Part shown: positions 1 to 64,000 of the stretch, piece by piece
How positions within the stretch are numbered: the first letter of the stretch is position 1
Layout: each line of letters opens with the position of its first letter
DNA from: a virus
Virus record (IMG/VR): IMGVR_UViG_3300045988_081670
Direction: 5' to 3' (one strand)
Length of the DNA stretch: 64,000 nucleotides
Notes under the pieces: model-generated
What the model saw: the letters and a program-made list of their open reading frames with translations, nothing else
Databases searched by the model: none
Told to the model about the DNA's origin: nothing
Position numbers and translations under genes: made by a program

Positions 1-268
1 CTGTATCTGTGGGGATTTCCTTTCCATTTTCATCCCACATCTTAAATTCTGAATTTCCAGATTTTTCATACATCCACCAGTATATGTCATCTACTCCATC
101 CTCATTAAATAAGAAATCTAAGGTTTTATCAAAAAGTATAGCTGCATACTCTACCCAATCACTCTCAAAGAGTGTAGGTACATTAAGAGCTTCTGAGACT
201 TCATCAACTCTATTAGACCACTTCTGTTGTTTCAAAATAAGATCAATAAATTCTTCCTTAGTTATCAT
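1..268 (-). CDS. hypothetical protein; 5' end complete (ATG at 268..266), 3' end runs off the window edge
   Basis: Minus-strand frame is open from the ATG at 268 down to position 1 (MITKEEFIDLILKQQKWSNRVDEV...). It overlaps the plus ORF 9..287, which is S-rich and judged spurious. Confidence 0.5.
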   Translation of the reverse strand, partial: MITKEEFIDLILKQQKWSNRVDEVSEALNVPTLFESDWVEYAAILFDKTLDFLFNEDGVDDIYWWMYEKSGNSEFKMWDENGKEIPTDT

Positions 269-473
269 TTCAACTATTTTTATTTAAACCACCAATACAA
301 ATCATTTGATCTTTTGTTATGGTTTCGGCAATTTCCTTATTACTATTCCATCCAGTCATAAAATCAATAGTTGGAATATTAATTGCGATACCACTACGTA
401 GGTATACGGTCGTTATACCATTTCCTTTATCTAACCATCCCTCTATTGCTTCTGTTTTAATAAATCCTTTCAT

Positions 474-836
474 TTAATACCAAGTTTCAAAGTATATGTC
501 TTCTCCTTCTTCTAGAGTATCGAACTCAGGAAGTAACTTGTCTTTAACGTAGTCCCTAACTACTTTTACGTCATTATAGTAGTAATCATTATAGTCTGTA
601 CTTCCAAAGAAGAATCCAGACATAGTAGGAAGCAATTCTGGACCTTTTGAGTGGTCCTTCAAAACTTCCTCGCACTTAGAAAGTAATTCTTCTGCATCTT
701 CTCTCTTGATTGCCAGAGGAGTCTGATTTGGAACATCAAACCCCTTCTTCTCAAAGAATCTTACTAGAAAATTAACTTTTCTAAAGTAACCAATTTCTGA
801 ACGTTTCTTTTTAGTAAGAAATATATCGAGTCCCAT
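474..836 (-). CDS. hypothetical protein
   Basis: 120-aa ORF in the track, tightly packed with its neighbours (4-nt spacing). Confidence 0.45.
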   Translation of the reverse strand: MGLDIFLTKKKRSEIGYFRKVNFLVRFFEKKGFDVPNQTPLAIKREDAEELLSKCEEVLKDHSKGPELLPTMSGFFFGSTDYNDYYYNDVKVVRDYVKDKLLPEFDTLEEGEDIYFETWY

Positions 837-839
837 AGC

Positions 840-1361
840 TTATTTTGATCCAGTTGAATTAAAACCTCCATCTCCTCTCTCAGTTTCATCTAAAGATGTT
901 ACTTCATTCCACTCAATGTGGTAAACAGGCTCTAGAATACCTTGACAAATACGCTCCCCATCCTCAATGTATACATCCTCCAGACCAAGATTAATCACTG
1001 GGAGACGCCATTCTCCACGGTAATCCGCATCTATAGTAGATGGAGTATTTATAAGCGTTAAACCTTTCTTTATAGCCATACCACTTCTTGGACGGAAACT
1101 TACCTGCCATCCTTTAGGAATAGCAGTAAATATACCAGTAGGAAGTAAAGCTCTAGACCTTGGGGCAATTCGAATCATCGGAACTGTATGTCCTTTACCA
1201 GACCAAATAACCTCGGCATCTCCGAAACCCTTAATAGGAGTGTCTGGGGTAACACAACTTAAATCAACTCTAATGTCAAAACCAGCAGCATCCGTTGTTT
1301 CGTACTTAGGAAGAGGGTTGTTAGACTTGTTAATTACGTTTACTACTATTTTATTTTCCAT
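840..1361 (-). CDS. dut: dUTP diphosphatase (dUTPase)
   Basis: 173 aa with dUTPase motifs read directly: RSGMAIKKGL (motif III), IDADYRGE (motif IV), and C-terminal RGDGGFNSTG (motif V). Confidence 0.8.
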   Translation of the reverse strand: MENKIVVNVINKSNNPLPKYETTDAAGFDIRVDLSCVTPDTPIKGFGDAEVIWSGKGHTVPMIRIAPRSRALLPTGIFTAIPKGWQVSFRPRSGMAIKKGLTLINTPSTIDADYRGEWRLPVINLGLEDVYIEDGERICQGILEPVYHIEWNEVTSLDETERGDGGFNSTGSK

Positions 1362-1617
1362 TATTGTTTAAGTATTTAATAAGAGAATCAATTACATCTT
1401 CCGCTTCTGTGTAAAAAGCTTTAATTGGCTTTTCATTATCTAATATAACTGCAAATGGATCTAATTTGGCTCCGTAGTAGGATTTAATCCTCCATGCTTC
1501 CTTTTTACCCTTCTTAGCTAAAGAATCGACAAAATGAAAAATCGGAGTATACTTAGAAGTATCTCCGATTCTATCAAGCTGACTCTTGTCATTGTAAACA
1601 ACAATAATGTCTGTCAT
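1351..1617 (-). CDS. hypothetical protein
   Basis: 88-aa ORF overlapping the dut start. No CxxC motif, so not a glutaredoxin. Confidence 0.4.
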   Translation of the reverse strand: MTDIIVVYNDKSQLDRIGDTSKYTPIFHFVDSLAKKGKKEAWRIKSYYGAKLDPFAVILDNEKPIKAFYTEAEDVIDSLIKYLNNNGK

Positions 1618-1816
1618 AAAATAAACAATATAGCAGCACCACAGATTAATCCAATGATACTGTCAATAATCAGAACAAACATAGCTTTCTTTTGAAACTC
1701 CTCTAAATTATCTCTTAATTGATAAAATAGATCTTGTGCAAGCTCATGTTTCTCCTGACTTCCTATTACACACAGCTTACTTAAGCTAAGTATGATTAAA
1801 ATAATTGCCCATATCT

Positions 1817-2293
1817 TCATGATTCTTTCCAAAATTTATTTGTAATGTTAAGCAGCTCGTTTTTACTACCTTCATGAACTACCTTATACATAATCTGATT
1901 AGTATTAGGATTGTTTAGAGGGCCAAATTGCTCAACATATGGTCCAATCTTGATAAAATCAAAATTACTAAGTTCAATATCCTTACTGAGTTCTTGTCTG
2001 CCACTATACCAAGCTACTTTAAGGCTTGGGAACTGCTCTTTAATTATACTTGCATAGACATTTACTGATAAAGGGTCAGCATCTCCTCCCATAAATGCTA
2101 CGCAAGTGATACCTTTATTCTTATGTATAAGAGAGATTAGGTTATCATATCTAAGCCTTTCACCAATATCCTCTGCTAAATAAGGGGAATGACAACCAGG
2201 ACATTTACAAGGACAATTAGAAATGTTTATTGCTAGAGAAATCTCATCTGGGACTTCTGCGAATACTACCTCATAATTAACGTATTTAAGCAT
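1817..2293 (-). CDS. nrdG: anaerobic ribonucleotide reductase activating protein (radical SAM)
   Basis: 158 aa with a Cys cluster NCPCKCPGCHSP near the N-terminus. Lies immediately downstream of nrdD in the same orientation. Confidence 0.7.
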   Translation of the reverse strand: MLKYVNYEVVFAEVPDEISLAINISNCPCKCPGCHSPYLAEDIGERLRYDNLISLIHKNKGITCVAFMGGDADPLSVNVYASIIKEQFPSLKVAWYSGRQELSKDIELSNFDFIKIGPYVEQFGPLNNPNTNQIMYKVVHEGSKNELLNITNKFWKES

Positions 2294-2303
2294 ACACTCA
2301 CAT

Positions 2304-2954
2304 TTAATATTCTCTTATTTCCTTAGAATCTAAGTTCATAATGAAACACTTCCTACAGTCCAGACAAGCAAAGTCAGGTTGAATTATTTCTTTATTCATT
2401 TGAGTATGTCCAAAGACTTGATAGAGGTTAGGTATATGATCCTCTGATGCATACTCTCTAACGTCTCCCCAAAGGATTCCTCCAACTTCCGAAAATCCTC
2501 CCCTCCAAGGAGATATATCAGTTAAGGCTTTATGATCAAATTTTAGGTTCGGAATATCCTCTATAGAGAGATTATTAACCTTTAACCACTTAGGAAGAAC
2601 TCCAGCATGGCTAAATAGAATGTCATTAATATGATAAGCAACCTTAAGATCTAGCTTCTTTAGAAGGGAAGTAACTTCATTGTAATTGTTATAATCAACT
2701 CTATCAGCAAACCCATCCTTTATAAGGTAGTTACCATCATGGTTTCCTAAAAGGCAGATCACTCTGGACTTGTTATTCTCATAGAAATTTACAAGGACTT
2801 TTAAATTTTCCAAGGAATTATTTTTACTCACCTGCTGAGGGTATGGGTCATGGTAATCTCCTAAGAAGACTACCTTCCCCTCCCATTCTCTGCAAGGTTC
2901 TTTCCAGAAGTCACGCCCATGAACATCTGGAATCACTAAAATTTCATTTTTCAT
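2304..2954 (-). CDS. calcineurin-like metallophosphoesterase (Ser/Thr phosphatase-like)
   Basis: Motifs VIPDVHGR, FLGDYHDPY and LLGNHDGNY match GDxHG / GDxxDRG / GNHE. Confidence 0.75.
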   Translation of the reverse strand: MKNEILVIPDVHGRDFWKEPCREWEGKVVFLGDYHDPYPQQVSKNNSLENLKVLVNFYENNKSRVICLLGNHDGNYLIKDGFADRVDYNNYNEVTSLLKKLDLKVAYHINDILFSHAGVLPKWLKVNNLSIEDIPNLKFDHKALTDISPWRGGFSEVGGILWGDVREYASEDHIPNLYQVFGHTQMNKEIIQPDFACLDCRKCFIMNLDSKEIREY

Positions 2955-3146
2955 ACATTAATACCTGAGTTAAATAATTAATTGCAGCAAGCTCGGTGTC
3001 ATGGAGTTTGATAGGAGTACCGTTAAGGTCTATGTCCCATCCTTCCCCGTTAGCCCACTCAGTTACAGCTATGTAATCACCCTTTTTAGCTACATAACTA
3101 TACTTATTTAAATCATCCAAAACGGACTTAAGATTCTTTCTTTCCA

Positions 3147-5315
3147 TTATAACGTACTGTAAGTTCTTTTTCCAGCCTCTATTTTCCTATCAGAACCAAA
3201 GGCTGTAATCGGTCTTAAATAACCAATAATTCTTGTATATTGAGTAATATGAGAGCTTCCACATTTCGGACATACCTTTATAGGACGCTTAGTAATGAAG
3301 TGACAATCATCACACTGACTATTTGGAATGTTAAAAGTGAAGTAATTGGTTCCCTGACTTACTGCAAAATCAATAAGCTTAAGATATTGTTCCTTGCTTA
3401 AATGGTCTTGTAGATTGCAGTGAAGTGCAGAACCTCCATCGCAATAAGAGGCAGTTTGCCTTCCATGTAATATAAACTTGTCAAGAACAGATGTATTATC
3501 GTGAGCGTTATAGAAATAGGAATTATAAAGATTCTCATCTTCGGGAACCCAATATCCGTCGGATTTATCCCAGCGATAATTCTTACCTCCTAAAGACTCA
3601 GCAGGAACACATTCACTATTAAATAAGAAAGGTCTCTTCTTATCGTGAATAGAATGTTTCTTGTTCTGTTCCTTGATGGTTCCAAGGACTAATTGTAGAA
3701 ATTGAATATATTCTGGATTGTTAGAGACTTCTAAACCCAAGAATCTGGCAGCCTCATTTAGGCCATTTATACCAATTGTACTATACAAGTCCTTTATATT
3801 AATAAATCCTCCATTAGAAGAGGCATAAGCACCTTTACTTTCCCACTCATAAAGCATAGTCTTGTAAGCAATATGATACTTATAAACTCTCTCTAAGATT
3901 GAAGTAAGATACCTTACAAATTCTGACCTATGCACAGAATCATTCCAGAGCTCTTTCTCCACTACCTCCTCATGCTTACAAGGTCCAAAGTAGTTTTGAA
4001 TAATTCTGTTTACATTCAAAGTAATAACATTGGCACTTCCGGTCTTGATTCCAGTCATACCAGACGTAGGACTGAAGGTATTTTCAGCTAGCTCATTTCT
4101 AAGTCTGCAGCATGAAGCAAGACTATCTGCGCTATCAGATATATAAGTGAAGAAGGAATGACCCTTAGCATACATCTCAGCAGTTAAATCCTTGTAATCC
4201 TTATCTATGATATCCCCTGTTTTTGGATCATATACCATAGCCATAGTTTCTACTGGGAATGCTACAAGTTGTCTTAATCTCCACTGATTAAACCAATTCA
4301 TAAACAATCTCTGCAAAGCATCAACTGCTTCCCATTCAGGTTGAGTACCATCTGGATAGTAGAAGGTTCCAAACAATGATGAGAAGTAAGTACGGTCATA
4401 ATATGAGATATTGGTAAATGGGCTTTGATAACCTCTATTACCTGCAGGCTGATTGATTCCACAAACAAATTGCTTGAATGCTTTTTCAATCATATTTCTC
4501 ATAGTTCTAGACTTTTTGCAGTTGCTAGATGTAACTACATCATCTAAATGTTCATACCACTTTTCTCCATATTCAGCAACGATATAGTAATTTAAGGCAA
4601 TGAAATACGAACCAACTGCTACGGCTCCCTTACATTGAGCAGATAGAGTAAATATAGAATTTACTAATTGCCCACTGAAGGACTGCAAGTCATTTGGTTC
4701 TGATGGAGTAGTTTTATCCAGGACCCCGCATCCTTCCAACATTAGAGGATATAAGGATACAGCCATACAATATTGTTTTAGAGTTGGAGTTGAAGCCTCA
4801 TCATGAATATAAATTTCATGTCCTTCTATATCTCTCTCATAATCATATGCAACCTCTGGATACATCTGCTTAAGCTTCCTCTTCATCCTATACCTCTGTA
4901 TAGTTCTAAAGTCATCCTTAAATACCTCTGGTTCAAGAGTTGCAACATTCTTGGCAGAAGTATTTGCATTTCCATCAGTGTTGGACATAGTAGCAGCATT
5001 TTCATTACTATCTATATATTCGTCCATATAATGAATTTTCCGCCAAAGCATTCTAGCTCTTGATTGCTTATCCTTATAAGATCTATAAGCAGCAGCTACA
5101 TCAGGATAATCATAATCTCCGAGGAGTTCAATTATTTGATCTTGAATATCCTCTATACTGATTGTATCCCAGATATTAACTGCTTTTGCAATATTCTTAA
5201 TAACATCTTCACTAACTTCTGTCTCACAAGACATGAAAGCCTTACGTATAGCACTTTCTATTCTGCTAATATCAAAAGACTCTAAATTTCCTTCGCGTTT
5301 TGTAACTCTATACAT
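3147..5315 (-). CDS. nrdD: anaerobic ribonucleoside-triphosphate reductase (class III)
   Basis: 722 aa. C-terminal Zn ribbon CDDCHF...CPKCGS and glycyl-radical motif TRIIGYLRP. An N-terminal ATP-cone-like region. nrdG is adjacent. Confidence 0.9.
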   Translation of the reverse strand: MYRVTKREGNLESFDISRIESAIRKAFMSCETEVSEDVIKNIAKAVNIWDTISIEDIQDQIIELLGDYDYPDVAAAYRSYKDKQSRARMLWRKIHYMDEYIDSNENAATMSNTDGNANTSAKNVATLEPEVFKDDFRTIQRYRMKRKLKQMYPEVAYDYERDIEGHEIYIHDEASTPTLKQYCMAVSLYPLMLEGCGVLDKTTPSEPNDLQSFSGQLVNSIFTLSAQCKGAVAVGSYFIALNYYIVAEYGEKWYEHLDDVVTSSNCKKSRTMRNMIEKAFKQFVCGINQPAGNRGYQSPFTNISYYDRTYFSSLFGTFYYPDGTQPEWEAVDALQRLFMNWFNQWRLRQLVAFPVETMAMVYDPKTGDIIDKDYKDLTAEMYAKGHSFFTYISDSADSLASCCRLRNELAENTFSPTSGMTGIKTGSANVITLNVNRIIQNYFGPCKHEEVVEKELWNDSVHRSEFVRYLTSILERVYKYHIAYKTMLYEWESKGAYASSNGGFINIKDLYSTIGINGLNEAARFLGLEVSNNPEYIQFLQLVLGTIKEQNKKHSIHDKKRPFLFNSECVPAESLGGKNYRWDKSDGYWVPEDENLYNSYFYNAHDNTSVLDKFILHGRQTASYCDGGSALHCNLQDHLSKEQYLKLIDFAVSQGTNYFTFNIPNSQCDDCHFITKRPIKVCPKCGSSHITQYTRIIGYLRPITAFGSDRKIEAGKRTYSTL

Positions 5316-5372
5316 GATTTACTTAGATTAATATTTAGTAAATATAATAAAAGTTATTGAAATTTTAAAATC

Positions 5373-6155
5373 TTAAGATAAATGTAGAATATTTCTAAGG
5401 AGCAAGGTCTTCTCAACTTTATTTACTATATCCCTTGTGTCTGCATTACTTATAAGTTCTGTAAATGCATTATACACATTAAACATAGATGTACTTTCTC
5501 CCTCTCCTACAAAATAAGGGGAATCTTCTTTCTCATAAAGAAGTTTATATGCATCAATAGCAGTATTGCTAGCAAGTTTTACCTTTCCAAATCCCATATT
5601 ATAGGAGCACGCTATTGTTTCTCTTACCCACATTCCTAGATTTTCGTTAATTAGACGATTATCATAGGGTACTTCAGTAGATTTTAATTTATCTAACCAT
5701 ACCTTCAAGGTAGAGGTTTGTTCCATAAGAGGTTGAATACATCCAAAATCTAAGGGTTTCTCTGGTTCTATTTCCTGTAAATCTAGAAAGGATGGATTAA
5801 ATACACATAAGTTAAGACATGCCATATTTAAAGCTCCTCTATAAATCTTAGCTACAGGCTTCCTAGTATCAAGTCCATAGACCATACCTATAACCTCGTT
5901 ATGATTATCAATGCTAAATTCCTCTGGGAGAATTGCTTGAATCCAAACTCTATTAAAGACAGTATCCTCAGAGTTGAGATCTTTTTCTCTTGTAAGACTC
6001 ATCTGGTCAGGTAGCTTTGCTTGGATTCTAAAGTCCTTAGTAAACTTGGACATTCTTTCCAAAAATGGAGTGACATAAGCTTCCGCGCTCAAATACTCTT
6101 TTCCACGTATAACCGTGGCTTTTCCTTTTAATAATTCATTAAGGTTTAATTCCAT
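5373..6155 (-). CDS. hypothetical protein
   Basis: 260-aa ORF, no recognised motif. Confidence 0.45.
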   Translation of the reverse strand: MELNLNELLKGKATVIRGKEYLSAEAYVTPFLERMSKFTKDFRIQAKLPDQMSLTREKDLNSEDTVFNRVWIQAILPEEFSIDNHNEVIGMVYGLDTRKPVAKIYRGALNMACLNLCVFNPSFLDLQEIEPEKPLDFGCIQPLMEQTSTLKVWLDKLKSTEVPYDNRLINENLGMWVRETIACSYNMGFGKVKLASNTAIDAYKLLYEKEDSPYFVGEGESTSMFNVYNAFTELISNADTRDIVNKVEKTLLLRNILHLS

Positions 6156-6583
6156 TGACTAAAATATCAGATTGATTGTGAAAATATATCTACTATCTAA
6201 GTAATCTCCATAATCTGGTTTATCTGTATTCAGTCTAAAAAAAAGATCAGGAGAGAACACTGTTCTCTCCTTATAATTAAAATAGGTCATCCACGTTTAC
6301 CTCGTCAAGAACTTCCTCCGGTCCCAATTGTTCTTCCAAATCTGCTGGTCGAGCTTCTTGAGCATTAATGGCTTCGTTAATCTCACCCAAATTCCTATTT
6401 AAATATTCATCTAGCTCTTTACGAGTAATTCCTTCAAGAACCATACACTGTGCTTTAGATAAATATTCAGTACCATTATAGGTAACTGGCTTACAATTCT
6501 TATTTGGTTTATATACACCAAAGGCATATTTATTTTTTATTGCCCTTCTTACTTTCTTTCCTTTTACCATAATAATTTAATTT

Positions 6584-8131
6584 CTAAAGATTTTCAAATG
6601 TTCCTCTAATAAGATTACTTCCCACAAATAAGTCATAAGACATACCATAGGAATTTCTACTAAAGTTATAATTAGAATAATCGGAAGCTCCAAAGAGACT
6701 TAAAACATTTCTATAATCTAATCTCTTGCAAGAGTTTAAAGAATTAGAATGCAAATCTCCTTTTATAAAATGAATATTATCTTTATGAATACCCATTTCA
6801 TGAAGCCACTCATAGAGCATAATCTTGGACTTATCATCAAGATTTAGAGGAAGACCTCGTTTCATATATTGATCATCCTTGCCATGACAACATATAAAGG
6901 TGTTGTCATTAAACTCAAATATTCCAAAGAAATCCTCCCAAAATGTAGTTTTTATATTTGGAAATTTAGCATTTACTGTTGCAATCAGTGCTTTATTACA
7001 CATATATTCGTAGTTGCCTCCATGATTACCACAAGGAACTGAGTATAGGTTTATGTGAGAACAGAATTTATTTTCCTTCTCTACTAGAGATCCTATAAAC
7101 CATAACAAGAGCTCTATGAATTTGTTAGCTTGCTCTCTGGCATCCATATTTTCAGGAAGGTCATGATCAAGCCTTGCTGTCTTACCATATACTCCTGCGC
7201 AGTCAATATTATCTCCCATTAGCACAAGATTGATAGTATCAAAAGTTCCAAATTGATGAAGTCTCTCCAGAATTTCAGCGAGCCTTCTCTGAGCCTCAAC
7301 AAAACCATACTTAACATTCTCCTTATAAAGGGAACCTGTGGTTAAAGCAGCTCCTAAATGAAGGTCAGAAAGATAAAGATTTATACTTCTTCCTACCTCC
7401 TTTCTCTCTTCTAAAAGAATAGGATTAAGATTTTCTGGAAGCTTTACTTTAAATTCAGACAGATCCTTCATCTGCCTTTTAAGTTCTATATTCTCTTGGG
7501 CATACTTCTTTAGAAGCTTTTCCGTATTTTTAATTTGGTCCTCTTCCGCTTTACGGAGAAAGCTATTCTCCTTCTCACGAAGTTGAATTTCTCTAAGTTC
7601 ATCCTCACTCAATTCTTCAAACATATGAGGAGCAAATGGAGCAGATGCTTTAGTGATATTAAACGCACGAAGGATTCTCTTAAAGTCTATAAGAGACAGG
7701 TCCACAAAATGTCTTGAGATAACTCTCTGAGTTAGAGAGTCTCCATAGTAAGAATAGAGTCTATGAATAGTATTCATTTCCTCCCTAGTTAGCTTACCAG
7801 TTAGAGGTGCCTTGTCTCTTCTAAAGATTTGATAACTATAGAAGTTAATCCTTCCATCTTCTCCTCTAAGAATGGAAGTTTCTGCTCTATCATCCGTCTC
7901 AATCACTTCCTTCAAAGACTTCCCTTTCTTAGAGACTACTTCACTATACAAACGAAGCAAAGTCTTTACTTCATCAGTTTCAACATCATTCTGCTTCTTA
8001 AGAGTAGAGATAGCTCCAACTATACTATTATAGTTAAGTCCATTTTTCTCACAGAAAAGATGTAAGTTCTGTCCGCTATTTTTCGCTGCGGTTAATATTT
8101 CAGTATATTTTCTAACAGTAGAATGTTTCAT
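6584..8131 (-). CDS. metallophosphoesterase-domain protein with an N-terminal coiled-coil region
   Basis: 515 aa. Motifs LSDLHLG, LMGDNID and PCGNHGGNYE match DxH / GD / GNH. Confidence 0.6.
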   Translation of the reverse strand: MKHSTVRKYTEILTAAKNSGQNLHLFCEKNGLNYNSIVGAISTLKKQNDVETDEVKTLLRLYSEVVSKKGKSLKEVIETDDRAETSILRGEDGRINFYSYQIFRRDKAPLTGKLTREEMNTIHRLYSYYGDSLTQRVISRHFVDLSLIDFKRILRAFNITKASAPFAPHMFEELSEDELREIQLREKENSFLRKAEEDQIKNTEKLLKKYAQENIELKRQMKDLSEFKVKLPENLNPILLEERKEVGRSINLYLSDLHLGAALTTGSLYKENVKYGFVEAQRRLAEILERLHQFGTFDTINLVLMGDNIDCAGVYGKTARLDHDLPENMDAREQANKFIELLLWFIGSLVEKENKFCSHINLYSVPCGNHGGNYEYMCNKALIATVNAKFPNIKTTFWEDFFGIFEFNDNTFICCHGKDDQYMKRGLPLNLDDKSKIMLYEWLHEMGIHKDNIHFIKGDLHSNSLNSCKRLDYRNVLSLFGASDYSNYNFSRNSYGMSYDLFVGSNLIRGTFENL

Positions 8132-9418
8132 TATTTTTAATTGATTTATTCAATTTTATGTCAAGCTATTATGCTAAAAAAAAACGGGCAGTCGTTTCTC
8201 AACACTGCCCTTAATATAGGATTTAGATATGGAATTAACCTCTTTCAACTCCGAATACAAGATAACTACCAACACGAGAACTCTTTGAAGGAGTATACTC
8301 AGCTTCAAATGCGATTGGCTCACCGTCAACTACCTGCTTTGTATATGTGCAGATAATGTTGCCCTTAAAGCCTTTATCTACATACAAACTCTTGGCAATT
8401 TCCTTAGCCTTAGCCTTAGTTTCATTTGTTTCAGCAATAACTGAACCAGTAGCCTTATCAATCAACTGATAAGTAGTCTTGTACTTACGAGCACCAGATT
8501 CATTTTTCTTATCGTGGATACTATAAGGACGCTCACGGCTATCAGCAATAGCTGACTCCAATGTGATTGAGAATCCTACGCCAGCAACATTCTTAGATTT
8601 CTTAGAAAGATAATCAAGCATAAACTGTTTCTTGTCAGCATCAGTTACGCCGTTTACCTGCTTTTTCTTCCAGATTTTGTAAGCCTGTGTAGCATCACCC
8701 ATAATGTCAAAAGGAGCTTTTGCGAGTGCTTCATCCTTAGTTGCTCCAGTTACTTCCATTCTCTTAAAATTCATAATTTGTGTCATAATTCAATAAAATT
8801 TAAAAAATTTAAAACCAAAAAACATTAATTCGTATCAACATCTTTCATCTAACATTACAAATATATTATTCTTTATTGAATTACCAAAACAATAATTTGT
8901 AAAGTTTATCTTAAGCTCTAAATTTTACCTCATCTTCTTTCGTTGACTTTGGTAAAGCAAATATAATATATTACTCAACCTATGCAAACGAAAAGTGACT
9001 ATTTTATTGTTAACAAATGTTAACAAAATTATCTGCACAAAATAAATGAATCTACCTACTTATAATTAAAACGGAACATAAGTTGACAGAATTTCCTTTA
9101 TTTTATTAGGAATATCTTTGTCGCTTATTCCAAATGTAGGAAAACTTTTACAGCCATAAGAAAAGTCTTCTACAACCACCGCAACTCCTTTTACAAAGTC
9201 TTCTGGTAAGCTATCTTCAACTATCTTCCTTATAACCTGATAAGCTGTCACATCTGGCTTCTTTTGCTTTAGCTTAAAAGTTAGATACCCTATAAGGGAA
9301 ATCAATGCAAACTTAGCATTTATGTCCGTTTCTAAATATCCCAATGAGTAGTAACGGTTATACAACCGCTGCATATCCTGGTACGGGGGAGTAGTTATAA
9401 CATCCATGGCAATATCCA

Positions 9419-10459
9419 TTATATGAATCTATATCCTTTATTGTAATAGTAGGCTACAAGTCTTAGAAGAGCTTTAAATTCTTCCCACCCTCTTGTAAAG
9501 TCAGCTTTTGTAACTTCATATACCTTAGTGTAATACTTTGGTATAGTAGATACAACTAAACAGTTGGAACGAATTGTACAATTCTCCATACCATAATGCT
9601 TCTTAGCTACAAGAGATAATAGCCAGCTATACAAGGATAACTCCCGATGATAGTGAAACCTCTTAAAATTGTTAGGAAATTCTGAAACTATTTTCCCAAT
9701 AGTCTTGACATCATTAACTACAATAGTATTAGTTTCTTTGTCAATAGTATAGTTATCAAGTTTAGCCTTTAGTTTTAACACGAAAGGATCACATCCTGGA
9801 ACTATAACTTTGACGTCAAGCAAAATTGCCTGTTCATTCTCAGAAATAGGATCTTCCAAAAGTCCTTCAGGATGAAGTAGCTTCTGGATACTCTCGTTTT
9901 CCTTTAAAGCTCTTACACACTGTAAAACTCTTTCTCTACCTTTAGCATCCAAATAAATTGGAGTGCTATTTAAAGGAGAAGATTCATATTTCTTTCTACT
10001 TTCCCAATAGTCTGAACACTTTGAGAGCAGGGCATCTTGTTTCTCTTTATCAAATTTGCCCTTGTAATAATCAACTTTATCAGATGCTTTTATAAGAGCT
10101 TCTGAGCTTAAAGAAGGGTTTTCCTTATACTCTTTAAAGAGTTCATCTGCCATAAAACCTGCTTTGGCAGTAGGTCTATCTACACTTGTACACATGTGGA
10201 ATAACTCTGGCTGAAGAGTAAGTTCATGAACAGCACTACCAAAAATTAAGGCATCACTGTACTTATTATGCTTTCCCAACCCCTCAAAGAAAGCTTTAGG
10301 ATCATTGTCTTGATCTGGATTTATAAGAGACAATCTAGAATTGCTTATATAGCCGTTGTATTTCTCACTAAAATACTCTACATCATCTATCTTCTGCAAT
10401 CTTAAAGTATCTAATAGAGGTATAATCTGAATCTGATTTAAATCAGCCAAACTTATCAT
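9419..10459 (-). CDS. hypothetical protein
   Basis: 346-aa ORF, no confident motif. Confidence 0.4.
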   Translation of the reverse strand: MISLADLNQIQIIPLLDTLRLQKIDDVEYFSEKYNGYISNSRLSLINPDQDNDPKAFFEGLGKHNKYSDALIFGSAVHELTLQPELFHMCTSVDRPTAKAGFMADELFKEYKENPSLSSEALIKASDKVDYYKGKFDKEKQDALLSKCSDYWESRKKYESSPLNSTPIYLDAKGRERVLQCVRALKENESIQKLLHPEGLLEDPISENEQAILLDVKVIVPGCDPFVLKLKAKLDNYTIDKETNTIVVNDVKTIGKIVSEFPNNFKRFHYHRELSLYSWLLSLVAKKHYGMENCTIRSNCLVVSTIPKYYTKVYEVTKADFTRGWEEFKALLRLVAYYYNKGYRFI

Positions 10460-10976
10460 ATACTAAATCTTTAAAGTTAGGATATAGCGTATCTAAGAAT
10501 AGATTATAACAATCCTCTATTTCCTCTTCTCTAAGACTAAAGATCCTTCCAACTGGACCCCACTTTCTATTGTGCTTAGCATCCATTAGTAAACAGGGTA
10601 TCCCGTGCAAGTTAAGGTCTATGAAATTTGAGATACTATCATCAACGAAAACATCAACCCTACCTTTAATCCTGGGTGCTTTACTAGATACCTGACAGTA
10701 AACCTGATATATAGGAGCTATTGGTAAATCATTCAATTCCAAAAACTTCTTAGACCAAGCTTTAGAATGCACTCTCTTGGTACAGTACAAAGTAGGCATA
10801 AAGTCTGGACGGTTGATAACCGGAAGATTTAACCAAAATTCTCTATCCTTTATAAGGATCCTGTTTACATTTCTAGTGATCTCACTATCCTTATGAGGAG
10901 TACCAAAGCGCTTCAAATAAGGATTTATAAAATCACAGACTGTATCATCAATATCTAGTCCTATTCGTAATCTCAT
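10443..10976 (-). CDS. HAD-family 5'(3')-deoxyribonucleotidase-like protein
   Basis: N-terminal GLDIDDTVCDF (DxDxT/V HAD motif I) and C-terminal VDVFVDDS. Confidence 0.55.
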   Translation of the reverse strand: MRLRIGLDIDDTVCDFINPYLKRFGTPHKDSEITRNVNRILIKDREFWLNLPVINRPDFMPTLYCTKRVHSKAWSKKFLELNDLPIAPIYQVYCQVSSKAPRIKGRVDVFVDDSISNFIDLNLHGIPCLLMDAKHNRKWGPVGRIFSLREEEIEDCYNLFLDTLYPNFKDLVYDKFG

Positions 10977-11754
10977 AATTCTTCTATATCAGTTATTGCC
11001 CCAATAAGAATATCCTGACTATTCAAATCTTCAATGAAATCACGATAGGAATCACATTCAGAATAGTCTGCAAATTTTTCCATAATTTTGTCCTGACAAT
11101 CAGCATTAGAATTTGCGATTATCCTAAGGTTATATACCTTTGAATTTGAGATATTACATACTGGAATTATATATTTATTCATTACTTGTCCTGGTCTTTT
11201 AGACCATGAACATTATTTGTTTCCATATTCATGGTAAGTTTTTAACAACTTATAAAAAAAGTCTATATCAAGAACAGCTACTGTTCCTTTACTATTCTCT
11301 CCTGCTTGGGCTGATTTCTTCCAAACTAAGACAAAGTCACGAGGATCTGTACACTCATCTTTTATGTCAAAGTAATTCGGAAATTTAGCATAGTGCTTGC
11401 ACTGAATTGCAACCTCAAGTTCGTGGTTAATATCTGCGATATCGACTTTAGAAGCGTCTAAATTCTTAGACTCTCCAGCAGCTCTACATACCCCGCCATA
11501 ACCAATCTCCTTTAGTTTATTCACAACTTCTGCTTCTAAGCCTGCTCCTTTGTTCTTGGATTTCTTGGCTCTATAGTGTCTAGCAGTAGTATCATTTAGC
11601 CATTCAAAGGTGGTTTTATCTTTTCCACCAGTTCCAGGCTTATTACACCTAATCTTAATAGCTGCAACAGATATTCCTGTACTATCACTAGCCTCCTCTA
11701 TAGATGTAAAGTCTTTAGAAGTTCCATCCTTGAAAGTTGCCCTTACAGATGTGT

Positions 11755-12765
11755 CTAATTCTGTCTATGTTCTTTTAACCATAATATAAATGTTTTTATT
11801 AAATTGAGTGTTTCCTTTCTTCCGTGATCTTTATAAAAATCTGATATATCCTTACTTCCATACTTCTTAGGGATAAATACGTAAGTAAGCTCTGGATGTT
11901 CTTTCCGAATCTTAGCCATATTATATAAGCCTGGTTTATCATTGTCATATAGAACTACAATGTTCTCGAAACGATTCTTCAAGTCCTCTAGAACCTTATC
12001 AGGAATAAATAGATTTTCACTATTCGGGGCACATGCAGTTATTCCACAGGAGTAGAGACACATGCTATCCTTCATTGATTTAGTAATCACTAGTAGCTTT
12101 CCTTTCTTTGGCAGCTGGTCATAGCCCTGAATCTTCTTACTAGGCCAATTCGTTATAAACCTAAAAGAAGTTCTCTTTGGAAAATAGCACCTCCATAGCT
12201 CAAGACCCTGATACTTCTTGCCATAATACCCGAATATAGGGCAGTGCTGCTGTGATTTAGCAAATAATTGATCATTTAGAAAGACATGCTTACATGAATA
12301 TACATCAAAGCGCTTTAAGATGTCCTTGGAGATTCCATATTTTCCCCACCATTTAAGTTCACTGTCTGTAAATTCCTGCACCTCAATTTGAATCTTTGAT
12401 ATCTCTTTATCTTTAATCTTAATAGGATTTAAATTAATCTTACCTGGATTCTTATGTAGAGTATTATCTTGAACAATTCCAAAGTCATTAGCAATTATTC
12501 TAAGTGACTCGAAATAGTCACATCTAAAGATAGATTGGACCACATCAAATACATTTAAATGCTGTCCAGTTGCAAAATCCTTAAATATTAATGTTCCAGA
12601 TTTATTCCTATAGAAACTACAAGTTGGCTGCTTATCTCTCCTTAGAGGAGAACGAAATAGCCCCTTCTTAACTGGAATGTGTAAGTAGTATTCCATAAGT
12701 TGCTCCTCAGAGAACCTAGATAAAATTAATTTTTTAGTAATTTTTGGTTGAAACGAGAAGTCCAT
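11755..12765 (-). CDS. Toprim-domain DNA primase-like protein
   Basis: 336 aa. C-terminal LLVITKSMKDS...VVLYDNDKPG resembles a Toprim domain. N-terminal Cys/His region. Adjacent to a replicative helicase. Confidence 0.5.
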   Translation of the reverse strand: MDFSFQPKITKKLILSRFSEEQLMEYYLHIPVKKGLFRSPLRRDKQPTCSFYRNKSGTLIFKDFATGQHLNVFDVVQSIFRCDYFESLRIIANDFGIVQDNTLHKNPGKINLNPIKIKDKEISKIQIEVQEFTDSELKWWGKYGISKDILKRFDVYSCKHVFLNDQLFAKSQQHCPIFGYYGKKYQGLELWRCYFPKRTSFRFITNWPSKKIQGYDQLPKKGKLLVITKSMKDSMCLYSCGITACAPNSENLFIPDKVLEDLKNRFENIVVLYDNDKPGLYNMAKIRKEHPELTYVFIPKKYGSKDISDFYKDHGRKETLNLIKTFILWLKEHRQN

Positions 12766-12857
12766 AATAATTGTGTTTAGAACACAAAAATACTAAATTT
12801 CTAGTAAAAACCAAAATAGAGATACCTACTATCACAGTAGATACCCCTCAATTCTTA

Positions 12858-13565
12858 TTAAAGCAATGATTCGAAGTCTATATCTTCAGAACCTGCCGAT
12901 TTGCCATCAACTTCCTTGGCAATAGTAGAATTTTCACCACTGTCCATATTAGTTGGTTTAGCATTCAGATATTCTGCCTTTTTAGACTCCTCATAAGCAG
13001 AGAAGAAAAGTTTATCGCCCACGAAATTATCACAGGTAAACTTCTCTCCATTCTTATTTATTGCAACAAACTTAGGAAGACCTGCTACAACATTTCCGTT
13101 TTGTGTTCTTCCTACAAGTTTGAGATTAGTTTCTTTACCTTTGGCGCCGTCAGTGATCTTTATAAATGCAGTAACTACATCATCAAAAGATCTAAACTTA
13201 GCACTAGCTGCCTGCATCTTTTTGAATCCTTCTGGATTGAGAACCTCTGCTACCTGTGCAATAAAGGTCATTGTTCTATCAAAAGAAGATGCTCCCTGAT
13301 ATTCATGACCCTCTTTACTTGTATAAGTAGGACGTTTTTCATCTCCATCCTTAGGATAAAAGATAGACTCTTCATAATATCCATCAGCTCCGTCAAAACG
13401 GACCTTAAGAATTTCATAAACTGCATTAGGGTCTTTCTTACCCTTAATAGTTTCCTTGCGAGCTCCTGAGAACTTTACAGGATAAATTCCCCAAGGTTTA
13501 AGACGCTGCTGTACATTAGAAGTTGCTTGTGTTGTTGCGAGACTACCAAAATTAAATTCTGACAT
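12858..13565 (-). CDS. putative single-stranded DNA-binding protein
   Basis: 235 aa with an acidic C-terminal tail (GSEDIDFESLL). Sits between the primase and a Sak4-like ATPase. Confidence 0.4.
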   Translation of the reverse strand: MSEFNFGSLATTQATSNVQQRLKPWGIYPVKFSGARKETIKGKKDPNAVYEILKVRFDGADGYYEESIFYPKDGDEKRPTYTSKEGHEYQGASSFDRTMTFIAQVAEVLNPEGFKKMQAASAKFRSFDDVVTAFIKITDGAKGKETNLKLVGRTQNGNVVAGLPKFVAINKNGEKFTCDNFVGDKLFFSAYEESKKAEYLNAKPTNMDSGENSTIAKEVDGKSAGSEDIDFESLL

Positions 13566-14175
13566 AATATTACAAATTAAAGTTTAAAGAAGTTTGTATC
13601 TATAGAACTTACATTTGCATCTTTGTCATCTACTAATCCTTCTAAATTAAGATCTATCCCTTCTGGAGTATCAATATTAACATTGTCATCTCCAACTAAC
13701 TGATCTACAGCCACCTCTTCAGAAGTAAGTACAAATAATCCGGCTTTCGATGGGTGTGTAGCTAGGACAAACTCCCTTCCATATTTAGAAAGTTCTTCAT
13801 TCTTGCTACCTCTACAGGCTATGGTATTTGACTTAGTCAGTTTATTACCTCCCTTCGTACCAAAAGCCTCATCAGTCCCAATAATAGGAACTGAACCATT
13901 CTTTCCCTCATCATACTTGATGTCTAACTTATCTCCTGGGCTAATCCCCATAAGGGATATGGCCTTAGAGTTAAGTCTGCACTTGTTATCTTCCAAATAA
14001 AGTTTTGGCTCTTTGTCATCATCTTGCACTGCCTCATTTGCAGTTGCTTTCATTGCTTTAACTGGCTTATTGACACTCCTGTCAATAAGCTTAGTTTCTA
14101 ACACTTCGCCAGTTTCTGTGTCTACCGACATTTCATAGGTCAGACTCAGAATAAAAGTTTCTTTTATAGTAGGCA

Positions 14176-14868
14176 TTAGTCTTCCTCATTATATTCCTTA
14201 ATACGCTTTACTACATAATCAAGATCATTATCGATATAAATATCGTTAAATAATCCCATTGGAGATTTAGCAGTACAGGTACCATCAGAGTTAGTGATAA
14301 ACTTATATGAAGGCTTATTGTCCTCATCACGCTGTATAGTAGTGAAGAACACATAAGTAAACAAACCTTCCAGAGTAATCACAGAATCCAACATCTTTCC
14401 GAGAGTCTTCATCTTGTAATAAGGAGTCAACCTATCACCCATATTTTCACTATGAGTAGAGACTACGACGTTTAAGTCATCACGCATATTCATTGCAGAC
14501 TTCAACACCTGATATGCATGCTGTGCCATATCAGTAAATTTATCATAGCTCTTCTCCTTAGCTCTATCCATTGCCTCAAAGCCCATCACATACTGGAAAT
14601 CGTCTATGACGACAGTTGTAATGTGCAGCATTTTCTTGTCGATAATCTGTAATACCTTACCGATTTGATCAACATTTGCAGAGACAAAGAAATTGCCAGA
14701 AACTTTTCCATCTTGAATAGTGAAAGAAGGATATTTCCTGTTAGCTCCTTTAATTCCAGGACGTTTACCAGTTGTTGATATGATAAAGGTCTTTGCTGGA
14801 TCAAGATTTCTAACACTTGAAGTTTTACCACTTCCACTTTCACCGACGATTGCTATTAATTCAGCCAT
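14176..14868 (-). CDS. AAA_24 / Sak4-like RecA-family ATPase
   Basis: 230 aa with N-terminal Walker A IAIVGESGSGKTSS. Size and context typical of phage Sak4. Confidence 0.55.
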   Translation of the reverse strand: MAELIAIVGESGSGKTSSVRNLDPAKTFIISTTGKRPGIKGANRKYPSFTIQDGKVSGNFFVSANVDQIGKVLQIIDKKMLHITTVVIDDFQYVMGFEAMDRAKEKSYDKFTDMAQHAYQVLKSAMNMRDDLNVVVSTHSENMGDRLTPYYKMKTLGKMLDSVITLEGLFTYVFFTTIQRDEDNKPSYKFITNSDGTCTAKSPMGLFNDIYIDNDLDYVVKRIKEYNEED

Positions 14869-15971
14869 TATAACGTAAATTTAGATTTTTGAATAATTTT
14901 ATTATCATCTTCTATCTTTATGTTATCTTGCTGCTCTTCCAAAGCCCATTCTGGACTTTTATATTTTTCATAATCAAATATTTCATCAGGTTTAGGTAAT
15001 TCTATATAGTGAGAACTATCACCATAATAACCTAGAGGAACCATTATGTCGGAAGTACCAAATCTACTCTTTAAAAGGAATAGACCTATGAAACATTGTT
15101 CCAATGTCTTAATATCATACTTCCTATAAGATGAGAGCTTATATTTATGAGGACTAAATAGTGCAAGAACTACTTGACTATCCTCATAGAGAGCACCACT
15201 ATCCTTGAAATCATTAGAGGAAGGATCTTGCAACCCTTGCTTCATTCTTTCTTGATTATTAGAATCTCTATTAAACTGAGCAATATGAATAGGACTCATA
15301 ATCTTAGTTTTATTTCTAAGCATTACAGAGTCTCTAGAAATTGCATCTATCTCCTCTTTCTTAGATCTTCCAGAAGTTGCTTTAACGAGAGTAAAGTGAT
15401 CCACAAGAACTCCAAGTATCTGTTGAGGATTATTAGGGATATACCCATCCTCTGTAAATTTTCCATACTTTCTGAGTTCTTTTTCAACTTCCTTAAGATA
15501 CACTACCTCAGTCAGACTCCCCTCATAAAAGGTTAGTCTTTCATCAAGTATATCCATAAATTCAGAAGCTTTCTTCAGAAGTTCATATCTATCGTCAGAT
15601 AGAATACAATCTTTACCTCTAGAGAACATCTCCTTATATCTGAGTTCTACTCCAAATTTATCCATAATATACATGGATACTAGTTTTGCATATACTTGAC
15701 TTCTAGTCATCTCTAAACTAAAGAGAAGCCATCTTGGATCTCTCTCAGGGCACTCTCCATCAAGAAAGTGAATAAGTGGCTGATATACAAATGTCCACAG
15801 AGCATAGGTTGATTTACCTACGCCAGACGCAGCACCTATCAAGTAGCTAGTTCCTGGTAAATAGCCATCTATAAAGCTTTCTAATCTCTTAGAACCTACA
15901 GATAAACCAATATTCTTACCCTCTCGTCCCTCACGAACTAGGTTAAAGAACTCTTCTCTACCAGTTATCAT
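14868..15971 (-). CDS. DnaB-family replicative DNA helicase
   Basis: 367 aa. Walker A GAASGVGKST in a DnaB-like context (SYLIGAASGVGKSTYALW). Confidence 0.65.
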   Translation of the reverse strand: MITGREEFFNLVREGREGKNIGLSVGSKRLESFIDGYLPGTSYLIGAASGVGKSTYALWTFVYQPLIHFLDGECPERDPRWLLFSLEMTRSQVYAKLVSMYIMDKFGVELRYKEMFSRGKDCILSDDRYELLKKASEFMDILDERLTFYEGSLTEVVYLKEVEKELRKYGKFTEDGYIPNNPQQILGVLVDHFTLVKATSGRSKKEEIDAISRDSVMLRNKTKIMSPIHIAQFNRDSNNQERMKQGLQDPSSNDFKDSGALYEDSQVVLALFSPHKYKLSSYRKYDIKTLEQCFIGLFLLKSRFGTSDIMVPLGYYGDSSHYIELPKPDEIFDYEKYKSPEWALEEQQDNIKIEDDNKIIQKSKFTL

Positions 15972-17115
15972 ACTAACTTAATTGCATCAAAATTAACATT
16001 AGCGCCATCTCCCTTCTTAAGGGCTTCTAGATCAATCCATCCCTGATTAATAATAAAGCTAGCTAGACTACAGTTAATAATATTATTATCTTTCGCCCAT
16101 CTAACTAATTTAATAATTTGATTATGTTTTTCTTCATTCCACTTAATACTTTTACCATATCTAAAATAAGCTTCTTCTAATGAGTCAAACTTTTTAGCTA
16201 CAGTTCTTAACGGAACCGTGGAGGTTCCTATAATTCCAAATTGAGGATATGCTTCAAACAATTCCTTTCCCATTTCGAAAGAACATCTATAAAGATTCTT
16301 TATAAAGTTCTTATTGAATGGTATAGAATATGGATCAAAAGCTTCTCCTTCCTTTGGGCAATGAAAACTCTTTAGAATAATTCCTTTACTCTGTAAAGAT
16401 AGAATAACCTCCCTAGTTTTCACTCCACATCTGTATAATGCTTCTATGTATGATTTGAATATATCTTCGTCCTCTTCATCCTGAAGCAACAGTAAAGTTC
16501 TGATAAACATCAGCTCATTTGGAGTTATTCTATATTTATCGAGTATAGAGATTTCCTCTTCTAGTGTTAAAGTTAAATTTTTCAAGCAGTTTATAGGTTA
16601 ATATTAAAAAATACTAATCTTATAACTGCATATAAGTTAAACCTCTTTCGAGGTGGAATCAAATTGCATACGGCTTCATAAACTCCTCAACTAAGATTTC
16701 TACTCTTTCTTGCATTTTATCTACGTTGTAATAAGTTTCATCATTTCCTTTAATCATTCTAGTTTCTCCATCATATTCAATATCCTCTTCAGTAATCGTA
16801 TTTAAGAGTGAAAGTAGAATGAGAAGTTCGTTCATTTTCTCGTTTATCATATATTAATATCTAAATGTAAAGTCCTTAATATGTTTAACATAAGGCCTAG
16901 GTTCCCTTCCAGCTAAAACATCATCTAACCCATTTTCATCAATTGTAATAACACTTGTAGAATTGTTAGATTTCTTAACAGTTTTGTTATCGTTAGGCTT
17001 TTTATCCTAACTTCTTACTATTACTAGTAAGCTCGGCGTACATTTTCACCCTTAGCATTATCTACTAGGGTGTTGGACACTCTTGGAGGTATTATATTTA
17101 TTCAACCTCTACGCT

Positions 17116-18006
17116 CTACGATGACTCTGAGCCTTTCGTAATCCCAGAGTTTATCTCGGTGTTATCCTCATTAGTAGGACTTTCACCGATATTGCCCAAT
17201 GATAATTCCGATGATTTCTCAATCGGAACGGCTGTGTATTCTATGTAATCTTTACTGAAATAAATTTTAATATTTGTATTCTTTGGAATGTATGGATTAT
17301 CCTTAGTGGCATCTAGATGTGAACTTATAGTAGATTTACATGAACATTTTATAGAATCAATTAGATTCTTTATAGTCTTATGATACTGTATCTCTCCATT
17401 AATTTCAGAAATTAAATATTTTTCTTCCTTAAAATTCTTAGAACTGTATTTTAGGAGATTCTTACAGACATAATTTTTAAGTTCAATCAAATTACTATAC
17501 TCTCTACTAAGTACAACATATTCTCCAGAACAGATTCTATTGTCTATGTATTTATCATTGAATACTGATTTTAATCCTAAGAAAGAGCATACATCCTTTA
17601 AAGACAAGTTACCTTTTACTAAGTTCCATGATTTAATAGAGTATATAAAACACTTTATATTTCTAGTTTTACAGTTTTTCTGTCTTTCCTCAGATTTCCA
17701 ATTATTAGATACAGATTTAGAGATTCTATTTATAGTATCAATAGAATGAGAAGTTATTCCATCTGGATCAACTATATCCAAATTATATTCTGGACATAGT
17801 GTTTCAATATAGTAACCTTCTCTTACTAACCTGTTCTCTTCTTTACAATACTCTAAAATTCCATATTCAAAAGAATCTTTGCCATATTTGGACCAAGAAT
17901 TTTGAAGATGGTTATTCACATGAGAATCTCTATTTAGATCCCAGATGTGTTTAGACAATCTATAATAGAGATCTTTTGATGAACCAATATATCTCTTTCC
18001 ATTCAC
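17116..18006 (-). CDS. GIY-YIG homing endonuclease
   Basis: N-terminus MNGKRYIGSSKDLYYRLSKH...N...FEYGILEY is a GIY-YIG catalytic domain. Long C-terminal DNA-binding-like extension. Confidence 0.75.
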   Translation of the reverse strand: MNGKRYIGSSKDLYYRLSKHIWDLNRDSHVNNHLQNSWSKYGKDSFEYGILEYCKEENRLVREGYYIETLCPEYNLDIVDPDGITSHSIDTINRISKSVSNNWKSEERQKNCKTRNIKCFIYSIKSWNLVKGNLSLKDVCSFLGLKSVFNDKYIDNRICSGEYVVLSREYSNLIELKNYVCKNLLKYSSKNFKEEKYLISEINGEIQYHKTIKNLIDSIKCSCKSTISSHLDATKDNPYIPKNTNIKIYFSKDYIEYTAVPIEKSSELSLGNIGESPTNEDNTEINSGITKGSESS

Positions 18007-18123
18007 AAGATTAATAATCTAATATATCCCACATTTTCCATTTAAAAGTTTACTTACTGTATTCATACTATTAATTTTTTTTTTACAGTACAAATATAGT
18101 CAGTAAGTTTCTACTATCCAAAT

Positions 18124-19305
18124 TTATTCAACAAAATCTTTACAAAACAACCATTCTGTCTCAACAGTTTGATCTAAGACTAACGTAAATATTTCAGCCT
18201 TTTTATCACCTTCCTTCCTAGCTACACGTCCTATTCGTTGTGTCTTGCGAATTTTAGAAGAATCCAGACCAAGTATAATAGCAACTGATAATCCTGGTAC
18301 ATCTAAGCCTTCATCAGCTTTTTTGATAGTATGTAATATTCCAGTCTTCTCAGCACTAAATTCCTCTATTGTCATTCTTCCCTTCTTCTTACTATCTTTT
18401 CCAGAAAACACTTTCCCTCCCATGCCTATAGATTCTGCCATCTTGACATTGTTTGAAAAAGTAATTATCTTAGAATCAGGTCTAGCTTGAATAATCCTTC
18501 TAGCAACTTCTATCTTTTTTGGATGATTATTAATAAAAGCTTTTCTAGACTGTATAATTCGCATAAACTGTGTTGCATGATATGTTATCTGCTTAAATAC
18601 CTGCTTTCTTTGCTCTTCTGTTCCATTAGGACACATTTCATCCCTCAATTGAGAACGATACATAAACCCTCTTGGTCCTAGGCAGTTCATAACTTTCTCC
18701 CAGTCGAAATTAAAGAACTCAAAATGCTCCGTAAATTCTCTATTCATTTCTTTATAGGTAGCAATATCATCAACATCTAGTATAACTTGGTATTCCTTAT
18801 AATCAGAAATCCATCCTTGGAATTTCGATTCGGCAAGGGTAATTTCATCAATAACAGGGCAGTATTTCTTAAGCAACTCATGTTTTCCATCAAGCCTCTC
18901 AAAGGTTGCTGTCAAACCAAGAATATATTTATAATTAACAGTTTCAAAGACGTGCTTTAATGTATCTGCTGCAACTCTATGGATTTCATCAATCACCATA
19001 ATGTCACATTTATATAATCCCTTAATAGCAGTATTAATTACTAATACTTCACAATTAAGAGACAACCCATTCAAGTCAAGTAGCCCTAGCCACTGCTCTT
19101 TTAGGGCAGTAGTAGGAACTATAACTATGACTTTTATGCTTGGATATTTTTTCAGGACTGTCTTAATACAGTTAAGGCCAACTCTAGTCTTACCAAAACC
19201 TGTGGATGCAACTATTGTTCCCTTACACTTATTTTTTATCCATTTGACGCGACATTCTTCTTGTCTCTCATCTCTGGTAGTCCTTTTAAATGAAGATTCT
19301 TGCAT
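18124..19305 (-). CDS. SF2 DExH-box DNA helicase (ResIII + helicase C-terminal)
   Basis: Walker A ASTGFGKT, motif II VIDEIH, and C-terminal QRIGRVAR (motif VI). Confidence 0.8.
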   Translation of the reverse strand: MQESSFKRTTRDERQEECRVKWIKNKCKGTIVASTGFGKTRVGLNCIKTVLKKYPSIKVIVIVPTTALKEQWLGLLDLNGLSLNCEVLVINTAIKGLYKCDIMVIDEIHRVAADTLKHVFETVNYKYILGLTATFERLDGKHELLKKYCPVIDEITLAESKFQGWISDYKEYQVILDVDDIATYKEMNREFTEHFEFFNFDWEKVMNCLGPRGFMYRSQLRDEMCPNGTEEQRKQVFKQITYHATQFMRIIQSRKAFINNHPKKIEVARRIIQARPDSKIITFSNNVKMAESIGMGGKVFSGKDSKKKGRMTIEEFSAEKTGILHTIKKADEGLDVPGLSVAIILGLDSSKIRKTQRIGRVARKEGDKKAEIFTLVLDQTVETEWLFCKDFVE

Positions 19306-19392
19306 ATTCTATCAGCCCATATAACAATATAGCATAGTTATCTACATTGATGAAATTCTGACAGTTAATAAGAAAATCTAATAGCTTATTCA

Positions 19393-20262
19393 TTAGTCTT
19401 CAAGTGTGATTCCACGACTTTCTGCAACTAGTTTAAGCTGACGGATTCTCTCCTCCCACTGGTCAATGTGGAACATAACCTCATTTTCCAAGCGGAACAG
19501 AACCTTATTACGAAGTACCATAAGTTGATCAGTAGTCAACTCAGAATACTTTTTAGGTCTTAGGTTGACCATAGCACGCAGTTCATTGAAATTAAGACCT
19601 GTAGGCTTTACAGTTAAGCGTACAGTATTCTTAATATTAAGGCGTTCCTTAATAACCTCAAGCTTACTACGTGTGTTTCCATCCTTATCCTTTTCATCAA
19701 ACTCCTTCATTTCAGATGGAGTAAGATATACACCCATATTAAGAATGAAACTAAAAGTTATATGTTTGTTATCAAAATAACCAAGTTGATCCAAGCCTCC
19801 ATCAAGAACATCCTCTATAGAGATTCTCTCAAACTCTCTAGGAAGACCTCCAGTGCATGCTGCAATAGAAATATCTTTCAGTTCATTAGAAGGAAAGTCC
19901 TCCTTATGACTATTCATATATCCACGAAGATCTTGAATATATAGATGACGAGGGTAAGGTTTGCCATCTGCACATATTTCACCAGACTCCAACTTACGAA
20001 GGAAGAGTTCAACATTACACTTCTTACGCTGCTCACTAATAATGTCCAAAAGAACATATCTACCAGGATTTAACTTATCAGTACTATGAAGCATTGATAA
20101 ACAATGCTTGTAGAATTGATTAAGTTGTTCTGGAGTAGCATCAACGAGATGGATCTCCTCCTGAGTTCCATCTGCCTTTCGTGCAAGTTTCCATACAAAT
20201 GACTTAATATCATTATTCTTTGCTTCCATTGCCTCCATAAGTTTGTCTCTCATTACTGTCAT
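19393..20262 (-). CDS. hypothetical protein
   Basis: 289-aa ORF. Confidence 0.45.
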   Translation of the reverse strand: MTVMRDKLMEAMEAKNNDIKSFVWKLARKADGTQEEIHLVDATPEQLNQFYKHCLSMLHSTDKLNPGRYVLLDIISEQRKKCNVELFLRKLESGEICADGKPYPRHLYIQDLRGYMNSHKEDFPSNELKDISIAACTGGLPREFERISIEDVLDGGLDQLGYFDNKHITFSFILNMGVYLTPSEMKEFDEKDKDGNTRSKLEVIKERLNIKNTVRLTVKPTGLNFNELRAMVNLRPKKYSELTTDQLMVLRNKVLFRLENEVMFHIDQWEERIRQLKLVAESRGITLED

Positions 20263-23200
20263 AATTTATTTACTGTCTTTCATATTGTTATTTTTTAAAT
20301 TATATCTTACATTGTAAACTTGTGAGGCTTTTTAATAGGTTTTTCTACAAACTTCATAAACTGAATGTTGCTATAGCGATAAGGGACAAATTTATTTCCG
20401 TCAAACCACTTATCAATTCCAGCCTTTACTTCAAAGAAGTTTAGAAACCCAACCTCACCTATCTCTATCTTACGGTGATCCCAATTTGGATACCTAGTGC
20501 ACATAATGTACCTAGTTTCTTTAATCACGTCCTCATCTAGACACTCAAAGACATATGTTATATAGCCAAGAGCATCCTCTTCACTAGCTAATAATTTAGC
20601 TAGAACAGTCATGATTAATTTGAAGAATTAAGTTCCCTATAATAGGTGCAACCATAGGCTGCAAAATTAGAAGAACACTTTTCAATTCCACGAAAGCATG
20701 GGTACCTTCTACAAGACTTACATTCTCTATTAGGAAACTTTAATTTAACTCCAAATTTATCTTTTTCTATCCTTATAAGGCTCACTTTACTAACAAAAGT
20801 ACTAATAAACCAGAACTAACTATAATACCTCCAATTTTCCAGAAAAATAGAGTTCTATTTTTCTTGTTGAGATCCTTAGTTAAAGAATTATTCCAATCTT
20901 TGTAGACTTTAATCTGAGCTTGTCTAACCGAATCAGCTCTTATAAGAAGTTTATTATCTTCCTTATAATTATTTAATTGCTCAGAAAGTAATTGGTTTTC
21001 AATCAATAACTTATGATGTTCGGCAAAGATTAGATTAGTCTCCTTCAGTTGAGTTGGAGTTATTGATACTGTCGAATCTTTCTCTATTCCACTTGAGATA
21101 GTTAATGAAGAAGATGTAGTCGTCGCTAGTAGTGTTATTAACAATGTTACTAATAGTCTCTTTGTAGCTCTTTTCATTCTGTTCAATTTTAATTACAGTT
21201 GTATCAATTCTTCCCGCTATAGAATCTCTTTTACTCTTTATTGAGGAGAGTTCAGGCTCCAAAGAATCTATTCTTTCAGAATAGTCAGGAGTCTGAACTT
21301 GTTTCTCAGGTTTAAATATAATATATCCTAAAGCTAAACTAGTAAATATAAAGAAAATCAGAATTACTTTCTCTGCTTTCCGCATTTCTTAGTTTGCTTG
21401 TTTAGATAGTCAAGATACTTCTGTACATTGTCGAGGTAAGTAGGATCCTTTTTCACTCCTTCCACTATAACCTTCTCAATATCAGTAAAGTTCTCCTTCA
21501 TATCTTCCATTTCCTGATGCTTCAAGAAACGAGCCTTAGCATCATTATATCCCTTGATGTACTTCTCGGGATTTTCTCTAATATATTCTGCTTCCTGAGC
21601 AAGATAAGTTCGGATAAGATTATCACTCATCTGTCCAGGATGGGCAGCATAAAGCGCAATGTCGGAGTTCTTAGCACGAGCAATTGCCTTAAGTGTACCT
21701 ACTTTCTCACTGAACTTATCTACTGGATTACAGATAGATACACCAATCTGTAAGCCTACCTGAACACATCCAAGTGCCTCACCAGTTCCATTAGAAATCT
21801 TCATTACTAATGGATAACCAGAATCAGTATCCTTGAGTGTAACCTTTGTAGCTGCGATTATAAACTGATGCTCTTTACCAGCATAATCAACAAACTTGTC
21901 CTTAAGTACGATTTCGTTATTCATTTTTTCTTAAATTTTTTATTTGGTTTAGAAACATAGAGTGGTAGATTCATTTCATCTACAAACTCTTGAGGGACAC
22001 CTATCAAGGAAATTTCTTTCTCGATACTATATCCATCATATTTTATTACAATACAATTATCCTTTATATGAAGTAACCTATCAGCCTTATATAACTTACT
22101 ACCAAGTTGACAGAAACCATTATTCCAATACTTACTTAAGGTTACCTCATACGTAAAAGTAGGAAGGAGTTCAACAACTCCTCCTTCATACTCATAAAAC
22201 TTACTTCCAGAATGGTCGTTCGTTTGGGGTGTACGTTTTCCCATTGAAGGTATACTTAGCTACAACACTAACCATCATTCTATTTTGACGATCCCACTGA
22301 TGGAAAAAGTTAAGAACATCTCCTATCTGGTGCATGCCGCAGATAGTGGAGTACGTTGTATATGGGAATCGTTTGTTCTTCTTTAGCTGAACAATAAGCT
22401 TAGCTCGTACAGGAATTACCTTACGAGGAGGGGTACCAAGATGCATTTTGCCCTTATGAGCACATCTTAGAGTTCTGAGTATTTTCTTCTCCTGTTTGCT
22501 TTTGCTCCAGACACTAGGGTCTCTAGGAGTTACAGGACGAGGGTGAATACCCAATTCAACCATAAGTGCATCATCGTGCACATCTACCCAGCGATCCTCA
22601 TCACCCTGGGCTGCCTTAATAGGACTTTTAACATTTTCTTCTTTCATGCGTGTATATTACCACAAATTGTACATTTATAAATTGCATACTCAGGAACATA
22701 GAGGGTATGCTTTCCTCTTTGTCTACACCTAGGACATAGTAATGTCTTAGTGACTGGATAAACTGTTTCTTTCTTCGTAGCCATTAAAAAATGCATTAAA
22801 AGTTTTACGAATAATTCTATTGTTATGGATATTATACTTTGGATTCCATCTTCCAGACCTATAAATCCATTTAATATCAGAGGAATTTATATCTTCAACT
22901 AAATATTTATTAGGAAGACTATTAAACCCTCCAACATTTATAGTTCCTCCTCCTTCTAAATATAGAGCATAATGATGGCAAGTTCCCAAACCTACTATGG
23001 AGGTCCTTCTTGAGTTGTTCTTAACTTTAGAATGAATTTCAGATGAAATACTAATATCATCTTTTAACTCATTTGTAAAGATAAGTAACTTATATCTTAG
23101 CCCTAACCTATCTAGATGGAAGGCAATCAAATATGCAACAAAACAACATCCGCCATTGTTTATAAGGTATTTATTATTAAGTTGCAAACACAAATTGTTT

Positions 23201-24208
23201 AATGATCTCTGTAAGCTGTGAACATTTAAATTCCGCATAATGCTTTAAGTGAATCTAATTCTTCTCTAAAGTCCTTCAGATACGTTTCCAAGTTAGTAGT
23301 ATCATGTTTACATGACACTCTATACTGAATAACCTTCTTTAGAGCTGACTCTAGGCTTATTCCATAGGCTACATTCTTAAATTCCTGTCTAGCCTCTTTA
23401 CCCCTAGGACGTACTGTATACAGAAGTTCTAAGTCAAACATAGGACTAGTTTCAGAAACTGGAGTTAGTCGAAAATCCTTCTCCTCAATTGTCATTAGGA
23501 TTATAATTTATATAAAACTCAGAATCTATGTCAAAATTATTAAATATCTTTGGACATCTTTAGTTAATCAGTATCTAAGTTATATAGTTCAGGGATGTAT
23601 ACCCATTACAACAATAACTACTCTCCTCATAAGCTTAAGCAGAAGCAGCTGTTCTCTGATTTATACTACCTGGACGAGTTAAACTAGCTTTATCACGTTC
23701 TGGAAGCCTATCCCACCATGCCTGTGCTGCTTTAAGATTTGCTAATTTCTTTTTGTACTTCATAGTTATTTATTTTACAAGTTCGTAAGTTTCTTTGAAG
23801 ACTTTCTCCTTGCATGGATAAAATTTTCCTGCAACTCCTTTAATAATGAAATCACCTACAGAAGCAATCATGTTTCCCTCTAAAGTAGGGATTGTTATAC
23901 CCTTATGATAACTAGATTTCTCTAGTTCCTTCCAGTTCTTCTGTGCTAATTCACTACTATTGATTTCTGACTCAATACTCTTAACTGAAACTCCTTTTAG
24001 GAAGGCAGTAATCTCTACTAGATTACCTCCATCCCACTGTAAAGCCTCTATTATAACAGGCTTCTTTCTGTACTTTTTAATCATAATTAAATTTTTGAAT
24101 TACTAAATTTCCTCATTGGGGTCCACCTCTATAGAGGAATGCTTTGTCATTAGAATCGAAAATAAGGCTAAAGTCATAAGTATTCCTAATACAATTAAAA
24201 ATCCCATA

Positions 24209-24655
24209 TTAATCTCCCATTCTTTTAGAAGCTGTAGTTGCAAGCTTGTCACAATATTCATTCCATTTATCACCATTATGCCCTTTAACATGCTCAAAAA
24301 CAATATTCGGACATAGTTTGGATACACGAGCATATTGTCTATCAAATTCCTCCCACAACTTTACATTTTTACTTCTTTTCCAACCCTTAGTAGCACATCC
24401 AATGCAGTACATACTATCAGATACAATAGTTAAGTTATCAATAGGCTTAGTAATACACTTTAGCCCAGTAATAATTGCTCCTAGTTCCATCTGATTATTG
24501 GTGGTATGTTTATACATCTTTGAATATCTAAGGATTAACTTATCATCTTTTAAAAATACTAAACCAAGTCCACCTTGGTCTAGTTTAGATGAATATGCAC
24601 CGTCGGTTATTAGTTTATAATTAGACATGTACAAAACGTGTATTAGGAGTGTCAT
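24209..24655 (-). CDS. rnhA: ribonuclease H
   Basis: TDGAY...GGLG, NQMELGAI, IVSDSMY, GWKR...LWEEF and HVKGHNGDKWNEYCDKLA match RNase HI active-site motifs. Confidence 0.85.
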   Translation of the reverse strand: MTLLIHVLYMSNYKLITDGAYSSKLDQGGLGLVFLKDDKLILRYSKMYKHTTNNQMELGAIITGLKCITKPIDNLTIVSDSMYCIGCATKGWKRSKNVKLWEEFDRQYARVSKLCPNIVFEHVKGHNGDKWNEYCDKLATTASKRMGD

Positions 24656-25035
24656 CTTTTATAACACATTCCTCATACTTTTTCTCTATCAATGCTTTTT
24701 GCTCACTTAAAACTTTCTCCAGTTCCGGAAACTCTTCATCCTCATCTTGCACATATAGAGATTGCCATTCGTAATGTCCAAAGTCAGTTATGACTATATT
24801 TCTAATAGCTTCCCTAATATGAAGTGCAAAATCAAAATAGCCAATTCTAATTTCTCCTGCAACTCCCTTCACCTTTACATAAACCTCATCATTCTTCTTT
24901 GAAACAAATATTTCTGTTAATATGAGATCATTAAAGACTGGTTCTATTGACTTGGGAGTTCTGACTATATATCTCTCAAACGGGTAAAATTCGTTGAGTA
25001 TGTTTATAAAATCGTCATCTGCATTCATAATAATA

Positions 25036-25084
25036 ATAATAAAAAAAAAAAGGCTTCCGCAAGAAAAATTCTCACAGAAGCCTT
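25036..25084 (-). terminator. intrinsic terminator (8-bp stem AAGGCTTC/GAAGCCTT, then a U-run on the minus transcript)
   Basis: The plus strand reads aaaaaaaaaaaggcttccgcaagaaaaattctcacagaagcctt. In minus orientation this is a hairpin followed by poly-U. Confidence 0.6.
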
Positions 25085-25092
25085 AAAACATT

Positions 25093-25398
25093 TTAAGACT
25101 TGAGAAAATCCACTACCTTTTGTAACTTGCCTGCATCTTGCTTCTTAAAGATAAATTCATCAAAGTGTCCAAACATACACCTATATCCGAATATGTACTT
25201 TATAGAGTTCCAAATGCGTTTCCAGAAAGAATCTGGAGATAAATGTACTGATACATAGACATTCCTATCCTCATCATCAGAAAAGTATGAGAAAATAAGT
25301 TGATGTTCTACGTTATTACATTGTCAAATAAATAACTCATTAACTGAGTCATCACAAGGTACGATAATCTCTTCGTCTTTTACCTTTATATTTTTCAT
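25093..25398 (-). pseudogene. small ORF with an in-frame TGA (24 codons, TGA at 25324..25326, then 76 codons, then TAA)
   Basis: Translating from the ATG at 25398 gives MKNIKVKDEEIIVPCDDSVNELFI[TGA]QCNNVEHQLIFSYFSDDEDRNVYVSVHLSPDSFWKRIWNSIKYIFGYRCMFGHFDEFIFKKQDAGKLQKVVDFLKS. It ends just before the terminator hairpin at 25036..25084. Confidence 0.3.
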
Positions 25399-25416
25399 AT
25401 TGCTAAACTTAATTAG

Positions 25417-25488
25417 CACACCCAGAGAGAATCGAACTTCCATCTGCGATTTTGGAGACCGCTAGTCTAGCCATTAACCTACAGGTGC
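25417..25488 (-). tRNA. tRNA-Trp (anticodon CCA)
   Basis: Cloverleaf read by hand: acceptor GCACCTG/TGGGTGT (with G-U pairs), anticodon stem GCGGT/ATCGC, loop CTCCAAA, T-loop TTCGATT. Confidence 0.6.
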
Positions 25489-25709
25489 ATAAAATCAGAC
25501 AACAAGGTTCTAACATTCTCTTTAACCTCCATTGAAGAACCCAAAATAGAGGGGTCTTTATTCATTTTTAAGAAGTAAAGTAAATTTTTGCTGTATGTTG
25601 TCTCATATAGGATGTCTAACAGCGCTCCTATCCAATTACAGGAATGGCTGTTCGGCAATAAGCCTACTAAGGGTTTCTGGTTTACATCCTACTTACTGTA
25701 AACCCTTTT

Positions 25710-26576
25710 TCAGTTAAATTCATGGGTATTCTTTTTAATCCTTTTTTCTGCATTAGCTCTGATTAACGAATCCTTTAGTATTTGCATACGAGTTAATTCT
25801 TTTTCCTTTCTATACTCTCTCATTCGTTTTCGCTTTGCCGCTCTTTCTTCGTAATAATATTTAGAGTACTTAGGAGATCCTTCATAATACGTTTTGTTAA
25901 CAGAATCATAACAACACTTTATAAAATCAGTAGCGCTAAGTCCTCTATACTTTTTATCTCTCATAAGAGCTGAATACTTAGAACTATAATGCCAACCAAG
26001 TTCTATTAGTGCCTTAGTAATATACTCCTCTACTTTCTTTCCAAGACCTTTCGGAAGTTTTTCGCTAGTTGTAATTGCGTAGTATACACTATTACCTAAT
26101 TTGTTTCTTAGGTATAATGCAATTTTTGGATATTCTAAGAAGAGTTTTTTCTTATCTATAATATAATAATCCTCTGATTTGTTCAATTCTACAACGTATT
26201 TTCTGCACTTATTCTTCTTGATAGATTTATATTTTCTAATAATGTAATCAGAATCAAGATAATAGCTTTTATTATGCCAGCATATTTTATGCATATTACA
26301 AGAATCAATCTTTGATTTAAACCTTTTACGAAACTCTAAGTCTTTTTTCTTTTTAAATTTCTCACATACTTTACGATATACGTTGTCAAATTTCTTTCCA
26401 ACTGAATCCTCAAGGAATCTTTCTATCCAAGTGCAAGCGTCTTTATTCCAACGGTCATAATATCCATCTATTCCCTTTTTACGAGTTCTTTCTCTCATTG
26501 ATTCGTGCTTAGGAAGAACAACGTCTTCATAATTTGCATAATTACTAGGTAGTCCTTGATAAAATTCGTTAACCAT
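25710..26576 (-). CDS. hypothetical protein (Lys/Tyr-rich)
   Basis: 288-aa ORF. Confidence 0.45.
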   Translation of the reverse strand: MVNEFYQGLPSNYANYEDVVLPKHESMRERTRKKGIDGYYDRWNKDACTWIERFLEDSVGKKFDNVYRKVCEKFKKKKDLEFRKRFKSKIDSCNMHKICWHNKSYYLDSDYIIRKYKSIKKNKCRKYVVELNKSEDYYIIDKKKLFLEYPKIALYLRNKLGNSVYYAITTSEKLPKGLGKKVEEYITKALIELGWHYSSKYSALMRDKKYRGLSATDFIKCCYDSVNKTYYEGSPKYSKYYYEERAAKRKRMREYRKEKELTRMQILKDSLIRANAEKRIKKNTHEFN

Positions 26577-26607
26577 ATATTAAAAATTAAAGTTAATTGT
26601 AGCTCTG

Positions 26608-26655
26608 GCAGGATTCGAACCTGCCAAAAATACCATATAGAGCTTATTCCTCACT
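26608..26655 (-). other. tRNA-like minihelix: acceptor-like stem plus T-arm (GGCAGG TTCGAAT CCTGCC), no D-arm or anticodon arm
   Basis: Minus-strand RNA reads AGCTCTA tatggtattttt GGCAGGTTCGAATCCTGCC AGAGCT a. A canonical T-arm, but no full cloverleaf can be drawn. Confidence 0.3.
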
Positions 26656-26801
26656 ATTAGAAAAGAAAAGTAGACTTAGTGCCAAACCAATACCTAACAT
26701 CTAACTAACAGTTCCAGCGTGTTTAAGCTTCACCCATTTTATCCAAGATGTCGGCCTCTTTCTCCTACTGAGGTTTTCATTTCTAATATTATATAGAAAT
26801 T

Positions 26802-27431
26802 TTAATCACTAAAAGTGATATTATTCATATTGTTACAATAATTAAAATCAATTTCTTTATTATTTACTTTTTTAACTGTTTGCTTTATTACTCCTATACC
26901 AATATCTGGACTTTTAGAGTCAATCCAAAATTCATTATGAGGTAATAGTGGTTTAAGCTTAGTATATTCTATTAAGTTACAATATATTATAGGATATACC
27001 CCAGCCCTCTCACTAAAAAGCTCATTTAATTTTATTAGGTTTTTTATTCTTGATACTTCTGATTCTTCTCCAAAGCCATCCTTTTCATAATCAATACATG
27101 GTAACAAACTTAAAGACATGTCTTCAGTTGCTTTATCATAGTTTTTGTACTGATCTTCGGCAGGGACATCACCTCTAAAAAAATGATAAGCACCTATATA
27201 CAAACTATAATCATATGCTTTATTAAAGTGCTCATACCTTAGAGGGTCTTTATAAGAAGCTCCTTCTGATGCTTTTATAAAAACAAATTTCACATTAGCA
27301 TCTTTAAAGTATTGCCAATCACAATCAGTTATTTTGTTATGGTGTGATATATCTATACCTAATGTTCTAGGTCGATTTGCACAACTTATAAATAGTAAAC
27401 AACAAAGTAATAAATTAATAACTTTTTTCAT
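26802..27431 (-). CDS. GH25-family muramidase (endolysin) with lipoprotein signal peptide
   Basis: N-terminal MKKVINLLLCCLLFISC lipobox. Motifs GIDISHHN, KFVFIKASEGASYKD and GAYHF are typical of GH25 lysozymes. Confidence 0.75.
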   Translation of the reverse strand: MKKVINLLLCCLLFISCANRPRTLGIDISHHNKITDCDWQYFKDANVKFVFIKASEGASYKDPLRYEHFNKAYDYSLYIGAYHFFRGDVPAEDQYKNYDKATEDMSLSLLPCIDYEKDGFGEESEVSRIKNLIKLNELFSERAGVYPIIYCNLIEYTKLKPLLPHNEFWIDSKSPDIGIGVIKQTVKKVNNKEIDFNYCNNMNNITFSD

Positions 27432-27943
27432 CTTATAATACTTCTATCATTATATTTTTTTATATACTAAACTCCACTATTTGAAGGGTCATTTCTATCA
27501 TTTTTACCAGAGGTAAGTTTTCCTCTATTCCAGTATATACTATTAGCATCAGTTTGACTCATAGGAGAACCATCTTTCCATGTATATGAAGGTTTCATGG
27601 TTTGCCTATTATACAATAGTTTTAAGACTGTTGCTTTACCCTACAATGTAGGATTGTTCTTTAAAGAATTTTCATTTATACCATATTTATGATACTAACT
27701 ATTTAATTCTTTCTGCTAAGGGTATATTTTTATCTGTGTAAGACCTCTTGATATTGGAGATACTTTTCCTCTTGTAAGTTTTTGCATTAATTTAAGTCCA
27801 CTATCAGGAATATGTTCTTTTATCCAATATCTTAAACTAGTTCCATTCTTCGTCTCTACTCCAGTTAAATTTACAGCTTGCTTACTTATATTTGCCCAAT
27901 CATTATCCGAAAGATTGTATTTGCGCATCATATTATTACGCAT
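27428..27943 (-). CDS. hypothetical protein, TAG-recoded (4 in-frame TAG). Extends the annotated 75-aa ORF 27716..27943 through its TAG stop
   Basis: The frame continues open for 96 more codons past the TAG at 27716..27718. Further in-frame TAGs sit at 27695, 27641 and 27467. The frame ends at TGA 27428..27430, which overlaps the lysin ATG (ATGA). Confidence 0.7.
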
Positions 27944-28053
27944 ACTATTTACTCCTTGTATAAACTAATGCATGTTATTATTTAGTCTATTAGGATTAAT
28001 AGCAGTAACTGTAACTTCTGGAAGATTATAAGTATTATAATATTTTGTCATTA

Positions 28054-29184
28054 CTAATCCTCCCATCCTCTAGGTGTTCCAGCATCTCTCATAGAAGTAA
28101 TTCCAAATTTTTGACCATTATTACTTCCTAATACTTCATCTAGTAATTCATTATGAATTTTACCGTGTATATTATGTGTAACTCTCCAGTTTTTACCATC
28201 CCAATAGGCATAGCCAACATGTGTAGCTGGAGTTCCTGTGTTCTCCTTTATAGCACTATTATAAAAATCTATCATGTGGGGAGATGTTTTATAATACATA
28301 TTAACTGGATATACGTGATTTTTACGCATCTGTAATTGGTCCAGATTATTTTTAAAGTTGTCTGCTGCTTGATAATGGATATTACGTATTGCCTATAGTG
28401 AATCATTATGATTATAACCGGCCATGTTAGGAGTTAAATTAACACCATCATAACCATTAACAAAATCTTTATAACGTCTTCCCATTTGATAAGCATCTCC
28501 TCCTGCATTAATCCCCATACCTCGTAATTGAGTATTAACGTAAGTTGCACATTCTGGAGTTAAATTACCTAAACGATCGACGGGTTTTTCTGGTATCGTT
28601 AAACCTTTTAATGCTTCTTCTGGAACTCCCTAGGTTGCTAACAATCTTTTAACTGCAATTTCTTCCTATGGAGACGCTTTCTTTTTTGGATAAATAGTCT
28701 AAGCAATTAATCCAGATGCTCCTAGTACTCCAATACCTCCAAGCACTCCTAATCTTTTATTCCTAATGCTCTTTGCCGTATTAGTTATAAAAGGCTTCAT
28801 TGCTTCCTACCTAACCTTTAGAAGGGCTAATTTATTTTCATCCCCTCCAAATTCTCTAGTACCACTTTTGTAAACCTTGGTAGCTTTATCAGGGTTCTCC
28901 TACATCCACTTAAGTTCAGCCTTAGAAGCTGCACTCCTCATGGCTCTTGCATCCCTGATAGCCTATTTCTTTCCTTCGAGATTCGCATCTCTCATTTTCT
29001 AGGTAGGTCTCCAACTACTCTTCTATTGCAATATTTTCTATTTTGCAAGCTTGTTTAATTTCTTTTCAGCTGCAGCTTCTCCTGTGAAAATTCTTCTTAA
29101 TTCATTAGATGCTAACTTAGCCTTATTTACTAACTTACCAAACTAGAGAATTGCTCCTCTCTGTGCTTTATTGATTTGTGTCAT
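28054..29184 (-). CDS. hypothetical virion or late protein, TAG-recoded (11 in-frame TAG, no internal TAA/TGA). The C-terminal 91 aa are the annotated ORF 28054..28329
   Basis: Hand translation from the ATG at 29184 to TAG 28054: MTQINKAQRGAIL*FGKLVNKAKLASNELRRIFTGEAAAEKKLNKLAK*KILQ*KSSWRPT*KMRDANLEGKK*AIRDARAM... continues into ...LQMRKNHVYPVNMYYKTSPH. Confidence 0.75.
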
Positions 29185-29250
29185 TTTTTTTTTCTTTATT
29201 AATATCCGTACTACATTTTTCTCTGATAAATAGAAAACAAACTATTTGGG

Positions 29251-30204
29251 TCATACTGTTGTGCCCAATTTGAAATAGTCCTATTGAAAGCATCCTGGGT
29301 TTGCTGTCCCCCACTTACCATCAGCATTTATTCCAAGTTTCTCTTGAAGTTGCTTGACAGCTTCTGGGCTAGTGTAACCAGCTTTAGCAGCACGATAATC
29401 GAACACACTGTCATAGCCGCTATTATGAGCTTCCATAGTGTCATCAGCCATACCTATAATTTGTCCAGTTTGCTTATCATATATATAACCATTACTGCCT
29501 TGTAGATACTGATCTGGAGTTAGCCAATTTGTTCCGTCGTAGTAATTAGTATTCCCATACCTATCTATTCCGAATCCTTGCTGTTGATTTTCATACTAAC
29601 CAGTTTCCTGATTCCACTCCTGCCAACCATTGTTTGGGTTATACCTATATTGCTATTGAGTCTCCTCTACAGCACTAGGTTGTTTAGAATTTCTTGGAAT
29701 AACTAGATAAGCTCCAGTACCAAGACCACCTACAAGTCCAGTAGCTTTAAGAGTTCTTTTAATACCCCTATTTCTAACCTATCTTAGAGCATCATTCGTA
29801 ACCTGTCTCTTAGTATTATTGAAAGCTTCCTAGGCTTCTCTACTTTTCTATGATGCAGTTATTGCATTTCTTTCAGCTTCATTTGTTTTTCTCGCAGCAT
29901 CATTTACTCTCTTCACATTTCTTTTACTATTAGGCTACTTCCAATTTTTAGTACTGTCTAATAATTTACTTTCTGCTTGCTAAGCTTCTTTATACCTCTA
30001 AGCTGCAAGATTGTGGCTCATTTCAGCCCCTTTCTAACTGTTTCTTGCAGCAGTTAACTCTGGAGAAGCTTGCCTAATTTTAACTACAGCTCTTTCACCT
30101 CCTCCAATTCGTCTCATCCAATTTCCAAAATAATCTGGGATTACCTAAGCATTGCTTTTTAACCAGTTTAGTCCTTCGCCTATGTATTGTGCTCTCTTAC
30201 TCAT
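29251..30204 (-). CDS. hypothetical Gln/Asn-rich protein, TAG-recoded (12 in-frame TAG)
   Basis: 317 codons open from the ATG at 30204 to TGA 29251 with TAG treated as sense: MSKRAQYIGEGLNWLKSNA*VIPDYFGNW... ending ...*QYRYNPNNGWQEWNQETG*YENQQQGFGIDRYGNTNYYDG. No ORF of 60 aa or more under the standard code. Confidence 0.7.
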
Positions 30205-30206
30205 AT

Positions 30207-31481
30207 TTAATTATTGTTAGATAAATTTATCATATAACTGCTATGTGCATAAGGGTATAGTGCCATAGCTGGATCTGAAGCCATAAGTCCATGAAACGCA
30301 GCCTGTCCTGCACTTACAAATCTACTACCAATTCCTTCCGCTCCTCCTAATCTCTTAGGGGCTAATGCCTTTCTTGCAGAGTTAAGTGCACTTCCAGCCT
30401 AGTAAAGGTTAGCAGCTCCTGGTGTATGAGACATCATAGGTCTCCAATTGTTTTTTAATGTAGTTTTTACACCATCTCGCATCATTCCAGAGGCTCCTGA
30501 TCTAAGTCTAGAGACTCCTCCCTTCATTCCTTTAGTTCCGAGGAGAGCCATAGCAAAATTAGCTTCATCATTGAAATTCTTTCTTTGTTGCTCATCTAGT
30601 CCAGTCCAGGCAAAATTCTTATCAGCAAATCCCTTATTTCTGGGATCATCTGGTAGTATTCCTTTCTCTCCTGGAGCTAAGAAACTTCTGATGGAGTTAA
30701 TATCCTTACCTAGATCTAAATATTGTCCTAGCTTGCCAGCTTCTCTCTCAACCTTCTAAGGAAGTAAAAGTTGTAGTGCAGTTCCAATAGTTCCTCCTAG
30801 AATAGCATTTCCAGTTCTGGAAACGTCTCCGAGAGTATCATTGAATCGCGCCCAACCACCTGTATTTCGTTTCGGTTCTAACACACTCTGGGGAACATTA
30901 TCATACATTCCACTTCTTCTAGCATATCCTTTTTTCCAAATATCAGAAATTGACTTAAAGGAATCAACAAAGTTTTCCACAGCACTATCCCAGTTACCGT
31001 CCCAAGCACCTTTCTTGAAAGGATTTAGATCACTCCAACTAAATTCATCAGGATCCTCAGCAGAAGTCTATGATTTCTGTCGTGCTCTATAAGCCTGCAT
31101 AGCTTTATTCTTTGTATCTTGATTTAGATAGGTATCTTTATTATTGAAAGGATTTCTCTGTGTATAGCCAGTTGCTGTCTTTCTAGCTCCTGCTGCCTTT
31201 GCATTTTCCTCTATTCTAGAAGCTGCTTCATCCCAAGTAGCAGTTCTTCCTTCTCTAGAAGATTTAACATCATTGAAACGCCAGCGTCCATTCTAGAATA
31301 TGTTTCCATTTCTAGTATTCATGGAGACTCTATTTGCATAATCTTTACCATATTTACTGGCTAAATATCTCCAGGCAGACCCAGTTATAGCCTACCCTTT
31401 CTAGGCAATCTTGTTGCCATTTACATCTCGGTAATATCCATCTTTACCGAGCCACAATTTACTCATATTAAAATCAGCCAT
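30207..31481 (-). CDS. hypothetical Gly-rich protein, TAG-recoded (6 in-frame TAG). Contains the annotated 74-aa ORF 30756..30980
   Basis: 424 codons open from the ATG at 31481 to TAA 30207: MADFNMSKLWLGKDGYYRDVNGNKIA*KG*AITGSAWRY... reading through TAG 30756..30758 into ...QKVEREAGKLGQYLDLGKDINSIR.... Confidence 0.7.
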
Positions 31482-31519
31482 TTTCTTCTTTTTTTTTTTA
31501 TGTTTACAGGAACAGGTAG

Positions 31520-31595
31520 TACCTCCTAGTGGATTCGAACCAACAGTTTCACTAATATAGACTTTGTTAAACTTCTACCACTGATATAAGGAGGT
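31520..31595 (-). tRNA. candidate amber-suppressor tRNA (anticodon CTA), non-canonical features
   Basis: 76 nt: ACCTCCT TA TATCAGTGGTAGAAGTTT AACAAA GTCTATA TTAGT GAAACT GTTGG TTCGAAT CCACT AGGAGGT A. Perfect 7-bp acceptor, D-loop AGTGGTAGA, canonical T-arm. The best anticodon helix puts CTA at positions 34-36 with U33. An alternative fold gives GTC with A33. It lies 38 nt upstream of the recoded gene block. Confidence 0.45.
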
Positions 31596-31775
31596 AATCT
31601 AGTTAGTTATACTCCAACTAGAAATGAGTTTAGGTTATTTTCACTGGTTTTATTATAACATTCCATTATCCCAGCACCTATCGTATGTTCTTTCTCTTTC
31701 TAACCTAAATGATTAATTTTAAGGTAATTTACGATATTTAAACGAGTCAGTGAGAGATGTTTGTTACCTAAAGTT

Positions 31776-32777
31776 TTACTTAATAGTAACTATTGCTACA
31801 CGACCACTAGTAGTGTCAGTAACACCAGTTCCAATACAATTCTCTACGATTACACCATTTCCAGTTAAGAATTTGGAAACAGCTTCTGCACGTTTCTCCG
31901 ACAACTTCTGATTGTAATTAGAGGAACCTTCTGGAGATGCAGAACCAATAATGCTTACCTTAGAACCAGATGGAATCTTAGACAATTTAGACATAGCGGT
32001 TCCAGTAAGTTTTGCAGAATTTTGTGCAAAGAAAATCACTGTGTTACCAACTGTATTAGTAACAACTTCGGTCTTAACGACTTCCTTTATAATTTCCGTA
32101 GGTTTCTTTGCTAAATCCTTCTTAAGAGAATTAATTTCATTGTTCATTGATGTAATATCATACGTCTTAAAACTTCTTGTACCATTAGAAGTCTTAAAGT
32201 GGTATACCCATCCAATTAAGACACCAAGCTGAGCATAATTCTTATTGAACTCTACATGACCTGTCTTGTTTAGATTCCAGTATACTGCAGGATTAACTAT
32301 AATTGAGTGAGCCTTCTCCTTACCTAGATTGAATGACAATACCGCTCCAGTTTTAGAGGTAATATAGTTACAGTGTCCTGTCCAACTATGCAGCCAGCCA
32401 ATACCAGTCTCAGTGCTTACTTCAAACCTCCGAGGGGTTCCATTATATCCGCACAGCAGGTTAGAGAAGTTAATAACTCCATTCAATCCAGTATTAATAG
32501 ACCTTACTACAGTAGAAGCACTACCATAGTGATTATCGCCAAAGGAGGCAAGTCCTTCAACGTTAAACCCAAATACAGGAGTAAGGTTCTTCTGCAACTT
32601 AATACCAGCAACTCCATTTACAGGAAATACTGAGTTAAAGTCTAGAGGAGTAGTTACTCCACCTACAACACTAATAGAAGTGTTATCAAGGATTTTAGAT
32701 TCTTCATACGCTGTTTGCGCATAGGTAAAACTACACAGAGTAAACAGCAAACTCATGATGAAAATAAATTTCTTCAT
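31776..32777 (-). CDS. OmpA-family outer-membrane protein (signal peptide, beta-barrel region, C-terminal OmpA-like peptidoglycan-binding domain)
   Basis: N-terminal MKKFIFIMSLLFTLCSFTYAQ signal peptide. C-terminus NSAKLTG...IIGSASPEGSSNYNQKLSEKRAEAV matches OmpA_C motifs. Confidence 0.7.
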   Translation of the reverse strand: MKKFIFIMSLLFTLCSFTYAQTAYEESKILDNTSISVVGGVTTPLDFNSVFPVNGVAGIKLQKNLTPVFGFNVEGLASFGDNHYGSASTVVRSINTGLNGVINFSNLLCGYNGTPRRFEVSTETGIGWLHSWTGHCNYITSKTGAVLSFNLGKEKAHSIIVNPAVYWNLNKTGHVEFNKNYAQLGVLIGWVYHFKTSNGTRSFKTYDITSMNNEINSLKKDLAKKPTEIIKEVVKTEVVTNTVGNTVIFFAQNSAKLTGTAMSKLSKIPSGSKVSIIGSASPEGSSNYNQKLSEKRAEAVSKFLTGNGVIVENCIGTGVTDTTSGRVAIVTIK

Positions 32778-32909
32778 AAAATTTTTACTAAATTAATTAA
32801 AATATATAACACAGTGAAATAACCAAAAAGACTAGAGTACTAAGTGTACTCATTTCAAGGAAAAAACATTCTTTTTCATCTTATTCTACTTTAATCTTTA
32901 TAAACTTAG

Positions 32910-32954
32910 AAGGTTGAGAGGATTTGAACCTCTATAGAGCCTTATCTCCAACCT
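32910..32954 (-). other. tRNA-like minihelix (acceptor AGGTTGG/TCAACCT plus T-arm GAGG TTCAAAT CCTC)
   Basis: A canonical T-arm flanked by a 7-bp complementary acceptor pair, with only about 14 nt between them. No D-arm or anticodon arm. Confidence 0.3.
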
Positions 32955-33130
32955 AAACAGAGCACCTTCACTACTTCTATTTATCTTCTAATAGTAGCAA
33001 GAGAATATTCTATATTAACCTCAATAGAAATTGGACTAGACCAGCTAGTTATTAAATTATAAATTGTTATGAGTAATGTTGTTTTGAATTTTTGCTGCAA
33101 GTGCTCTTATTATAAAATTATGGCAAAACT

Positions 33131-33418
33131 TCATTCTAAAATACCATACCCAAATCCTAATCTAGTTATTAAATACTTACCCAAATTTTTCATTTTTTTA
33201 CGCAATCTTGATATAGTAGTATCTACAGTTCTTAAAGAAACTTTAGAATTCCATACATTATTAAGAATTTCCTGTCTGGAATGTATCTTATTCTTATTCT
33301 TTATAAGAAATTCAAGGAGATTAAATTCATTCTTTGTAAGGTTGATTTCTTCTCCCCCTATAGTACATACCTTTATGTCTAAATTGAGATTTAGTTCCTT
33401 AAATACTAGTTCATTCAT
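33131..33418 (-). CDS. standalone OmpR/PhoB-type winged-helix DNA-binding protein
   Basis: 95 aa. LTKNEFNLLEFLIKN...RQEILNNVW...RTVDTTISRLRKKM...ITRLGFGY matches the Trans_reg_C effector domain. No receiver domain. Confidence 0.7.
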   Translation of the reverse strand: MNELVFKELNLNLDIKVCTIGGEEINLTKNEFNLLEFLIKNKNKIHSRQEILNNVWNSKVSLRTVDTTISRLRKKMKNLGKYLITRLGFGYGILE

Positions 33419-33436
33419 TACTTTTAATTTTTATTG

Positions 33437-33510
33437 TGCTCTCATCCAGATTCAAACTGGAAACCCACAGCTTAGGAGGCTGTTGCTCTATTCAATTGAG
33501 CTATGGGAGC
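33437..33510 (-). tRNA. tRNA-Arg (anticodon CCT)
   Basis: GCTCCCA TA GCTCAATTGAATAGAGC A ACAGC CTCCTAA GCTGT GGGTT TCCAG TTTGAAT CTGGA TGAGAGC A. The overlapping plus ORF 33069..33539 is spurious. Confidence 0.7.
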
Positions 33511-33602
33511 GGAAAGTCTACTCGATAGAGTACATTTAATGCCCATATCAAGTAGACTTATAAAGATACTAATTCTTAGTTAATTTACAAAATTAACAAA
33601 GA

Positions 33603-44008: not shown

Positions 44009-44511
44009 AAAACAGAATACATTTTAGAAATTAACCATAATAATTTTCGATAAAATTGCTGTTAGTATTCTTATTCAAACAATATAGCAAAAATGGATTC
44101 AAAACAAAAACGGAATGCTACTAGAAATATTCAATATTAAAAACCTTATATTATTGTCTAAAGTTTGCTGTGTGCATTCCTATAACAATCTTCTAAATAT
44201 AGAATTTTAAAGTAGGGATGAGGGAGTCGAACCCCTTGTCTTGTATATTTGCATCAAAGCGTTCTTACAGCTTAGGTTTTAAAGACTATCCTTGTCGTCA
44301 TAAGATTCTATCAAGTCATTTGTTTTACACCTTTCTGTTCTTAAGCAAGTGTTGCTCTACTTCTTAGGCTGCAATAACCAAAGAAGCATAATTCATATTT
44401 ATAAATATGTCGTTTATTACTTTGTTGCCTTGCTGTGCTTCTTATCTCTTATACAATCAAAACCAAACATCCCTATAGTAAGTAGTTTCTGGTCATGCTT
44501 AGGACTTTCCA

Positions 44512-45036
44512 TTATACCATTTCCTTTAATAGTCCAGTATAGTTTGGATGACTAGCATATCCAATTCGATTTAGAAAGGCATAATAACTACCTCCACTAT
44601 ATCTATTAGATATACATTTCTTATAATCCTCTACACATTCTGTCCAATGGGAATATCGTCTATAACGGTTCCCCTTCTTAAGTCCAAAAATATTCTGATG
44701 AGTACGAACTAAGTTAGACTTAAAATTACCTGTTTCAAGCTTAGCTTGAGCTAGAACAATGTTTGCGTGAGGTATATTGTTCTTAATGAGCTCTTCTTTC
44801 AAATTAGTCTCATTAAGAACTTTTGATTTAGCAACTGGTTTCATCTGAGCAACTTTAACATTTTTGTCCTTAGATGTAACCTTTGCTGAATCATTTACCA
44901 TCTCAATACGGATAGTATTTTCAGATGGTTTAGGAGTATTCTTTGGTGCTGAAATTAGAGTAACTACAACACCAATAATCAATCCAATTAATAAGTAACA
45001 AAGTCTGTTTGTAATATCATTTTCATTAATCTTCAT
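44512..45036 (-). CDS. peptidoglycan hydrolase, glucosaminidase (FlgJ/LytD-like) with N-terminal TM anchor
   Basis: NIVLAQAKLETGNFKSNLVRTHQNIFGLKKG matches the Glucosaminidase family core. Confidence 0.65.
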   Translation of the reverse strand: MKINENDITNRLCYLLIGLIIGVVVTLISAPKNTPKPSENTIRIEMVNDSAKVTSKDKNVKVAQMKPVAKSKVLNETNLKEELIKNNIPHANIVLAQAKLETGNFKSNLVRTHQNIFGLKKGNRYRRYSHWTECVEDYKKCISNRYSGGSYYAFLNRIGYASHPNYTGLLKEMV

Positions 45037-45084
45037 AGAAAACCTTTTTAATTAATAAATGCTAATCTAAAACAGGAATCTCTT

Positions 45085-45151
45085 CTTTGTAACTGCTGCT
45101 CTAAACCAGCTGAGCTACCTTATAAAGGATTGGATTCGAACCAATGACCTG
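45085..45151 (-). other. rearranged tRNA-like fragments: a T-arm plus acceptor-3' piece (45110..45151) directly 5' of a tRNA 5'-half piece (45085..45109)
   Basis: The minus RNA reads TTAAAGG CCGCAGGTC ATTGG TTCGAAT CCAAT CCTTTAT AA GGTAGCTCAGCTGGTTTAGAGC AGCAGTT.... The halves are in permuted order and no intact cloverleaf can be drawn. Confidence 0.3.
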
Positions 45152-45264
45152 CGGCCTTTAAAAGAATATATTTGCTGTTAGATTCCTTGTTAAATATGTC
45201 AAAAACGTAAACGGTATCTAAGTTAAAGGGTTTAAGCCTCTGATTTACTCTTATGATAGCTAGT

Positions 45265-46710
45265 TTACTGTACGTTGTAGTTATTTAAGCTATCTCCGAA
45301 GTAATCCTCAGTCATTGCAATGAACTGTTTAGTACGCTTCTCATCTACATCGAGGCATTCCTTGAGAGCCTCAACAAGTCTCTTCTCAGGAGTTTGGGAC
45401 ATATCCTTCTTCTGAGAAAGCTTAACCTGATGAAGATAACTTTTAACAGAGTTAAGAATATACTCTGCCTTTACGATACACTCATCAGTAAGCACCATCA
45501 TAGATTTAACCTTCTCGATAATTTCTGCCATAAATGCAGGAGCAATGTTGTTCTCTTCGATGAACTTACAAACATCTGTAAGGTCATCCTCAATCTGATA
45601 ACAACCAATCTCGAAAGATTTACGAATAAACTCTTCTGCTGTAGCAGCATCCAGAGTACCCATAGAGATAATAGTTCCTACTCGTTTTCCTCTGAGGAAA
45701 GTAGGCTCAATGAGCTCTATATGATTAGTAGTGAAAAGGGTAATGACGTTCATATCCTTAGTATCACCACCATCCAATGTGTTAAGGATATCCTGCATAG
45801 CAGAATCACGATTGCCTCGTGTTACCTGATCAATATCCTCAACAAAGATTACGACGCCATGTCCAGATTGATCGATGATCTTAGACATGCGAAGAGATTC
45901 TGCCAAGAGTTTTGGATCCTTCAGATAAATGAACATCCAATTGTTCTTGACAGCCTGACGAGCAAGTTTGAAGGCAAGAAGAGTTTTACCAGTTCCGTAG
46001 CCTCCCTCTAACAACGCTCCAAACTTCAATGGAATACCTTTCTCAATGCATTTTTCTGGATTGAGAATACGAGCGTTGATTGGACGAAGGGCATACTCAG
46101 TTTCCTTACTAATAACCATTAGCTGGTCGTCAATGTTACGTAGGTCAAGAATTTCTGGATTATTAATGTTAGAAATCTCCAGAGCCTGACCCTTATAAAT
46201 CGAATTAGTCTTCAAATTCGTTTTAGTCTGCTCGATAATGTCATCCATTAAAGATGAAAAACGGAGCTGAAGTTTTCCAGTAATTACCAGTTCATGTGTC
46301 TCAGAAAGATAATTAATGTTAATTAAGGAATCCTCTCCAAGACCATCGAGCTGAATATCTCCGTAAGGAGCCTTAACTCTAGTTCCGTCAGCAAGAGTAA
46401 TGTCTACAGTTTTAACACTCTTTTCACCTGATGGACTGCCACTTTCCTTAGAAACAACAGATCCAAATACCTGGGAGATAGCCTGATTGAGCTGATAAAT
46501 ACCATCGTTGCGAAAGCACTGAATGCGATAGTTGATTTTTGCTATCTTCTTAGACTGGGCAATCTCACTCTCGATATAGTCAAGGCAATCAGCGTAAGTT
46601 ATATCTGGTAATTGCATTACCTCTATGAACTTACTCTTCATAGCCTCTTCATAGTTATTTACCTTCTGCTCAAGAGCAGATCTCTTACTTCTTCTTACAA
46701 TTTGATTCAT
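45265..46710 (-). CDS. AAA+ ATPase (classic AAA clade)
   Basis: Walker A GGYGTGKT, Walker B VIFVEDID, and sensor-1/arginine-finger region ILNTLDGG...LFTTNHIE. Confidence 0.65.
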   Translation of the reverse strand: MNQIVRRSKRSALEQKVNNYEEAMKSKFIEVMQLPDITYADCLDYIESEIAQSKKIAKINYRIQCFRNDGIYQLNQAISQVFGSVVSKESGSPSGEKSVKTVDITLADGTRVKAPYGDIQLDGLGEDSLININYLSETHELVITGKLQLRFSSLMDDIIEQTKTNLKTNSIYKGQALEISNINNPEILDLRNIDDQLMVISKETEYALRPINARILNPEKCIEKGIPLKFGALLEGGYGTGKTLLAFKLARQAVKNNWMFIYLKDPKLLAESLRMSKIIDQSGHGVVIFVEDIDQVTRGNRDSAMQDILNTLDGGDTKDMNVITLFTTNHIELIEPTFLRGKRVGTIISMGTLDAATAEEFIRKSFEIGCYQIEDDLTDVCKFIEENNIAPAFMAEIIEKVKSMMVLTDECIVKAEYILNSVKSYLHQVKLSQKKDMSQTPEKRLVEALKECLDVDEKRTKQFIAMTEDYFGDSLNNYNVQ

Positions 46711-47189
46711 CTGGTTTTTATTAAACTTTTAATTTATTAATTCTGCGCCTAATATTTAGGCAATTCTCCATAGTAGTTGTTAAACATCCAAGATGGACAA
46801 TTCCATTGTCCTTAGTAATAGTAAGATTCTTTTCTGGAATTTCCCCTTTGTCTTCCTTATTTCTAATTATACGCTCTATTATAGGGAACTTGACAGCGGT
46901 ATTCTTACAAAAAATTACATTCTTCTCAGAAATGTAAATAACTTCATTGCCGTTTATTTCACCTACTTTGTGTTTTGGCATACAACTAAACCTGCGATGA
47001 TTAAGATAATAATTAAGATAACGATTAATAAGAGTATTGGTCCATAGAATGGAAGAGTAACCCACCACCAAGACCAATTAATTACGCCAACTAGCTTTAA
47101 TACTACGAAGGCAACACCTAGCAGTCCAAGAATGCCAGGGCCTTTATAAATTACTTGCTTTTCCATATCAACACTTTTTAAAATGTTAG

Positions 47190-47263
47190 AGCCCTCCATC
47201 GGGTACGATCCGACAACCTACACATTACAAGGGTGTTGCTCTAGCCAATTGAGCTAAGAGGGC
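47190..47263 (-). tRNA. tRNA-Thr (anticodon TGT)
   Basis: GCCCTCT TA GCTCAATTGGCTAGAGC A ACACC CTTGTAA TGTGT AGGTT GTCGG ATCGTAC CCGAT GGAGGGC. Unusual T-loop with A54 and T58. Confidence 0.65.
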
Positions 47264-47312
47264 ATTTTCGGAGGACTTCTAATTAAGTCCTCCTACTTTC
47301 TCATACTTATTC

Positions 47313-49055
47313 TCACGAACCAGTATAAATTATATACTTTTTACGTTTATGCTTAGTTACACTAAGCTTTATGATTCTTACTCTGTTAAGTAGCTCCTGA
47401 TCCATTGCTGTCAAGAACAACTCTTCTGCATTCTTAGGAGCCTTAAGTTCAGGTTTATTACCTCCTAAGATAAATGCCACAGCACTTGGGTCATAGCCAG
47501 ACATATAGAAGAAATTAGGAGCATCTGCAAAGTCTTCAAACTTTACCTTGTTATCATAACCGTACCATCCATTAGGAATATCCCAAAGGATAATCTTAAA
47601 GGAATTAACGTATTCCTCACTAAATCCAGCCTCACGAAGTCTCCTAATTGCAAGTTGGAAATTTGTAGATTTGTTAGTACCACGTCTATCAAATTCTCCA
47701 TCACTTACGCAAAGGATTCCACTTGGGAAATCCTTTTCCTCAACTCCTTCTGATTTTAATCTTATAAAGAGATCAATTACAGATTGGAAATTAGTATTTG
47801 CGTAAGCACCGCAATTATCATTGATGTACTTATCAATAGGAGTTTCTCCCTTCCATTTATGTAACGTACATCCGTCAGAAAACTCTGCAAATGTATCCGC
47901 AAAGTATCCTTCTAAGAACTCAGAGAAATACAATGCCATAGATTTAGCAATGCAGAATGAAGATACATTACAGCCTCTAGCTGTTGAAGTCATTGAGCCT
48001 GAAGTATCTCGTACTACAAGTAGTGAGGACTTAGCGTTTACATTCTCTTTACCTGTTTTTACAAGTTGTGCAAATTGTGCATTAATTGTCTTCTCCTTGT
48101 AATCCGCCATGTGTCGACAGTTTTCATCGAAAGGAGCAAATAGCTCAAACACATATCCTGTGAACTTGGCTACAGGCTTAGAGGAAATCCAATCAGTGTA
48201 CTTCTTAGTAAGATTGTGGTTCTCCAAGAAGTTAGAACCCACCAAGAGAGCTAAAGCTCTACCCGCAATGTGGTCAAAGTTAAGTGAATCGTATAACTGC
48301 TGAGAAATAAGTTGCTGCCATTCATGAGCAACACCTTCAGACTTAATCTTTCGATAGACCTTATAAGCCGATTCTTTCTCTAATTTAGGAGACAATTTTC
48401 TAGCCAGCCATCTACCTATAAGAGTGTCTGCTTGAGATTCAAGCGTTGTACACTTCTTATTTGTTCTAATAGTTGGCAGATACTTACGAACTAGGTGAGT
48501 TGTATCAGGATTGTTAAGTCCTGCTGACAAAGTCAGATATAGGAAATTCCAATCTAACTTTCTCCCTTCCCACCCATGATATTGTAGGTCTAAAGAGAGC
48601 ATTTGAATAACATCCTTCCATGAGCCTGCTGCAATGAAAAGAGGAAGATTTACTTTAAAGGTTGCAGGTTGGTTAATAGCCAGCCACAACATTCTCATAA
48701 TACCTTCATTCTTCAAGCCCTGTCCACGCTGAACGTCTAGTTCTTCACTTTTGTCTTTAGTAACAATTTTAGACTTACGTGTAATGAGTCTGAAATAGAG
48801 CGCAAGTTTTACACATAGAATGGGATTTGAACCCCATAGAGTTTGCATGTCCTTTGCTACTTCCTCATAAGAACGTGGCTCTTTGAAATATGAAGCAGCA
48901 GCAAAGTTATCAACAAAATCGTTTCCAGTTGTGGAATACTTCTTTGCTCCATTGCCTGACTCAGTTTCAGAAGACACTTTGAGTGCTTGCTTTACAAACT
49001 GATTCTCGACAGGTTTAATGTCAAGAAGTGAATTTACCTTCTTTTGAAATTCCAT
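47313..49055 (-). CDS. vWA-domain protein (MIDAS DTSGSM) with long N-terminal helical region, possibly TROVE/Ro60-like
   Basis: 580 aa. MIDAS motif LLVVRDTSGSMT at about residue 340. N-terminal roughly 330 aa predicted helical. Adjacent to the AAA+ ATPase and flanked by tRNA genes. Confidence 0.5.
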   Translation of the reverse strand: MEFQKKVNSLLDIKPVENQFVKQALKVSSETESGNGAKKYSTTGNDFVDNFAAASYFKEPRSYEEVAKDMQTLWGSNPILCVKLALYFRLITRKSKIVTKDKSEELDVQRGQGLKNEGIMRMLWLAINQPATFKVNLPLFIAAGSWKDVIQMLSLDLQYHGWEGRKLDWNFLYLTLSAGLNNPDTTHLVRKYLPTIRTNKKCTTLESQADTLIGRWLARKLSPKLEKESAYKVYRKIKSEGVAHEWQQLISQQLYDSLNFDHIAGRALALLVGSNFLENHNLTKKYTDWISSKPVAKFTGYVFELFAPFDENCRHMADYKEKTINAQFAQLVKTGKENVNAKSSLLVVRDTSGSMTSTARGCNVSSFCIAKSMALYFSEFLEGYFADTFAEFSDGCTLHKWKGETPIDKYINDNCGAYANTNFQSVIDLFIRLKSEGVEEKDFPSGILCVSDGEFDRRGTNKSTNFQLAIRRLREAGFSEEYVNSFKIILWDIPNGWYGYDNKVKFEDFADAPNFFYMSGYDPSAVAFILGGNKPELKAPKNAEELFLTAMDQELLNRVRIIKLSVTKHKRKKYIIYTGS

Positions 49056-49431
49056 ACTTTTATGTAATTAAAAATTTTTATAACTTCCATCCGAGAATAT
49101 TACCTTACTAAGAGTTTGCCTAATAGGTCGAATATAATTCTTCGGAGGATAATAAGTAATTATTTTGGATGTACCTGATTCTATATAGGTTTTAACTACA
49201 GCCTCCTTGTAACGATTAACATCATACTTAGAGGTATATCCATATTCTACTGTAAACACTAGACACACAATGTCTTTCCATGTGTTATTAAGTATTTCTG
49301 TCTTTATATATGGAGTATTGTTAGAATCGTAACATCCCTTTGCTCTCACTACTTTTTGAGAGATTGCACTAGTACTTATAAGTACAAGTAGCAAAGCACA
49401 TAAAATTTTCTTCATATTAGTCACTTTTAAA

Positions 49432-49514
49432 GTCGGAGTAGTGGGACTCGAACCCACACGCATTACTGCATATGCTCCTAAGGCATACGTGTCTACCATT
49501 CCACCATACTCCGA
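49432..49514 (-). tRNA. tRNA-Leu (anticodon TAG)
   Basis: TCGGAGT...TATGC CTTAGGA GCATA plus a long variable arm, GGG TTCGAGT CCC, ACTCCGA. Confidence 0.7.
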
Positions 49515-50214
49515 AACCTTTACACAGAATAAGCTTCTTCTAATTCCTTAGACCAAGCTTGATAAACACTAGCAACTGGTTCGTGCATCATATTATGCTT
49601 TTTAGCATAATCGAGCAAATACCTCAATTCTTGTAAATCCATAATGTTATATTTTAATAGTATTGATAGCGTCTTTTATTACATTTGATGCTTTCAGTAA
49701 AGCCTTATTGCTACTCTGTAGCTTTCCCTTAAGGTTATTTAGTTCTACCTTTATATCCTTGCATTGTTTCTTTAGACTTTTGTTCTCCTCATATATAGAG
49801 TCAGCTACTTCCAAGTCTGATCGCAGCTTAGCACTATTCAGATCTTTATGGACTTTTTGAAGCTCCTTGTTAGTCTTTTTGAGAGACTTTAGTAAGCCTT
49901 TTATCTGACTTGCGAATAAATCCCTTACACTAAAGTAACTTTTTAAAAATCCTAGAATATCTTCCTTATAAAAGCAAGAAGTTATTGCAAGATCCCTGTC
50001 AGTAAAATAATAGCAACCATTGGAAAGCTTGACTATTTCAAAATCAACAAACTCATGTTCACTATAATGATCAGAAAACCTAATCGTAGTAGATCCTTTT
50101 TGATAATATCTAGAATTATTATTATGGGCTTTCTGATAAGAATCAGTCATTGAAATCAACAACTTGTGAATTGATTTATCTCTATAATCCATTTCTTTTT
50201 CTTTTTATGTTAAT

Positions 50215-50300
50215 ATTTGTAGCTCTAGCGAGAGTCGAACTCGCACGCCCATTACTGGACAACAGATTTTCCTGCCACACTTGCTTTTACACAAGCAAAC
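50215..50300 (-). other. tRNA-like element (canonical T-arm GCGAG TTCGACT CTCGC, no acceptor partner; upstream hairpin with 8-nt loop)
   Basis: 3' end reads ...GGGCGTGCGAGTTCGACTCTCGCTAGAGCTACA. No complementary 5' acceptor strand found within 100 nt. Confidence 0.25.
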
Positions 50301-51204
50301 TAACATTGACTTCCACTTCCAAAGCACCCCGACTTATTTTCGTGCACCAATTATAAATTGTGAAGCCACCCTCACAGGTATTAAGAAGTTTTCATTTATA
50401 TATTCACTCGACGGGTAAAGTATTAGAATATATAAGTTAGTCTTTGTGGTCTGGACTATTTTATTACCATATTAAAAATCTTGCAAGATATAGCTTCATT
50501 TTCTCCTTCTCATATTGCAAGCTAACAGAGTTTAAGATTCTCTTGCTACGCAACTTAGATTCCACTATAATTTCTAACTTAGGTATCTCCTCTATAGTCT
50601 CTACACATTTATGAACTATAAAACTTTGTATTTAAACTTATTAGTATTTTTTGCCTAGTCTCGGAAAACACTAATCATTTTACAGTATTTCAATTTAGCT
50701 CGTCATCACCAAAATTTATGTCACCATAAATAAGGTTTCTGTCGAATTAGGGAGATTCTACTCTTATAATTTCTTATAAGGCACTCAAATTTTCAAGTCT
50801 GTCGGGTCTACCATTCCCCCATAGAGCCGTCCTTTTTAAAGGAGCTTGTAGGCAGTTTCTATAAACTTATCAATTAAATCATCTCTATAGAAACAATCTA
50901 CACCATAATCAAATTGTACTTTTCTAGCTACACGATATTTAGAATCAATGTAGTTAAATACCTTTTGACCTTCTCTCCAATTGTTTTGAAAAGCCTTAAT
51001 ACCATTAAGGACATCTTCTCTAAATTCTTCGTATGTCATAATTATTATTTTTAAAATGGTCCTGTACGATTTGAGCATTGTTAAGAGGCTTGACAGGAAA
51101 GAAAAAACCTGGCTTCAGGCGGTTTTATCCCTACTTCACTATATCCCAGTAATACCTTAAGAGTACTGATATAGTCCCGGTGTCAAGCTTCAGATTTTAT
51201 TAGT

Positions 51205-51250
51205 TAGTGTATAGAGAATCGAACTCTATTTGTGACCATCACACCACAAC
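51205..51250 (-). other. tRNA-like minihelix (TGGTGTG...TAGAG TTCGATT CTCTA TACACTA)
   Basis: A 7-bp acceptor pair (with G-U) directly flanks a T-arm. No D-arm or anticodon arm. Confidence 0.25.
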
Positions 51251-51504
51251 AGCAGGAGTATTCTCCAATTGAGAATATCCTAGAATTGATCTATTAATCT
51301 TCGTACTTAATGTACGGAATTGTGCAACTTGGAGCCCAAGCATAAGTTTTGGCTGCCAAATTTAAGTACCATTTAATTGCTTTCTTAAGCATCTTCATAA
51401 CCGTAATTAATTTTAGTAAATAATTTAATTTTAAAAAGTTAAACGTATTAGTAAGATTAGCGCAACCCAATTCACACCACGTGGAGGTTCTTACTATGTG
51501 AATC

Positions 51505-51577
51505 TTACGGGAGGAGGATTCGAACCTCCGACCTCCAGCTTATGAGGCTGGCAAGCTACCATCTGCTCTATCCCGCG
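51505..51577 (-). tRNA. tRNA-Met (anticodon CAT), initiator-like with a C1:A72 mismatch
   Basis: CGCGGGA TA GAGCAGATGGTAGCT T G CCAGC CTCATAA GCTGG AGGTC GGAGG TTCGAAT CCTCC TCCCGTA A. Confidence 0.6.
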
Positions 51578-51704
51578 ATGTTAAAAAGGTATCAGGCGAT
51601 TAGATAGACTCACGCAACGACTATGTTCCTTACAAACAGTTCGCTATCTTTATGATTGGAGGGCATTGTCTAAATTAACCTTGTTTGCAGTTTCTATACC
51701 TTTG

Positions 51705-51778
51705 TGAGTTTAATAAGACTCGAACTTATATCTTGCGGCTTAACTAGCCGCTGCTTTATCCTATTAAGCTATAAACTC
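51705..51778 (-). tRNA. tRNA, anticodon loop TAGTTAA (GTT, Asn-like, with A33)
   Basis: GAGTTTA TA GCTTAATAGGATAAAGC A GCGGC TAGTTAA GCCGC AAGAT ATAAG TTCGAGT CTTAT TAAACTC A. Perfect acceptor stem but A33. Confidence 0.45.
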
Positions 51779-51886
51779 TGTGTTCTCATGCATAAGAACA
51801 CACGACTACTTTCACCTATGCGTCCGTCGGTTCATTGTCTTTACGGTAGGTCTGCGCAGCCCGCTGCCATAGGTTATCCTTGTCAA

Positions 51887-51960
51887 GTAGCGGAAGTAGG
51901 GTTTGAACCTACGACCTCCACATTATCAGTGTGGTGCTCTAACCAACTGAGCTATTCCGC
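51887..51960 (-). tRNA. tRNA-Ile (anticodon GAT)
   Basis: AGCGGAA TA GCTCAGTTGGTTAGAGC A CCACA CTGATAA TGTGG AGGTC GTAGG TTCAAAC CCTAC TTCCGCT. Confidence 0.75.
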
Positions 51961-52079
51961 TGTTTAATCTCTTCTTTATCGTGTAGAGACTTAGGAACAC
52001 GTGTAGCCAGAAAGCTATCCACACACGATTCTCACGAACAGTAGTACTACTATTTGATATACGTTTATTTATCACCCGG

Positions 52080-52165
52080 TGTTCCCTATGGGATTCGAAC
52101 CCATGACCCCGAATTTAAAAGATTCGTGCTCTCTAGCCTTACGGAACCAACTGAGCTAAGGGAAC
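52080..52165 (-). tRNA. tRNA-Lys (anticodon TTT) with a roughly 10-nt insertion in the D-loop
   Basis: GTTCCCT TA GCTCAGTTGGTT[CCGTAAGGCT]AGAGAGC A CGAAT CTTTTAA ATTCG GGGTC ATGGG TTCGAAT CCCAT AGGGAAC. Confidence 0.55.
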
Positions 52166-52520
52166 AAATGACGTAGGAGTTTCTAGTTTTATTCTCAAAC
52201 CACTAGAAGGTCTCCTACGTGTTACTCTTTACGAGCCTGGCATCAATTTGGGATGATGTTCAGTCCTCAGCATTTTCTTGTTGAAAATCAACAAAAGTCA
52301 CTAGTTTATGGATTACTAGAAACCTGAGAATGTGAAGGTACAAAACTCTAAGAGAGGAAACTTCGCTTCAATGTTTTTACAGTAATCTTTCCATTTTAAA
52401 GTGCACCAGTTTCTATAGGAAAGACATAACTCTTCTAGCCTAGGACTCATAGAAGGGCTAAGGAAATTATCCAGTACCGACTGGAACTACATTCTTACTG
52501 ACACTTATAAAGATTATGTG

Positions 52521-52619
52521 ATTTATATTATGGTACTCCCAGTGAGACTCGAACTCACACGAACATTACTGTTCATCAGATTTTAAGTCTGACTTGTCTA
52601 CCAATTCCAACATGAGAGC
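52521..52619 (-). tRNA. tRNA-Leu (anticodon TAA), CCA encoded
   Basis: GCTCTCA TG TTGGAATTGGTAGAC AAG TCAGA CTTAAAA TCTGA plus long variable arm TGAG TTCGAGT CTCA C TGGGAGT A CCA. Confidence 0.7.
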
Positions 52620-52782
52620 TTGAATACAAGATACTTACGTTCTATAGACTGTAGAAACTCCTGATATGCTGCATAGCATCACATAACAATGGAGCTATCT
52701 TGTATCATGCTTGAAATTACATACCCTATACGGAAAAGAGCGACTCGCTCCACCAATTAAGGATTTTTTTTTTCGTTATTGT

Positions 52783-52858
52783 TGTGAGTGTAGGAGTCGA
52801 ACCTACTATCGTACAGATTATGAGCCTGACATGATTTACAAATATCCGTTTCACTCCC
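52783..52858 (-). tRNA. tRNA with CAT anticodon (Met or Ile2), weak D-arm
   Basis: GGGAGTG...TCAGG CTCATAA TCTGT...TAGG TTCGACT CCTA CACTCAC A. One acceptor mismatch. Confidence 0.4.
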
Positions 52859-53039
52859 TCACGATATATTGTTTAAAGAATTTTCGGCGGAGGCAGATCC
52901 TTAAGTACCATCACCGGGGATACATTTTATCAGTTTCTTCTAGTCTTCTACGTGCTATATTATGAGGTAGCGCTACTTCTCCTTTCAACGTTCCATGAAC
53001 TAAAGTACTCCTTAGGTACAGCCTCCATGTTTTAATATT

Positions 53040-53116
53040 TGGTGGGCCCAGAGAGGTATGATCTCCCGACCTTGTCATTATGAGTGACCTGCTCTGACCA
53101 ACTGAGCTATGGGCCC
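53040..53116 (-). tRNA. tRNA with CAT anticodon (likely Ile2, lysidine type, or Met), CCA encoded, unusual T-loop ATCATAC
   Basis: GGGCCCA TA GCTCAGTTGGTCAGAGC A GGTCA CTCATAA TGACA AGGTC GGGAG ATCATAC CTCTC TGGGCCC A CCA. Confidence 0.6.
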
Positions 53117-53683
53117 ATAAGCACATCTCTCGATGTGCATGCCTTAGTATATTCCACCTAAGTGTTTAGAGACCTTGCAAGTTGGAATTAATCCATACAC
53201 ACAGTGTCAACCGAAGCAGTATCTGCATTAATAGTATCTACCTGAGCAGTATCAGTACTGTCATTATCAGCGTTAGCTGAGTTAGTAGAATTTCCACATG
53301 AAGCAAACATTGCTCCAAACATCAATACAGATGCAAAAATTAACTTTTTCATTTTCATAAAATTTAATTAAACATTTAAGTTATCTATGCTATTCTAAAT
53401 ATATATTTAATGTTGGCGGTGGCAAAAGGATTCGAACCTTAAATCTCTTGCGCCATGCAAGTATTTTACGAGTAAACGATAATCTTTTTATTCTCAATGT
53501 ACTAATAATACAAAAATAATACAATATTATATGCTTGCTTTTATATTATATTTACATTACTTCCCATAGATATTTATTGCGATTACCATTATAATAACTC
53601 CACCTATTTTAAACTATACCACCAAAGGATGCTATACTATTCTCACGAACCATGTAGCGCAAAAGTTTTAATTAAACTATAAG

Positions 53684-53754
53684 TTGGACTACCAGGATTC
53701 GAACCTGGAAAAACAGCGCCAAAAACTGTTGTGTTACCGTTACACCATAGTCCA
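53684..53754 (-). tRNA. tRNA-Gln (anticodon TTG)
   Basis: TGGACTA TG GTGTAACGGTAACAC AACAGT TTTTGGC GCTGTT TTT CCAGG TTCGAAT CCTGG TAGTCCA. Confidence 0.6.
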
Positions 53755-53902
53755 ATAAAGTAGAACTACCTTCACAGGCAATTCTACTAAAACAAAGTTA
53801 TTAACCATAAAAAGTATATGTATTTTGTTAACCACTCTTGATTAAACTAATATATTATCGGTAGTGGGACAACGTGGAATCGAACCACAATCTCGGGATT
53901 GT

Positions 53903-53974
53903 GGGGAAGGACAGATTTGAACTGCCGACCATCTGATCTTCAGTCAGACACTCTACCACTGAGTTACTTCCCCG
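53903..53974 (-). tRNA. tRNA-Phe (anticodon GAA). A 42-nt T-arm-containing fragment plus an 8-bp hairpin follows at 53866..53902
   Basis: GGGGAAG TA ACTCAGTGGTAGAGT G TCTGA CTGAAGA TCAGA TGGTC GGCAG TTCAAAT CTGTC CTTCCCC A. The downstream fragment reads CAATCCCGAGATTGTGGTTCGATTCCACGTTGTCCCA. Confidence 0.7.
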
Positions 53975-54383
53975 CATTCTTACCACTAAAATTATCTGTT
54001 TGCGAATGACAGTTTGGACACAAGAAAGTTAAATTCTCTAGTCTATTATCCCTGTTATTCCCATTAATATGATGTAACTGTAAGGTTAATAGTTTTCCAT
54101 TCCATTCAGTTATTCCACAGTTAGAACACTTATACTCTATTAAGTTCGCTTTAATTAAGCGTTTTTTGAACTTAGTCATGTTGGAATATGTGGAATTTTC
54201 AACCATTATATCTTCCAAAGAATATTTAGTATTATCAGATGTACCATGTGCTCTACCTAAGAAATGTGAGAAATCTATATTGTTCTCAATTAAGTAATCT
54301 TTTAATCCTTTGAAAGAATTTCCTCTATTTGCAGTATAACCTAATTTCCTCATTAGTTCCGAAAATGTTATACTTTCATTCAC
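53964..54383 (-). CDS. HNH homing endonuclease (embedded in the tRNA array)
   Basis: CSNCGITEWNGKLLTLQLHHINGNNRDNRLENLTFLCPNCH is an HNH motif with flanking Zn-binding Cys pairs. Confidence 0.8.
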   Translation of the reverse strand: MNESITFSELMRKLGYTANRGNSFKGLKDYLIENNIDFSHFLGRAHGTSDNTKYSLEDIMVENSTYSNMTKFKKRLIKANLIEYKCSNCGITEWNGKLLTLQLHHINGNNRDNRLENLTFLCPNCHSQTDNFSGKNAGK

Positions 54384-54636
54384 TAATTTGGTAAGTTCTT
54401 CTATAGAAACCTATTTGTATTTACATATCATATTAGTAATTTTAGTTAAATTTCCGCGCTCTGACCTTCTAAGCTATTGTCCCAATTCGCTAGAAAATCT
54501 ATTCACATAGACTTCCTAGCTTGCATATTGTGCCTACAAAACAAAGTATCCACGATAAATGAATAGACCAGAGTAGACTCTACGTATGAGTGTAGAGTTT
54601 ACAGGAATAACATTTATGTGTGTAAATTTGAGGAGT

Positions 54637-54710
54637 GGAGCTGATGGGGAACGATCCCACAACCTCCTGCTTGCAAAGCAGGTGCTCTAGCCAATTGAGC
54701 TACAGCCCCA
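54637..54710 (-). tRNA. tRNA-Ala (anticodon TGC), unusual T-loop ATCGTTC
   Basis: GGGGCTG TA GCTCAATTGGCTAGAGC A CCTGC TTTGCAA GCAGG AGGTT GTGGG ATCGTTC CCCAT CAGCTCC A. Confidence 0.65.
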
Positions 54711-55005
54711 GTGCTAGAATTTATCCTAATATTTTATTCTAATGGGTCTAAATTTCCGACACATGATTCATAACTTTCTTTACCATCAGAATCTCTTGTA
54801 ACAAAGTAATAGTCTTCATTAGTCTCGGACATTCCAATAAGAGTTACCTCTTTTCCTCTGAAATCCTTATATTTATCACCAATATGAGCTGTAAAATCCT
54901 TAAACCATTCTGGTAAATCTTCTCTATCTTTTACTTCATTAAAAGAGGAATAGATCTTTTCCCATTTTATATACCCATCCTTGTTATATTCTTTATATTC
55001 CATAG

Positions 55006-55079
55006 CGCACCCTGCAGGACTCGAACCTGCGACTTTCTGATTAACAGTCAGACGTTCTAACCAACTGAACTAAGAGTGC
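55006..55079 (-). tRNA. tRNA-Asn (anticodon GTT)
   Basis: GCACTCT TA GTTCAGTTGGTTAGAAC G TCTGA CTGTTAA TCAGA AAGTC GCAGG TTCGAGT CCTGC AGGGTGC G. Confidence 0.75.
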
Positions 55080-55273
55080 AAATCCACTATCGAGTTCCTC
55101 AAGCTCTTGTAATTGAATACAGATAGTGGTGGAAGGTTTCTAGATTACCTTCTAACTGACTATCTTCTGGCGTAGTCACATCCTTCTGTTATTATAGTGT
55201 ACAGATAGCACTGAGGAACGCAAGACCTGGGTAAGCATCAGGTCTCGAAACTAACTTCTGATAAGAAGTAGTG

Positions 55274-55345
55274 TATCGCCAACCAGATTCGAACTGGTGT
55301 TGCGACATTGAAAATGTCGAGTCCTAACCACTAGACGATAGCGAT
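55274..55345 (-). tRNA. tRNA-Glu (anticodon TTC)
   Basis: ATCGCTA TC GTCTAGTGGTTAGGAC T CGACA TTTTCAA TGTCG CAAC ACCAG TTCGAAT CTGGT TGGCGAT A. Confidence 0.7.
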
Positions 55346-55653
55346 AAAAGCAGAGTACAAACGAAAGGTATTTTTAGCAAAATAAGTTTAAATCGTAAAG
55401 TTTGCTGTAAGTACTCTTATTTTATTAAAAATAATATTTAAATGAAATGTCAGATAACAGAACACTTTTGTATTTCTAAAAATTATATAATAAAAATTGC
55501 TGTTAGTGTTCTTATCTATAAGATAAAATTATAAACCATCAGATAGCGTTTTGGTTGTTTATTTACTTCGGACAACCTCCGAATACTCAATTATAATAAA
55601 AATTATGTAAAATAAGTAATTTTGCTGTGCGCTATCTTGTTGGTGAAAAGTAG

Positions 55654-55726
55654 AGTCGTGAATGGGACTCGAACCCACCCATTTAGCTTGGAAGGCTAAC
55701 ATGCTAACCACTAACACCACCACGAC
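55654..55726 (-). tRNA. tRNA-Gly (anticodon TCC)
   Basis: GTCGTGG...TTAGC CTTCCAA GCTAA ATGGGT GGG TTCGAGT CCC ATTCACGAC. Confidence 0.6.
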
Positions 55727-57360
55727 ATAGGTTTTTATTAACTTCTTGTTCTCTCTTGTAAAATTGTATAGCAAAGATAGTATCTATGAAGAAAATTGCA
55801 AAATCAAATTCTGTTAAAATTTGTAAATTGATCTAAGTCAAGTTTTCATCATAAATACTATCTTAGTCTATAAAAGATTATATGTCAAAGACATATCTTT
55901 TGGACACTGACTACAACATCCATGCCATTCTCTCTTAAGAGTTTGATTGCTGCTTGTATATCAGGTCTTTTAAGTATGTCTTTGTGTCTTTTCTTATCAC
56001 GCCATTTATTGTGATATGCATTCACTTTCTTCTGGTATTCCTTATAAATCTCATTAAGCTTATGAAAATGAATAGGCTTATTAGGATTATTAAAGCAATA
56101 CAAGTCATCTCCAACTTGTTTTACAAGCCCAGAGTTGGAAAATGCAGTCCAGAATACTGGATTTGATGGTATTCCACAACTCTTAAACCCTTCTCGGATT
56201 GTATCACTTGTAAAAGGAGTTTTAGCCAGCTGATGGCGCAACGTATTTAATCCTACGATATGCGCCTCAGCGTCAAACTTCTTAGCCATTGATCTCCGCA
56301 TTATAGAGGTTTCGCATTTCTTCTACTAAGTCTGAGCACCAATCTATAGTGCGACCGTGATACTTAGAGAATAAATCCACGCCAAAGAAAGTTCTAGGCT
56401 GGATGTCGTGAATCTGGTTGTTCTTGTCAATTGTAATCTCCAATTCAAATGGGAGATTTACAACAGCCTTCTGCTGATTCTGACCAACCTGTGCATCTTT
56501 GTTTGTAGTGATAATAGCTTTAAAATTCTTTAACATAGAATTTTACCTCCCTAGCGAGGATTTATTAAGTCTAGGAAAAGTTACAGTCTTTGACTGTCAG
56601 TCAGTATAATTTTTCAAGCGGAGCTACTATTATTCACTCAAAACTATACAAAACTAGAAATACTTGTGAGAGTCATAGGTAGCTCTCAAGTTCACCTTTT
56701 TATTTAATTGAGAGGTGTAACTCAATTCTTTAGGAGCCTACTTTTTACACATCTTCTCAAAGACTTCTCTGAGAAGTTTGTTAGCATCCTCTTTGGTAAG
56801 ATGATTCCTCGTTTCTTTCATCTCCCTTTCAATTTCAGAAGATTTTGAGAGCATCTGTCCCATTTGTATGCTAATAGTAGCGTACCCTGCTAAAACTGAT
56901 GCAATAACCATTCTCTGCACTTCCTCAGGGAGCTCTTTAACACTCTCTTTAAAGCTACGGGTATCGCAGACAAGACCCTTTGCCACGGCTGAAGTTGCCT
57001 TATCTACAACCTCAGAACTGTACATTTTGTTTTCTTTTTCCATTTTTTTTTTCTTTAGTTAACTATACCAAATTTCTGGAATGTTTATCATTTTATTATA
57101 TGATTACAATTACTTCTATTTCAACTGCTGAGATTTGAATGTAAGATGTTCTAATTGCTGCAAGAAGTTTGAGCGAAGCTTTAAATCCCTGATGGTCTTC
57201 TATTTTTACTGCAGACTTTGCAACCTCGGTTACAAATTCTATTGCCTCTTCCTTAGAAAGAGTGCCGACTATTGATTCTCCGTTTGAGAAGAACTCAATA
57301 CCATTTGAACATTCAAAAATCTTTTTCATTTCTTTTCGTTTTTATTATTAATAACTGGAG

Positions 57361-57431
57361 ACTATCTGGGAGTCGAACCCAGGTGACTTAGCCAAGGCAT
57401 AGTATCCTAACCGTTAGATGAATAGTCTCTT
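57361..57431 (-). other. tRNA-like element with perfect acceptor stem (AGACTAT/ATAGTCT), D-loop-like segment and canonical T-arm (CTGGG TTCGACT CCCAG) but no foldable anticodon arm
   Basis: The middle segment ACTATGCCTTGGCTAAGTCACC cannot form a 5-bp stem with a 7-nt loop in any register. Confidence 0.35.
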
Positions 57432-60400
57432 ATAAATGGACACAAGAAATTCTAATAGCCTAAACTCTTATAATAAGGATAATTATTTCTTGCTTTGTTG
57501 AACATAGCACGGATGTTAGAACTTAGAAGTCTTTTATATTGGTCGACAATCATCTCATAAAGACTGAGATTTTCATCTATTCCAAATCCGTTACATCCAT
57601 ACTTATCCTCCCTATGCTCCTCCCAGAATGAAACTGGCTTGGTTACAAGTCCCCATATTCCTCCCAGATAAATCTGGTCAGGAGTCATACTTGAAATATC
57701 TAGTGTTCTAAATACTCCATAAGGACAAGGTCCAATATTCTCATTCTGGAATCCAGCTTCCCATGCATCCTTATGAATGTTCATAAGAGTGATGAGTGTG
57801 TTAGGTCCCTCGATTTTGTCGAGGAATCTCTGTCCTTCTAAACACTGCTTAGTGTAGATAGACATTTGCTTGAGGTTATTCTGAACCTCAGCTTTATGGA
57901 ACAATCTGTTCCAAATGTTATTCTTTCTCATGGTCCTCTAAATCTAAATTTAAAACTAGCAGCCAGATAATTATGCAAGCTGTAAATGCTATTGCTGTGA
58001 AAGCTTCGTGCCATATAAAGACACTAGCCCCTGCTAAGGCACACAAGCACACTAAAATGATTACCATAAGGATTCTTTCGATCTTTTTCATACTTTTCAC
58101 CTTTTATAAGTGAGAATACTTAGTGTACTCTCACTTTGATTATTTTCTTTACTATTCTATTCTTGTTCATAGATTCAAGAATTTGTCTCTCCATTTCCTC
58201 TTTAAAGAGTCCTCTTTTTGCAGTCCTAAACTGATAAGAGATAACAGTTTTCTCACCATCTACATTTATAAGAGTAGCGAGAACTTTAATGTCTGATGTG
58301 ATAAATAACATAATTACTTTGTTTTATTAATTGATTTAAAAAATTCATGTACAAACTCCAAATAGAAGCTTTCAACACTATTGTAACTTTCCTCAGTCAT
58401 TTCATTGACTGTGCACCAATAGTTATTTGCCCTTGATGCAGTAATACAATTGTTTGCTTCATCATAAATGATTTCAAGCATTTTTAACATATTTTCCTTT
58501 TTCATATCTACTTTGTTTTGTTTTGAACCCTATGTGAGTTACAACCTCACTACAATGCTTTTATTTAATAGGGATTTCTTTTCATTGCACAGAATATGCT
58601 ATTGGTGATACTACATTTTCGTAGTCTGCACATATTTCAAGAATTGAAGGAAAATAATCCTTGTTAACTGATTGACTACTCTTTACTGTGTAAATGTAAT
58701 ATCCATATCTATCTCTTTCTATATTAGTAATGGTGAAAGTTACTAAATCTATACTTCCAAACCAATTTCTAACATTAAAGGATTTACTCTTGTTAAGAGC
58801 GTTCATAATCTGTTCTTCAGAAAATTCTTTTGCGGATTTTGCATCAGATAATTTTCTATAATGACCTAATACAAATTCGTCACATGCTTTTACTTTTATT
58901 TCCATTTTTACTTTGTTTTTGTTTGTTCTCACTCTGAGTTCTAACCTCAGTACAATAGTTTTATTTAAGTGAGAATACTTTTTTTTAGGCAGTAACTTTT
59001 ATTCCGTTGTCCCGGAAAGTCTTTGCAATAGTAGTGTTAGGATTAATAATCCCACTCTTAACACTGTCACAAAAATCTTGGAGATTATTTTTAATCATCC
59101 AATCTACTGCCTTTCTCTGCTCTTCTGTAAGAGTCTGTAAAACTTCATTCATAATATTCGTTATTTTTAATATTCTATTTGAAATGCACGTCCCATAAAG
59201 TCATCTAACTCTTTGTCAGACCACGTTTTGAGTTCCTCATAGCTAAAGGACGTATTAGCTGCAAGGAACTCTATTACTTTTTCTCGCATATTGATTATGT
59301 TTTGATTTTAATATAATATCAGTCAGAGTTACTTCCATTTTCTTTTACTCAAAGAAAACCGAAGAACTCCTTCACGAAGAATGCATAAAGAATCGAAGTA
59401 GTTTTATATCGTGCCTCGGATATTGCTCGTCTTTCCGAGCGGTCGCTTTCTTTCAAGTTGTCACATCATCAGTTTATAACCTCGGTTGATGTTGCGGAGG
59501 TAACAATCAAAACAATTAAAACAATTAAAACAATGCTCAAAAGCTTCCTTACAGTTACCGCGTCATTATTTATACTTGTACGTGACTACAAGTTCTGCAA
59601 TTAGTTTCCAATGTGTACTTATAGTGTTACCACGTAAAGGTTTGCAGAATAACACCTAAAATTGACAAGTTTAGAATCCCGTATAGATCCTGCGCACATC
59701 TTGTCATAACGTTTCATTCATTTGCAACTGAATGGTGTCATCGAATTAAGGCCACTGACACTGGACCACCTTGCTATTTAACGTCTTGAATAGGCTAAGT
59801 GTGACGTTGTGTTTTACGGCTAAAACTTACTTTGACTTATAGTCTTTCAACACTGGTGTACGTGCTTCCTAATTTAATAGGTTTGTAAGAAACTGCCGTC
59901 CTCAACATCTTGGAAATACTGAACATAGTATCATGGCTTTTACATCCAATGCAATCCACAAGGTTAGATACTCCTTGCCACACTATGCAATATCTTTTAT
60001 ATTGAGTTTTTTAAAACGAAAATATTAATCAACCCATACACTATTAAATTGATAGCGTATGCTTTCGTTAGTACAAACAACTTCCAACCTTTTATCGTTT
60101 ATAGAAGTGATATAAAAGTTGTTTTCTCTCTCACAATACCACGAGAGAGAAAACATCGCGTTTCTACAATCCGACTTTGTTTCAAAGTCGAATATTATAG
60201 AGTGATGTCCACATACAACTTTAAAGTTGTGTTCTGCTTTAATTTCTCCGATTTTCATAATGTTGTTGTTTTAATTGTTAATCCTGACACTAAATAGTGT
60301 TTCGTCTTAATTTTCAAAGACTCATCAGAGGATTTTTAAAATTGCTCGTCTAGTTCCGAGTTGCCAATCACTCTTTATAGCCGTGATAATTCTACAGTTC

Positions 60401-61772
60401 TTGCTTAAAAATTTCTTTTAATAATCTTTCTGCATTTAAAAGAATATTAAGAGAATCAGTTTTTGACAATTTCGAGCTATATTCTTTTGTTGGAATAATA
60501 GACGTTATTAATGCGCTATTTATATTATCCGTTGTAGGATTGTCTAAAGCTTTGTAAGAAGCTAATATAGATGATGCACATGTTTCTATATTCCTGCATA
60601 AGATTTGATATATTTCTTCGTTCATGATAAAAAGGCGATTAACCTAAGTATCGCGAGGTTTTTAGTGGTTTATTTTACGATTGATACTCTAACCCAATAT
60701 GCGTCTTTTGAAAGACCTTCTGCAAATGTTGCCCAATTCTCTTCTGGACATTTTGCAATACATTGCAATCCTTCAAAGTTGATTAAGAGTTCACAAATTC
60801 TTTTTAGCTTTTTCATGAGCTCTTCTTGGTTATTACTTTCGTACCATACGTAATCAGAAGTTTCTGATTCGTCATTGTTTCTGAAATGAGTTGTTTTTAC
60901 TATTTTCATTTTCTTACTTTGTTTTGTTTCACAGACACAGAGCCATTATATGATCCTCAATACATTTCGCTCGGATTATATAGTTTCTCTCTGTGTTTCG
61001 TCCAGTCTCATCGGTGTGAATTTTAACGTCTCCTGGATGACGTTGTAAGGCTACCCTCTTACAATTAAATTCTAAATCGTCATTATAGTTTCTATATGAG
61101 GTACCATATCCATTATAATGATAGTTCCCATTAACGTGGTCGTAGCTATCTCTTACTCCTTTGCCACAGGAAGCCTCTCTTTAAGCACCGAGGTTATCGC
61201 TTTCCAAAATGTAGAGTCCTTTATCACTTACTATCCCCTCTACTAATTTTCATTCGGTATTTGTGAATAACCGCTAGAACACATCCTGTTAATAACTCTT
61301 CTTTGTGAAGAGAGAAAAAATCATCTGTCCTAGTGATGTTTTTTACTTTTTTGTGAAAGTTTAAATTGTCATAAATTTTTTAGTTTAACCTATACTACTA
61401 AAAAGGTTTTTGTAACTAAATTTTTGTTGACTTGTATATAATCCCAATAATGGGAAAATTTTTTCTATCTTTAGTTTTATGGAAAATGGTAGTGTGAGTG
61501 TGTGGGCAACTGCGCTCATAGCTCAAGCTCTTAAGAACTTCAATATTTTCAACCAATCTCCAATTCTCTTAATCATCCAGAAACCTTTCAATCCTCTATC
61601 ATAAAAAGTATCTGGATAAATTGATAGGAGATTACCATTATCTAACTTTAACAGTGAATCTCCTATCTTTTGACCTTTAACACATTTTATACTTAGATTT
61701 TCTCTCACTTTTCTTTTTGATAAGAAAGAAGTTAAGAGTTTTTACACTCTCAACTCCTTATCCTGCAAGAAA

Positions 61773-62234
61773 CTACTCAGCCAAATCTATGGTTGGAATA
61801 GTTGCGTTCATCAGACTGGTTGTGCCATAACGAAGAGTACGAACAGTTTTCACATCTGTAACCTTCACCTTCTTACCGGCGAGAAGTGCCATTGCCTCGT
61901 TTACTGAACCGGCTGAACGGAACAATTCTGCAGCTGTACCCTCAGTATGAACACGCTGATTCGTTGAGCTACCATCCTCGTTGTAGATAGTACGGCTCTT
62001 GGTGAACGTGGAAGGATAGAACTTCTTAGCATTACCGTTAACTTCGATGAAGATGTACTGAGCATGATTATCCCCAATCTTCTGATCGTAGACATCGTAT
62101 GAAGTTGGGAAAGTCCACTCGTCTCCAACCTCAAGATTGAGGTTCTCAAGTGAACGAACTGCTCCAGTAAAACCTGCGATCTTCTTGTCACCAGCTGCTT
62201 CTGCACGCTTAATCTCTACTGCTAATGTTGCCAT
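61773..62234 (-). CDS. hypothetical protein
   Basis: 153-aa ORF with comparatively GC-rich, well-formed codon usage. A nested ORF in another frame (61901..62206) is likely spurious. Confidence 0.45.
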   Translation of the reverse strand: MATLAVEIKRAEAAGDKKIAGFTGAVRSLENLNLEVGDEWTFPTSYDVYDQKIGDNHAQYIFIEVNGNAKKFYPSTFTKSRTIYNEDGSSTNQRVHTEGTAAELFRSAGSVNEAMALLAGKKVKVTDVKTVRTLRYGTTSLMNATIPTIDLAE

Positions 62235-62504
62235 GATCTTATAATCAATTACCTATACATTGAGAGGTTTTAAAAGTTAATAAAAAATTATATTCTCTTT
62301 TTAAGTGTGAGAAATATGATTTCACTCGGAACGTTAAGTTTTAGTCCATAACCAGTCCTTGTTTTACATCTGCCTGAAAGATGTGGTGCTCAAGTTATTT
62401 ATACACACGAGCCAAGAGTGTGTGACGTTGTTATACGCTAAGTAAGTATAGCTGTCTTATACACTTGGCTAGGTTATTTATGGTTGTATATGGCTAGGTT
62501 ATTT

Positions 62505-62615
62505 TCCTCTTCTTTTTTTTTTCTTCTTTCTCCCCTTTTCCTCCTTTCCTCCCCCCCCCTCCTTTTCCTTTTTACTCTCTTTTTTTTTTTCTTTCCTTTT
62601 ATTAGTTGTTTCAAT
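62505..62615. repeat. polypyrimidine (CT-only) low-complexity tract of about 110 nt, including a C8 run
   Basis: cctcttcttttttttttcttctttctccccttttcctcctttcctcccccccctccttttcctttttactctcttttttttttctttccttttatt is essentially free of A and G, unlike the rest of the window. Confidence 0.8.
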
Positions 62616-62617
62616 AG

Positions 62618-62660
62618 AAAAAAAAATCCCTTACTCCATCAAAAGACAGAGTAAGGGATT
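62618..62660 (-). terminator. intrinsic terminator (11-bp stem ATCCCTTACTC/GAGTAAGGGAT, 12-nt loop, U-run on the minus transcript)
   Basis: The plus strand reads aaaaaaaaatcccttactccatcaaaagacagagtaagggatt, downstream of minus gene 62697..63068. Confidence 0.65.
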
Positions 62661-63137
62661 TAGTAAGAGAATTTGAATTGAGAACGGCTTTAAGGGTTAA
62701 AAACTAAAGTAGAAAGTTGTATCCTCCAACGAATTGAAGAAGTCAACAACGGACTTGACGAAGTTCAATGTGCTCATAGCATCTTCCATATCAGTCGAGC
62801 ATAGAGTTGCCCACACCATAAGGCAATGTGCTGCATCCTTTGCAGGAATAGCACGAGAGTTTTTAATATTCATCCTCTTACGAAGATATGAATATTTCTC
62901 GTCAGTGTAGTCAGCTATGTCGCCCCACGTGTTAAACACGCTTTCTAAGAGAGTAAACCAACGTCCGTATATGTCAGAACGCAGTTCTTCGCCTGTGAAA
63001 GTGCAATATTGTTCGTCAAAGGAGTTAAGGGTAATAAACTCGCCATTTTGTTTGATTTTGAATGTCATAGTTGTATGATTTTTAAAAGTTAATATTAAAA
63101 GTAAAGCAGTTTAACGACTTGCTTGGGTCGTGCCGTG

Positions 63138-63593
63138 TTAGTCCTTGAAATCAAGGATTACCAAAGACGATGCAAATCTGCGTCCGTCCTTGGAGATAGC
63201 AACATAGGGTTGTCGTGAAACGGCAACTTTCTTATCCTTGCAGCCATCAACGATAGCCTTGAGAATTTCGCCGTTGGACTTACCCGACATTCTGCTGATA
63301 GTGTCCTTGACATAGTGGTTGAAGGTGCCGTTAGGCTCGAGGATTGAACCCTCTGCACTAACTTTCGCTTTGATAACCATACTAAGGAACATATCTCCGA
63401 TGGAGGTAATAAAAACGGGGGAAGTCGGTGCGTCAGCACCTACTTTTCCGTCGATTTCTGCCTGCTTGTAGGTAAATCCTGTTACAACAAAAGTAGCCCC
63501 TGGTTGGAAGGGGCTACCTCCCATTGAGATGGTAAAACTCTTGTTAGCAGCCTCAATCTTGTTGTCATCAGCTTTAACAAATCCTGTAAGCAT
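63138..63593 (-). CDS. hypothetical protein
   Basis: 151-aa ORF. A nested ORF 63158..63439 is likely spurious. Confidence 0.45.
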   Translation of the reverse strand: MLTGFVKADDNKIEAANKSFTISMGGSPFQPGATFVVTGFTYKQAEIDGKVGADAPTSPVFITSIGDMFLSMVIKAKVSAEGSILEPNGTFNHYVKDTISRMSGKSNGEILKAIVDGCKDKKVAVSRQPYVAISKDGRRFASSLVILDFKD

Positions 63594-64000
63594 AATATAA
63601 AATGTGTTAGGTCTGCGGTTGCATTAGTGAGCCGCCAAGTTTAGCTTGTTTCCTTGGAAACAAGCAAAGTCATTCGGTAGCTTAACGTCCGACCGAAAAC
63701 GGGACGCTTCGAGGTTACTATTCTTCGCCTCGGACGGCTGATGAAGCCGAATCGAATATTTATATAAATATTCTAAATATTTATAGTTGTCGAGTAACAA
63801 CTGGCTAGGTTTTCCACGAGTACGACCCAGGGGGTCGAACGGAGTGGTGGACTCTCCCATGTATAACATATAAAATTTTTAATTTTTGGACTCTCACATT
63901 TATAACACTTCAAAATTTTAGGATTCCGACAAATAGGGGGGGGGATAAAAAAAAAGCTAACCCAGATTACTCTGGATCAGCTTCAAATGATTCAATTGTT

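Follow-up and report, generated by a model that had tools for sequence, protein, structure and literature searches.

Within the window, i.e., the whole stretch of 64,000 nt of virus DNA that was analyzed, the minus strand from 27428 to 31481 carries four consecutive, tightly packed ORFs (g1 to g4, numbered in the order of transcription) when TAG is read as a sense codon. These ORFs are real and under selection, and recoding in this phage is modular. With a probability of about 80%, the DNA derives from a Zeta-like gut phage of ~160–175 kb with late genes in code 15, in which the block represents an isolated recoded module for the cell wall. All features are summarized in Table 1.

Table 1. The recoded block and its neighbors (window coordinates, ordered by position).
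Feature	Position	Strand	Remarks
GH25 muramidase	26802–27431	-	209 aa, TAG-free, last gene of the operon-like array
g4	27428–28051	-	207 aa, 5 TAG
g3	28051–29184	-	377 aa, 12 TAG, ends TAG-TAA
g2	29251–30204	-	317 aa, 11 TAG
g1	30207–31481	-	424 aa, 6 TAG, first TAG at codon 27
tRNA(CUA)	31519–31595	-	non-canonical, putative amber suppressor; ARAGORN at relaxed threshold
structured ncRNA	31630–31772	-	conserved, ~140 nt, between OmpA-like gene and tRNA(CUA)
OmpA-domain (peptidoglycan-associated) protein	31776–32777	-	333 aa, standard code, Pfam OmpA 3.7e-09
Trans_reg_C small winged-helix DNA-binding protein	33131–33418	-	Pfam 1.5e-20

Four TAG-containing genes and the enzyme downstream

TAG was found in frame 34 times in the 1325 codons of g1 to g4, while neither TAA nor TGA occurred. 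Using the off-frame rate of TAA plus TGA in the window (0.08 per codon), a probability of ~2e-48 was obtained for 1325 codons without such a stop. In-frame TAG was absent from all 65 further standard ORFs with 80 aa or more (13,828 codons), a comparison set which was defined under the standard code and spans nearly the whole window. The recoded block was also found in seven related loci, with 4–21 TAGs per gene. Both the four open frames and the standard code in the rest of the window had been reported in the first-pass annotation, and both were confirmed. Its TAG counts contained only trivial errors, in that the values of g2 and g3 were swapped and the total was one short. For g4 a later ATG had been chosen, which gave 172 codons with 4 TAGs; the start codon used here was taken from independent gene calls in the related contigs L054 and L094.

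Rather than structural genes, the block seems to be a lysis-associated cassette for membrane-anchored, cell-wall-directed proteins. One TM-like segment is present in each of g1 to g3 (317–424 aa), which match no holin or spanin family in Pfam or PHROG; no holin or spanin was recognized. In g1 the N-terminal ~146 aa are conserved, and the hydrophobic segment (residues 224–240) is Gly-rich. Homologs of g1 were found in this phage lineage only, no match was obtained with Pfam or PHROG, and the AF2 model was poor (pLDDT 46). The g2 protein consists of a charged N-terminal part, the TM-like segment (154–170) and a C-terminal PG_binding_1-like motif, which is truncated by one additional G in the G run at 29308–29312; the ancestral frame runs on to 29199. 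This frameshift is common to the independent assemblies L054 and L055. Intact g2 of 334 aa was found in L094, L002, and L003, and reached 22.3 bits against PG_binding_1, a borderline value at a cutoff of 23. In g3 an N-terminal helical part is followed by a strong TM segment (145–161) and a C-terminal papain-like domain of the NlpC/P60 type, in which Cys212, His322, His337, and His340 are invariant and which co-occurs with Glucosaminidase and PG_binding_1. No TM segment was found in g4, whose ortholog in L048 is 82% identical.

Gene junctions in the block are tight. At TAATG the start of g4 overlaps the stop of g3, and at ATGA the g4 stop overlaps the start of the GH25 lysin gene. The latter overlap had been noticed before and was ascribed to the first gene of the block, while the gene concerned is the last one in transcription order. 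An ATGA overlap with the downstream enzyme is present in five of the seven related loci; in L003 and L052 a spacer of 15–16 nt separates the last recoded gene from the enzyme gene. The lysin itself matched Glyco_hydro_25 (Pfam, 1.7e-19) and PHROG endolysin families, and its hydrophobic N-terminus corresponds to a lipoprotein-type signal peptide (…LLFISC). In relatives this enzyme is replaced by YkuD_2. A second cell-wall enzyme of the window, a glucosaminidase encoded in the standard-code region, is TAG-free; therefore, not every cell-wall enzyme is gated by recoding.

Alternatively, the block might encode envelope-penetration (ejection) proteins, which are packaged into the virion for entry and whose recoding simply reflects their status as late structural proteins. 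The N-terminal parts of the block proteins are conserved and their C-terminal domains are exchanged between relatives, a pattern common in virion-associated proteins. Furthermore, g1 to g3 are far larger than typical holins or spanins. We nevertheless consider virion proteins unlikely, as none of the block proteins matched a PHROG structural family and the block is joined in an operon-like manner to a lysin with signal peptide or to an YkuD-type enzyme. Moreover, the block is part of the replication region, and ~40 kb separate it from the recoded giant genes of the relatives on the opposite strand, although the virion genes were not located.

Reading of TAG and coding status of the block

In the homolog alignments CAA or CAG stood opposite TAG in 34 of 61 cases. 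The other partner codons were for the most part those for Glu, Lys, or Arg, with Leu found twice and Ser once, while Tyr and Trp codons were absent from all 61. TAG is a sense codon in the block and, because relatives mainly carry CAA/CAG at its positions, most likely encodes Gln, which agrees with the original proposal of code 15. The commonest partner, CAA, is two mutations away from TAG, and 37–57% of the Gln positions of the block are written as TAG. For other crAss-like phages Gln at TAG was found by metaproteomics (Peters et al., 2022, PMC9523058).

It is improbable that TAG specifies another residue (Tyr, Leu, Ser, Trp, or pyrrolysine), or that the TAGs are attenuators passed by partial read-through. 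A different residue might be suspected from B-type variants of the adjoining tRNA (4-bp stem, 8-nt loop), which possess a long variable arm as in Leu, Ser, and Tyr tRNAs, from the distance of tRNA(CUA) to every phage tRNA (53–67% identity, tRNA-Gln(UUG) included), and from the ‘Pyl’ label of ARAGORN, which is given to CUA by convention only. The partner codons, with 34 Gln versus 2 Leu, 1 Ser, and neither Tyr nor Trp, argue against it, as do the metaproteomic data cited above. In addition, Pfam annotation of the called genes (~0.5–50 kb of the window) revealed no Pyl genes, tRNA synthetase, or release factor. With 5–12 TAGs per gene, weak read-through would yield essentially no full-length product, yet purifying selection acts on the full ORFs.

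This selection was visible across the TAGs (dN/dS of 0.15 versus 1.4 in the off-frame control); for g1, the value of 0.15 was obtained against three relatives and includes the part after the first TAG. TAG positions were kept between genomes which differ at 40% of synonymous sites. Over 5.5 kb, the independent assembly L055 matched the window at 100% identity; L054 showed no mismatch over 6.8 kb. As these independently assembled contigs from other samples carry the identical sequence, the TAGs are not assembly errors, a possibility that had been raised with the first description of the block. Decaying pseudogenes or assembly artefacts, which the frameshift in the G run of g2 and the deletion in the adjoining tRNA(CUA) might suggest, are refuted by the low dN/dS, the lack of TAA and TGA, the conserved TAG positions and the independent assemblies.

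The adjoining tRNA(CUA) and its upstream neighbors

Directly upstream of the block, 37 nt in front of the g1 ATG, a tRNA(CUA) was identified which the first-pass annotation had missed. It was not detected by ARAGORN at default settings, was the sole gene added at -ps95, and gave no match to the Rfam tRNA model even at E<=10. Its acceptor stem, T loop, and D-loop GG are canonical. The T stem is weakened by a deletion of 3 nt (CAG) in its 5' strand, and position 37 of the anticodon loop (G-U-CUA-U-A) is U instead of a purine. Given the T-stem deletion, the tRNA(CUA) of the window may function poorly or not at all. Default settings sufficed to detect an intact version of 79 nt in L001, L002, and L054, the last of which equals the window over 6.8 kb except for this deletion. 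Between variants the T stem covaries in a compensatory manner (AGTGG/CCACT versus GATGG/CCATC).

In the window as well as in L001 to L003, L052, and L054, the block is immediately preceded by the tRNA(CUA). Among close strains, its counterpart in L094 carries the anticodon UUA, and the tRNAs of L003, L052, and L099 contain an insertion of 11 nt and an anticodon loop of 8 nt. In the relatives L048 and L050 no tRNA adjoins the recoded block; thus, an adjoining tRNA is not required for the block. A canonical tRNA(CUA) is located ~250–320 nt past coordinate 64000 in contigs of 95% identity (L013, L014).

Further upstream follows an ncRNA of a family whose copies adjoin tRNA genes in many gut phages. 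In Lak, crAss-like, and Zeta-like phages they were found directly beside tRNA-Gln(UUG), tRNA-Met, or tRNA(CUA). No Rfam family matched, and this structured ncRNA adjoining tRNA genes in gut phages looks new. In this sub-lineage, ncRNA, OmpA-like gene, and tRNA(CUA) are jointly inserted between regulator and block. The OmpA-like gene is absent from L048 and L050, where the block comes after the Trans_reg_C gene, and the latter was found upstream of the block in all related loci examined whose sequence reaches far enough upstream. For the OmpA-like gene a dS of 0.13 was determined versus 0.44 for g1.

Lineage, known systems, and a possible lysis switch

The block is set in an otherwise standard-code replication and tRNA region. 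NrdD, dUTPase, DnaB, helicases, PolA, and 17 tRNAs are present, as are a group I intron and LAGLIDADG and HNH endonucleases. Best matches of PolA were those of crAss-like phages (43–44% identity), and the contigs of the relatives comprise 158–175 kb. Close relatives, with g1 84–86% identical, possess genes of 815, 1307, and 1520 aa with 23–42 TAGs each, which are located ~40 kb from the block on the opposite strand and contain a LAGLIDADG insert. In L045, which carries ORFs of all three sizes, the DxDxD RNAP motif is present as SDYDIDK in the ORF of 1307 aa. The earlier claim that recoding is restricted to one block consequently holds within the window, but probably not across the genome. Overall, the source phage resembles the Zeta-group crAss-like phages, with the TerL, MCP, and portal genes outside the window; no match to classified Zeta genomes was obtained in the phage collection searched.

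The initial comparison with crAss-like and Lak phages proved apt, and the observation is a further example of the late-gene and lysis-gene recoding already described for crAss-like phages. Borges et al. (2021/2022, bioRxiv 10.1101/2021.08.26.457843) reported that gut phages recode stop codons in late and lysis genes, and proposed that this serves to time lysis. As in their phages, the replication genes are written in the standard code, the genome carries recoded modules at scattered sites, TAG is favored over CAA/CAG in the heavily recoded genes related to lysis, and a suppressor tRNA immediately precedes recoded lysis genes. In contrast, the tRNA found here is not accompanied by a tRNA synthetase or release factor, is non-canonical and polymorphic, and the final lysin is TAG-free and translationally overlapped. 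Of the Jade-type ‘code change module’, the suppressor tRNA upstream of recoded lysis genes was thus matched, whereas aminoacyl-tRNA synthetase and release factor were not found among the called genes (~0.5–50 kb).

In the Zeta group, too, late and lysis genes are known to be recoded (Yutin et al., 2021, PMC7886860), including those of phage Lera, in which three of four lysin genes and the holin gene are recoded (PMC12386605). The genome size falls within the published 145–192 kb of this group. Further common traits are a forward block for nucleotide metabolism, replication, and tRNAs, a reverse block of giant ‘transcription’ genes containing LAGLIDADG inserts and in-frame stops, group I introns, a PolA related to that of crAss-like phages, reassignment of TAG or TGA limited to late genes, and suppressor tRNAs which are at times undetectable or apparently idle. 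Unlike Lera, where TGA is read as Trp, this lineage most likely reads TAG as Gln. With the ~100 kb code-15 crAss-like phages (Peters et al., 2022, PMC9523058) it shares Gln at TAG, Bacteroidota-type A-rich leaders without Shine-Dalgarno sequence, and a lipoprotein lysin; a difference is the position of its lysis-like module apart from the other recoded genes, inside the early region. The same ncRNA was also found in Burzaovirus cr124_1 and cr7_1.

That recoding may act as a lysis-timing switch has been published as a hypothesis (Borges et al., bioRxiv 10.1101/2021.08.26.457843), and for the present locus we infer a timing function, translational coupling, and the choice of the decoding tRNA. 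The tRNA(CUA), g1 to g4, and the GH25 lysin gene form one operon-like array, with g2 as predicted TM protein with peptidoglycan-binding motif, g3 as putative TM-anchored endopeptidase with NlpC/P60-like fold, and the TAG-free lysin as probably Sec-exportable lipoprotein muramidase. In the early phase of infection, TAG would be a stop for the host, the block ORFs would abort after 13–28 codons, and ribosomes would seldom reach the coupled lysin start. Upon accumulation of the phage tRNA(CUA), TAG would be read as Gln, leading to full-length envelope proteins and then to translation of the lysin. Suppression might be due to the tRNA preceding the block, to the canonical copy beyond the end of the window in relatives, or to both.

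A more far-reaching and rather doubtful idea is that the OmpA-like gene, the ncRNA, and the fast-evolving tRNA(CUA) constitute a mobile, self-contained decoding cassette with the ncRNA as part of the TAG-to-Gln switch. The tRNA(CUA) would share a transcript with the lysis genes which it decodes, and the ncRNA might act in tRNA processing or charging, or against RF1. If this were true, the CUA/UUA polymorphism, the 8-nt loops, and the T-stem deletion would represent a tuned suppressor strength, and via such tuning the phages would adjust the timing of lysis.

Recoded reading frames and the meaning of TAG

Using only TAA and TGA as stops, four consecutive open reading frames, termed g1 to g4 in the order of transcription, were defined on the minus strand at 27428-31481. 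Together they comprise 1325 codons with 34 in-frame TAG and neither TAA nor TGA. At the off-frame TAA plus TGA frequency of the window (0.08 per codon), these frames would stay open by chance with a probability of about 2e-48. The block of four ORFs with TAG as sense codon proposed in the first-pass annotation was confirmed and lies well above chance. The first TAG is located at codon 14-29 in each gene, and 37-57% of the presumed Gln positions are TAG. The window sequence recurs in two assemblies obtained independently from other samples, with 100% identity across 5.5 kb in L055 and 0 mismatches across 6.8 kb in L054, which excludes assembly errors as the source of the TAGs.

Features of the recoded block and its surroundings
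Feature	Position	Strand	Remarks
Structured ncRNA, ~140 nt	~31630-31772	minus	between OmpA-like gene and tRNA(CUA)
tRNA-like gene, anticodon CUA	31519-31595	minus	76 nt; 37 nt upstream of the g1 ATG
g1	30207-31481	minus	424 aa, 6 TAG
g2	29251-30204	minus	317 aa, 11 TAG
g3	28051-29184	minus	377 aa, 12 TAG, terminator TAG-TAA
g4	27428-28051	minus	207 aa, 5 TAG
GH25 muramidase (lysin)	26802-27431	minus	TAG-free, lipoprotein signal peptide, next after g4

The same block was found in three IMG/VR contigs of 170-175 kb (g1 protein identity 84-86%) and in the more distant relatives L048, L050 and L052, where each gene has 4-18 TAG. Against three relatives g1 showed a dN/dS of 0.15, unchanged downstream of the first TAG, compared to 1.4 for the off-frame control. 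Well-aligned columns with TAG in at least one genome yielded 61 partner codons, 34 of them for Gln (CAA 21, CAG 13) and the remainder mostly for Glu, Lys or Arg, while Tyr and Trp were absent and Leu and Ser occurred twice and once, respectively. Since two mutations separate CAA from TAG, the partner spectrum argues for TAG being synonymous with the Gln codons rather than merely close to them by mutation. Judged from these alignments, TAG in the block corresponds to Gln, and public gene calls for the lineage already place Q at these codons. The block is a real, selected gene set whose reading requires TAG as a sense codon.

Among the 65 other standard ORFs of the window with at least 80 aa (13,828 codons) in-frame TAG was found 0 times. 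ORFs gaining TAG under code 15, in which TAG is read as Gln (53964-54764, 56630-57043, 57326-57931 and others), were standard ORFs extended upstream or by read-through and were rejected as recoded genes. Nine of the 65 ORFs end with TAG (6584, 11755, 35999, 37391, 61773 and others), several of them followed 0-4 codons later by a TAA or TGA as back-up, an arrangement also seen in the TAG-TAA end of g3. The TAG at 37391 is an artefact of an intron boundary. It closes the 5' exon ORF 37391-38290 of a gene split by a group I intron (36954-37403, minus; Rfam 50.8 bits, gathering score 50), and this gene is an uninterrupted 410-aa ORF in the related loci L002, L003 and L094.

Gene content of the block and its reading as a lysis-associated cassette

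No Pfam or PHROG family was assigned to g1-g4 above threshold, and sequence searches of PHROG, Pfam and PDB gave nothing usable besides a sub-threshold PG_binding_1 match in g2, which reached 22.3 bits (cutoff 23) for the intact g2 form of L094. Searching the phage collection with g1 by tblastn gave no match, and in the database searches homologs of g1-g4 were confined to this phage lineage. Structure prediction was run on database homologs 95-100% identical to the window proteins; the AF2 model of g1 (pLDDT 46) was too poor for a structure search. One Gly-rich hydrophobic segment each was present in g1, g2 and g3, and none in g4. Comparing 27428-31481 with L001, L002, L003, L048, L050 and L052 revealed a mosaic, in which the N-terminal parts of g1-g3 (cytoplasmic plus transmembrane) were kept and the C-terminal domains swapped, while the final enzyme gene varied between GH25, YkuD_2 and an unassigned 165-aa protein. 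The genes are tightly packed, with a spacer of 2 nt between g1 and g2 and overlaps of TAATG for g3/g4 and ATGA for g4/lysin.

Overall, the block products are cell-wall-directed, and we read the block as a lysis-associated, cell-envelope cassette. The main rival explanation, that the block encodes ejection proteins, appears improbable to us. The earlier interpretation largely stood, except for three points. The structural flavour given to the block genes did not agree with their predicted cell-wall-directed products, the operon direction had to be reversed, since the lysin start overlaps the last and not the first recoded ORF, and the statement on the whole genome is corrected below.

Several observations concern individual genes. 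The G run of g2 at 29308-29312 (minus) consists of five G versus four in L094. The resulting frameshift removes the peptidoglycan-binding C-terminus, with the old frame open to 29199, and the allele with five G is common to the independent assemblies L054 and L055. In L001, g2 and g3 are fused to a single ORF of 488 aa. A TAG-free protein of 174 aa with a Glucosaminidase domain is encoded at 44512-45036 (minus) in the standard-code region and constitutes a second peptidoglycan hydrolase, ungated by recoding. For g1 a dS of 0.44 was obtained versus 0.13 for the adjacent OmpA-like gene, which suggests that the segment of OmpA-like gene, ncRNA and tRNA was recently exchanged.

tRNA(CUA) and structured ncRNA upstream of the block

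The tRNA-like gene with the anticodon CUA ahead of the block, overlooked in the first-pass annotation, was not called by default ARAGORN or Rfam and was the first extra gene called after slight relaxation of the ARAGORN threshold. It was missed because of a 3-nt deletion (CAG) in the 5' strand of the T stem (window 31543). The intact 79-nt form in L054 was called by default ARAGORN, and over 6.8 kb this deletion and a 3-nt length change of an A-tract before g1 were the only differences between L054 and the window. Acceptor stem, GG of the D-loop and T loop are canonical, and position 37 is U. The related copies are variable: the anticodon is UUA in L094, whereas in L003, L052 and L099 an 11-nt insertion goes with an anticodon stem remodelled to 4 bp and a loop of 8 nt. 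Compensatory changes were found in the T stem between tRNA variants (AGTGG/CCACT versus GATGG/CCATC).

Sequence comparison rejected a recent derivation of the tRNA(CUA) from the phage tRNA-Gln(UUG) or another tRNA of the window, and its amino acid identity is thus unreadable from the sequence. Relatives L048 and L050 possess a recoded block without an adjacent tRNA. Moreover, a canonical tRNA(CUA) of 72-74 nt was detected ~250-320 nt past coordinate 64000 (L013:701-772, L014:351-424) in contigs 95% identical to the high-coordinate end of the window; the two contigs differ in the tRNA(CUA) sequence at this position. For both reasons the block-adjacent tRNA probably does not act as the sole decoder and is perhaps not the main one. 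A second tRNA(CUA) candidate of 96 nt at 26599-26694 (minus), in the gap that separates the lysin from the following gene, was called only at a permissive ARAGORN threshold with a poor acceptor stem and was treated as a tRNA-like remnant. Its T arm (GCAGGTTCGAATCCTGC) is perfect, and AGCTCT/AGAGCT forms a short acceptor-like helix. At the default threshold 17 tRNAs were found in the window, including tRNA-Gln(UUG) at 53683-53754. Twelve tRNA genes form an array within ~4 kb (51500-55730, minus), with an HNH endonuclease ORF (53964-54383, minus) inserted between tRNA-Ala and tRNA-Phe. The gene-poor stretch right before the array contains an Rfam abiF RNA motif (51060-51097, minus; 50.1 bits, gathering score 37).

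The structured ncRNA matched sequences of Lak megaphages, the crAss-like Burzaovirus and many phage contigs of 140-225 kb at ~81% identity; no matching Rfam family was found. With a two-block pattern search, 38 IMG/VR contigs (8-550 kb; loci L056-L093) proved to contain it. It was positioned within ~160 nt 3' of tRNA-Gln(UUG) in 24 of the 38, mostly abutting (immediately 3' in 19, ~100 nt 3' in 5 more), and directly 5' of tRNA-Met in 11 of 38 copies; in this lineage, the tRNA(CUA) has the ncRNA on its 5' side. The consensus fold comprises 40 base pairs (97.8% paired). Compensatory double changes were found for 8 pairs versus 0-2 in slid controls and in 0 of 500 shuffles, with the sequences representing only about three types. 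The ncRNA was rejected as a divergent suppressor tRNA, as the predicted loops lack CUA and no T-loop motif was present. A link to Ro60/Y-RNA via ORF 47313-49055 was unsupported, with DUF7788 and DUF2828 as the only Pfam matches.

Extent of recoding, lineage and proposed lysis timing

Within the window, recoding is limited to the block, as had been claimed; the extension of this claim to the whole genome does not hold for the relatives. Past the low end of the window, related contigs encode DNA ligase, Thg1, a sigma-70 factor and PolA in standard code. Farther on, the opposite strand of the contigs that hold L001 and L002 carries ORFs of 931-1307, 815 and 1520 aa, each containing 23-42 TAG; a TAG-free LAGLIDADG gene interrupts one of them, and a DxDxD motif is present in one. 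Across the genome, recoding is therefore most probably not limited to the block, a statement based on relatives with 84-86% identical g1, since the giant-gene region lies outside the window.

The best matches of PolA were crAss-like phages (43-44% identity). The lineage resembles the Zeta-group crAss-like phages described by Yutin et al. (2021; PMC7886860) in genome size, in a large one-strand block for replication, nucleotide metabolism and tRNAs, in giant genes that contain in-frame stops and LAGLIDADG inserts and form a block in reverse orientation, in group I introns and in late-gene recoding. No classified Zeta reference was matched in the phage collection. Phage Lera of the Zeta group uses TGA recoding in its holin gene and in three of its four lysin genes (PMC12386605). 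The recoding phenomenon is already published for such phages and the concept is not new. A role in lysis timing was proposed by Borges et al. (bioRxiv 10.1101/2021.08.26.457843).

For this lineage the following order of events can be envisaged. Under host decoding each block ORF would stop after 13-28 codons. With the build-up of phage tRNA(CUA) the block proteins would be finished, and ribosomes ending at the g4 stop could re-initiate at the overlapping lysin ATG. The lysin carries an export signal of its own, which makes translational control a plausible guard against premature lysis. Weak points of this scheme are the lack of the lysin overlap in two of seven related loci, the damaged local tRNA and the TAG-free glucosaminidase elsewhere in the window.

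Since standard-code gene callers fragment the cassette, recognition of code 15 is needed for its annotation. The non-canonical, polymorphic tRNA(CUA) heading the cassette, its modular family of TM-anchored proteins and the conserved structured ncRNA between OmpA-like gene and tRNA appear undescribed so far. With the tRNA at the head and the lysin at the tail, this lineage offers an easy test of the published lysis-timing hypothesis. The block represents one more independent case of phage cell-wall-attacking genes behind a genetic-code barrier, here as a small module amid early genes, headed by a suppressor tRNA and closed by a TAG-free, Sec-exportable lysin. The likeliest new lessons may come from the ncRNA family and from the natural variants of the block-adjacent tRNA.

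Follow-up and report, generated by a model that had tools for sequence, protein, structure and literature searches.

A degenerate tRNA(CUA)-like element ahead of a TAG-recoded phage gene cassette: a probable former amber suppressor in decay

A tRNA-like element with the putative anticodon CTA stands immediately ahead of four genes that are open only when TAG is read as sense, on the same minus strand, in a 64,000-nucleotide stretch of viral DNA (IMG/VR record IMGVR_UViG_3300045988_081670; this whole stretch is called the window below). In the interpretation that we favor, with a probability of about 0.55, the element is a former amber suppressor that is now redundant and is decaying or at best auxiliary, with probably little or no UAG decoding left to it. 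It is tRNA-shaped and, as a tRNA, marginal, and CTA is the reading that ARAGORN prefers. The features at this site are as follows.

31519..31595, minus strand: degenerate element resembling a tRNA(CUA); ARAGORN gives it 77 nt, and counting up to the discriminator A at 31520 gives 76 nt
31558..31560, minus strand: putative anticodon CTA in the ARAGORN structure, within the 7-nt loop G32-U33-CUA-U37-A38
31482..31518, minus strand: conserved spacer from the element to the first recoded gene, made up of CTACCTGTTCCTGTAAAC, an A-run and GAAGAAA

Read on the minus strand from 31595 to 31519, the element has the sequence ACCTCCTTATATCAGTGGTAGAAGTTTAACAAAGTCTATATTAGTGAAACTGTTGGTTCGAATCCACTAGGAGGTAC. 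Its acceptor stem pairs at seven of seven positions (ACCTCCT/AGGAGGT), as the original prediction had it, and the D-loop noted there (AGTGGTAGAA) is also present. The T-arm had been described as canonical, which holds for the T-loop, TTCGAAT, and fails for the T stem, GTTGG/CCACT, where three Watson-Crick pairs are accompanied by one G.T pair and one T.C mismatch and where 3 nt have been deleted. The nucleotides of the tertiary interactions are all there (T8, A14, GG in the D loop and TTCGAAT), the variable region measures 6 nt in the ARAGORN structure, and the anticodon stem forms four of its five pairs, the fifth being an A.A mismatch. ARAGORN returned the predicted anticodon CTA with U33 in front of it (loop G-T-CTA-T-A), and the two reservations that had been attached to the call, a pyrimidine at position 37 and a weak D stem, were justified as well, since position 37 is U and two of the four D-stem pairs are Watson-Crick. 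A purine at position 37, usually a modified A37 beside A36, is near-universal and matters for the efficiency of amber suppressors. The loop offers the U33 and CUA of an amber suppressor, with U instead of a purine at position 37. The predicted placement was likewise confirmed, with 38 nt from the end of the element to the start codon (ATG at 31481) of recoded gene 1 on the same strand. Two other readings of this sequence were set aside: an alternative register giving GTC (Asp), since ARAGORN reports only cta and never GTC, and AGGAGGT as a Shine-Dalgarno sequence sequestered by ACCTCCT, since it is not followed by a start codon and the gene leaders in this region are A-rich and lack such a sequence. 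No Shine-Dalgarno sequence was found in the spacer at 31482..31518.

At its default threshold, ARAGORN called 17 tRNAs in the 64-kb window, all on the minus strand, with no suppressor among them and the element uncalled. When the threshold was lowered to 95% of default (-ps), the element was called as tRNA(cta) of 77 nt and was the sole additional call across the window, so that this check, proposed with the original prediction, yielded cta at the relaxed threshold and no call at the default one. First-order Markov-shuffled 64-kb sequences gave 0.075 calls each at the 95% threshold, and with this chance rate the claim of a minus-strand tRNA-like gene (76/77 nt at 31519/31520-31595) was borne out. 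An Rfam scan of the window at the gathering threshold missed the element, and the Rfam tRNA model RF00005, run on 321 nt around the window copy, gave no match even at E<=10; the same model gives 40-77 bits for the genuine tRNAs of the window. The cloverleaf of the window copy was computed at -1.2 kcal/mol vs -20.0 kcal/mol for the minimum free energy (MFE) fold, an extended hairpin, compared with -7.4 vs -18.9 kcal/mol for the 80-nt form found in relatives and -21.0 vs -22.1 kcal/mol for a canonical suppressor allele. The sequence is not of the Gln type. Compared with the 17 window tRNAs and the canonical suppressors, it reached an identity of 0.54-0.66 vs a mean of 0.61, which is background level, and derivation from another tRNA was rejected for this reason.

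The recoded block to which the element had been tied proved real, with the following genes in and around it.

30207..31481, minus strand: recoded gene 1, 424 aa, 6 in-frame TAG, with homologs in relatives
29251..30204, minus strand: recoded gene 2, 317 aa, 11 in-frame TAG
28051..29184, minus strand: recoded gene 3, 377 aa, 11-12 internal TAG, terminal TAG-TAA
27428..28051, minus strand: recoded gene 4, 207 aa, 5 in-frame TAG, with a 78%-identical homolog in contig L025
26802..27431, minus strand: GH25 muramidase (endolysin), standard code; Pfam Glyco_hydro_25 at 1.7e-19, PHROG endolysin families
31776..32777, minus strand: OmpA-domain gene, standard code; upstream neighbor and anchor for fetching relatives

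The four contiguous minus-strand ORFs (31481-27428) carry about 33 in-frame TAGs overall and open only with TAG as sense; under code 11, the stretch at 27.4-31.5 kb contains no long ORF, and the corresponding genes of relatives behave in the same way. No further gene of the 64-kb window has internal TAGs, and about 9-10 ordinary window genes end in TAG, mostly with a second stop a few codons on. In well-aligned columns across five related genomes, TAG stood opposite CAG in 19 and CAA in 18 of 49 cases, with other residues at 4 or fewer each, which shows that TAG is read as Gln in the recoded block; a reading as Leu was rejected on the same alignment. The GH25 muramidase gene lies directly 3' of the recoded genes, and a flotillin-like gene, like the OmpA-domain gene, lies upstream of them. 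In relatives, the enzyme that follows the cassette is of the YkuD type (YkuD_2). Searches of the four cassette proteins against PHROGs, Pfam and PDB sequences returned nothing or sub-threshold matches: gene 1 had no Pfam or PHROG match, gene 2 has an N-terminal coiled coil, a hydrophobic helix and a weakly PG_binding_1-like, sub-threshold C-terminus, and gene 3 combines a coiled coil and a hydrophobic helix with a variable C-terminal domain. All 98 database homologs of gene 3 had been called with TAG as sense. An AlphaFold model of a homolog of cassette protein P3 reached a pLDDT of 47.9. Among the cassette proteins (window 27428-30204; contigs L001-L004 and L172-L177), the N-terminal coiled-coil and hydrophobic-helix part is shared and the C-terminal domains are swapped; genes 2 and 3 are fused in L003.

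Relatives of the locus were fetched through the upstream gene, a DNA pattern and homologs of gene 3, which gave more than 14 human-gut metagenome contigs, many of them 170-178 kb long. Homologs of the element, for which the original prediction had advised a search, were indeed found in synteny in more than 14 related contigs, with place, orientation and spacing to the cassette fixed wherever the element is present; several of them, however, are damaged rather than intact suppressors. An 80-nt form (L001, L003, L012, L017, L018 and L174) has a perfect T stem, AGTGG/CCACT, with five of five pairs, and is called tRNA(cta) by ARAGORN at default (L001, L003 and L174), while the Rfam tRNA model gave no match to the 80-nt form of L008. 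The window copy equals this form minus 3 nt (CAG), and the deletion, which breaks the T stem, is private to the window and absent from all other contigs. A 91-nt form (L002, L004, L014, L023, L024, L029, L175 and L177) has 11 extra nucleotides after the loop, a 4-bp anticodon stem, GCAA/TTGC (GTAA/TTAT in L024), and the 8-nt loop NNTCTATA (a loop of 8 nt or 6 nt is possible), and its inserted ATAGA is able to pair with the anticodon. Quadruplet decoding by this 8-nt-loop class was rejected, as the ORFs of those genomes are open in the triplet frame, and the 11-nt segment was, on manual inspection, set aside as an archaeal or eukaryote-type intron, since its position after nt 39/40 and its geometry are unlike a bulge-helix-bulge. 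Contig L172 has the 80-nt form with G18T. In L027 and L028, which come from two independent samples, a 58-nt remnant keeps the acceptor stem, D arm and T arm and has no anticodon arm, next to cassette genes with 13, 18, 5 and 5 TAGs; in L025 and L026 the element is absent, next to cassette genes with 8, 6, 5 and 5 TAGs. In more distant relatives without the cassette, the site is either empty or occupied by a normal tRNA-Leu(taa), and descent of the element from the tRNA-Leu(taa) found there in L005 and L006 was rejected because the sequences are unrelated. No close relative among GenBank phages came up in a megablast search with the window, and tblastn gave only a 40% match to phage csAssE-Sib.

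Conservation and damage coexist in this set. All variants that retain an anticodon arm share an unchanged TCTATA (U33-CUA-U37-A38), and the anticodon stem shows pairing-preserving changes, from C-G to T-A in L024 and from G27 to A27 opposite T43 in the 80-nt class. Position 50-64 of the T stem is G-C in L001, G.T in L004 and A-T in L175. In L027, the acceptor stem ACCCTTA/TAAGGGT keeps seven of seven pairs with four pairs differing from those of the window, all compensated, and the T stem keeps five of five with two compensated differences; this covariation evidence comes from about nine distinct sequences, and the intergenic flanks are conserved as much as the element itself. Among the versions compared, damage is greatest in the window copy. 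Judged from these genomes, the element is eroding in relatives while the recoded cassette persists.

Exact 151-aa and 153-aa proteins of the window's upper end were used to find overlapping contigs, which are 90-98% identical in nucleotides to the window at 62.5-64 kb. The original prediction had named a clear tRNA-Sup(CTA) elsewhere in the genome as evidence that would count against it, and one is very probably there: a tRNA(CTA) locus was found past position 64000, about 250-1100 nt beyond it, in six of the six contigs that extend that far.

About 64250-64320 by homology, minus strand: canonical tRNA(CTA) (L043:701-772, L044:351-424, L046:570-644, L179:3041-3112, L182:1767-1841)

Five of the six copies are intact and called by ARAGORN at default (L043, L044, L046, L179 and L182). 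They lie about 250-320 nt beyond the window end in L043, L044, L046 and L182 and about 1.1 kb beyond it, with an extra gene between, in L179, which is collinear with the window tRNA array at 57-51 kb, so that the tRNA(CTA) is linked to the same array. The three alleles scanned scored 53.3 (L043), 62.7 (L044) and 57.1 bits (L046) against the Rfam tRNA model. The canonical alleles have the loops CUCUAAC or CUCUAAA with A37, U1.G72, A73 and a Gln-type D arm resembling that of the window's tRNA-Gln(UUG). A distant IMG/VR relative (L041) has a 72-nt tRNA(cta) upstream of its homolog of the window gene at 63138-63593. No canonical tRNA(CTA) lies inside the 64-kb window, and the four closest IMG/VR relatives gave no match by flank pattern or by two protein anchors and were not among the generic-pattern matches listed. 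From the overlapping contigs, we infer that the window's own genome probably carries a canonical tRNA(CTA). As observations on the slot itself, three unrelated tRNA(CUA) sequences sit between identical flanks in near-identical contigs, which looks like cassette-like allelic replacement, and in L183 (1-880) about 840 nt with a 230-aa ORF precede the 3' half of an L046-type tRNA(CTA) and look like an insertion right after the anticodon, possibly an intron with an endonuclease gene.

Two further tRNA-like pieces, both reduced to the upper half of a tRNA, occupy spacers near the cassette.

26600..26644, minus strand: tRNA-like minihelix of 45 nt, reduced to acceptor stem and T arm, in the spacer that follows the endolysin gene
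32910..32954, minus strand: second tRNA-like minihelix of 45 nt, ahead of the OmpA-like gene and also conserved in L001-L004 and L175

A homolog of the minihelix at 26600-26644, L008:5139-5183, scored 19.8 bits against the Rfam tRNA model, and the L175 homolog of this minihelix has a changed T stem. Several other RNA features were recorded in the window. A degenerate tRNA-like sequence of 70 nt at 57359-57428 (minus strand) has good acceptor and T stems and an abnormal loop and is called by ARAGORN at 85% only. Rfam matched a group I intron between ORF fragments at 36954-37403 (minus strand; 50.8 bits vs a threshold of 50) and an abiF RNA within the tRNA array region at 51060-51097 (minus strand; 50.1 bits, threshold 37). 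At 50219-50828 (minus strand), ARAGORN with introns allowed gave a tRNA-Leu(taa) with a 524-nt intron, where Rfam found no group I intron. The window has a 75-nt tRNA-Arg(cct) at 33436-33510, and its place is taken in relatives by a tRNA-Arg(tct) of 85 nt whose extra arm is long (L002:3370-3454, L003:4581-4665 and L029:6622-6706). The 70-nt tRNA-Lys(ttt) at 52078-52147 (minus strand), with its anticodon at position 29, scores lower against Rfam (39.7 bits) than any other tRNA of the array and may have a reduced D arm.

The interpretation of the element as a redundant former suppressor draws together the relatives and the canonical locus. The original prediction had made the element the suppressor that the adjoining genes need, which is not supported, as TAG-rich cassettes persist beside an element with no anticodon arm or beside no element at all. 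Redundancy is indicated both by these heavily recoded cassettes, whose adjoining element cannot decode or is missing, and by the proper Gln-type suppressor linked to the phage's tRNA array, and decay is indicated by the lesions that close relatives have acquired independently, of at least four kinds. We infer that the element does not decode UAG. Counting against decay are the invariant TCTATA, the stem changes that preserve pairing, the 80-nt form that passes ARAGORN at default, the fixed position, strand and spacing, and the canonical tRNA being seen neither in the window itself nor, among the matches listed, in the long contigs of the closest relatives; moreover, phage tRNAs are often odd but functional.

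The course of events that we propose is as follows. A tRNA-derived gene with a CUA anticodon would once have worked as an amber suppressor and was possibly carried along with the recoded cassette. Today, the four TAG genes would be decoded mainly by the canonical Gln-like tRNA(CUA), presumably encoded at the head of the tRNA region about 33 kb upstream of the cassette, and the window copy, with its U37, its mismatched D, anticodon and T stems and its private deletion, would contribute little or nothing to UAG decoding. The top half of the element, comprising acceptor stem and T arm, may still be a substrate that RNase P and the 3' tRNA-processing enzymes recognize and cut, and cutting at the element would free the cassette mRNA with an A-rich leader. 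Such a role in processing, as a tRNA-like signal where the cassette transcript begins, is speculative. It is put forward in preference to a pure relic because pairing in the top half has been maintained, and the two acceptor-T-arm minihelices in nearby spacers are in line with it.

Four other explanations were weighed against this interpretation. The element could instead be a functioning, non-canonical amber suppressor dedicated to the cassette, co-transcribed with it, excised from its 5' leader and charged with Gln or another amino acid, giving local UAG decoding besides, or in place of, the canonical tRNA(CUA). We hold this to be unlikely while giving it real weight, for the cta calls (at default for the 80-nt form, relaxed for the window copy), the invariant anticodon-loop string, the anticodon- and T-stem changes that keep pairing and the fixed site 38 nt ahead of the first recoded gene on its strand are what such a suppressor should show. 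The literature also lends it plausibility, as published surveys expect undetected non-canonical suppressor tRNAs (10.1101/2021.08.26.457843) and a suppressor-bearing code-change module has been described immediately upstream of a recoded lysis cassette (10.1101/2021.08.26.457843; PMC12386605). The structure speaks against it: U37, two of four D-stem pairs, the A.A mismatch in the anticodon stem and the broken T stem of the window copy; no Rfam tRNA score for either the window copy or the 80-nt form; a cloverleaf about 11-19 kcal/mol above the MFE; and, elsewhere, an 8-nt (or 6-nt) loop in the 91-nt class with the anticodon pairing to the inserted ATAGA, and G18T in L172. Moreover, the TAG-richest cassettes adjoin an element that lacks the anticodon arm (L027) or no element (L025), and the sequence does not look like tRNA-Gln and is no closer than background to any tRNA tested. 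Rather doubtful, in our estimate, is the broader proposal that the 77/80-, 91- and 58-nt forms and the minihelices make up a functional tRNA-like class tied to recoded lysis-type cassettes. It comes in two versions, an unconventional U37 decoder of UAG overlooked by standard tRNA finders and a tRNA-like punctuation whose processing gates the translatability of the recoded mRNA.

At the other end of the range lies a dead relic, a functionless tRNA pseudogene at a hot spot for tRNA genes whose likeness among contigs reflects recent common descent. The 3-nt deletion, the 11-nt indel, G18T and the lost anticodon arm in the window and its relatives are compatible with such a fate, as are the equal conservation of the flanking intergenic DNA, the further degenerate tRNA-like pieces (57359-57428, 26600-26644, 32910-32954 and 53423-53481) and the tRNA-Leu(taa) at the same site in more distant relatives. 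What makes it improbable to us is that the acceptor and T stems of the deeply diverged L027 remnant still pair perfectly with both partners replaced at six pairs, and that the series G-C, G.T and A-T in the T stem argues for selection on pairing. A chance resemblance to tRNA, to which the absence of calls by ARAGORN at default and by Rfam might point, has next to no likelihood: random sequence gives few calls at the relaxed threshold (the 0.075 per 64 kb above), better-formed homologs in relatives are called at the ARAGORN default, and the acceptor and T stems co-vary, so that this explanation is effectively refuted. The redundant former suppressor is the reading that we retain.

Several points of wider use follow from the locus. 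A CTA-bearing tRNA-like sequence beside recoded genes is not proof of a suppressor, and here the better candidate is located some 250 nt past the window end. Without local use of code 15, gene callers will break up the 4-kb cassette. Within the 64 kb, TAG-to-Gln recoding is limited to four genes by the endolysin, which fits the published idea of late or lytic gating. A suppressor-type tRNA is here seen decaying in differing ways among close relatives, and the canonical suppressor locus appears to have been swapped among at least three unrelated tRNA(CUA) sequences. Small recoded ORFan cassettes that were perhaps missed are a suggested reason why some Zeta crAss-like phages keep a seemingly unused tRNA-Sup(CTA).

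Phage amber suppressor tRNA(CUA) together with TAG-to-Gln recoding (genetic code 15) is known from crAss-like and other gut phages (10.1101/2021.08.26.457843; PMC9523058; PMC12386605), in which TAG-to-Gln recoding is biased to lysis or late genes and suppressor tRNAs occur near lysis cassettes (10.1101/2021.08.26.457843). Like these code-15 phages, the present one is a low-GC human-gut phage (about 170-178 kb in its relatives) with a tRNA array, standard-code replication genes, a block by the lysin gene with in-frame TAG that stands for Gln, and a Gln-like tRNA(CUA) present in the lineage. Unlike them, it recodes, in the window, only four ORFan genes that take up about 4 kb within a replication and tRNA module, and it has another tRNA-like gene with CUA, the present element, which standard tRNA models do not accept. 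Zeta crAss-like phages are 155-190 kb long, with tRNA blocks and CTA or TCA suppressors (PMC12386605), and the size of the relatives, the gut origin, a GC content of 35.3%, NrdD, primase, helicase and tRNA-metabolism genes fit this group. Size, GC content and tRNA(CTA) also resemble a Bacteroides-associated Zeta clade listed with a CTA suppressor but 'no suppression' (PMC12386605, Table 1). A known TGA-recoded system likewise places a suppressor-type tRNA immediately 5' of recoded genes by a lysin on the same strand, whereas here the codon is TAG, no aminoacyl-tRNA synthetase or release factor lies nearby, and the tRNA is degenerate and dispensable in relatives. The element further resembles tRNA pseudogenes and minihelices that are cut by RNase P and 3' enzymes, in that the top half is kept while the D and anticodon parts decay, and, like processed tRNA minihelices, several such pieces lie in intergenic spacers along one transcription direction, a likeness in structure. 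Recoding in crAss-type phages is already known, and the suppressor-like element described here is an addition to known stop-codon recoding.

What the first reader, a model, noticed from the sequence alone, without database searches (positions are those of the whole stretch)
49432..55726. Large tRNA array (at least 15 tRNAs in about 6.3 kb) with an embedded HNH endonuclease, plus six scattered tRNAs
On the minus strand I could fold tRNAs for Leu(TAG), Met (initiator-like with C1:A72), an Asn-like tRNA with A33, Ile(GAT), Lys(TTT), Leu(TAA), two further CAT-anticodon tRNAs (one with encoded CCA, likely Ile2), Gln(TTG), Phe(GAA), Ala(TGC), Asn(GTT), Glu(TTC) and Gly(TCC). Outside the array are Trp(CCA) at 25.4 kb, the candidate suppressor at 31.5 kb, Arg(CCT) at 33.4 kb, a Cys-like tRNA at 43.9 kb and Thr(TGT) at 47.2 kb. 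Such a repertoire in an AT-rich phage suggests compensation for host codon-usage mismatch. The Gln(TTG) tRNA is the natural evolutionary source of an amber suppressor. The HNH gene at 53964..54383 sits between tRNA genes, as expected for a homing element.
Basis: seen in the sequence. Interest (0 to 1): 0.55.

Follow-up and report, generated by a model that had tools for sequence, protein, structure and literature searches.

The report
Phage tRNA array invaded by homing endonucleases
This is a real cluster of about 15 transfer-RNA genes in a large gut phage; one tRNA gene carries a self-splicing intron, and another has been split by a mobile nuclease gene that sits next to a complete second copy of the same tRNA.

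Summary
The tRNA array is real. ARAGORN and Rfam agree on 13 canonical minus-strand tRNAs in 49432-55726 and 4 more elsewhere in the window. The HNH ORF (53964-54383) is a true HNH endonuclease.

- A second tRNA-Leu(UAA) (50220-50828) is interrupted between U34 and A35 by a 524-nt ORF-less group I intron. Relative L003 has the intron-less allele. L001 and L004 carry an HNH-encoding intron at the same site.
- The HNH gene is not "between" tRNA genes. A 553-nt cassette (leader, HNH, and a complete but divergent tRNA-Phe) replaces the anticodon nucleotides of the resident tRNA-Phe. The two resident halves (54454-54483 and 53865-53900) now flank the cassette.
- A minimal HDV-like ("theta") ribozyme starts right after the initiator-like tRNA-Met.
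- An orphan abiF antitoxin RNA motif lies inside the array.

The same HNH cassette occupies an unrelated tRNA-Phe allele in another phage lineage, and both lineages have empty-site relatives. Among 77 testable HNH-homologue loci, 24 have the gene inside a split tRNA: 15 with a spare tRNA, 11 intron-type, two loci scoring in both lists.

A tRNA block in large gut phages is already known. The spare-tRNA homing cassette and the phage tRNA intron appear to be new variants. Codon-usage compensation could not be tested. A Gln origin for the amber suppressor is not supported.

The parts
55653..55726 (-). tRNA-Gly(TCC)
   Evidence: ARAGORN; Rfam 52.1 bits
55273..55345 (-). tRNA-Glu(TTC). In relative L003 this gene is broken after U35 by an HNH gene followed by a new, complete Glu tRNA.
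55005..55079 (-). tRNA-Asn(GTT), canonical, with G73
   Evidence: 74.5 bits; 94.6% identical over 56 nt to Prevotella Lak phages
54635..54709 (-). tRNA-Ala(TGC). In L001 a new Ala gene plus an HNH gene precede an orphan 3' half of the old Ala gene.
54454..54483 (-). 5' half (positions 1-29) of the resident tRNA-Phe, now a disrupted gene
   Evidence: Homologous to the 5' part of intact tRNA-Phe in L001-L004 and L130. Its 7-nt acceptor strand GGGACAA is fully complementary to TTGTCCC at 53866-53872.
54384..54453 (-). 70-nt leader of the HNH cassette
   Evidence: About 79% identical to the same segment of L054/L055
53964..54383 (-). HNH homing endonuclease gene (139 aa, full length for its family)
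   Evidence: Pfam PF01844 23.4 bits against cut-off 21.4; PHROG_10822 E = 8e-46; PADLOC 'homing endonuclease' E = 3e-16. Homologues are 130-140 aa.
53902..53973 (-). Inner, complete tRNA-Phe(GAA), divergent from the resident type. It overlaps the HNH stop codon by 10 nt.
   Evidence: Rfam 73.9 bits; alignment A1; found only in the L054/L055 contigs of IMG/VR and in no bacterial genome
53865..53900 (-). 3' half (positions 37-73) of the resident tRNA-Phe
53683..53754 (-). tRNA-Gln(TTG)
   Evidence: 64 bits
53393..53682 (-). Window-specific 290-nt insertion with tRNA-like ends and no ORF; unexplained
   Evidence: Absent from L002; no homologue in any fetched locus; weak Rfam tRNA hit of 23.3 bits
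53040..53116 (-). tRNA(CAT) with encoded CCA, probably Ile2
   Evidence: Ile(TAT) occupies the same position in L001/L003
52783..52862 (-). Non-canonical tRNA-like gene with a CAU anticodon loop and an enlarged D region
   Evidence: Not called by ARAGORN or Rfam; compensatory changes in three helices against L002/L004
52531..52619 (-). tRNA-Leu(TAA) with encoded CCA, a window-specific extra copy
52080..52165 (-). tRNA-Lys(TTT), 86 nt, with an 11-nt D-loop insert
   Evidence: orthologues score 66.8-66.9 bits in Rfam
51887..51961 (-). tRNA-Ile(GAT). Orthologues in L001-L004 have the same body with a CAT anticodon.
   Evidence: (77.3 bits)
51704..51778 (-). Asn-like tRNA (GTT) with A33 and A73. 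Together with its 108-nt spacer it is an insertion relative to L001-L004.
   Evidence: (63.8 bits)
51505..51577 (-). Initiator-like tRNA-Met(CAT) with C1xA72, A11:U24 and A73
   Evidence: (61.8 bits)
51449..51504 (-). Minimal HDV-like (theta-type) ribozyme; its G1 directly follows A73 of tRNA-Met
   Evidence: Descriptor hit with P1, P2, P3, L3, P1.1 and J4/2 all present. Rfam HDV-F-prausnitzii 26.1 bits, below the gathering score of 44. P1 compensatory changes in L030.
51060..51097 (-). abiF RNA motif (RF03085), orphan
   Evidence: 50.1 bits against gathering score 37. Conserved in L001-L004 at 50.1-50.2 bits. No Abi_2 or PADLOC hit in the flanking ORFs.
50795..50828 (-). tRNA-Leu(UAA) exon 1 (positions 1-34, ending ...GACUU)
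   Evidence: ARAGORN -i; contiguous with exon 2 in intron-less L003
50271..50794 (-). 524-nt ORF-less group I intron
   Evidence: P1 ACUU/GAGU with a U.G pair at the 5' splice site; R element GUAGAGACUAUAG and S element AAUAGUCC (P7); terminal G. The core is 93% identical to the intron splitting the primase gene of crAss-like phage cr116_1. A group I intron scoring 57.7 bits in Rfam sits at the same tRNA site in L004.
50220..50270 (-). tRNA-Leu(UAA) exon 2
49432..49513 (-). tRNA-Leu(TAG)
   Evidence: 59.6 bits

Best explanation
The region is the tRNA block of a large (about 170-190 kb) gut phage. It encodes a near-complete decoding set with one U34 tRNA per four-codon box, transcribed on the minus strand. 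The block is also a landing zone for one family of small HNH homing endonucleases that target tRNA genes at or near the anticodon loop. Three consequences are visible in this window.

1. tRNA-Leu(UAA) at 50220-50828 carries a group I intron between U34 and A35. Here the intron has no ORF; in sibling genomes it carries the HNH gene. Self-splicing should restore a canonical tRNA.

2. The resident tRNA-Phe has been cut open. Its anticodon nucleotides (about positions 30-36) are replaced by a 553-nt cassette made of a leader, the HNH gene and a complete, divergent tRNA-Phe(GAA). The resident gene is dead, and the inner tRNA presumably supplies Phe decoding. The inner tRNA differs from the resident type across the anticodon stem (TCTGA/TCAGA against CGGGA/TCCCG), where the enzyme presumably recognises its target, so it would escape cleavage. 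The two resident halves serve as the homology arms by which the cassette spreads into intact tRNA-Phe genes of co-infecting phages.

3. The initiator-like tRNA-Met is followed directly by a theta-type HDV-like ribozyme that would cut the precursor exactly after A73.

Shown: gene structures, homologies, empty and occupied alleles, and the family-wide association with tRNAs. Inferred: endonuclease specificity, splicing, ribozyme cleavage, and the compensating role of the spare tRNA.
For: Array: 13 tRNAs called by two independent tools. The syntenic but variable order Gly-Glu-Asn-Ala-...-Phe-...-Gln-...-Leu(tag) is found in L001-L004.

Intron: ARAGORN -i calls Leu(taa) with a 524-nt intron at position 35. 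The in-silico spliced product is a canonical tRNA-Leu that matches the intron-less gene of L003. P1 with a U.G pair, R/S (P7) elements and a terminal G can be read in the sequence. The core is 93% identical to the sequence between the split primase CDSs of cr116_1. L004 8500-8710 is an Rfam group I intron at 57.7 bits ending at the same exon-2 junction, with an HNH homologue just upstream of it.

Phe cassette: window 54483-54454 and 53900-53865 align with positions 1-29 and 37-73 of the intact tRNA-Phe of L001-L004 and L130. L054 and L055, from another lineage, carry the same leader + HNH + inner Phe (85% nt identity) inside a different resident allele with acceptor GGAGATA/TATCTCC. Similarity to the window stops at the ends of the outer tRNA. 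L054 and L130 are 97% identical in their flanks and differ by a 564-nt cassette that replaces 5 nt of the anticodon loop.

Family behaviour: 49 of 60 distinct homologues have a same-strand tRNA within 1 kb. Split tRNA halves span the HNH gene in 24 of 77 loci, against 1-3 loci in shifted control windows. Fifteen of these carry an inner tRNA (Phe, Gln, Cys, Leu) and 11 are tRNA-Leu(UAA) intron-type; two loci score in both lists. In sibling genomes HNH copies sit at broken Glu (L003), Ala (L001) and Lys (L002) genes, and in the Leu intron of L001 and L004.

Ribozyme: all HDV-like elements are present, G1 is 1 nt after A73, and P1 covaries in L030. [quoted passage not shown]
Against: - No expression, splicing or cleavage data exist for any of this.
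- The window's own intron scores only 11.8 bits on Rfam Intron_gpI, and the ribozyme scores 26.1 bits against a gathering score of 44.
- The HNH target site is inferred only from insertion points. In L002 the Lys breakpoints lie in the acceptor/D region, not the anticodon loop.
- The mosaic make-up of the window's outer Phe halves could reflect pre-existing allelic variation (L001 shares the donor-like D loop and T arm) rather than co-conversion.
- The exact Phe cassette was found in only three genomes.
- Whether the host supplies enough tRNA-Phe, which would make the spare copy unnecessary, is unknown.
Confidence: 0.75

Rival explanations
1. The array is simply a set of supplementary tRNAs that compensates for a codon-usage mismatch between an AT-rich phage and its host. 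The HNH gene is an incidental free-standing element lying between intact tRNA genes.
For: The phage is AT-rich (33-38% GC). Eight of the encoded anticodons have U34 and so suit A-ending codons. tRNA blocks of 17-26 genes are typical of zeta crAss-like phages (PMC12386605).
Against: The HNH cassette is inside a tRNA-Phe gene, not between genes. Within four-codon boxes the phage prefers T-ending codons, while its tRNAs are U34 types. With relatives included, the set is nearly complete and not selective. The host is unknown, so the mismatch cannot be measured.
Confidence: 0.3
2. The outer tRNA-Phe is still a functional gene. The 553-nt insert is a true intron, either self-splicing or removed through processing of the embedded tRNA followed by ligation. 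Both a Phe tRNA and the endonuclease would then be produced from one precursor.
For: The outer halves keep a perfect 7-bp acceptor stem, a D arm and a T arm in both the window and L054, with different but matching acceptor sequences. HNH genes of the same family do live in real group I introns of tRNA-Leu.
Against: The anticodon and neighbouring loop nucleotides are absent from both junctions, so joining the halves cannot give a GAA anticodon loop. Outside the ORF and the inner tRNA only 70 nt remain, too little for a group I core. There is no G before the 3' junction. The remnant anticodon stems have decayed differently in the two lineages (CGGAA against CGAGA).
Confidence: 0.05
3. The nested arrangement is a scar of endonuclease-driven segmental duplication or recombination between tRNA genes within one genome. 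This would resemble SegB-driven amplification of a tRNA-Tyr + segB unit in phage T6. It would not be the result of site-specific homing of a cassette.
For: SegB amplifies a 718-bp unit of tRNA-Tyr plus segB through microhomology (PMC13096335). 'Half-nested' forms, keeping only one old half, occur in L003, L001 and L130.
Against: The inner and outer Phe genes share only part of their sequence and have different acceptor, anticodon and T stems, so this is not a recent duplication. The same cassette sits at the same site in two unrelated resident alleles, and both lineages have empty-site relatives.
Confidence: 0.12
4. The split tRNA genes are metagenome assembly chimeras created at repeated tRNA sequences.
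For: All the related sequences are metagenome-assembled contigs.
Against: The same junctions recur in independent contigs (L054 and L055). Analogous architectures recur in several lineages and for several tRNA types. The junctions fall in unique sequence, not in repeats.
Confidence: 0.03

Closest known systems
SegB (GIY-YIG) in the tRNA gene cluster of phages T4 and T6
   Same: A homing endonuclease gene embedded in a phage tRNA cluster. It cleaves inside tRNA genes of relatives that lack it, causes preferential inheritance of the tRNA region, and is statistically associated with tRNAs. A tRNA + endonuclease unit behaves as a mobile or amplifiable module (PMC2330249; PMC13096335).
   Different: SegB belongs to a different nuclease family and recognises the TψC stem-loop motif, whereas here the insertions are in the anticodon loop. 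SegB sits between intact genes. Here the gene lies inside a split tRNA and is linked to a divergent complete copy of the same isotype.
Intron-less homing by free-standing phage endonucleases (SegF, SegG, MobE)
   Same: The endonuclease is linked to a cleavage-resistant allele of its target gene. Repair of the cut allele copies both the endonuclease gene and the resistant allele (named in PMC2330249; PMC2790892 listed; mechanism partly from my own knowledge).
   Different: In those cases donor and recipient alleles are similar enough that conversion leaves no scar. Here the resistant tRNA is so divergent that one or both halves of the old gene remain as flanks.
[quoted passage not shown]
   Same: The insertion site between U34 and A35 of tRNA-Leu(UAA) is identical, with a U.G pair in P1 (site known from my own knowledge; the review and its references are PMC3984707). 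An intron-encoded endonuclease aimed at a tRNA anticodon region has a precedent (Bonocora & Shub 2001, cited in that review).
   Different: Here the host gene is a phage tRNA. The 2014 review states that all phage introns known at that time were in protein-coding genes despite many phage tRNA genes. The intron core is shared with an intron in a crAss-like phage primase gene, and sibling genomes carry an HNH ORF in their version.
Theta ribozymes (minimal HDV-like ribozymes next to gut-phage tRNAs)
   Same: A minimal HDV-like fold whose cleavage site abuts the tRNA 3' end. tRNA-Met is among the commonest partners (PMC10879173).
   Different: No essential difference; this is one more member. It sits below the Rfam HDV gathering score, and the suppressor tRNA of this window has no such ribozyme by my descriptor.
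tRNA blocks of zeta crAss-like phages
   Same: Genomes of 155-177 kb, 17-26 tRNAs in a block within the replication module, suppressor tRNAs, stop-codon recoding and several homing endonucleases (PMC12386605).
   Different: Membership of this phage in that clade was not tested. That paper does not describe tRNA introns or split tRNA genes (0 occurrences of HNH and 2 of intron).
Mobile endonuclease ORFs in fungal mitochondria that carry a replacement 3' part of the invaded gene (e.g. Allomyces atp6)
   Same: The mobile element destroys the resident copy but brings a substitute, leaving the old piece as a downstream pseudogene (from my own knowledge; not checked here).
   Different: That case involves a protein-coding gene and a partial replacement. 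Here a whole tRNA gene is carried.

Membership tests
tRNA (Rfam RF00005) | Covariance-model score at or above the gathering score (29 bits) | tested here: met
   13 genes in the array score 39.7-77.3 bits. The CAT tRNA-like at 52783-52862 and the suppressor at 31519 do not reach it.
Group I intron | Rfam RF00028 score at or above the gathering score (50 bits) | tested here: not met
   The window's intron scores 11.8 bits. The intron at the same tRNA site in L004 scores 57.7 bits.
Group I intron | P1 helix with a U.G pair at the 5' splice site, terminal G at the 3' splice site, and a P7 helix formed by the R and S elements | tested here: met
   Read directly from the sequence: exon ACUU pairs with intron GAGU; R GUAGAGACUAUAG and S AAUAGUCC; the intron ends ...GGCAGG. 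This rests on inspection, not on a scored model.
Group I intron | An intron-less allele exists, and precise removal restores the host gene | tested here: met
   L003 has a contiguous Leu(taa) gene. The spliced window sequence is called as a canonical tRNA-Leu.
Group I intron | Self-splicing with a guanosine cofactor | not testable with these tools
   Requires in vitro transcription or RNA-seq.
HNH endonuclease (Pfam PF01844) | Profile score above the gathering cut-off, with an HNH/zinc-ribbon motif | tested here: met
   23.4 bits against 21.4. The motif CSNCG...HHINGN...CPNCH is present. PHROG_10822 E = 8e-46.
Homing endonuclease gene (functional class) | Presence/absence polymorphism at the same site among close relatives | tested here: met
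   The window is occupied while L001-L004 are empty. L054/L055 are occupied while L130 is empty, with 97% identical flanks.
Homing endonuclease gene (functional class) | The enzyme cleaves the empty allele and spares its own locus | not testable with these tools
   Only inferred, from insertion sites and from the divergent anticodon stem of the inner tRNA.
Free-standing (intergenic) homing endonuclease such as SegB | The gene lies between intact genes | tested here: not met
   The gene lies within a tRNA-Phe gene whose halves flank the cassette.
HDV-like / theta ribozyme | Rfam HDV-family score at or above the gathering score | tested here: not met
   HDV-F-prausnitzii 26.1 bits against 44; drz-agam-1 17.9 bits against 37.
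HDV-like / theta ribozyme | Nested double-pseudoknot elements (P1 with a G.U pair, P1.1, P2, P3/L3, C in J4/2) and a cleavage site within 1 nt of a tRNA 3' end | tested here: met
   My own descriptor gave two hits in 128 kb of both strands. This is the only one next to a tRNA; the other lies inside an ORF. G1 is at 51504 and A73 at 51505.
HDV-like / theta ribozyme | Covariation that supports the helices | tested here: met
   P1 is GATTCAC/GTGAATT here and GACTTAC/GTAAGTT in L030, two compensatory pairs. Only a few sequences are available.
abiF RNA motif (RF03085), antitoxin of AbiF | Score at or above the gathering score (37 bits) | tested here: met
   50.1 bits, full-length match.
abiF RNA motif (RF03085), antitoxin of AbiF | An adjacent Abi_2/AbiF toxin gene | tested here: not met
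   Flanking ORFs, and ten further ORFs of 250-350 aa, have no Abi_2 or PADLOC hit. Not every ORF in the window was scanned.

The most novel reading that the evidence does not exclude
Small HNH endonucleases of this family, together with a linked cleavage-resistant tRNA, form a distinct kind of mobile element in phage tRNA arrays. The element homes into the anticodon loop of the cognate tRNA gene, kills it, and neutralises the damage by carrying a spare tRNA. The spare does the job that a self-splicing intron does for sister copies of the same endonuclease in tRNA-Leu(UAA). Such cassettes would drive allele replacement, anticodon turnover and horizontal spread of tRNAs between unrelated phages. 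Group I introns in phage tRNA genes would then be common in gut phages rather than absent.
Probability: 0.45. Interest if true: 0.7.

Novelty: new variant of a known kind. Interest (0 to 1): 0.58.

Why it matters
Phage tRNA arrays are now discussed as translation-autonomy and anti-defence devices. How they change so quickly is an open question.

This locus, with its relatives, shows that one endonuclease family repeatedly breaks tRNA genes at or near the anticodon. Each break is accompanied by either an intron or a spare tRNA. That gives a concrete, testable mechanism for allele replacement and for tRNA transfer between unrelated phages.

It also has a practical consequence. Standard tRNA finders miss intron-containing, split and D-arm-expanded phage tRNAs, so the decoding capacity of gut phages is systematically under-counted.

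The orphan abiF antitoxin motif inside the array could be an RNA decoy against AbiF-type defence. This is untested.

Tried and rejected
- Megablast of the array against GenBank phages gave only short hits. The only informative one was the intron core in cr116_1.
- A tblastn search with the neighbouring 580-aa protein found no close GenBank phage, so the clade was not assigned.
- Rfam at relaxed thresholds found no further ribozymes or known RNAs in the spacers.
- My HDV-like descriptor found no ribozyme after either suppressor candidate.
- Thermodynamic folding of five spacers gave unremarkable z-scores, apart from one hairpin at about 53760-53790. I therefore do not claim structured spacer RNAs, even though the spacers are 92-97% conserved in L001-L004.
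- The conserved motif at 52268-52328 was checked by hand against the hammerhead consensus and does not fit.
- A search for a 5' partner of the orphan T-arm fragment at 51203-51250 within 1.6 kb found none.
- Several ARAGORN -i 'intron tRNAs' (Val 51203-51778, Cys 51704-54709, Gly 52078-52765, Trp 55273-55726) are chimeras of neighbouring genes and were discarded.
- Exact-match scans of bacterial genomes with fragments of the inner Phe and the Asn tRNA found nothing, so the host could not be identified this way.
- The HNH protein has no sequence relative among solved structures.
- Literature searches found no report of group I introns in phage tRNA genes or of tRNA-carrying endonuclease cassettes. 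The library is incomplete, so this absence is weak evidence.

Full report
OBSERVATION

ARAGORN with default settings finds 17 tRNA genes in the window, all on the minus strand. Thirteen lie within 49432-55726:
- Leu(TAG) 49432
- Met(CAT) 51504
- Asn(GTT) 51704
- Ile(GAT) 51887
- Lys(TTT) 52078
- Leu(TAA) 52531
- Met(CAT) 53040
- Gln(TTG) 53683
- Phe(GAA) 53901
- Ala(TGC) 54635
- Asn(GTT) 55005
- Glu(TTC) 55273
- Gly(TCC) 55653

Rfam's tRNA model independently confirms all 17 at 39.7-77.3 bits against a gathering score of 29.

The fourteenth is a second "further CAT" tRNA at 52783-52862. Neither tool calls it. It is nevertheless conserved in two relatives, with compensatory changes in the acceptor stem (2:71 and 4:69), the anticodon stem and the T stem, and it has an aberrant 23-nt D region. 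I treat it as a probable non-canonical tRNA-like gene.

The HNH ORF at 53964-54383 is real. It scores 23.4 bits on Pfam HNH against a cut-off of 21.4 and E = 8e-46 on PHROG_10822 "HNH endonuclease". Homologues are 130-140 aa, so it is full length.

Outside the array, Trp, Arg(CCT), Cys and Thr(TGT) are confirmed. The CTA suppressor at 31519-31595 appears only at a relaxed ARAGORN threshold.

CONTEXT

The window has 33-38% GC. It encodes replication and nucleotide-metabolism proteins of a phage, including NrdD, helicases and exonucleases.

The 580-aa DUF2828/"RNA-binding" protein next to the array retrieved 53 loci from IMG/VR contigs, mostly 95-190 kb. The four closest full-length relatives, L001-L004, carry the same array in the order Gly-Glu-Asn-Ala-(Asp)-Arg-Phe-Tyr-Gln-...-Leu(tag). 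They show many gene gains, losses and replacements.

This matches published descriptions of zeta crAss-like phages, which have 155-177 kb genomes, 17-26 tRNAs in a block, suppressor tRNAs and several homing endonucleases (PMC12386605). I did not test clade membership. No close GenBank phage was found.

A GROUP I INTRON IN tRNA-Leu(UAA)

With introns allowed, ARAGORN calls a tRNA-Leu(taa) at 50219-50828 with a 524-nt intron after position 34.

- Relative L003 has the two exons contiguous as an ordinary Leu(taa) gene.
- The in-silico spliced window sequence folds as a canonical class II tRNA-Leu. Its acceptor, D and T arms are identical to L003, and the anticodon stem and variable arm covary.
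- The 5' exon ends ...ACUU and can pair with GAGU near the intron start, giving the U.G pair typical of a group I 5' splice site.
- The intron contains GUAGAGACUAUAG and AAUAGUCC, which correspond to the R and S elements that form P7. It ends in G.
- Its core (50576-50749) is 93% identical to sequence lying between two primase CDS fragments of the crAss-like phage cr116_1, that is, to an intron in a protein gene. The three homologous introns also share the 3' end GUGUGGYAGG|AAAAU.
- In L004 the same tRNA site holds an insert whose 3' part is an Rfam group I intron at 57.7 bits and whose 5' part encodes an HNH homologue. L001 is similar, and L002 has a 597-nt relative of the window's intron.

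The window's own intron scores only 11.8 bits in Rfam. Assigning it to group I therefore rests on the features above.

The U34|A35 site is the classical site of the cyanobacterial and plastid tRNA-Leu intron (my own knowledge). A 2014 review states that all phage introns then known were in protein-coding genes, despite many phage tRNA genes (PMC3984707). I found no later report to the contrary in the searchable library.

THE HNH GENE LIES INSIDE A SPLIT tRNA-Phe AND IS FOLLOWED BY A COMPLETE tRNA-Phe

Window 54483-54454 reads GGGACAATAGCTTAGAAGGTCAGAGCGCGG. Window 53900-53865 reads AATCCCGAGATTGTGGTTCGATTCCACGTTGTCCCA. These align with positions 1-29 and 37-73 of the single intact tRNA-Phe of L001-L004. 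The two pieces have a perfect 7-bp acceptor stem.

Between them lie 553 nt: a 70-nt leader, the HNH ORF, and a complete but quite different tRNA-Phe(GAA) at 53902-53973 that scores 73.9 bits. The first 10 nt of that tRNA contain the HNH stop codon.

The anticodon and neighbouring nucleotides of the outer gene are missing at both junctions. No G precedes the 3' junction. Only 70 nt are left over for any ribozyme. The outer gene therefore cannot be an intron-containing functional gene.

Two IMG/VR contigs from another lineage, L054 and L055, carry the same leader + HNH + inner Phe at 85% nucleotide identity (91% amino-acid identity for HNH). There it sits at the same place in a different resident allele with acceptor GGAGATA/TATCTCC. 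Similarity to the window begins and ends at the boundaries of the outer tRNA.

Their relative L130 is 97% identical in the flanks and has the uninterrupted gene. The cassette in L054 replaces 5 nt of the anticodon loop.

Both lineages therefore have occupied and empty alleles, and the mobile unit is delimited by the target-gene halves. This is the signature of homing.

The remnant anticodon stems have decayed differently, CGGAA here and CGAGA in L054, as expected for a dead gene.

The inner tRNA differs from all resident alleles in the anticodon stem (UCUGA/UCAGA against CGGGA/UCCCG and variants). This would plausibly make it resistant to the enzyme.

The inner tRNA's sequence occurs in IMG/VR only in those two contigs. 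It is found in none of 185,579 bacterial species genomes, so it is not a recent host capture.

THIS IS A PROPERTY OF THE WHOLE ENDONUCLEASE FAMILY

Of 60 distinct homologues retrieved from viral contigs:
- 49 have a same-strand tRNA within 1 kb.
- 34 have a tRNA ending within 200 nt upstream (16 Gln, 8 Leu).
- 14 have a tRNA starting at or overlapping the stop codon.

I wrote a detector that requires a 7/7 acceptor match, a D arm and a T arm, with both halves outside called tRNAs. It finds split tRNA halves spanning the HNH gene in 24 of 77 loci. Control windows shifted by 1.5-2 kb give 1-3 loci. ARAGORN -i independently finds most of them.

Taking together:
- Fifteen loci are "nested": a complete inner tRNA plus HNH lies inside an outer tRNA. 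The inner tRNAs are Phe, Gln, Cys and Leu(taa), and the inner tRNA may lie upstream or downstream of HNH. For most of these loci the outer halves resemble the inner isotype; for L056 and L090 I did not establish this.
- Eleven loci have no inner tRNA and a 5' exon ending ...GACUU. These are tRNA-Leu(UAA) with a 730-980-nt HNH-bearing insert, the intron type.
- Two loci score in both lists.

Within the window's own sibling genomes, HNH copies sit at several sites:
- L003: a tRNA-Glu broken after U35 and followed by a new Glu gene.
- L001: behind a new tRNA-Ala, with the old Ala 3' half downstream.
- L002: in place of the 5' part of tRNA-Lys.
- L001 and L004: in the Leu intron.

L130 shows a similar "half-nested" Gln form.

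MECHANISM

Shown: structures, homologies, empty and occupied sites, family association.

Inferred: the enzyme cuts sensitive tRNA alleles at or near the anticodon loop. Repair copies the endonuclease gene together with its linked resistant tRNA. Because donor and recipient tRNAs are too divergent for recombination to resolve within them, one or both halves of the old gene remain as flanks. These flanks then serve as short homology arms for further spread, including between unrelated phages.

The linked tRNA makes the insertion harmless. A self-splicing intron does the same job for sister copies of the same endonuclease.

The closest known systems are SegB in the T4/T6 tRNA cluster and intron-less homing by SegF, SegG and MobE. 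SegB cleaves tRNA genes at the TψC motif, drives preferential inheritance of the tRNA region, and amplifies a unit of tRNA-Tyr plus segB (PMC2330249, PMC13096335). The nuclease family, the target region and the nested architecture are all different here.

OTHER ELEMENTS INSIDE THE ARRAY

Theta-type ribozyme. Directly after A73 (51505) of the initiator-like tRNA-Met (C1xA72, A11:U24) lies a minimal HDV-like ribozyme at 51504-51449. Its elements are:
- P1 GAUUCAC/GUGAAUU, including the G.U pair
- P2 UAGUAAGA/UCUUACUA
- P3 ACC/GGU
- L3 UCCACGU
- P1.1 GG
- J4/2 CUAA

Rfam gives 26.1 bits, below threshold. L001 retains the ribozyme, and L030 has one after a Met tRNA with two compensatory P1 changes. 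[quoted passage not shown] My descriptor finds none after the suppressor candidates.

abiF motif. An abiF RNA motif (50.1 bits against 37) lies at 51060-51097 and is conserved in L001-L004. This motif is the RNA antitoxin that binds AbiF/Abi_2 toxins (PMC12373285). No Abi_2 gene was detected in the flanking ORFs or in ten further ORFs of suitable size. A decoy-antitoxin role is an attractive but untested idea.

Anticodon turnover. The window's Ile(GAT) has the same body as a CAT tRNA in L001-L004. The CAT+CCA tRNA at 53040 is positionally replaced by Ile(TAT) in L001 and L003.

Oddities. tRNA-Lys has a conserved 11-nt D-loop insert. The A33/A73 Asn-like tRNA is an insertion relative to the siblings.

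Homing element: supported, with the correction about its location.

Codon-usage compensation: not testable without the host. In 51 ORFs the phage prefers T-ending codons in four-codon boxes, whereas the array supplies one U34 tRNA per box. Relatives complete the set. This looks like a minimal autonomous decoding set. That is my inference.

Gln origin of the suppressor: not supported by sequence similarity.

The suppressor itself is credible. Reading TAG as sense fills the otherwise ORF-free 27.4-31.5 kb with four ORFs of 213-425 aa directly downstream of it.

VERDICT

The anatomy underneath is more interesting: a phage tRNA-Leu group I intron, endonuclease cassettes that carry a spare tRNA into the cognate tRNA gene, a tRNA-linked theta ribozyme and an orphan abiF motif.

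I rate this as a new variant of known kinds (intron-less homing and the tRNA-Leu intron), of moderate to good interest. All functional steps remain to be shown experimentally.

Noticed in passing
window 27400-31600 (-): A block with no standard-code ORFs becomes four ORFs (213, 378, 318 and 425 aa) when TAG is read as sense. It lies directly downstream of a divergent tRNA(CTA) at 31519-31595. The amino acid inserted at TAG was not determined.
   Followed up: partly
window 26599-26694 (-): A second, 96-nt CTA-anticodon tRNA-like call appears at a relaxed ARAGORN threshold. It has a good T arm (GCAGG TTCGAAT CCTGC). No Rfam support.
   Followed up: no
window 51060-51097 (-): An orphan abiF RNA motif (the antitoxin RNA of AbiF toxins) at 50.1 bits inside the tRNA array, conserved in L001-L004. 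No AbiF gene was detected nearby. It could be an anti-defence decoy.
   Followed up: partly
window 44210-44474 (-); L001 14836-15298, L002 13793-14123, L004 14795-15125: A weak tmRNA-like hit in the window (23.4 bits). The relatives have tmRNA hits above the gathering score (63-66 bits against 47), so this phage group seems to encode its own tmRNA.
   Followed up: partly
window 45069-45178 (-) and 47313-49055 (-): A Y-RNA-like (YrlA) sub-threshold hit (31.8 bits) with a tRNA-like T arm lies 2 kb from a 580-aa DUF2828/DUF7788 protein (PHROG 'RNA-binding protein'). This may be a Ro/Y-RNA-type module.
   Followed up: no
window 36954-37403 (-) and 41625-41771 (-): A group I intron at 50.8 bits (just above the gathering score) and a partial group I hit at 39 bits. 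There are further introns in this genome segment.
   Followed up: no
window 17116-18006 (-): An ORF with a GIY-YIG catalytic domain (25.6 bits), a second type of homing endonuclease in the window.
   Followed up: no
window 60957-61043 (-): A RAGATH-1 hammerhead-like match at 43.9 bits, below the gathering score of 56.3.
   Followed up: no
window 57358-57428 (-): A degenerate tRNA-Gln-like sequence: acceptor AGACTAT/ATAGTCT, good D and T arms, loop CCTTGGC, poor anticodon stem. It lies just outside the reported array and is missed by both tRNA finders.
   Followed up: partly
window 52080-52165 (-): tRNA-Lys(TTT) carries an 11-nt insert (TTCCGTAAGGC) in the D loop, conserved in L001 and L004. 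In L002 the 5' part of this gene is replaced by an HNH-containing insert.
   Followed up: partly
window 51704-51886 (-): An Asn-like tRNA with A33 and A73, plus its 108-nt spacer, is an insertion relative to L001-L004. Its decoding and charging identity are unclear.
   Followed up: partly
window 53393-53682 (-): A window-specific 290-nt insertion with no ORF, whose ends look like the halves of a tRNA (GGTGGTATAG... / ...AAGGTTCGAATCCTTTTGCCACCGCCA). It may be a remnant of another mobile-element event.
   Followed up: partly
window 51199-51434 (-): A conserved block that contains an orphan T arm plus acceptor strand (TAGAGTTCGATTCTCTATACACTA, 51203-51250). This fragment is conserved even in the more distant relatives L006, L008 and L010. 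No matching 5' half was found.
   Followed up: partly
window 52268-52328 (-): A 60-nt motif conserved out to L006-L010, with two hairpins showing covariation. It matches no Rfam family and does not fit the hammerhead consensus.
   Followed up: partly
window 51887-51961 and 53040-53116 (-): Anticodon turnover between sibling genomes. The same tRNA body carries GAT here and CAT in L001-L004. The CAT+CCA gene here is replaced by an unrelated Ile(TAT) gene in L001 and L003.
   Followed up: partly
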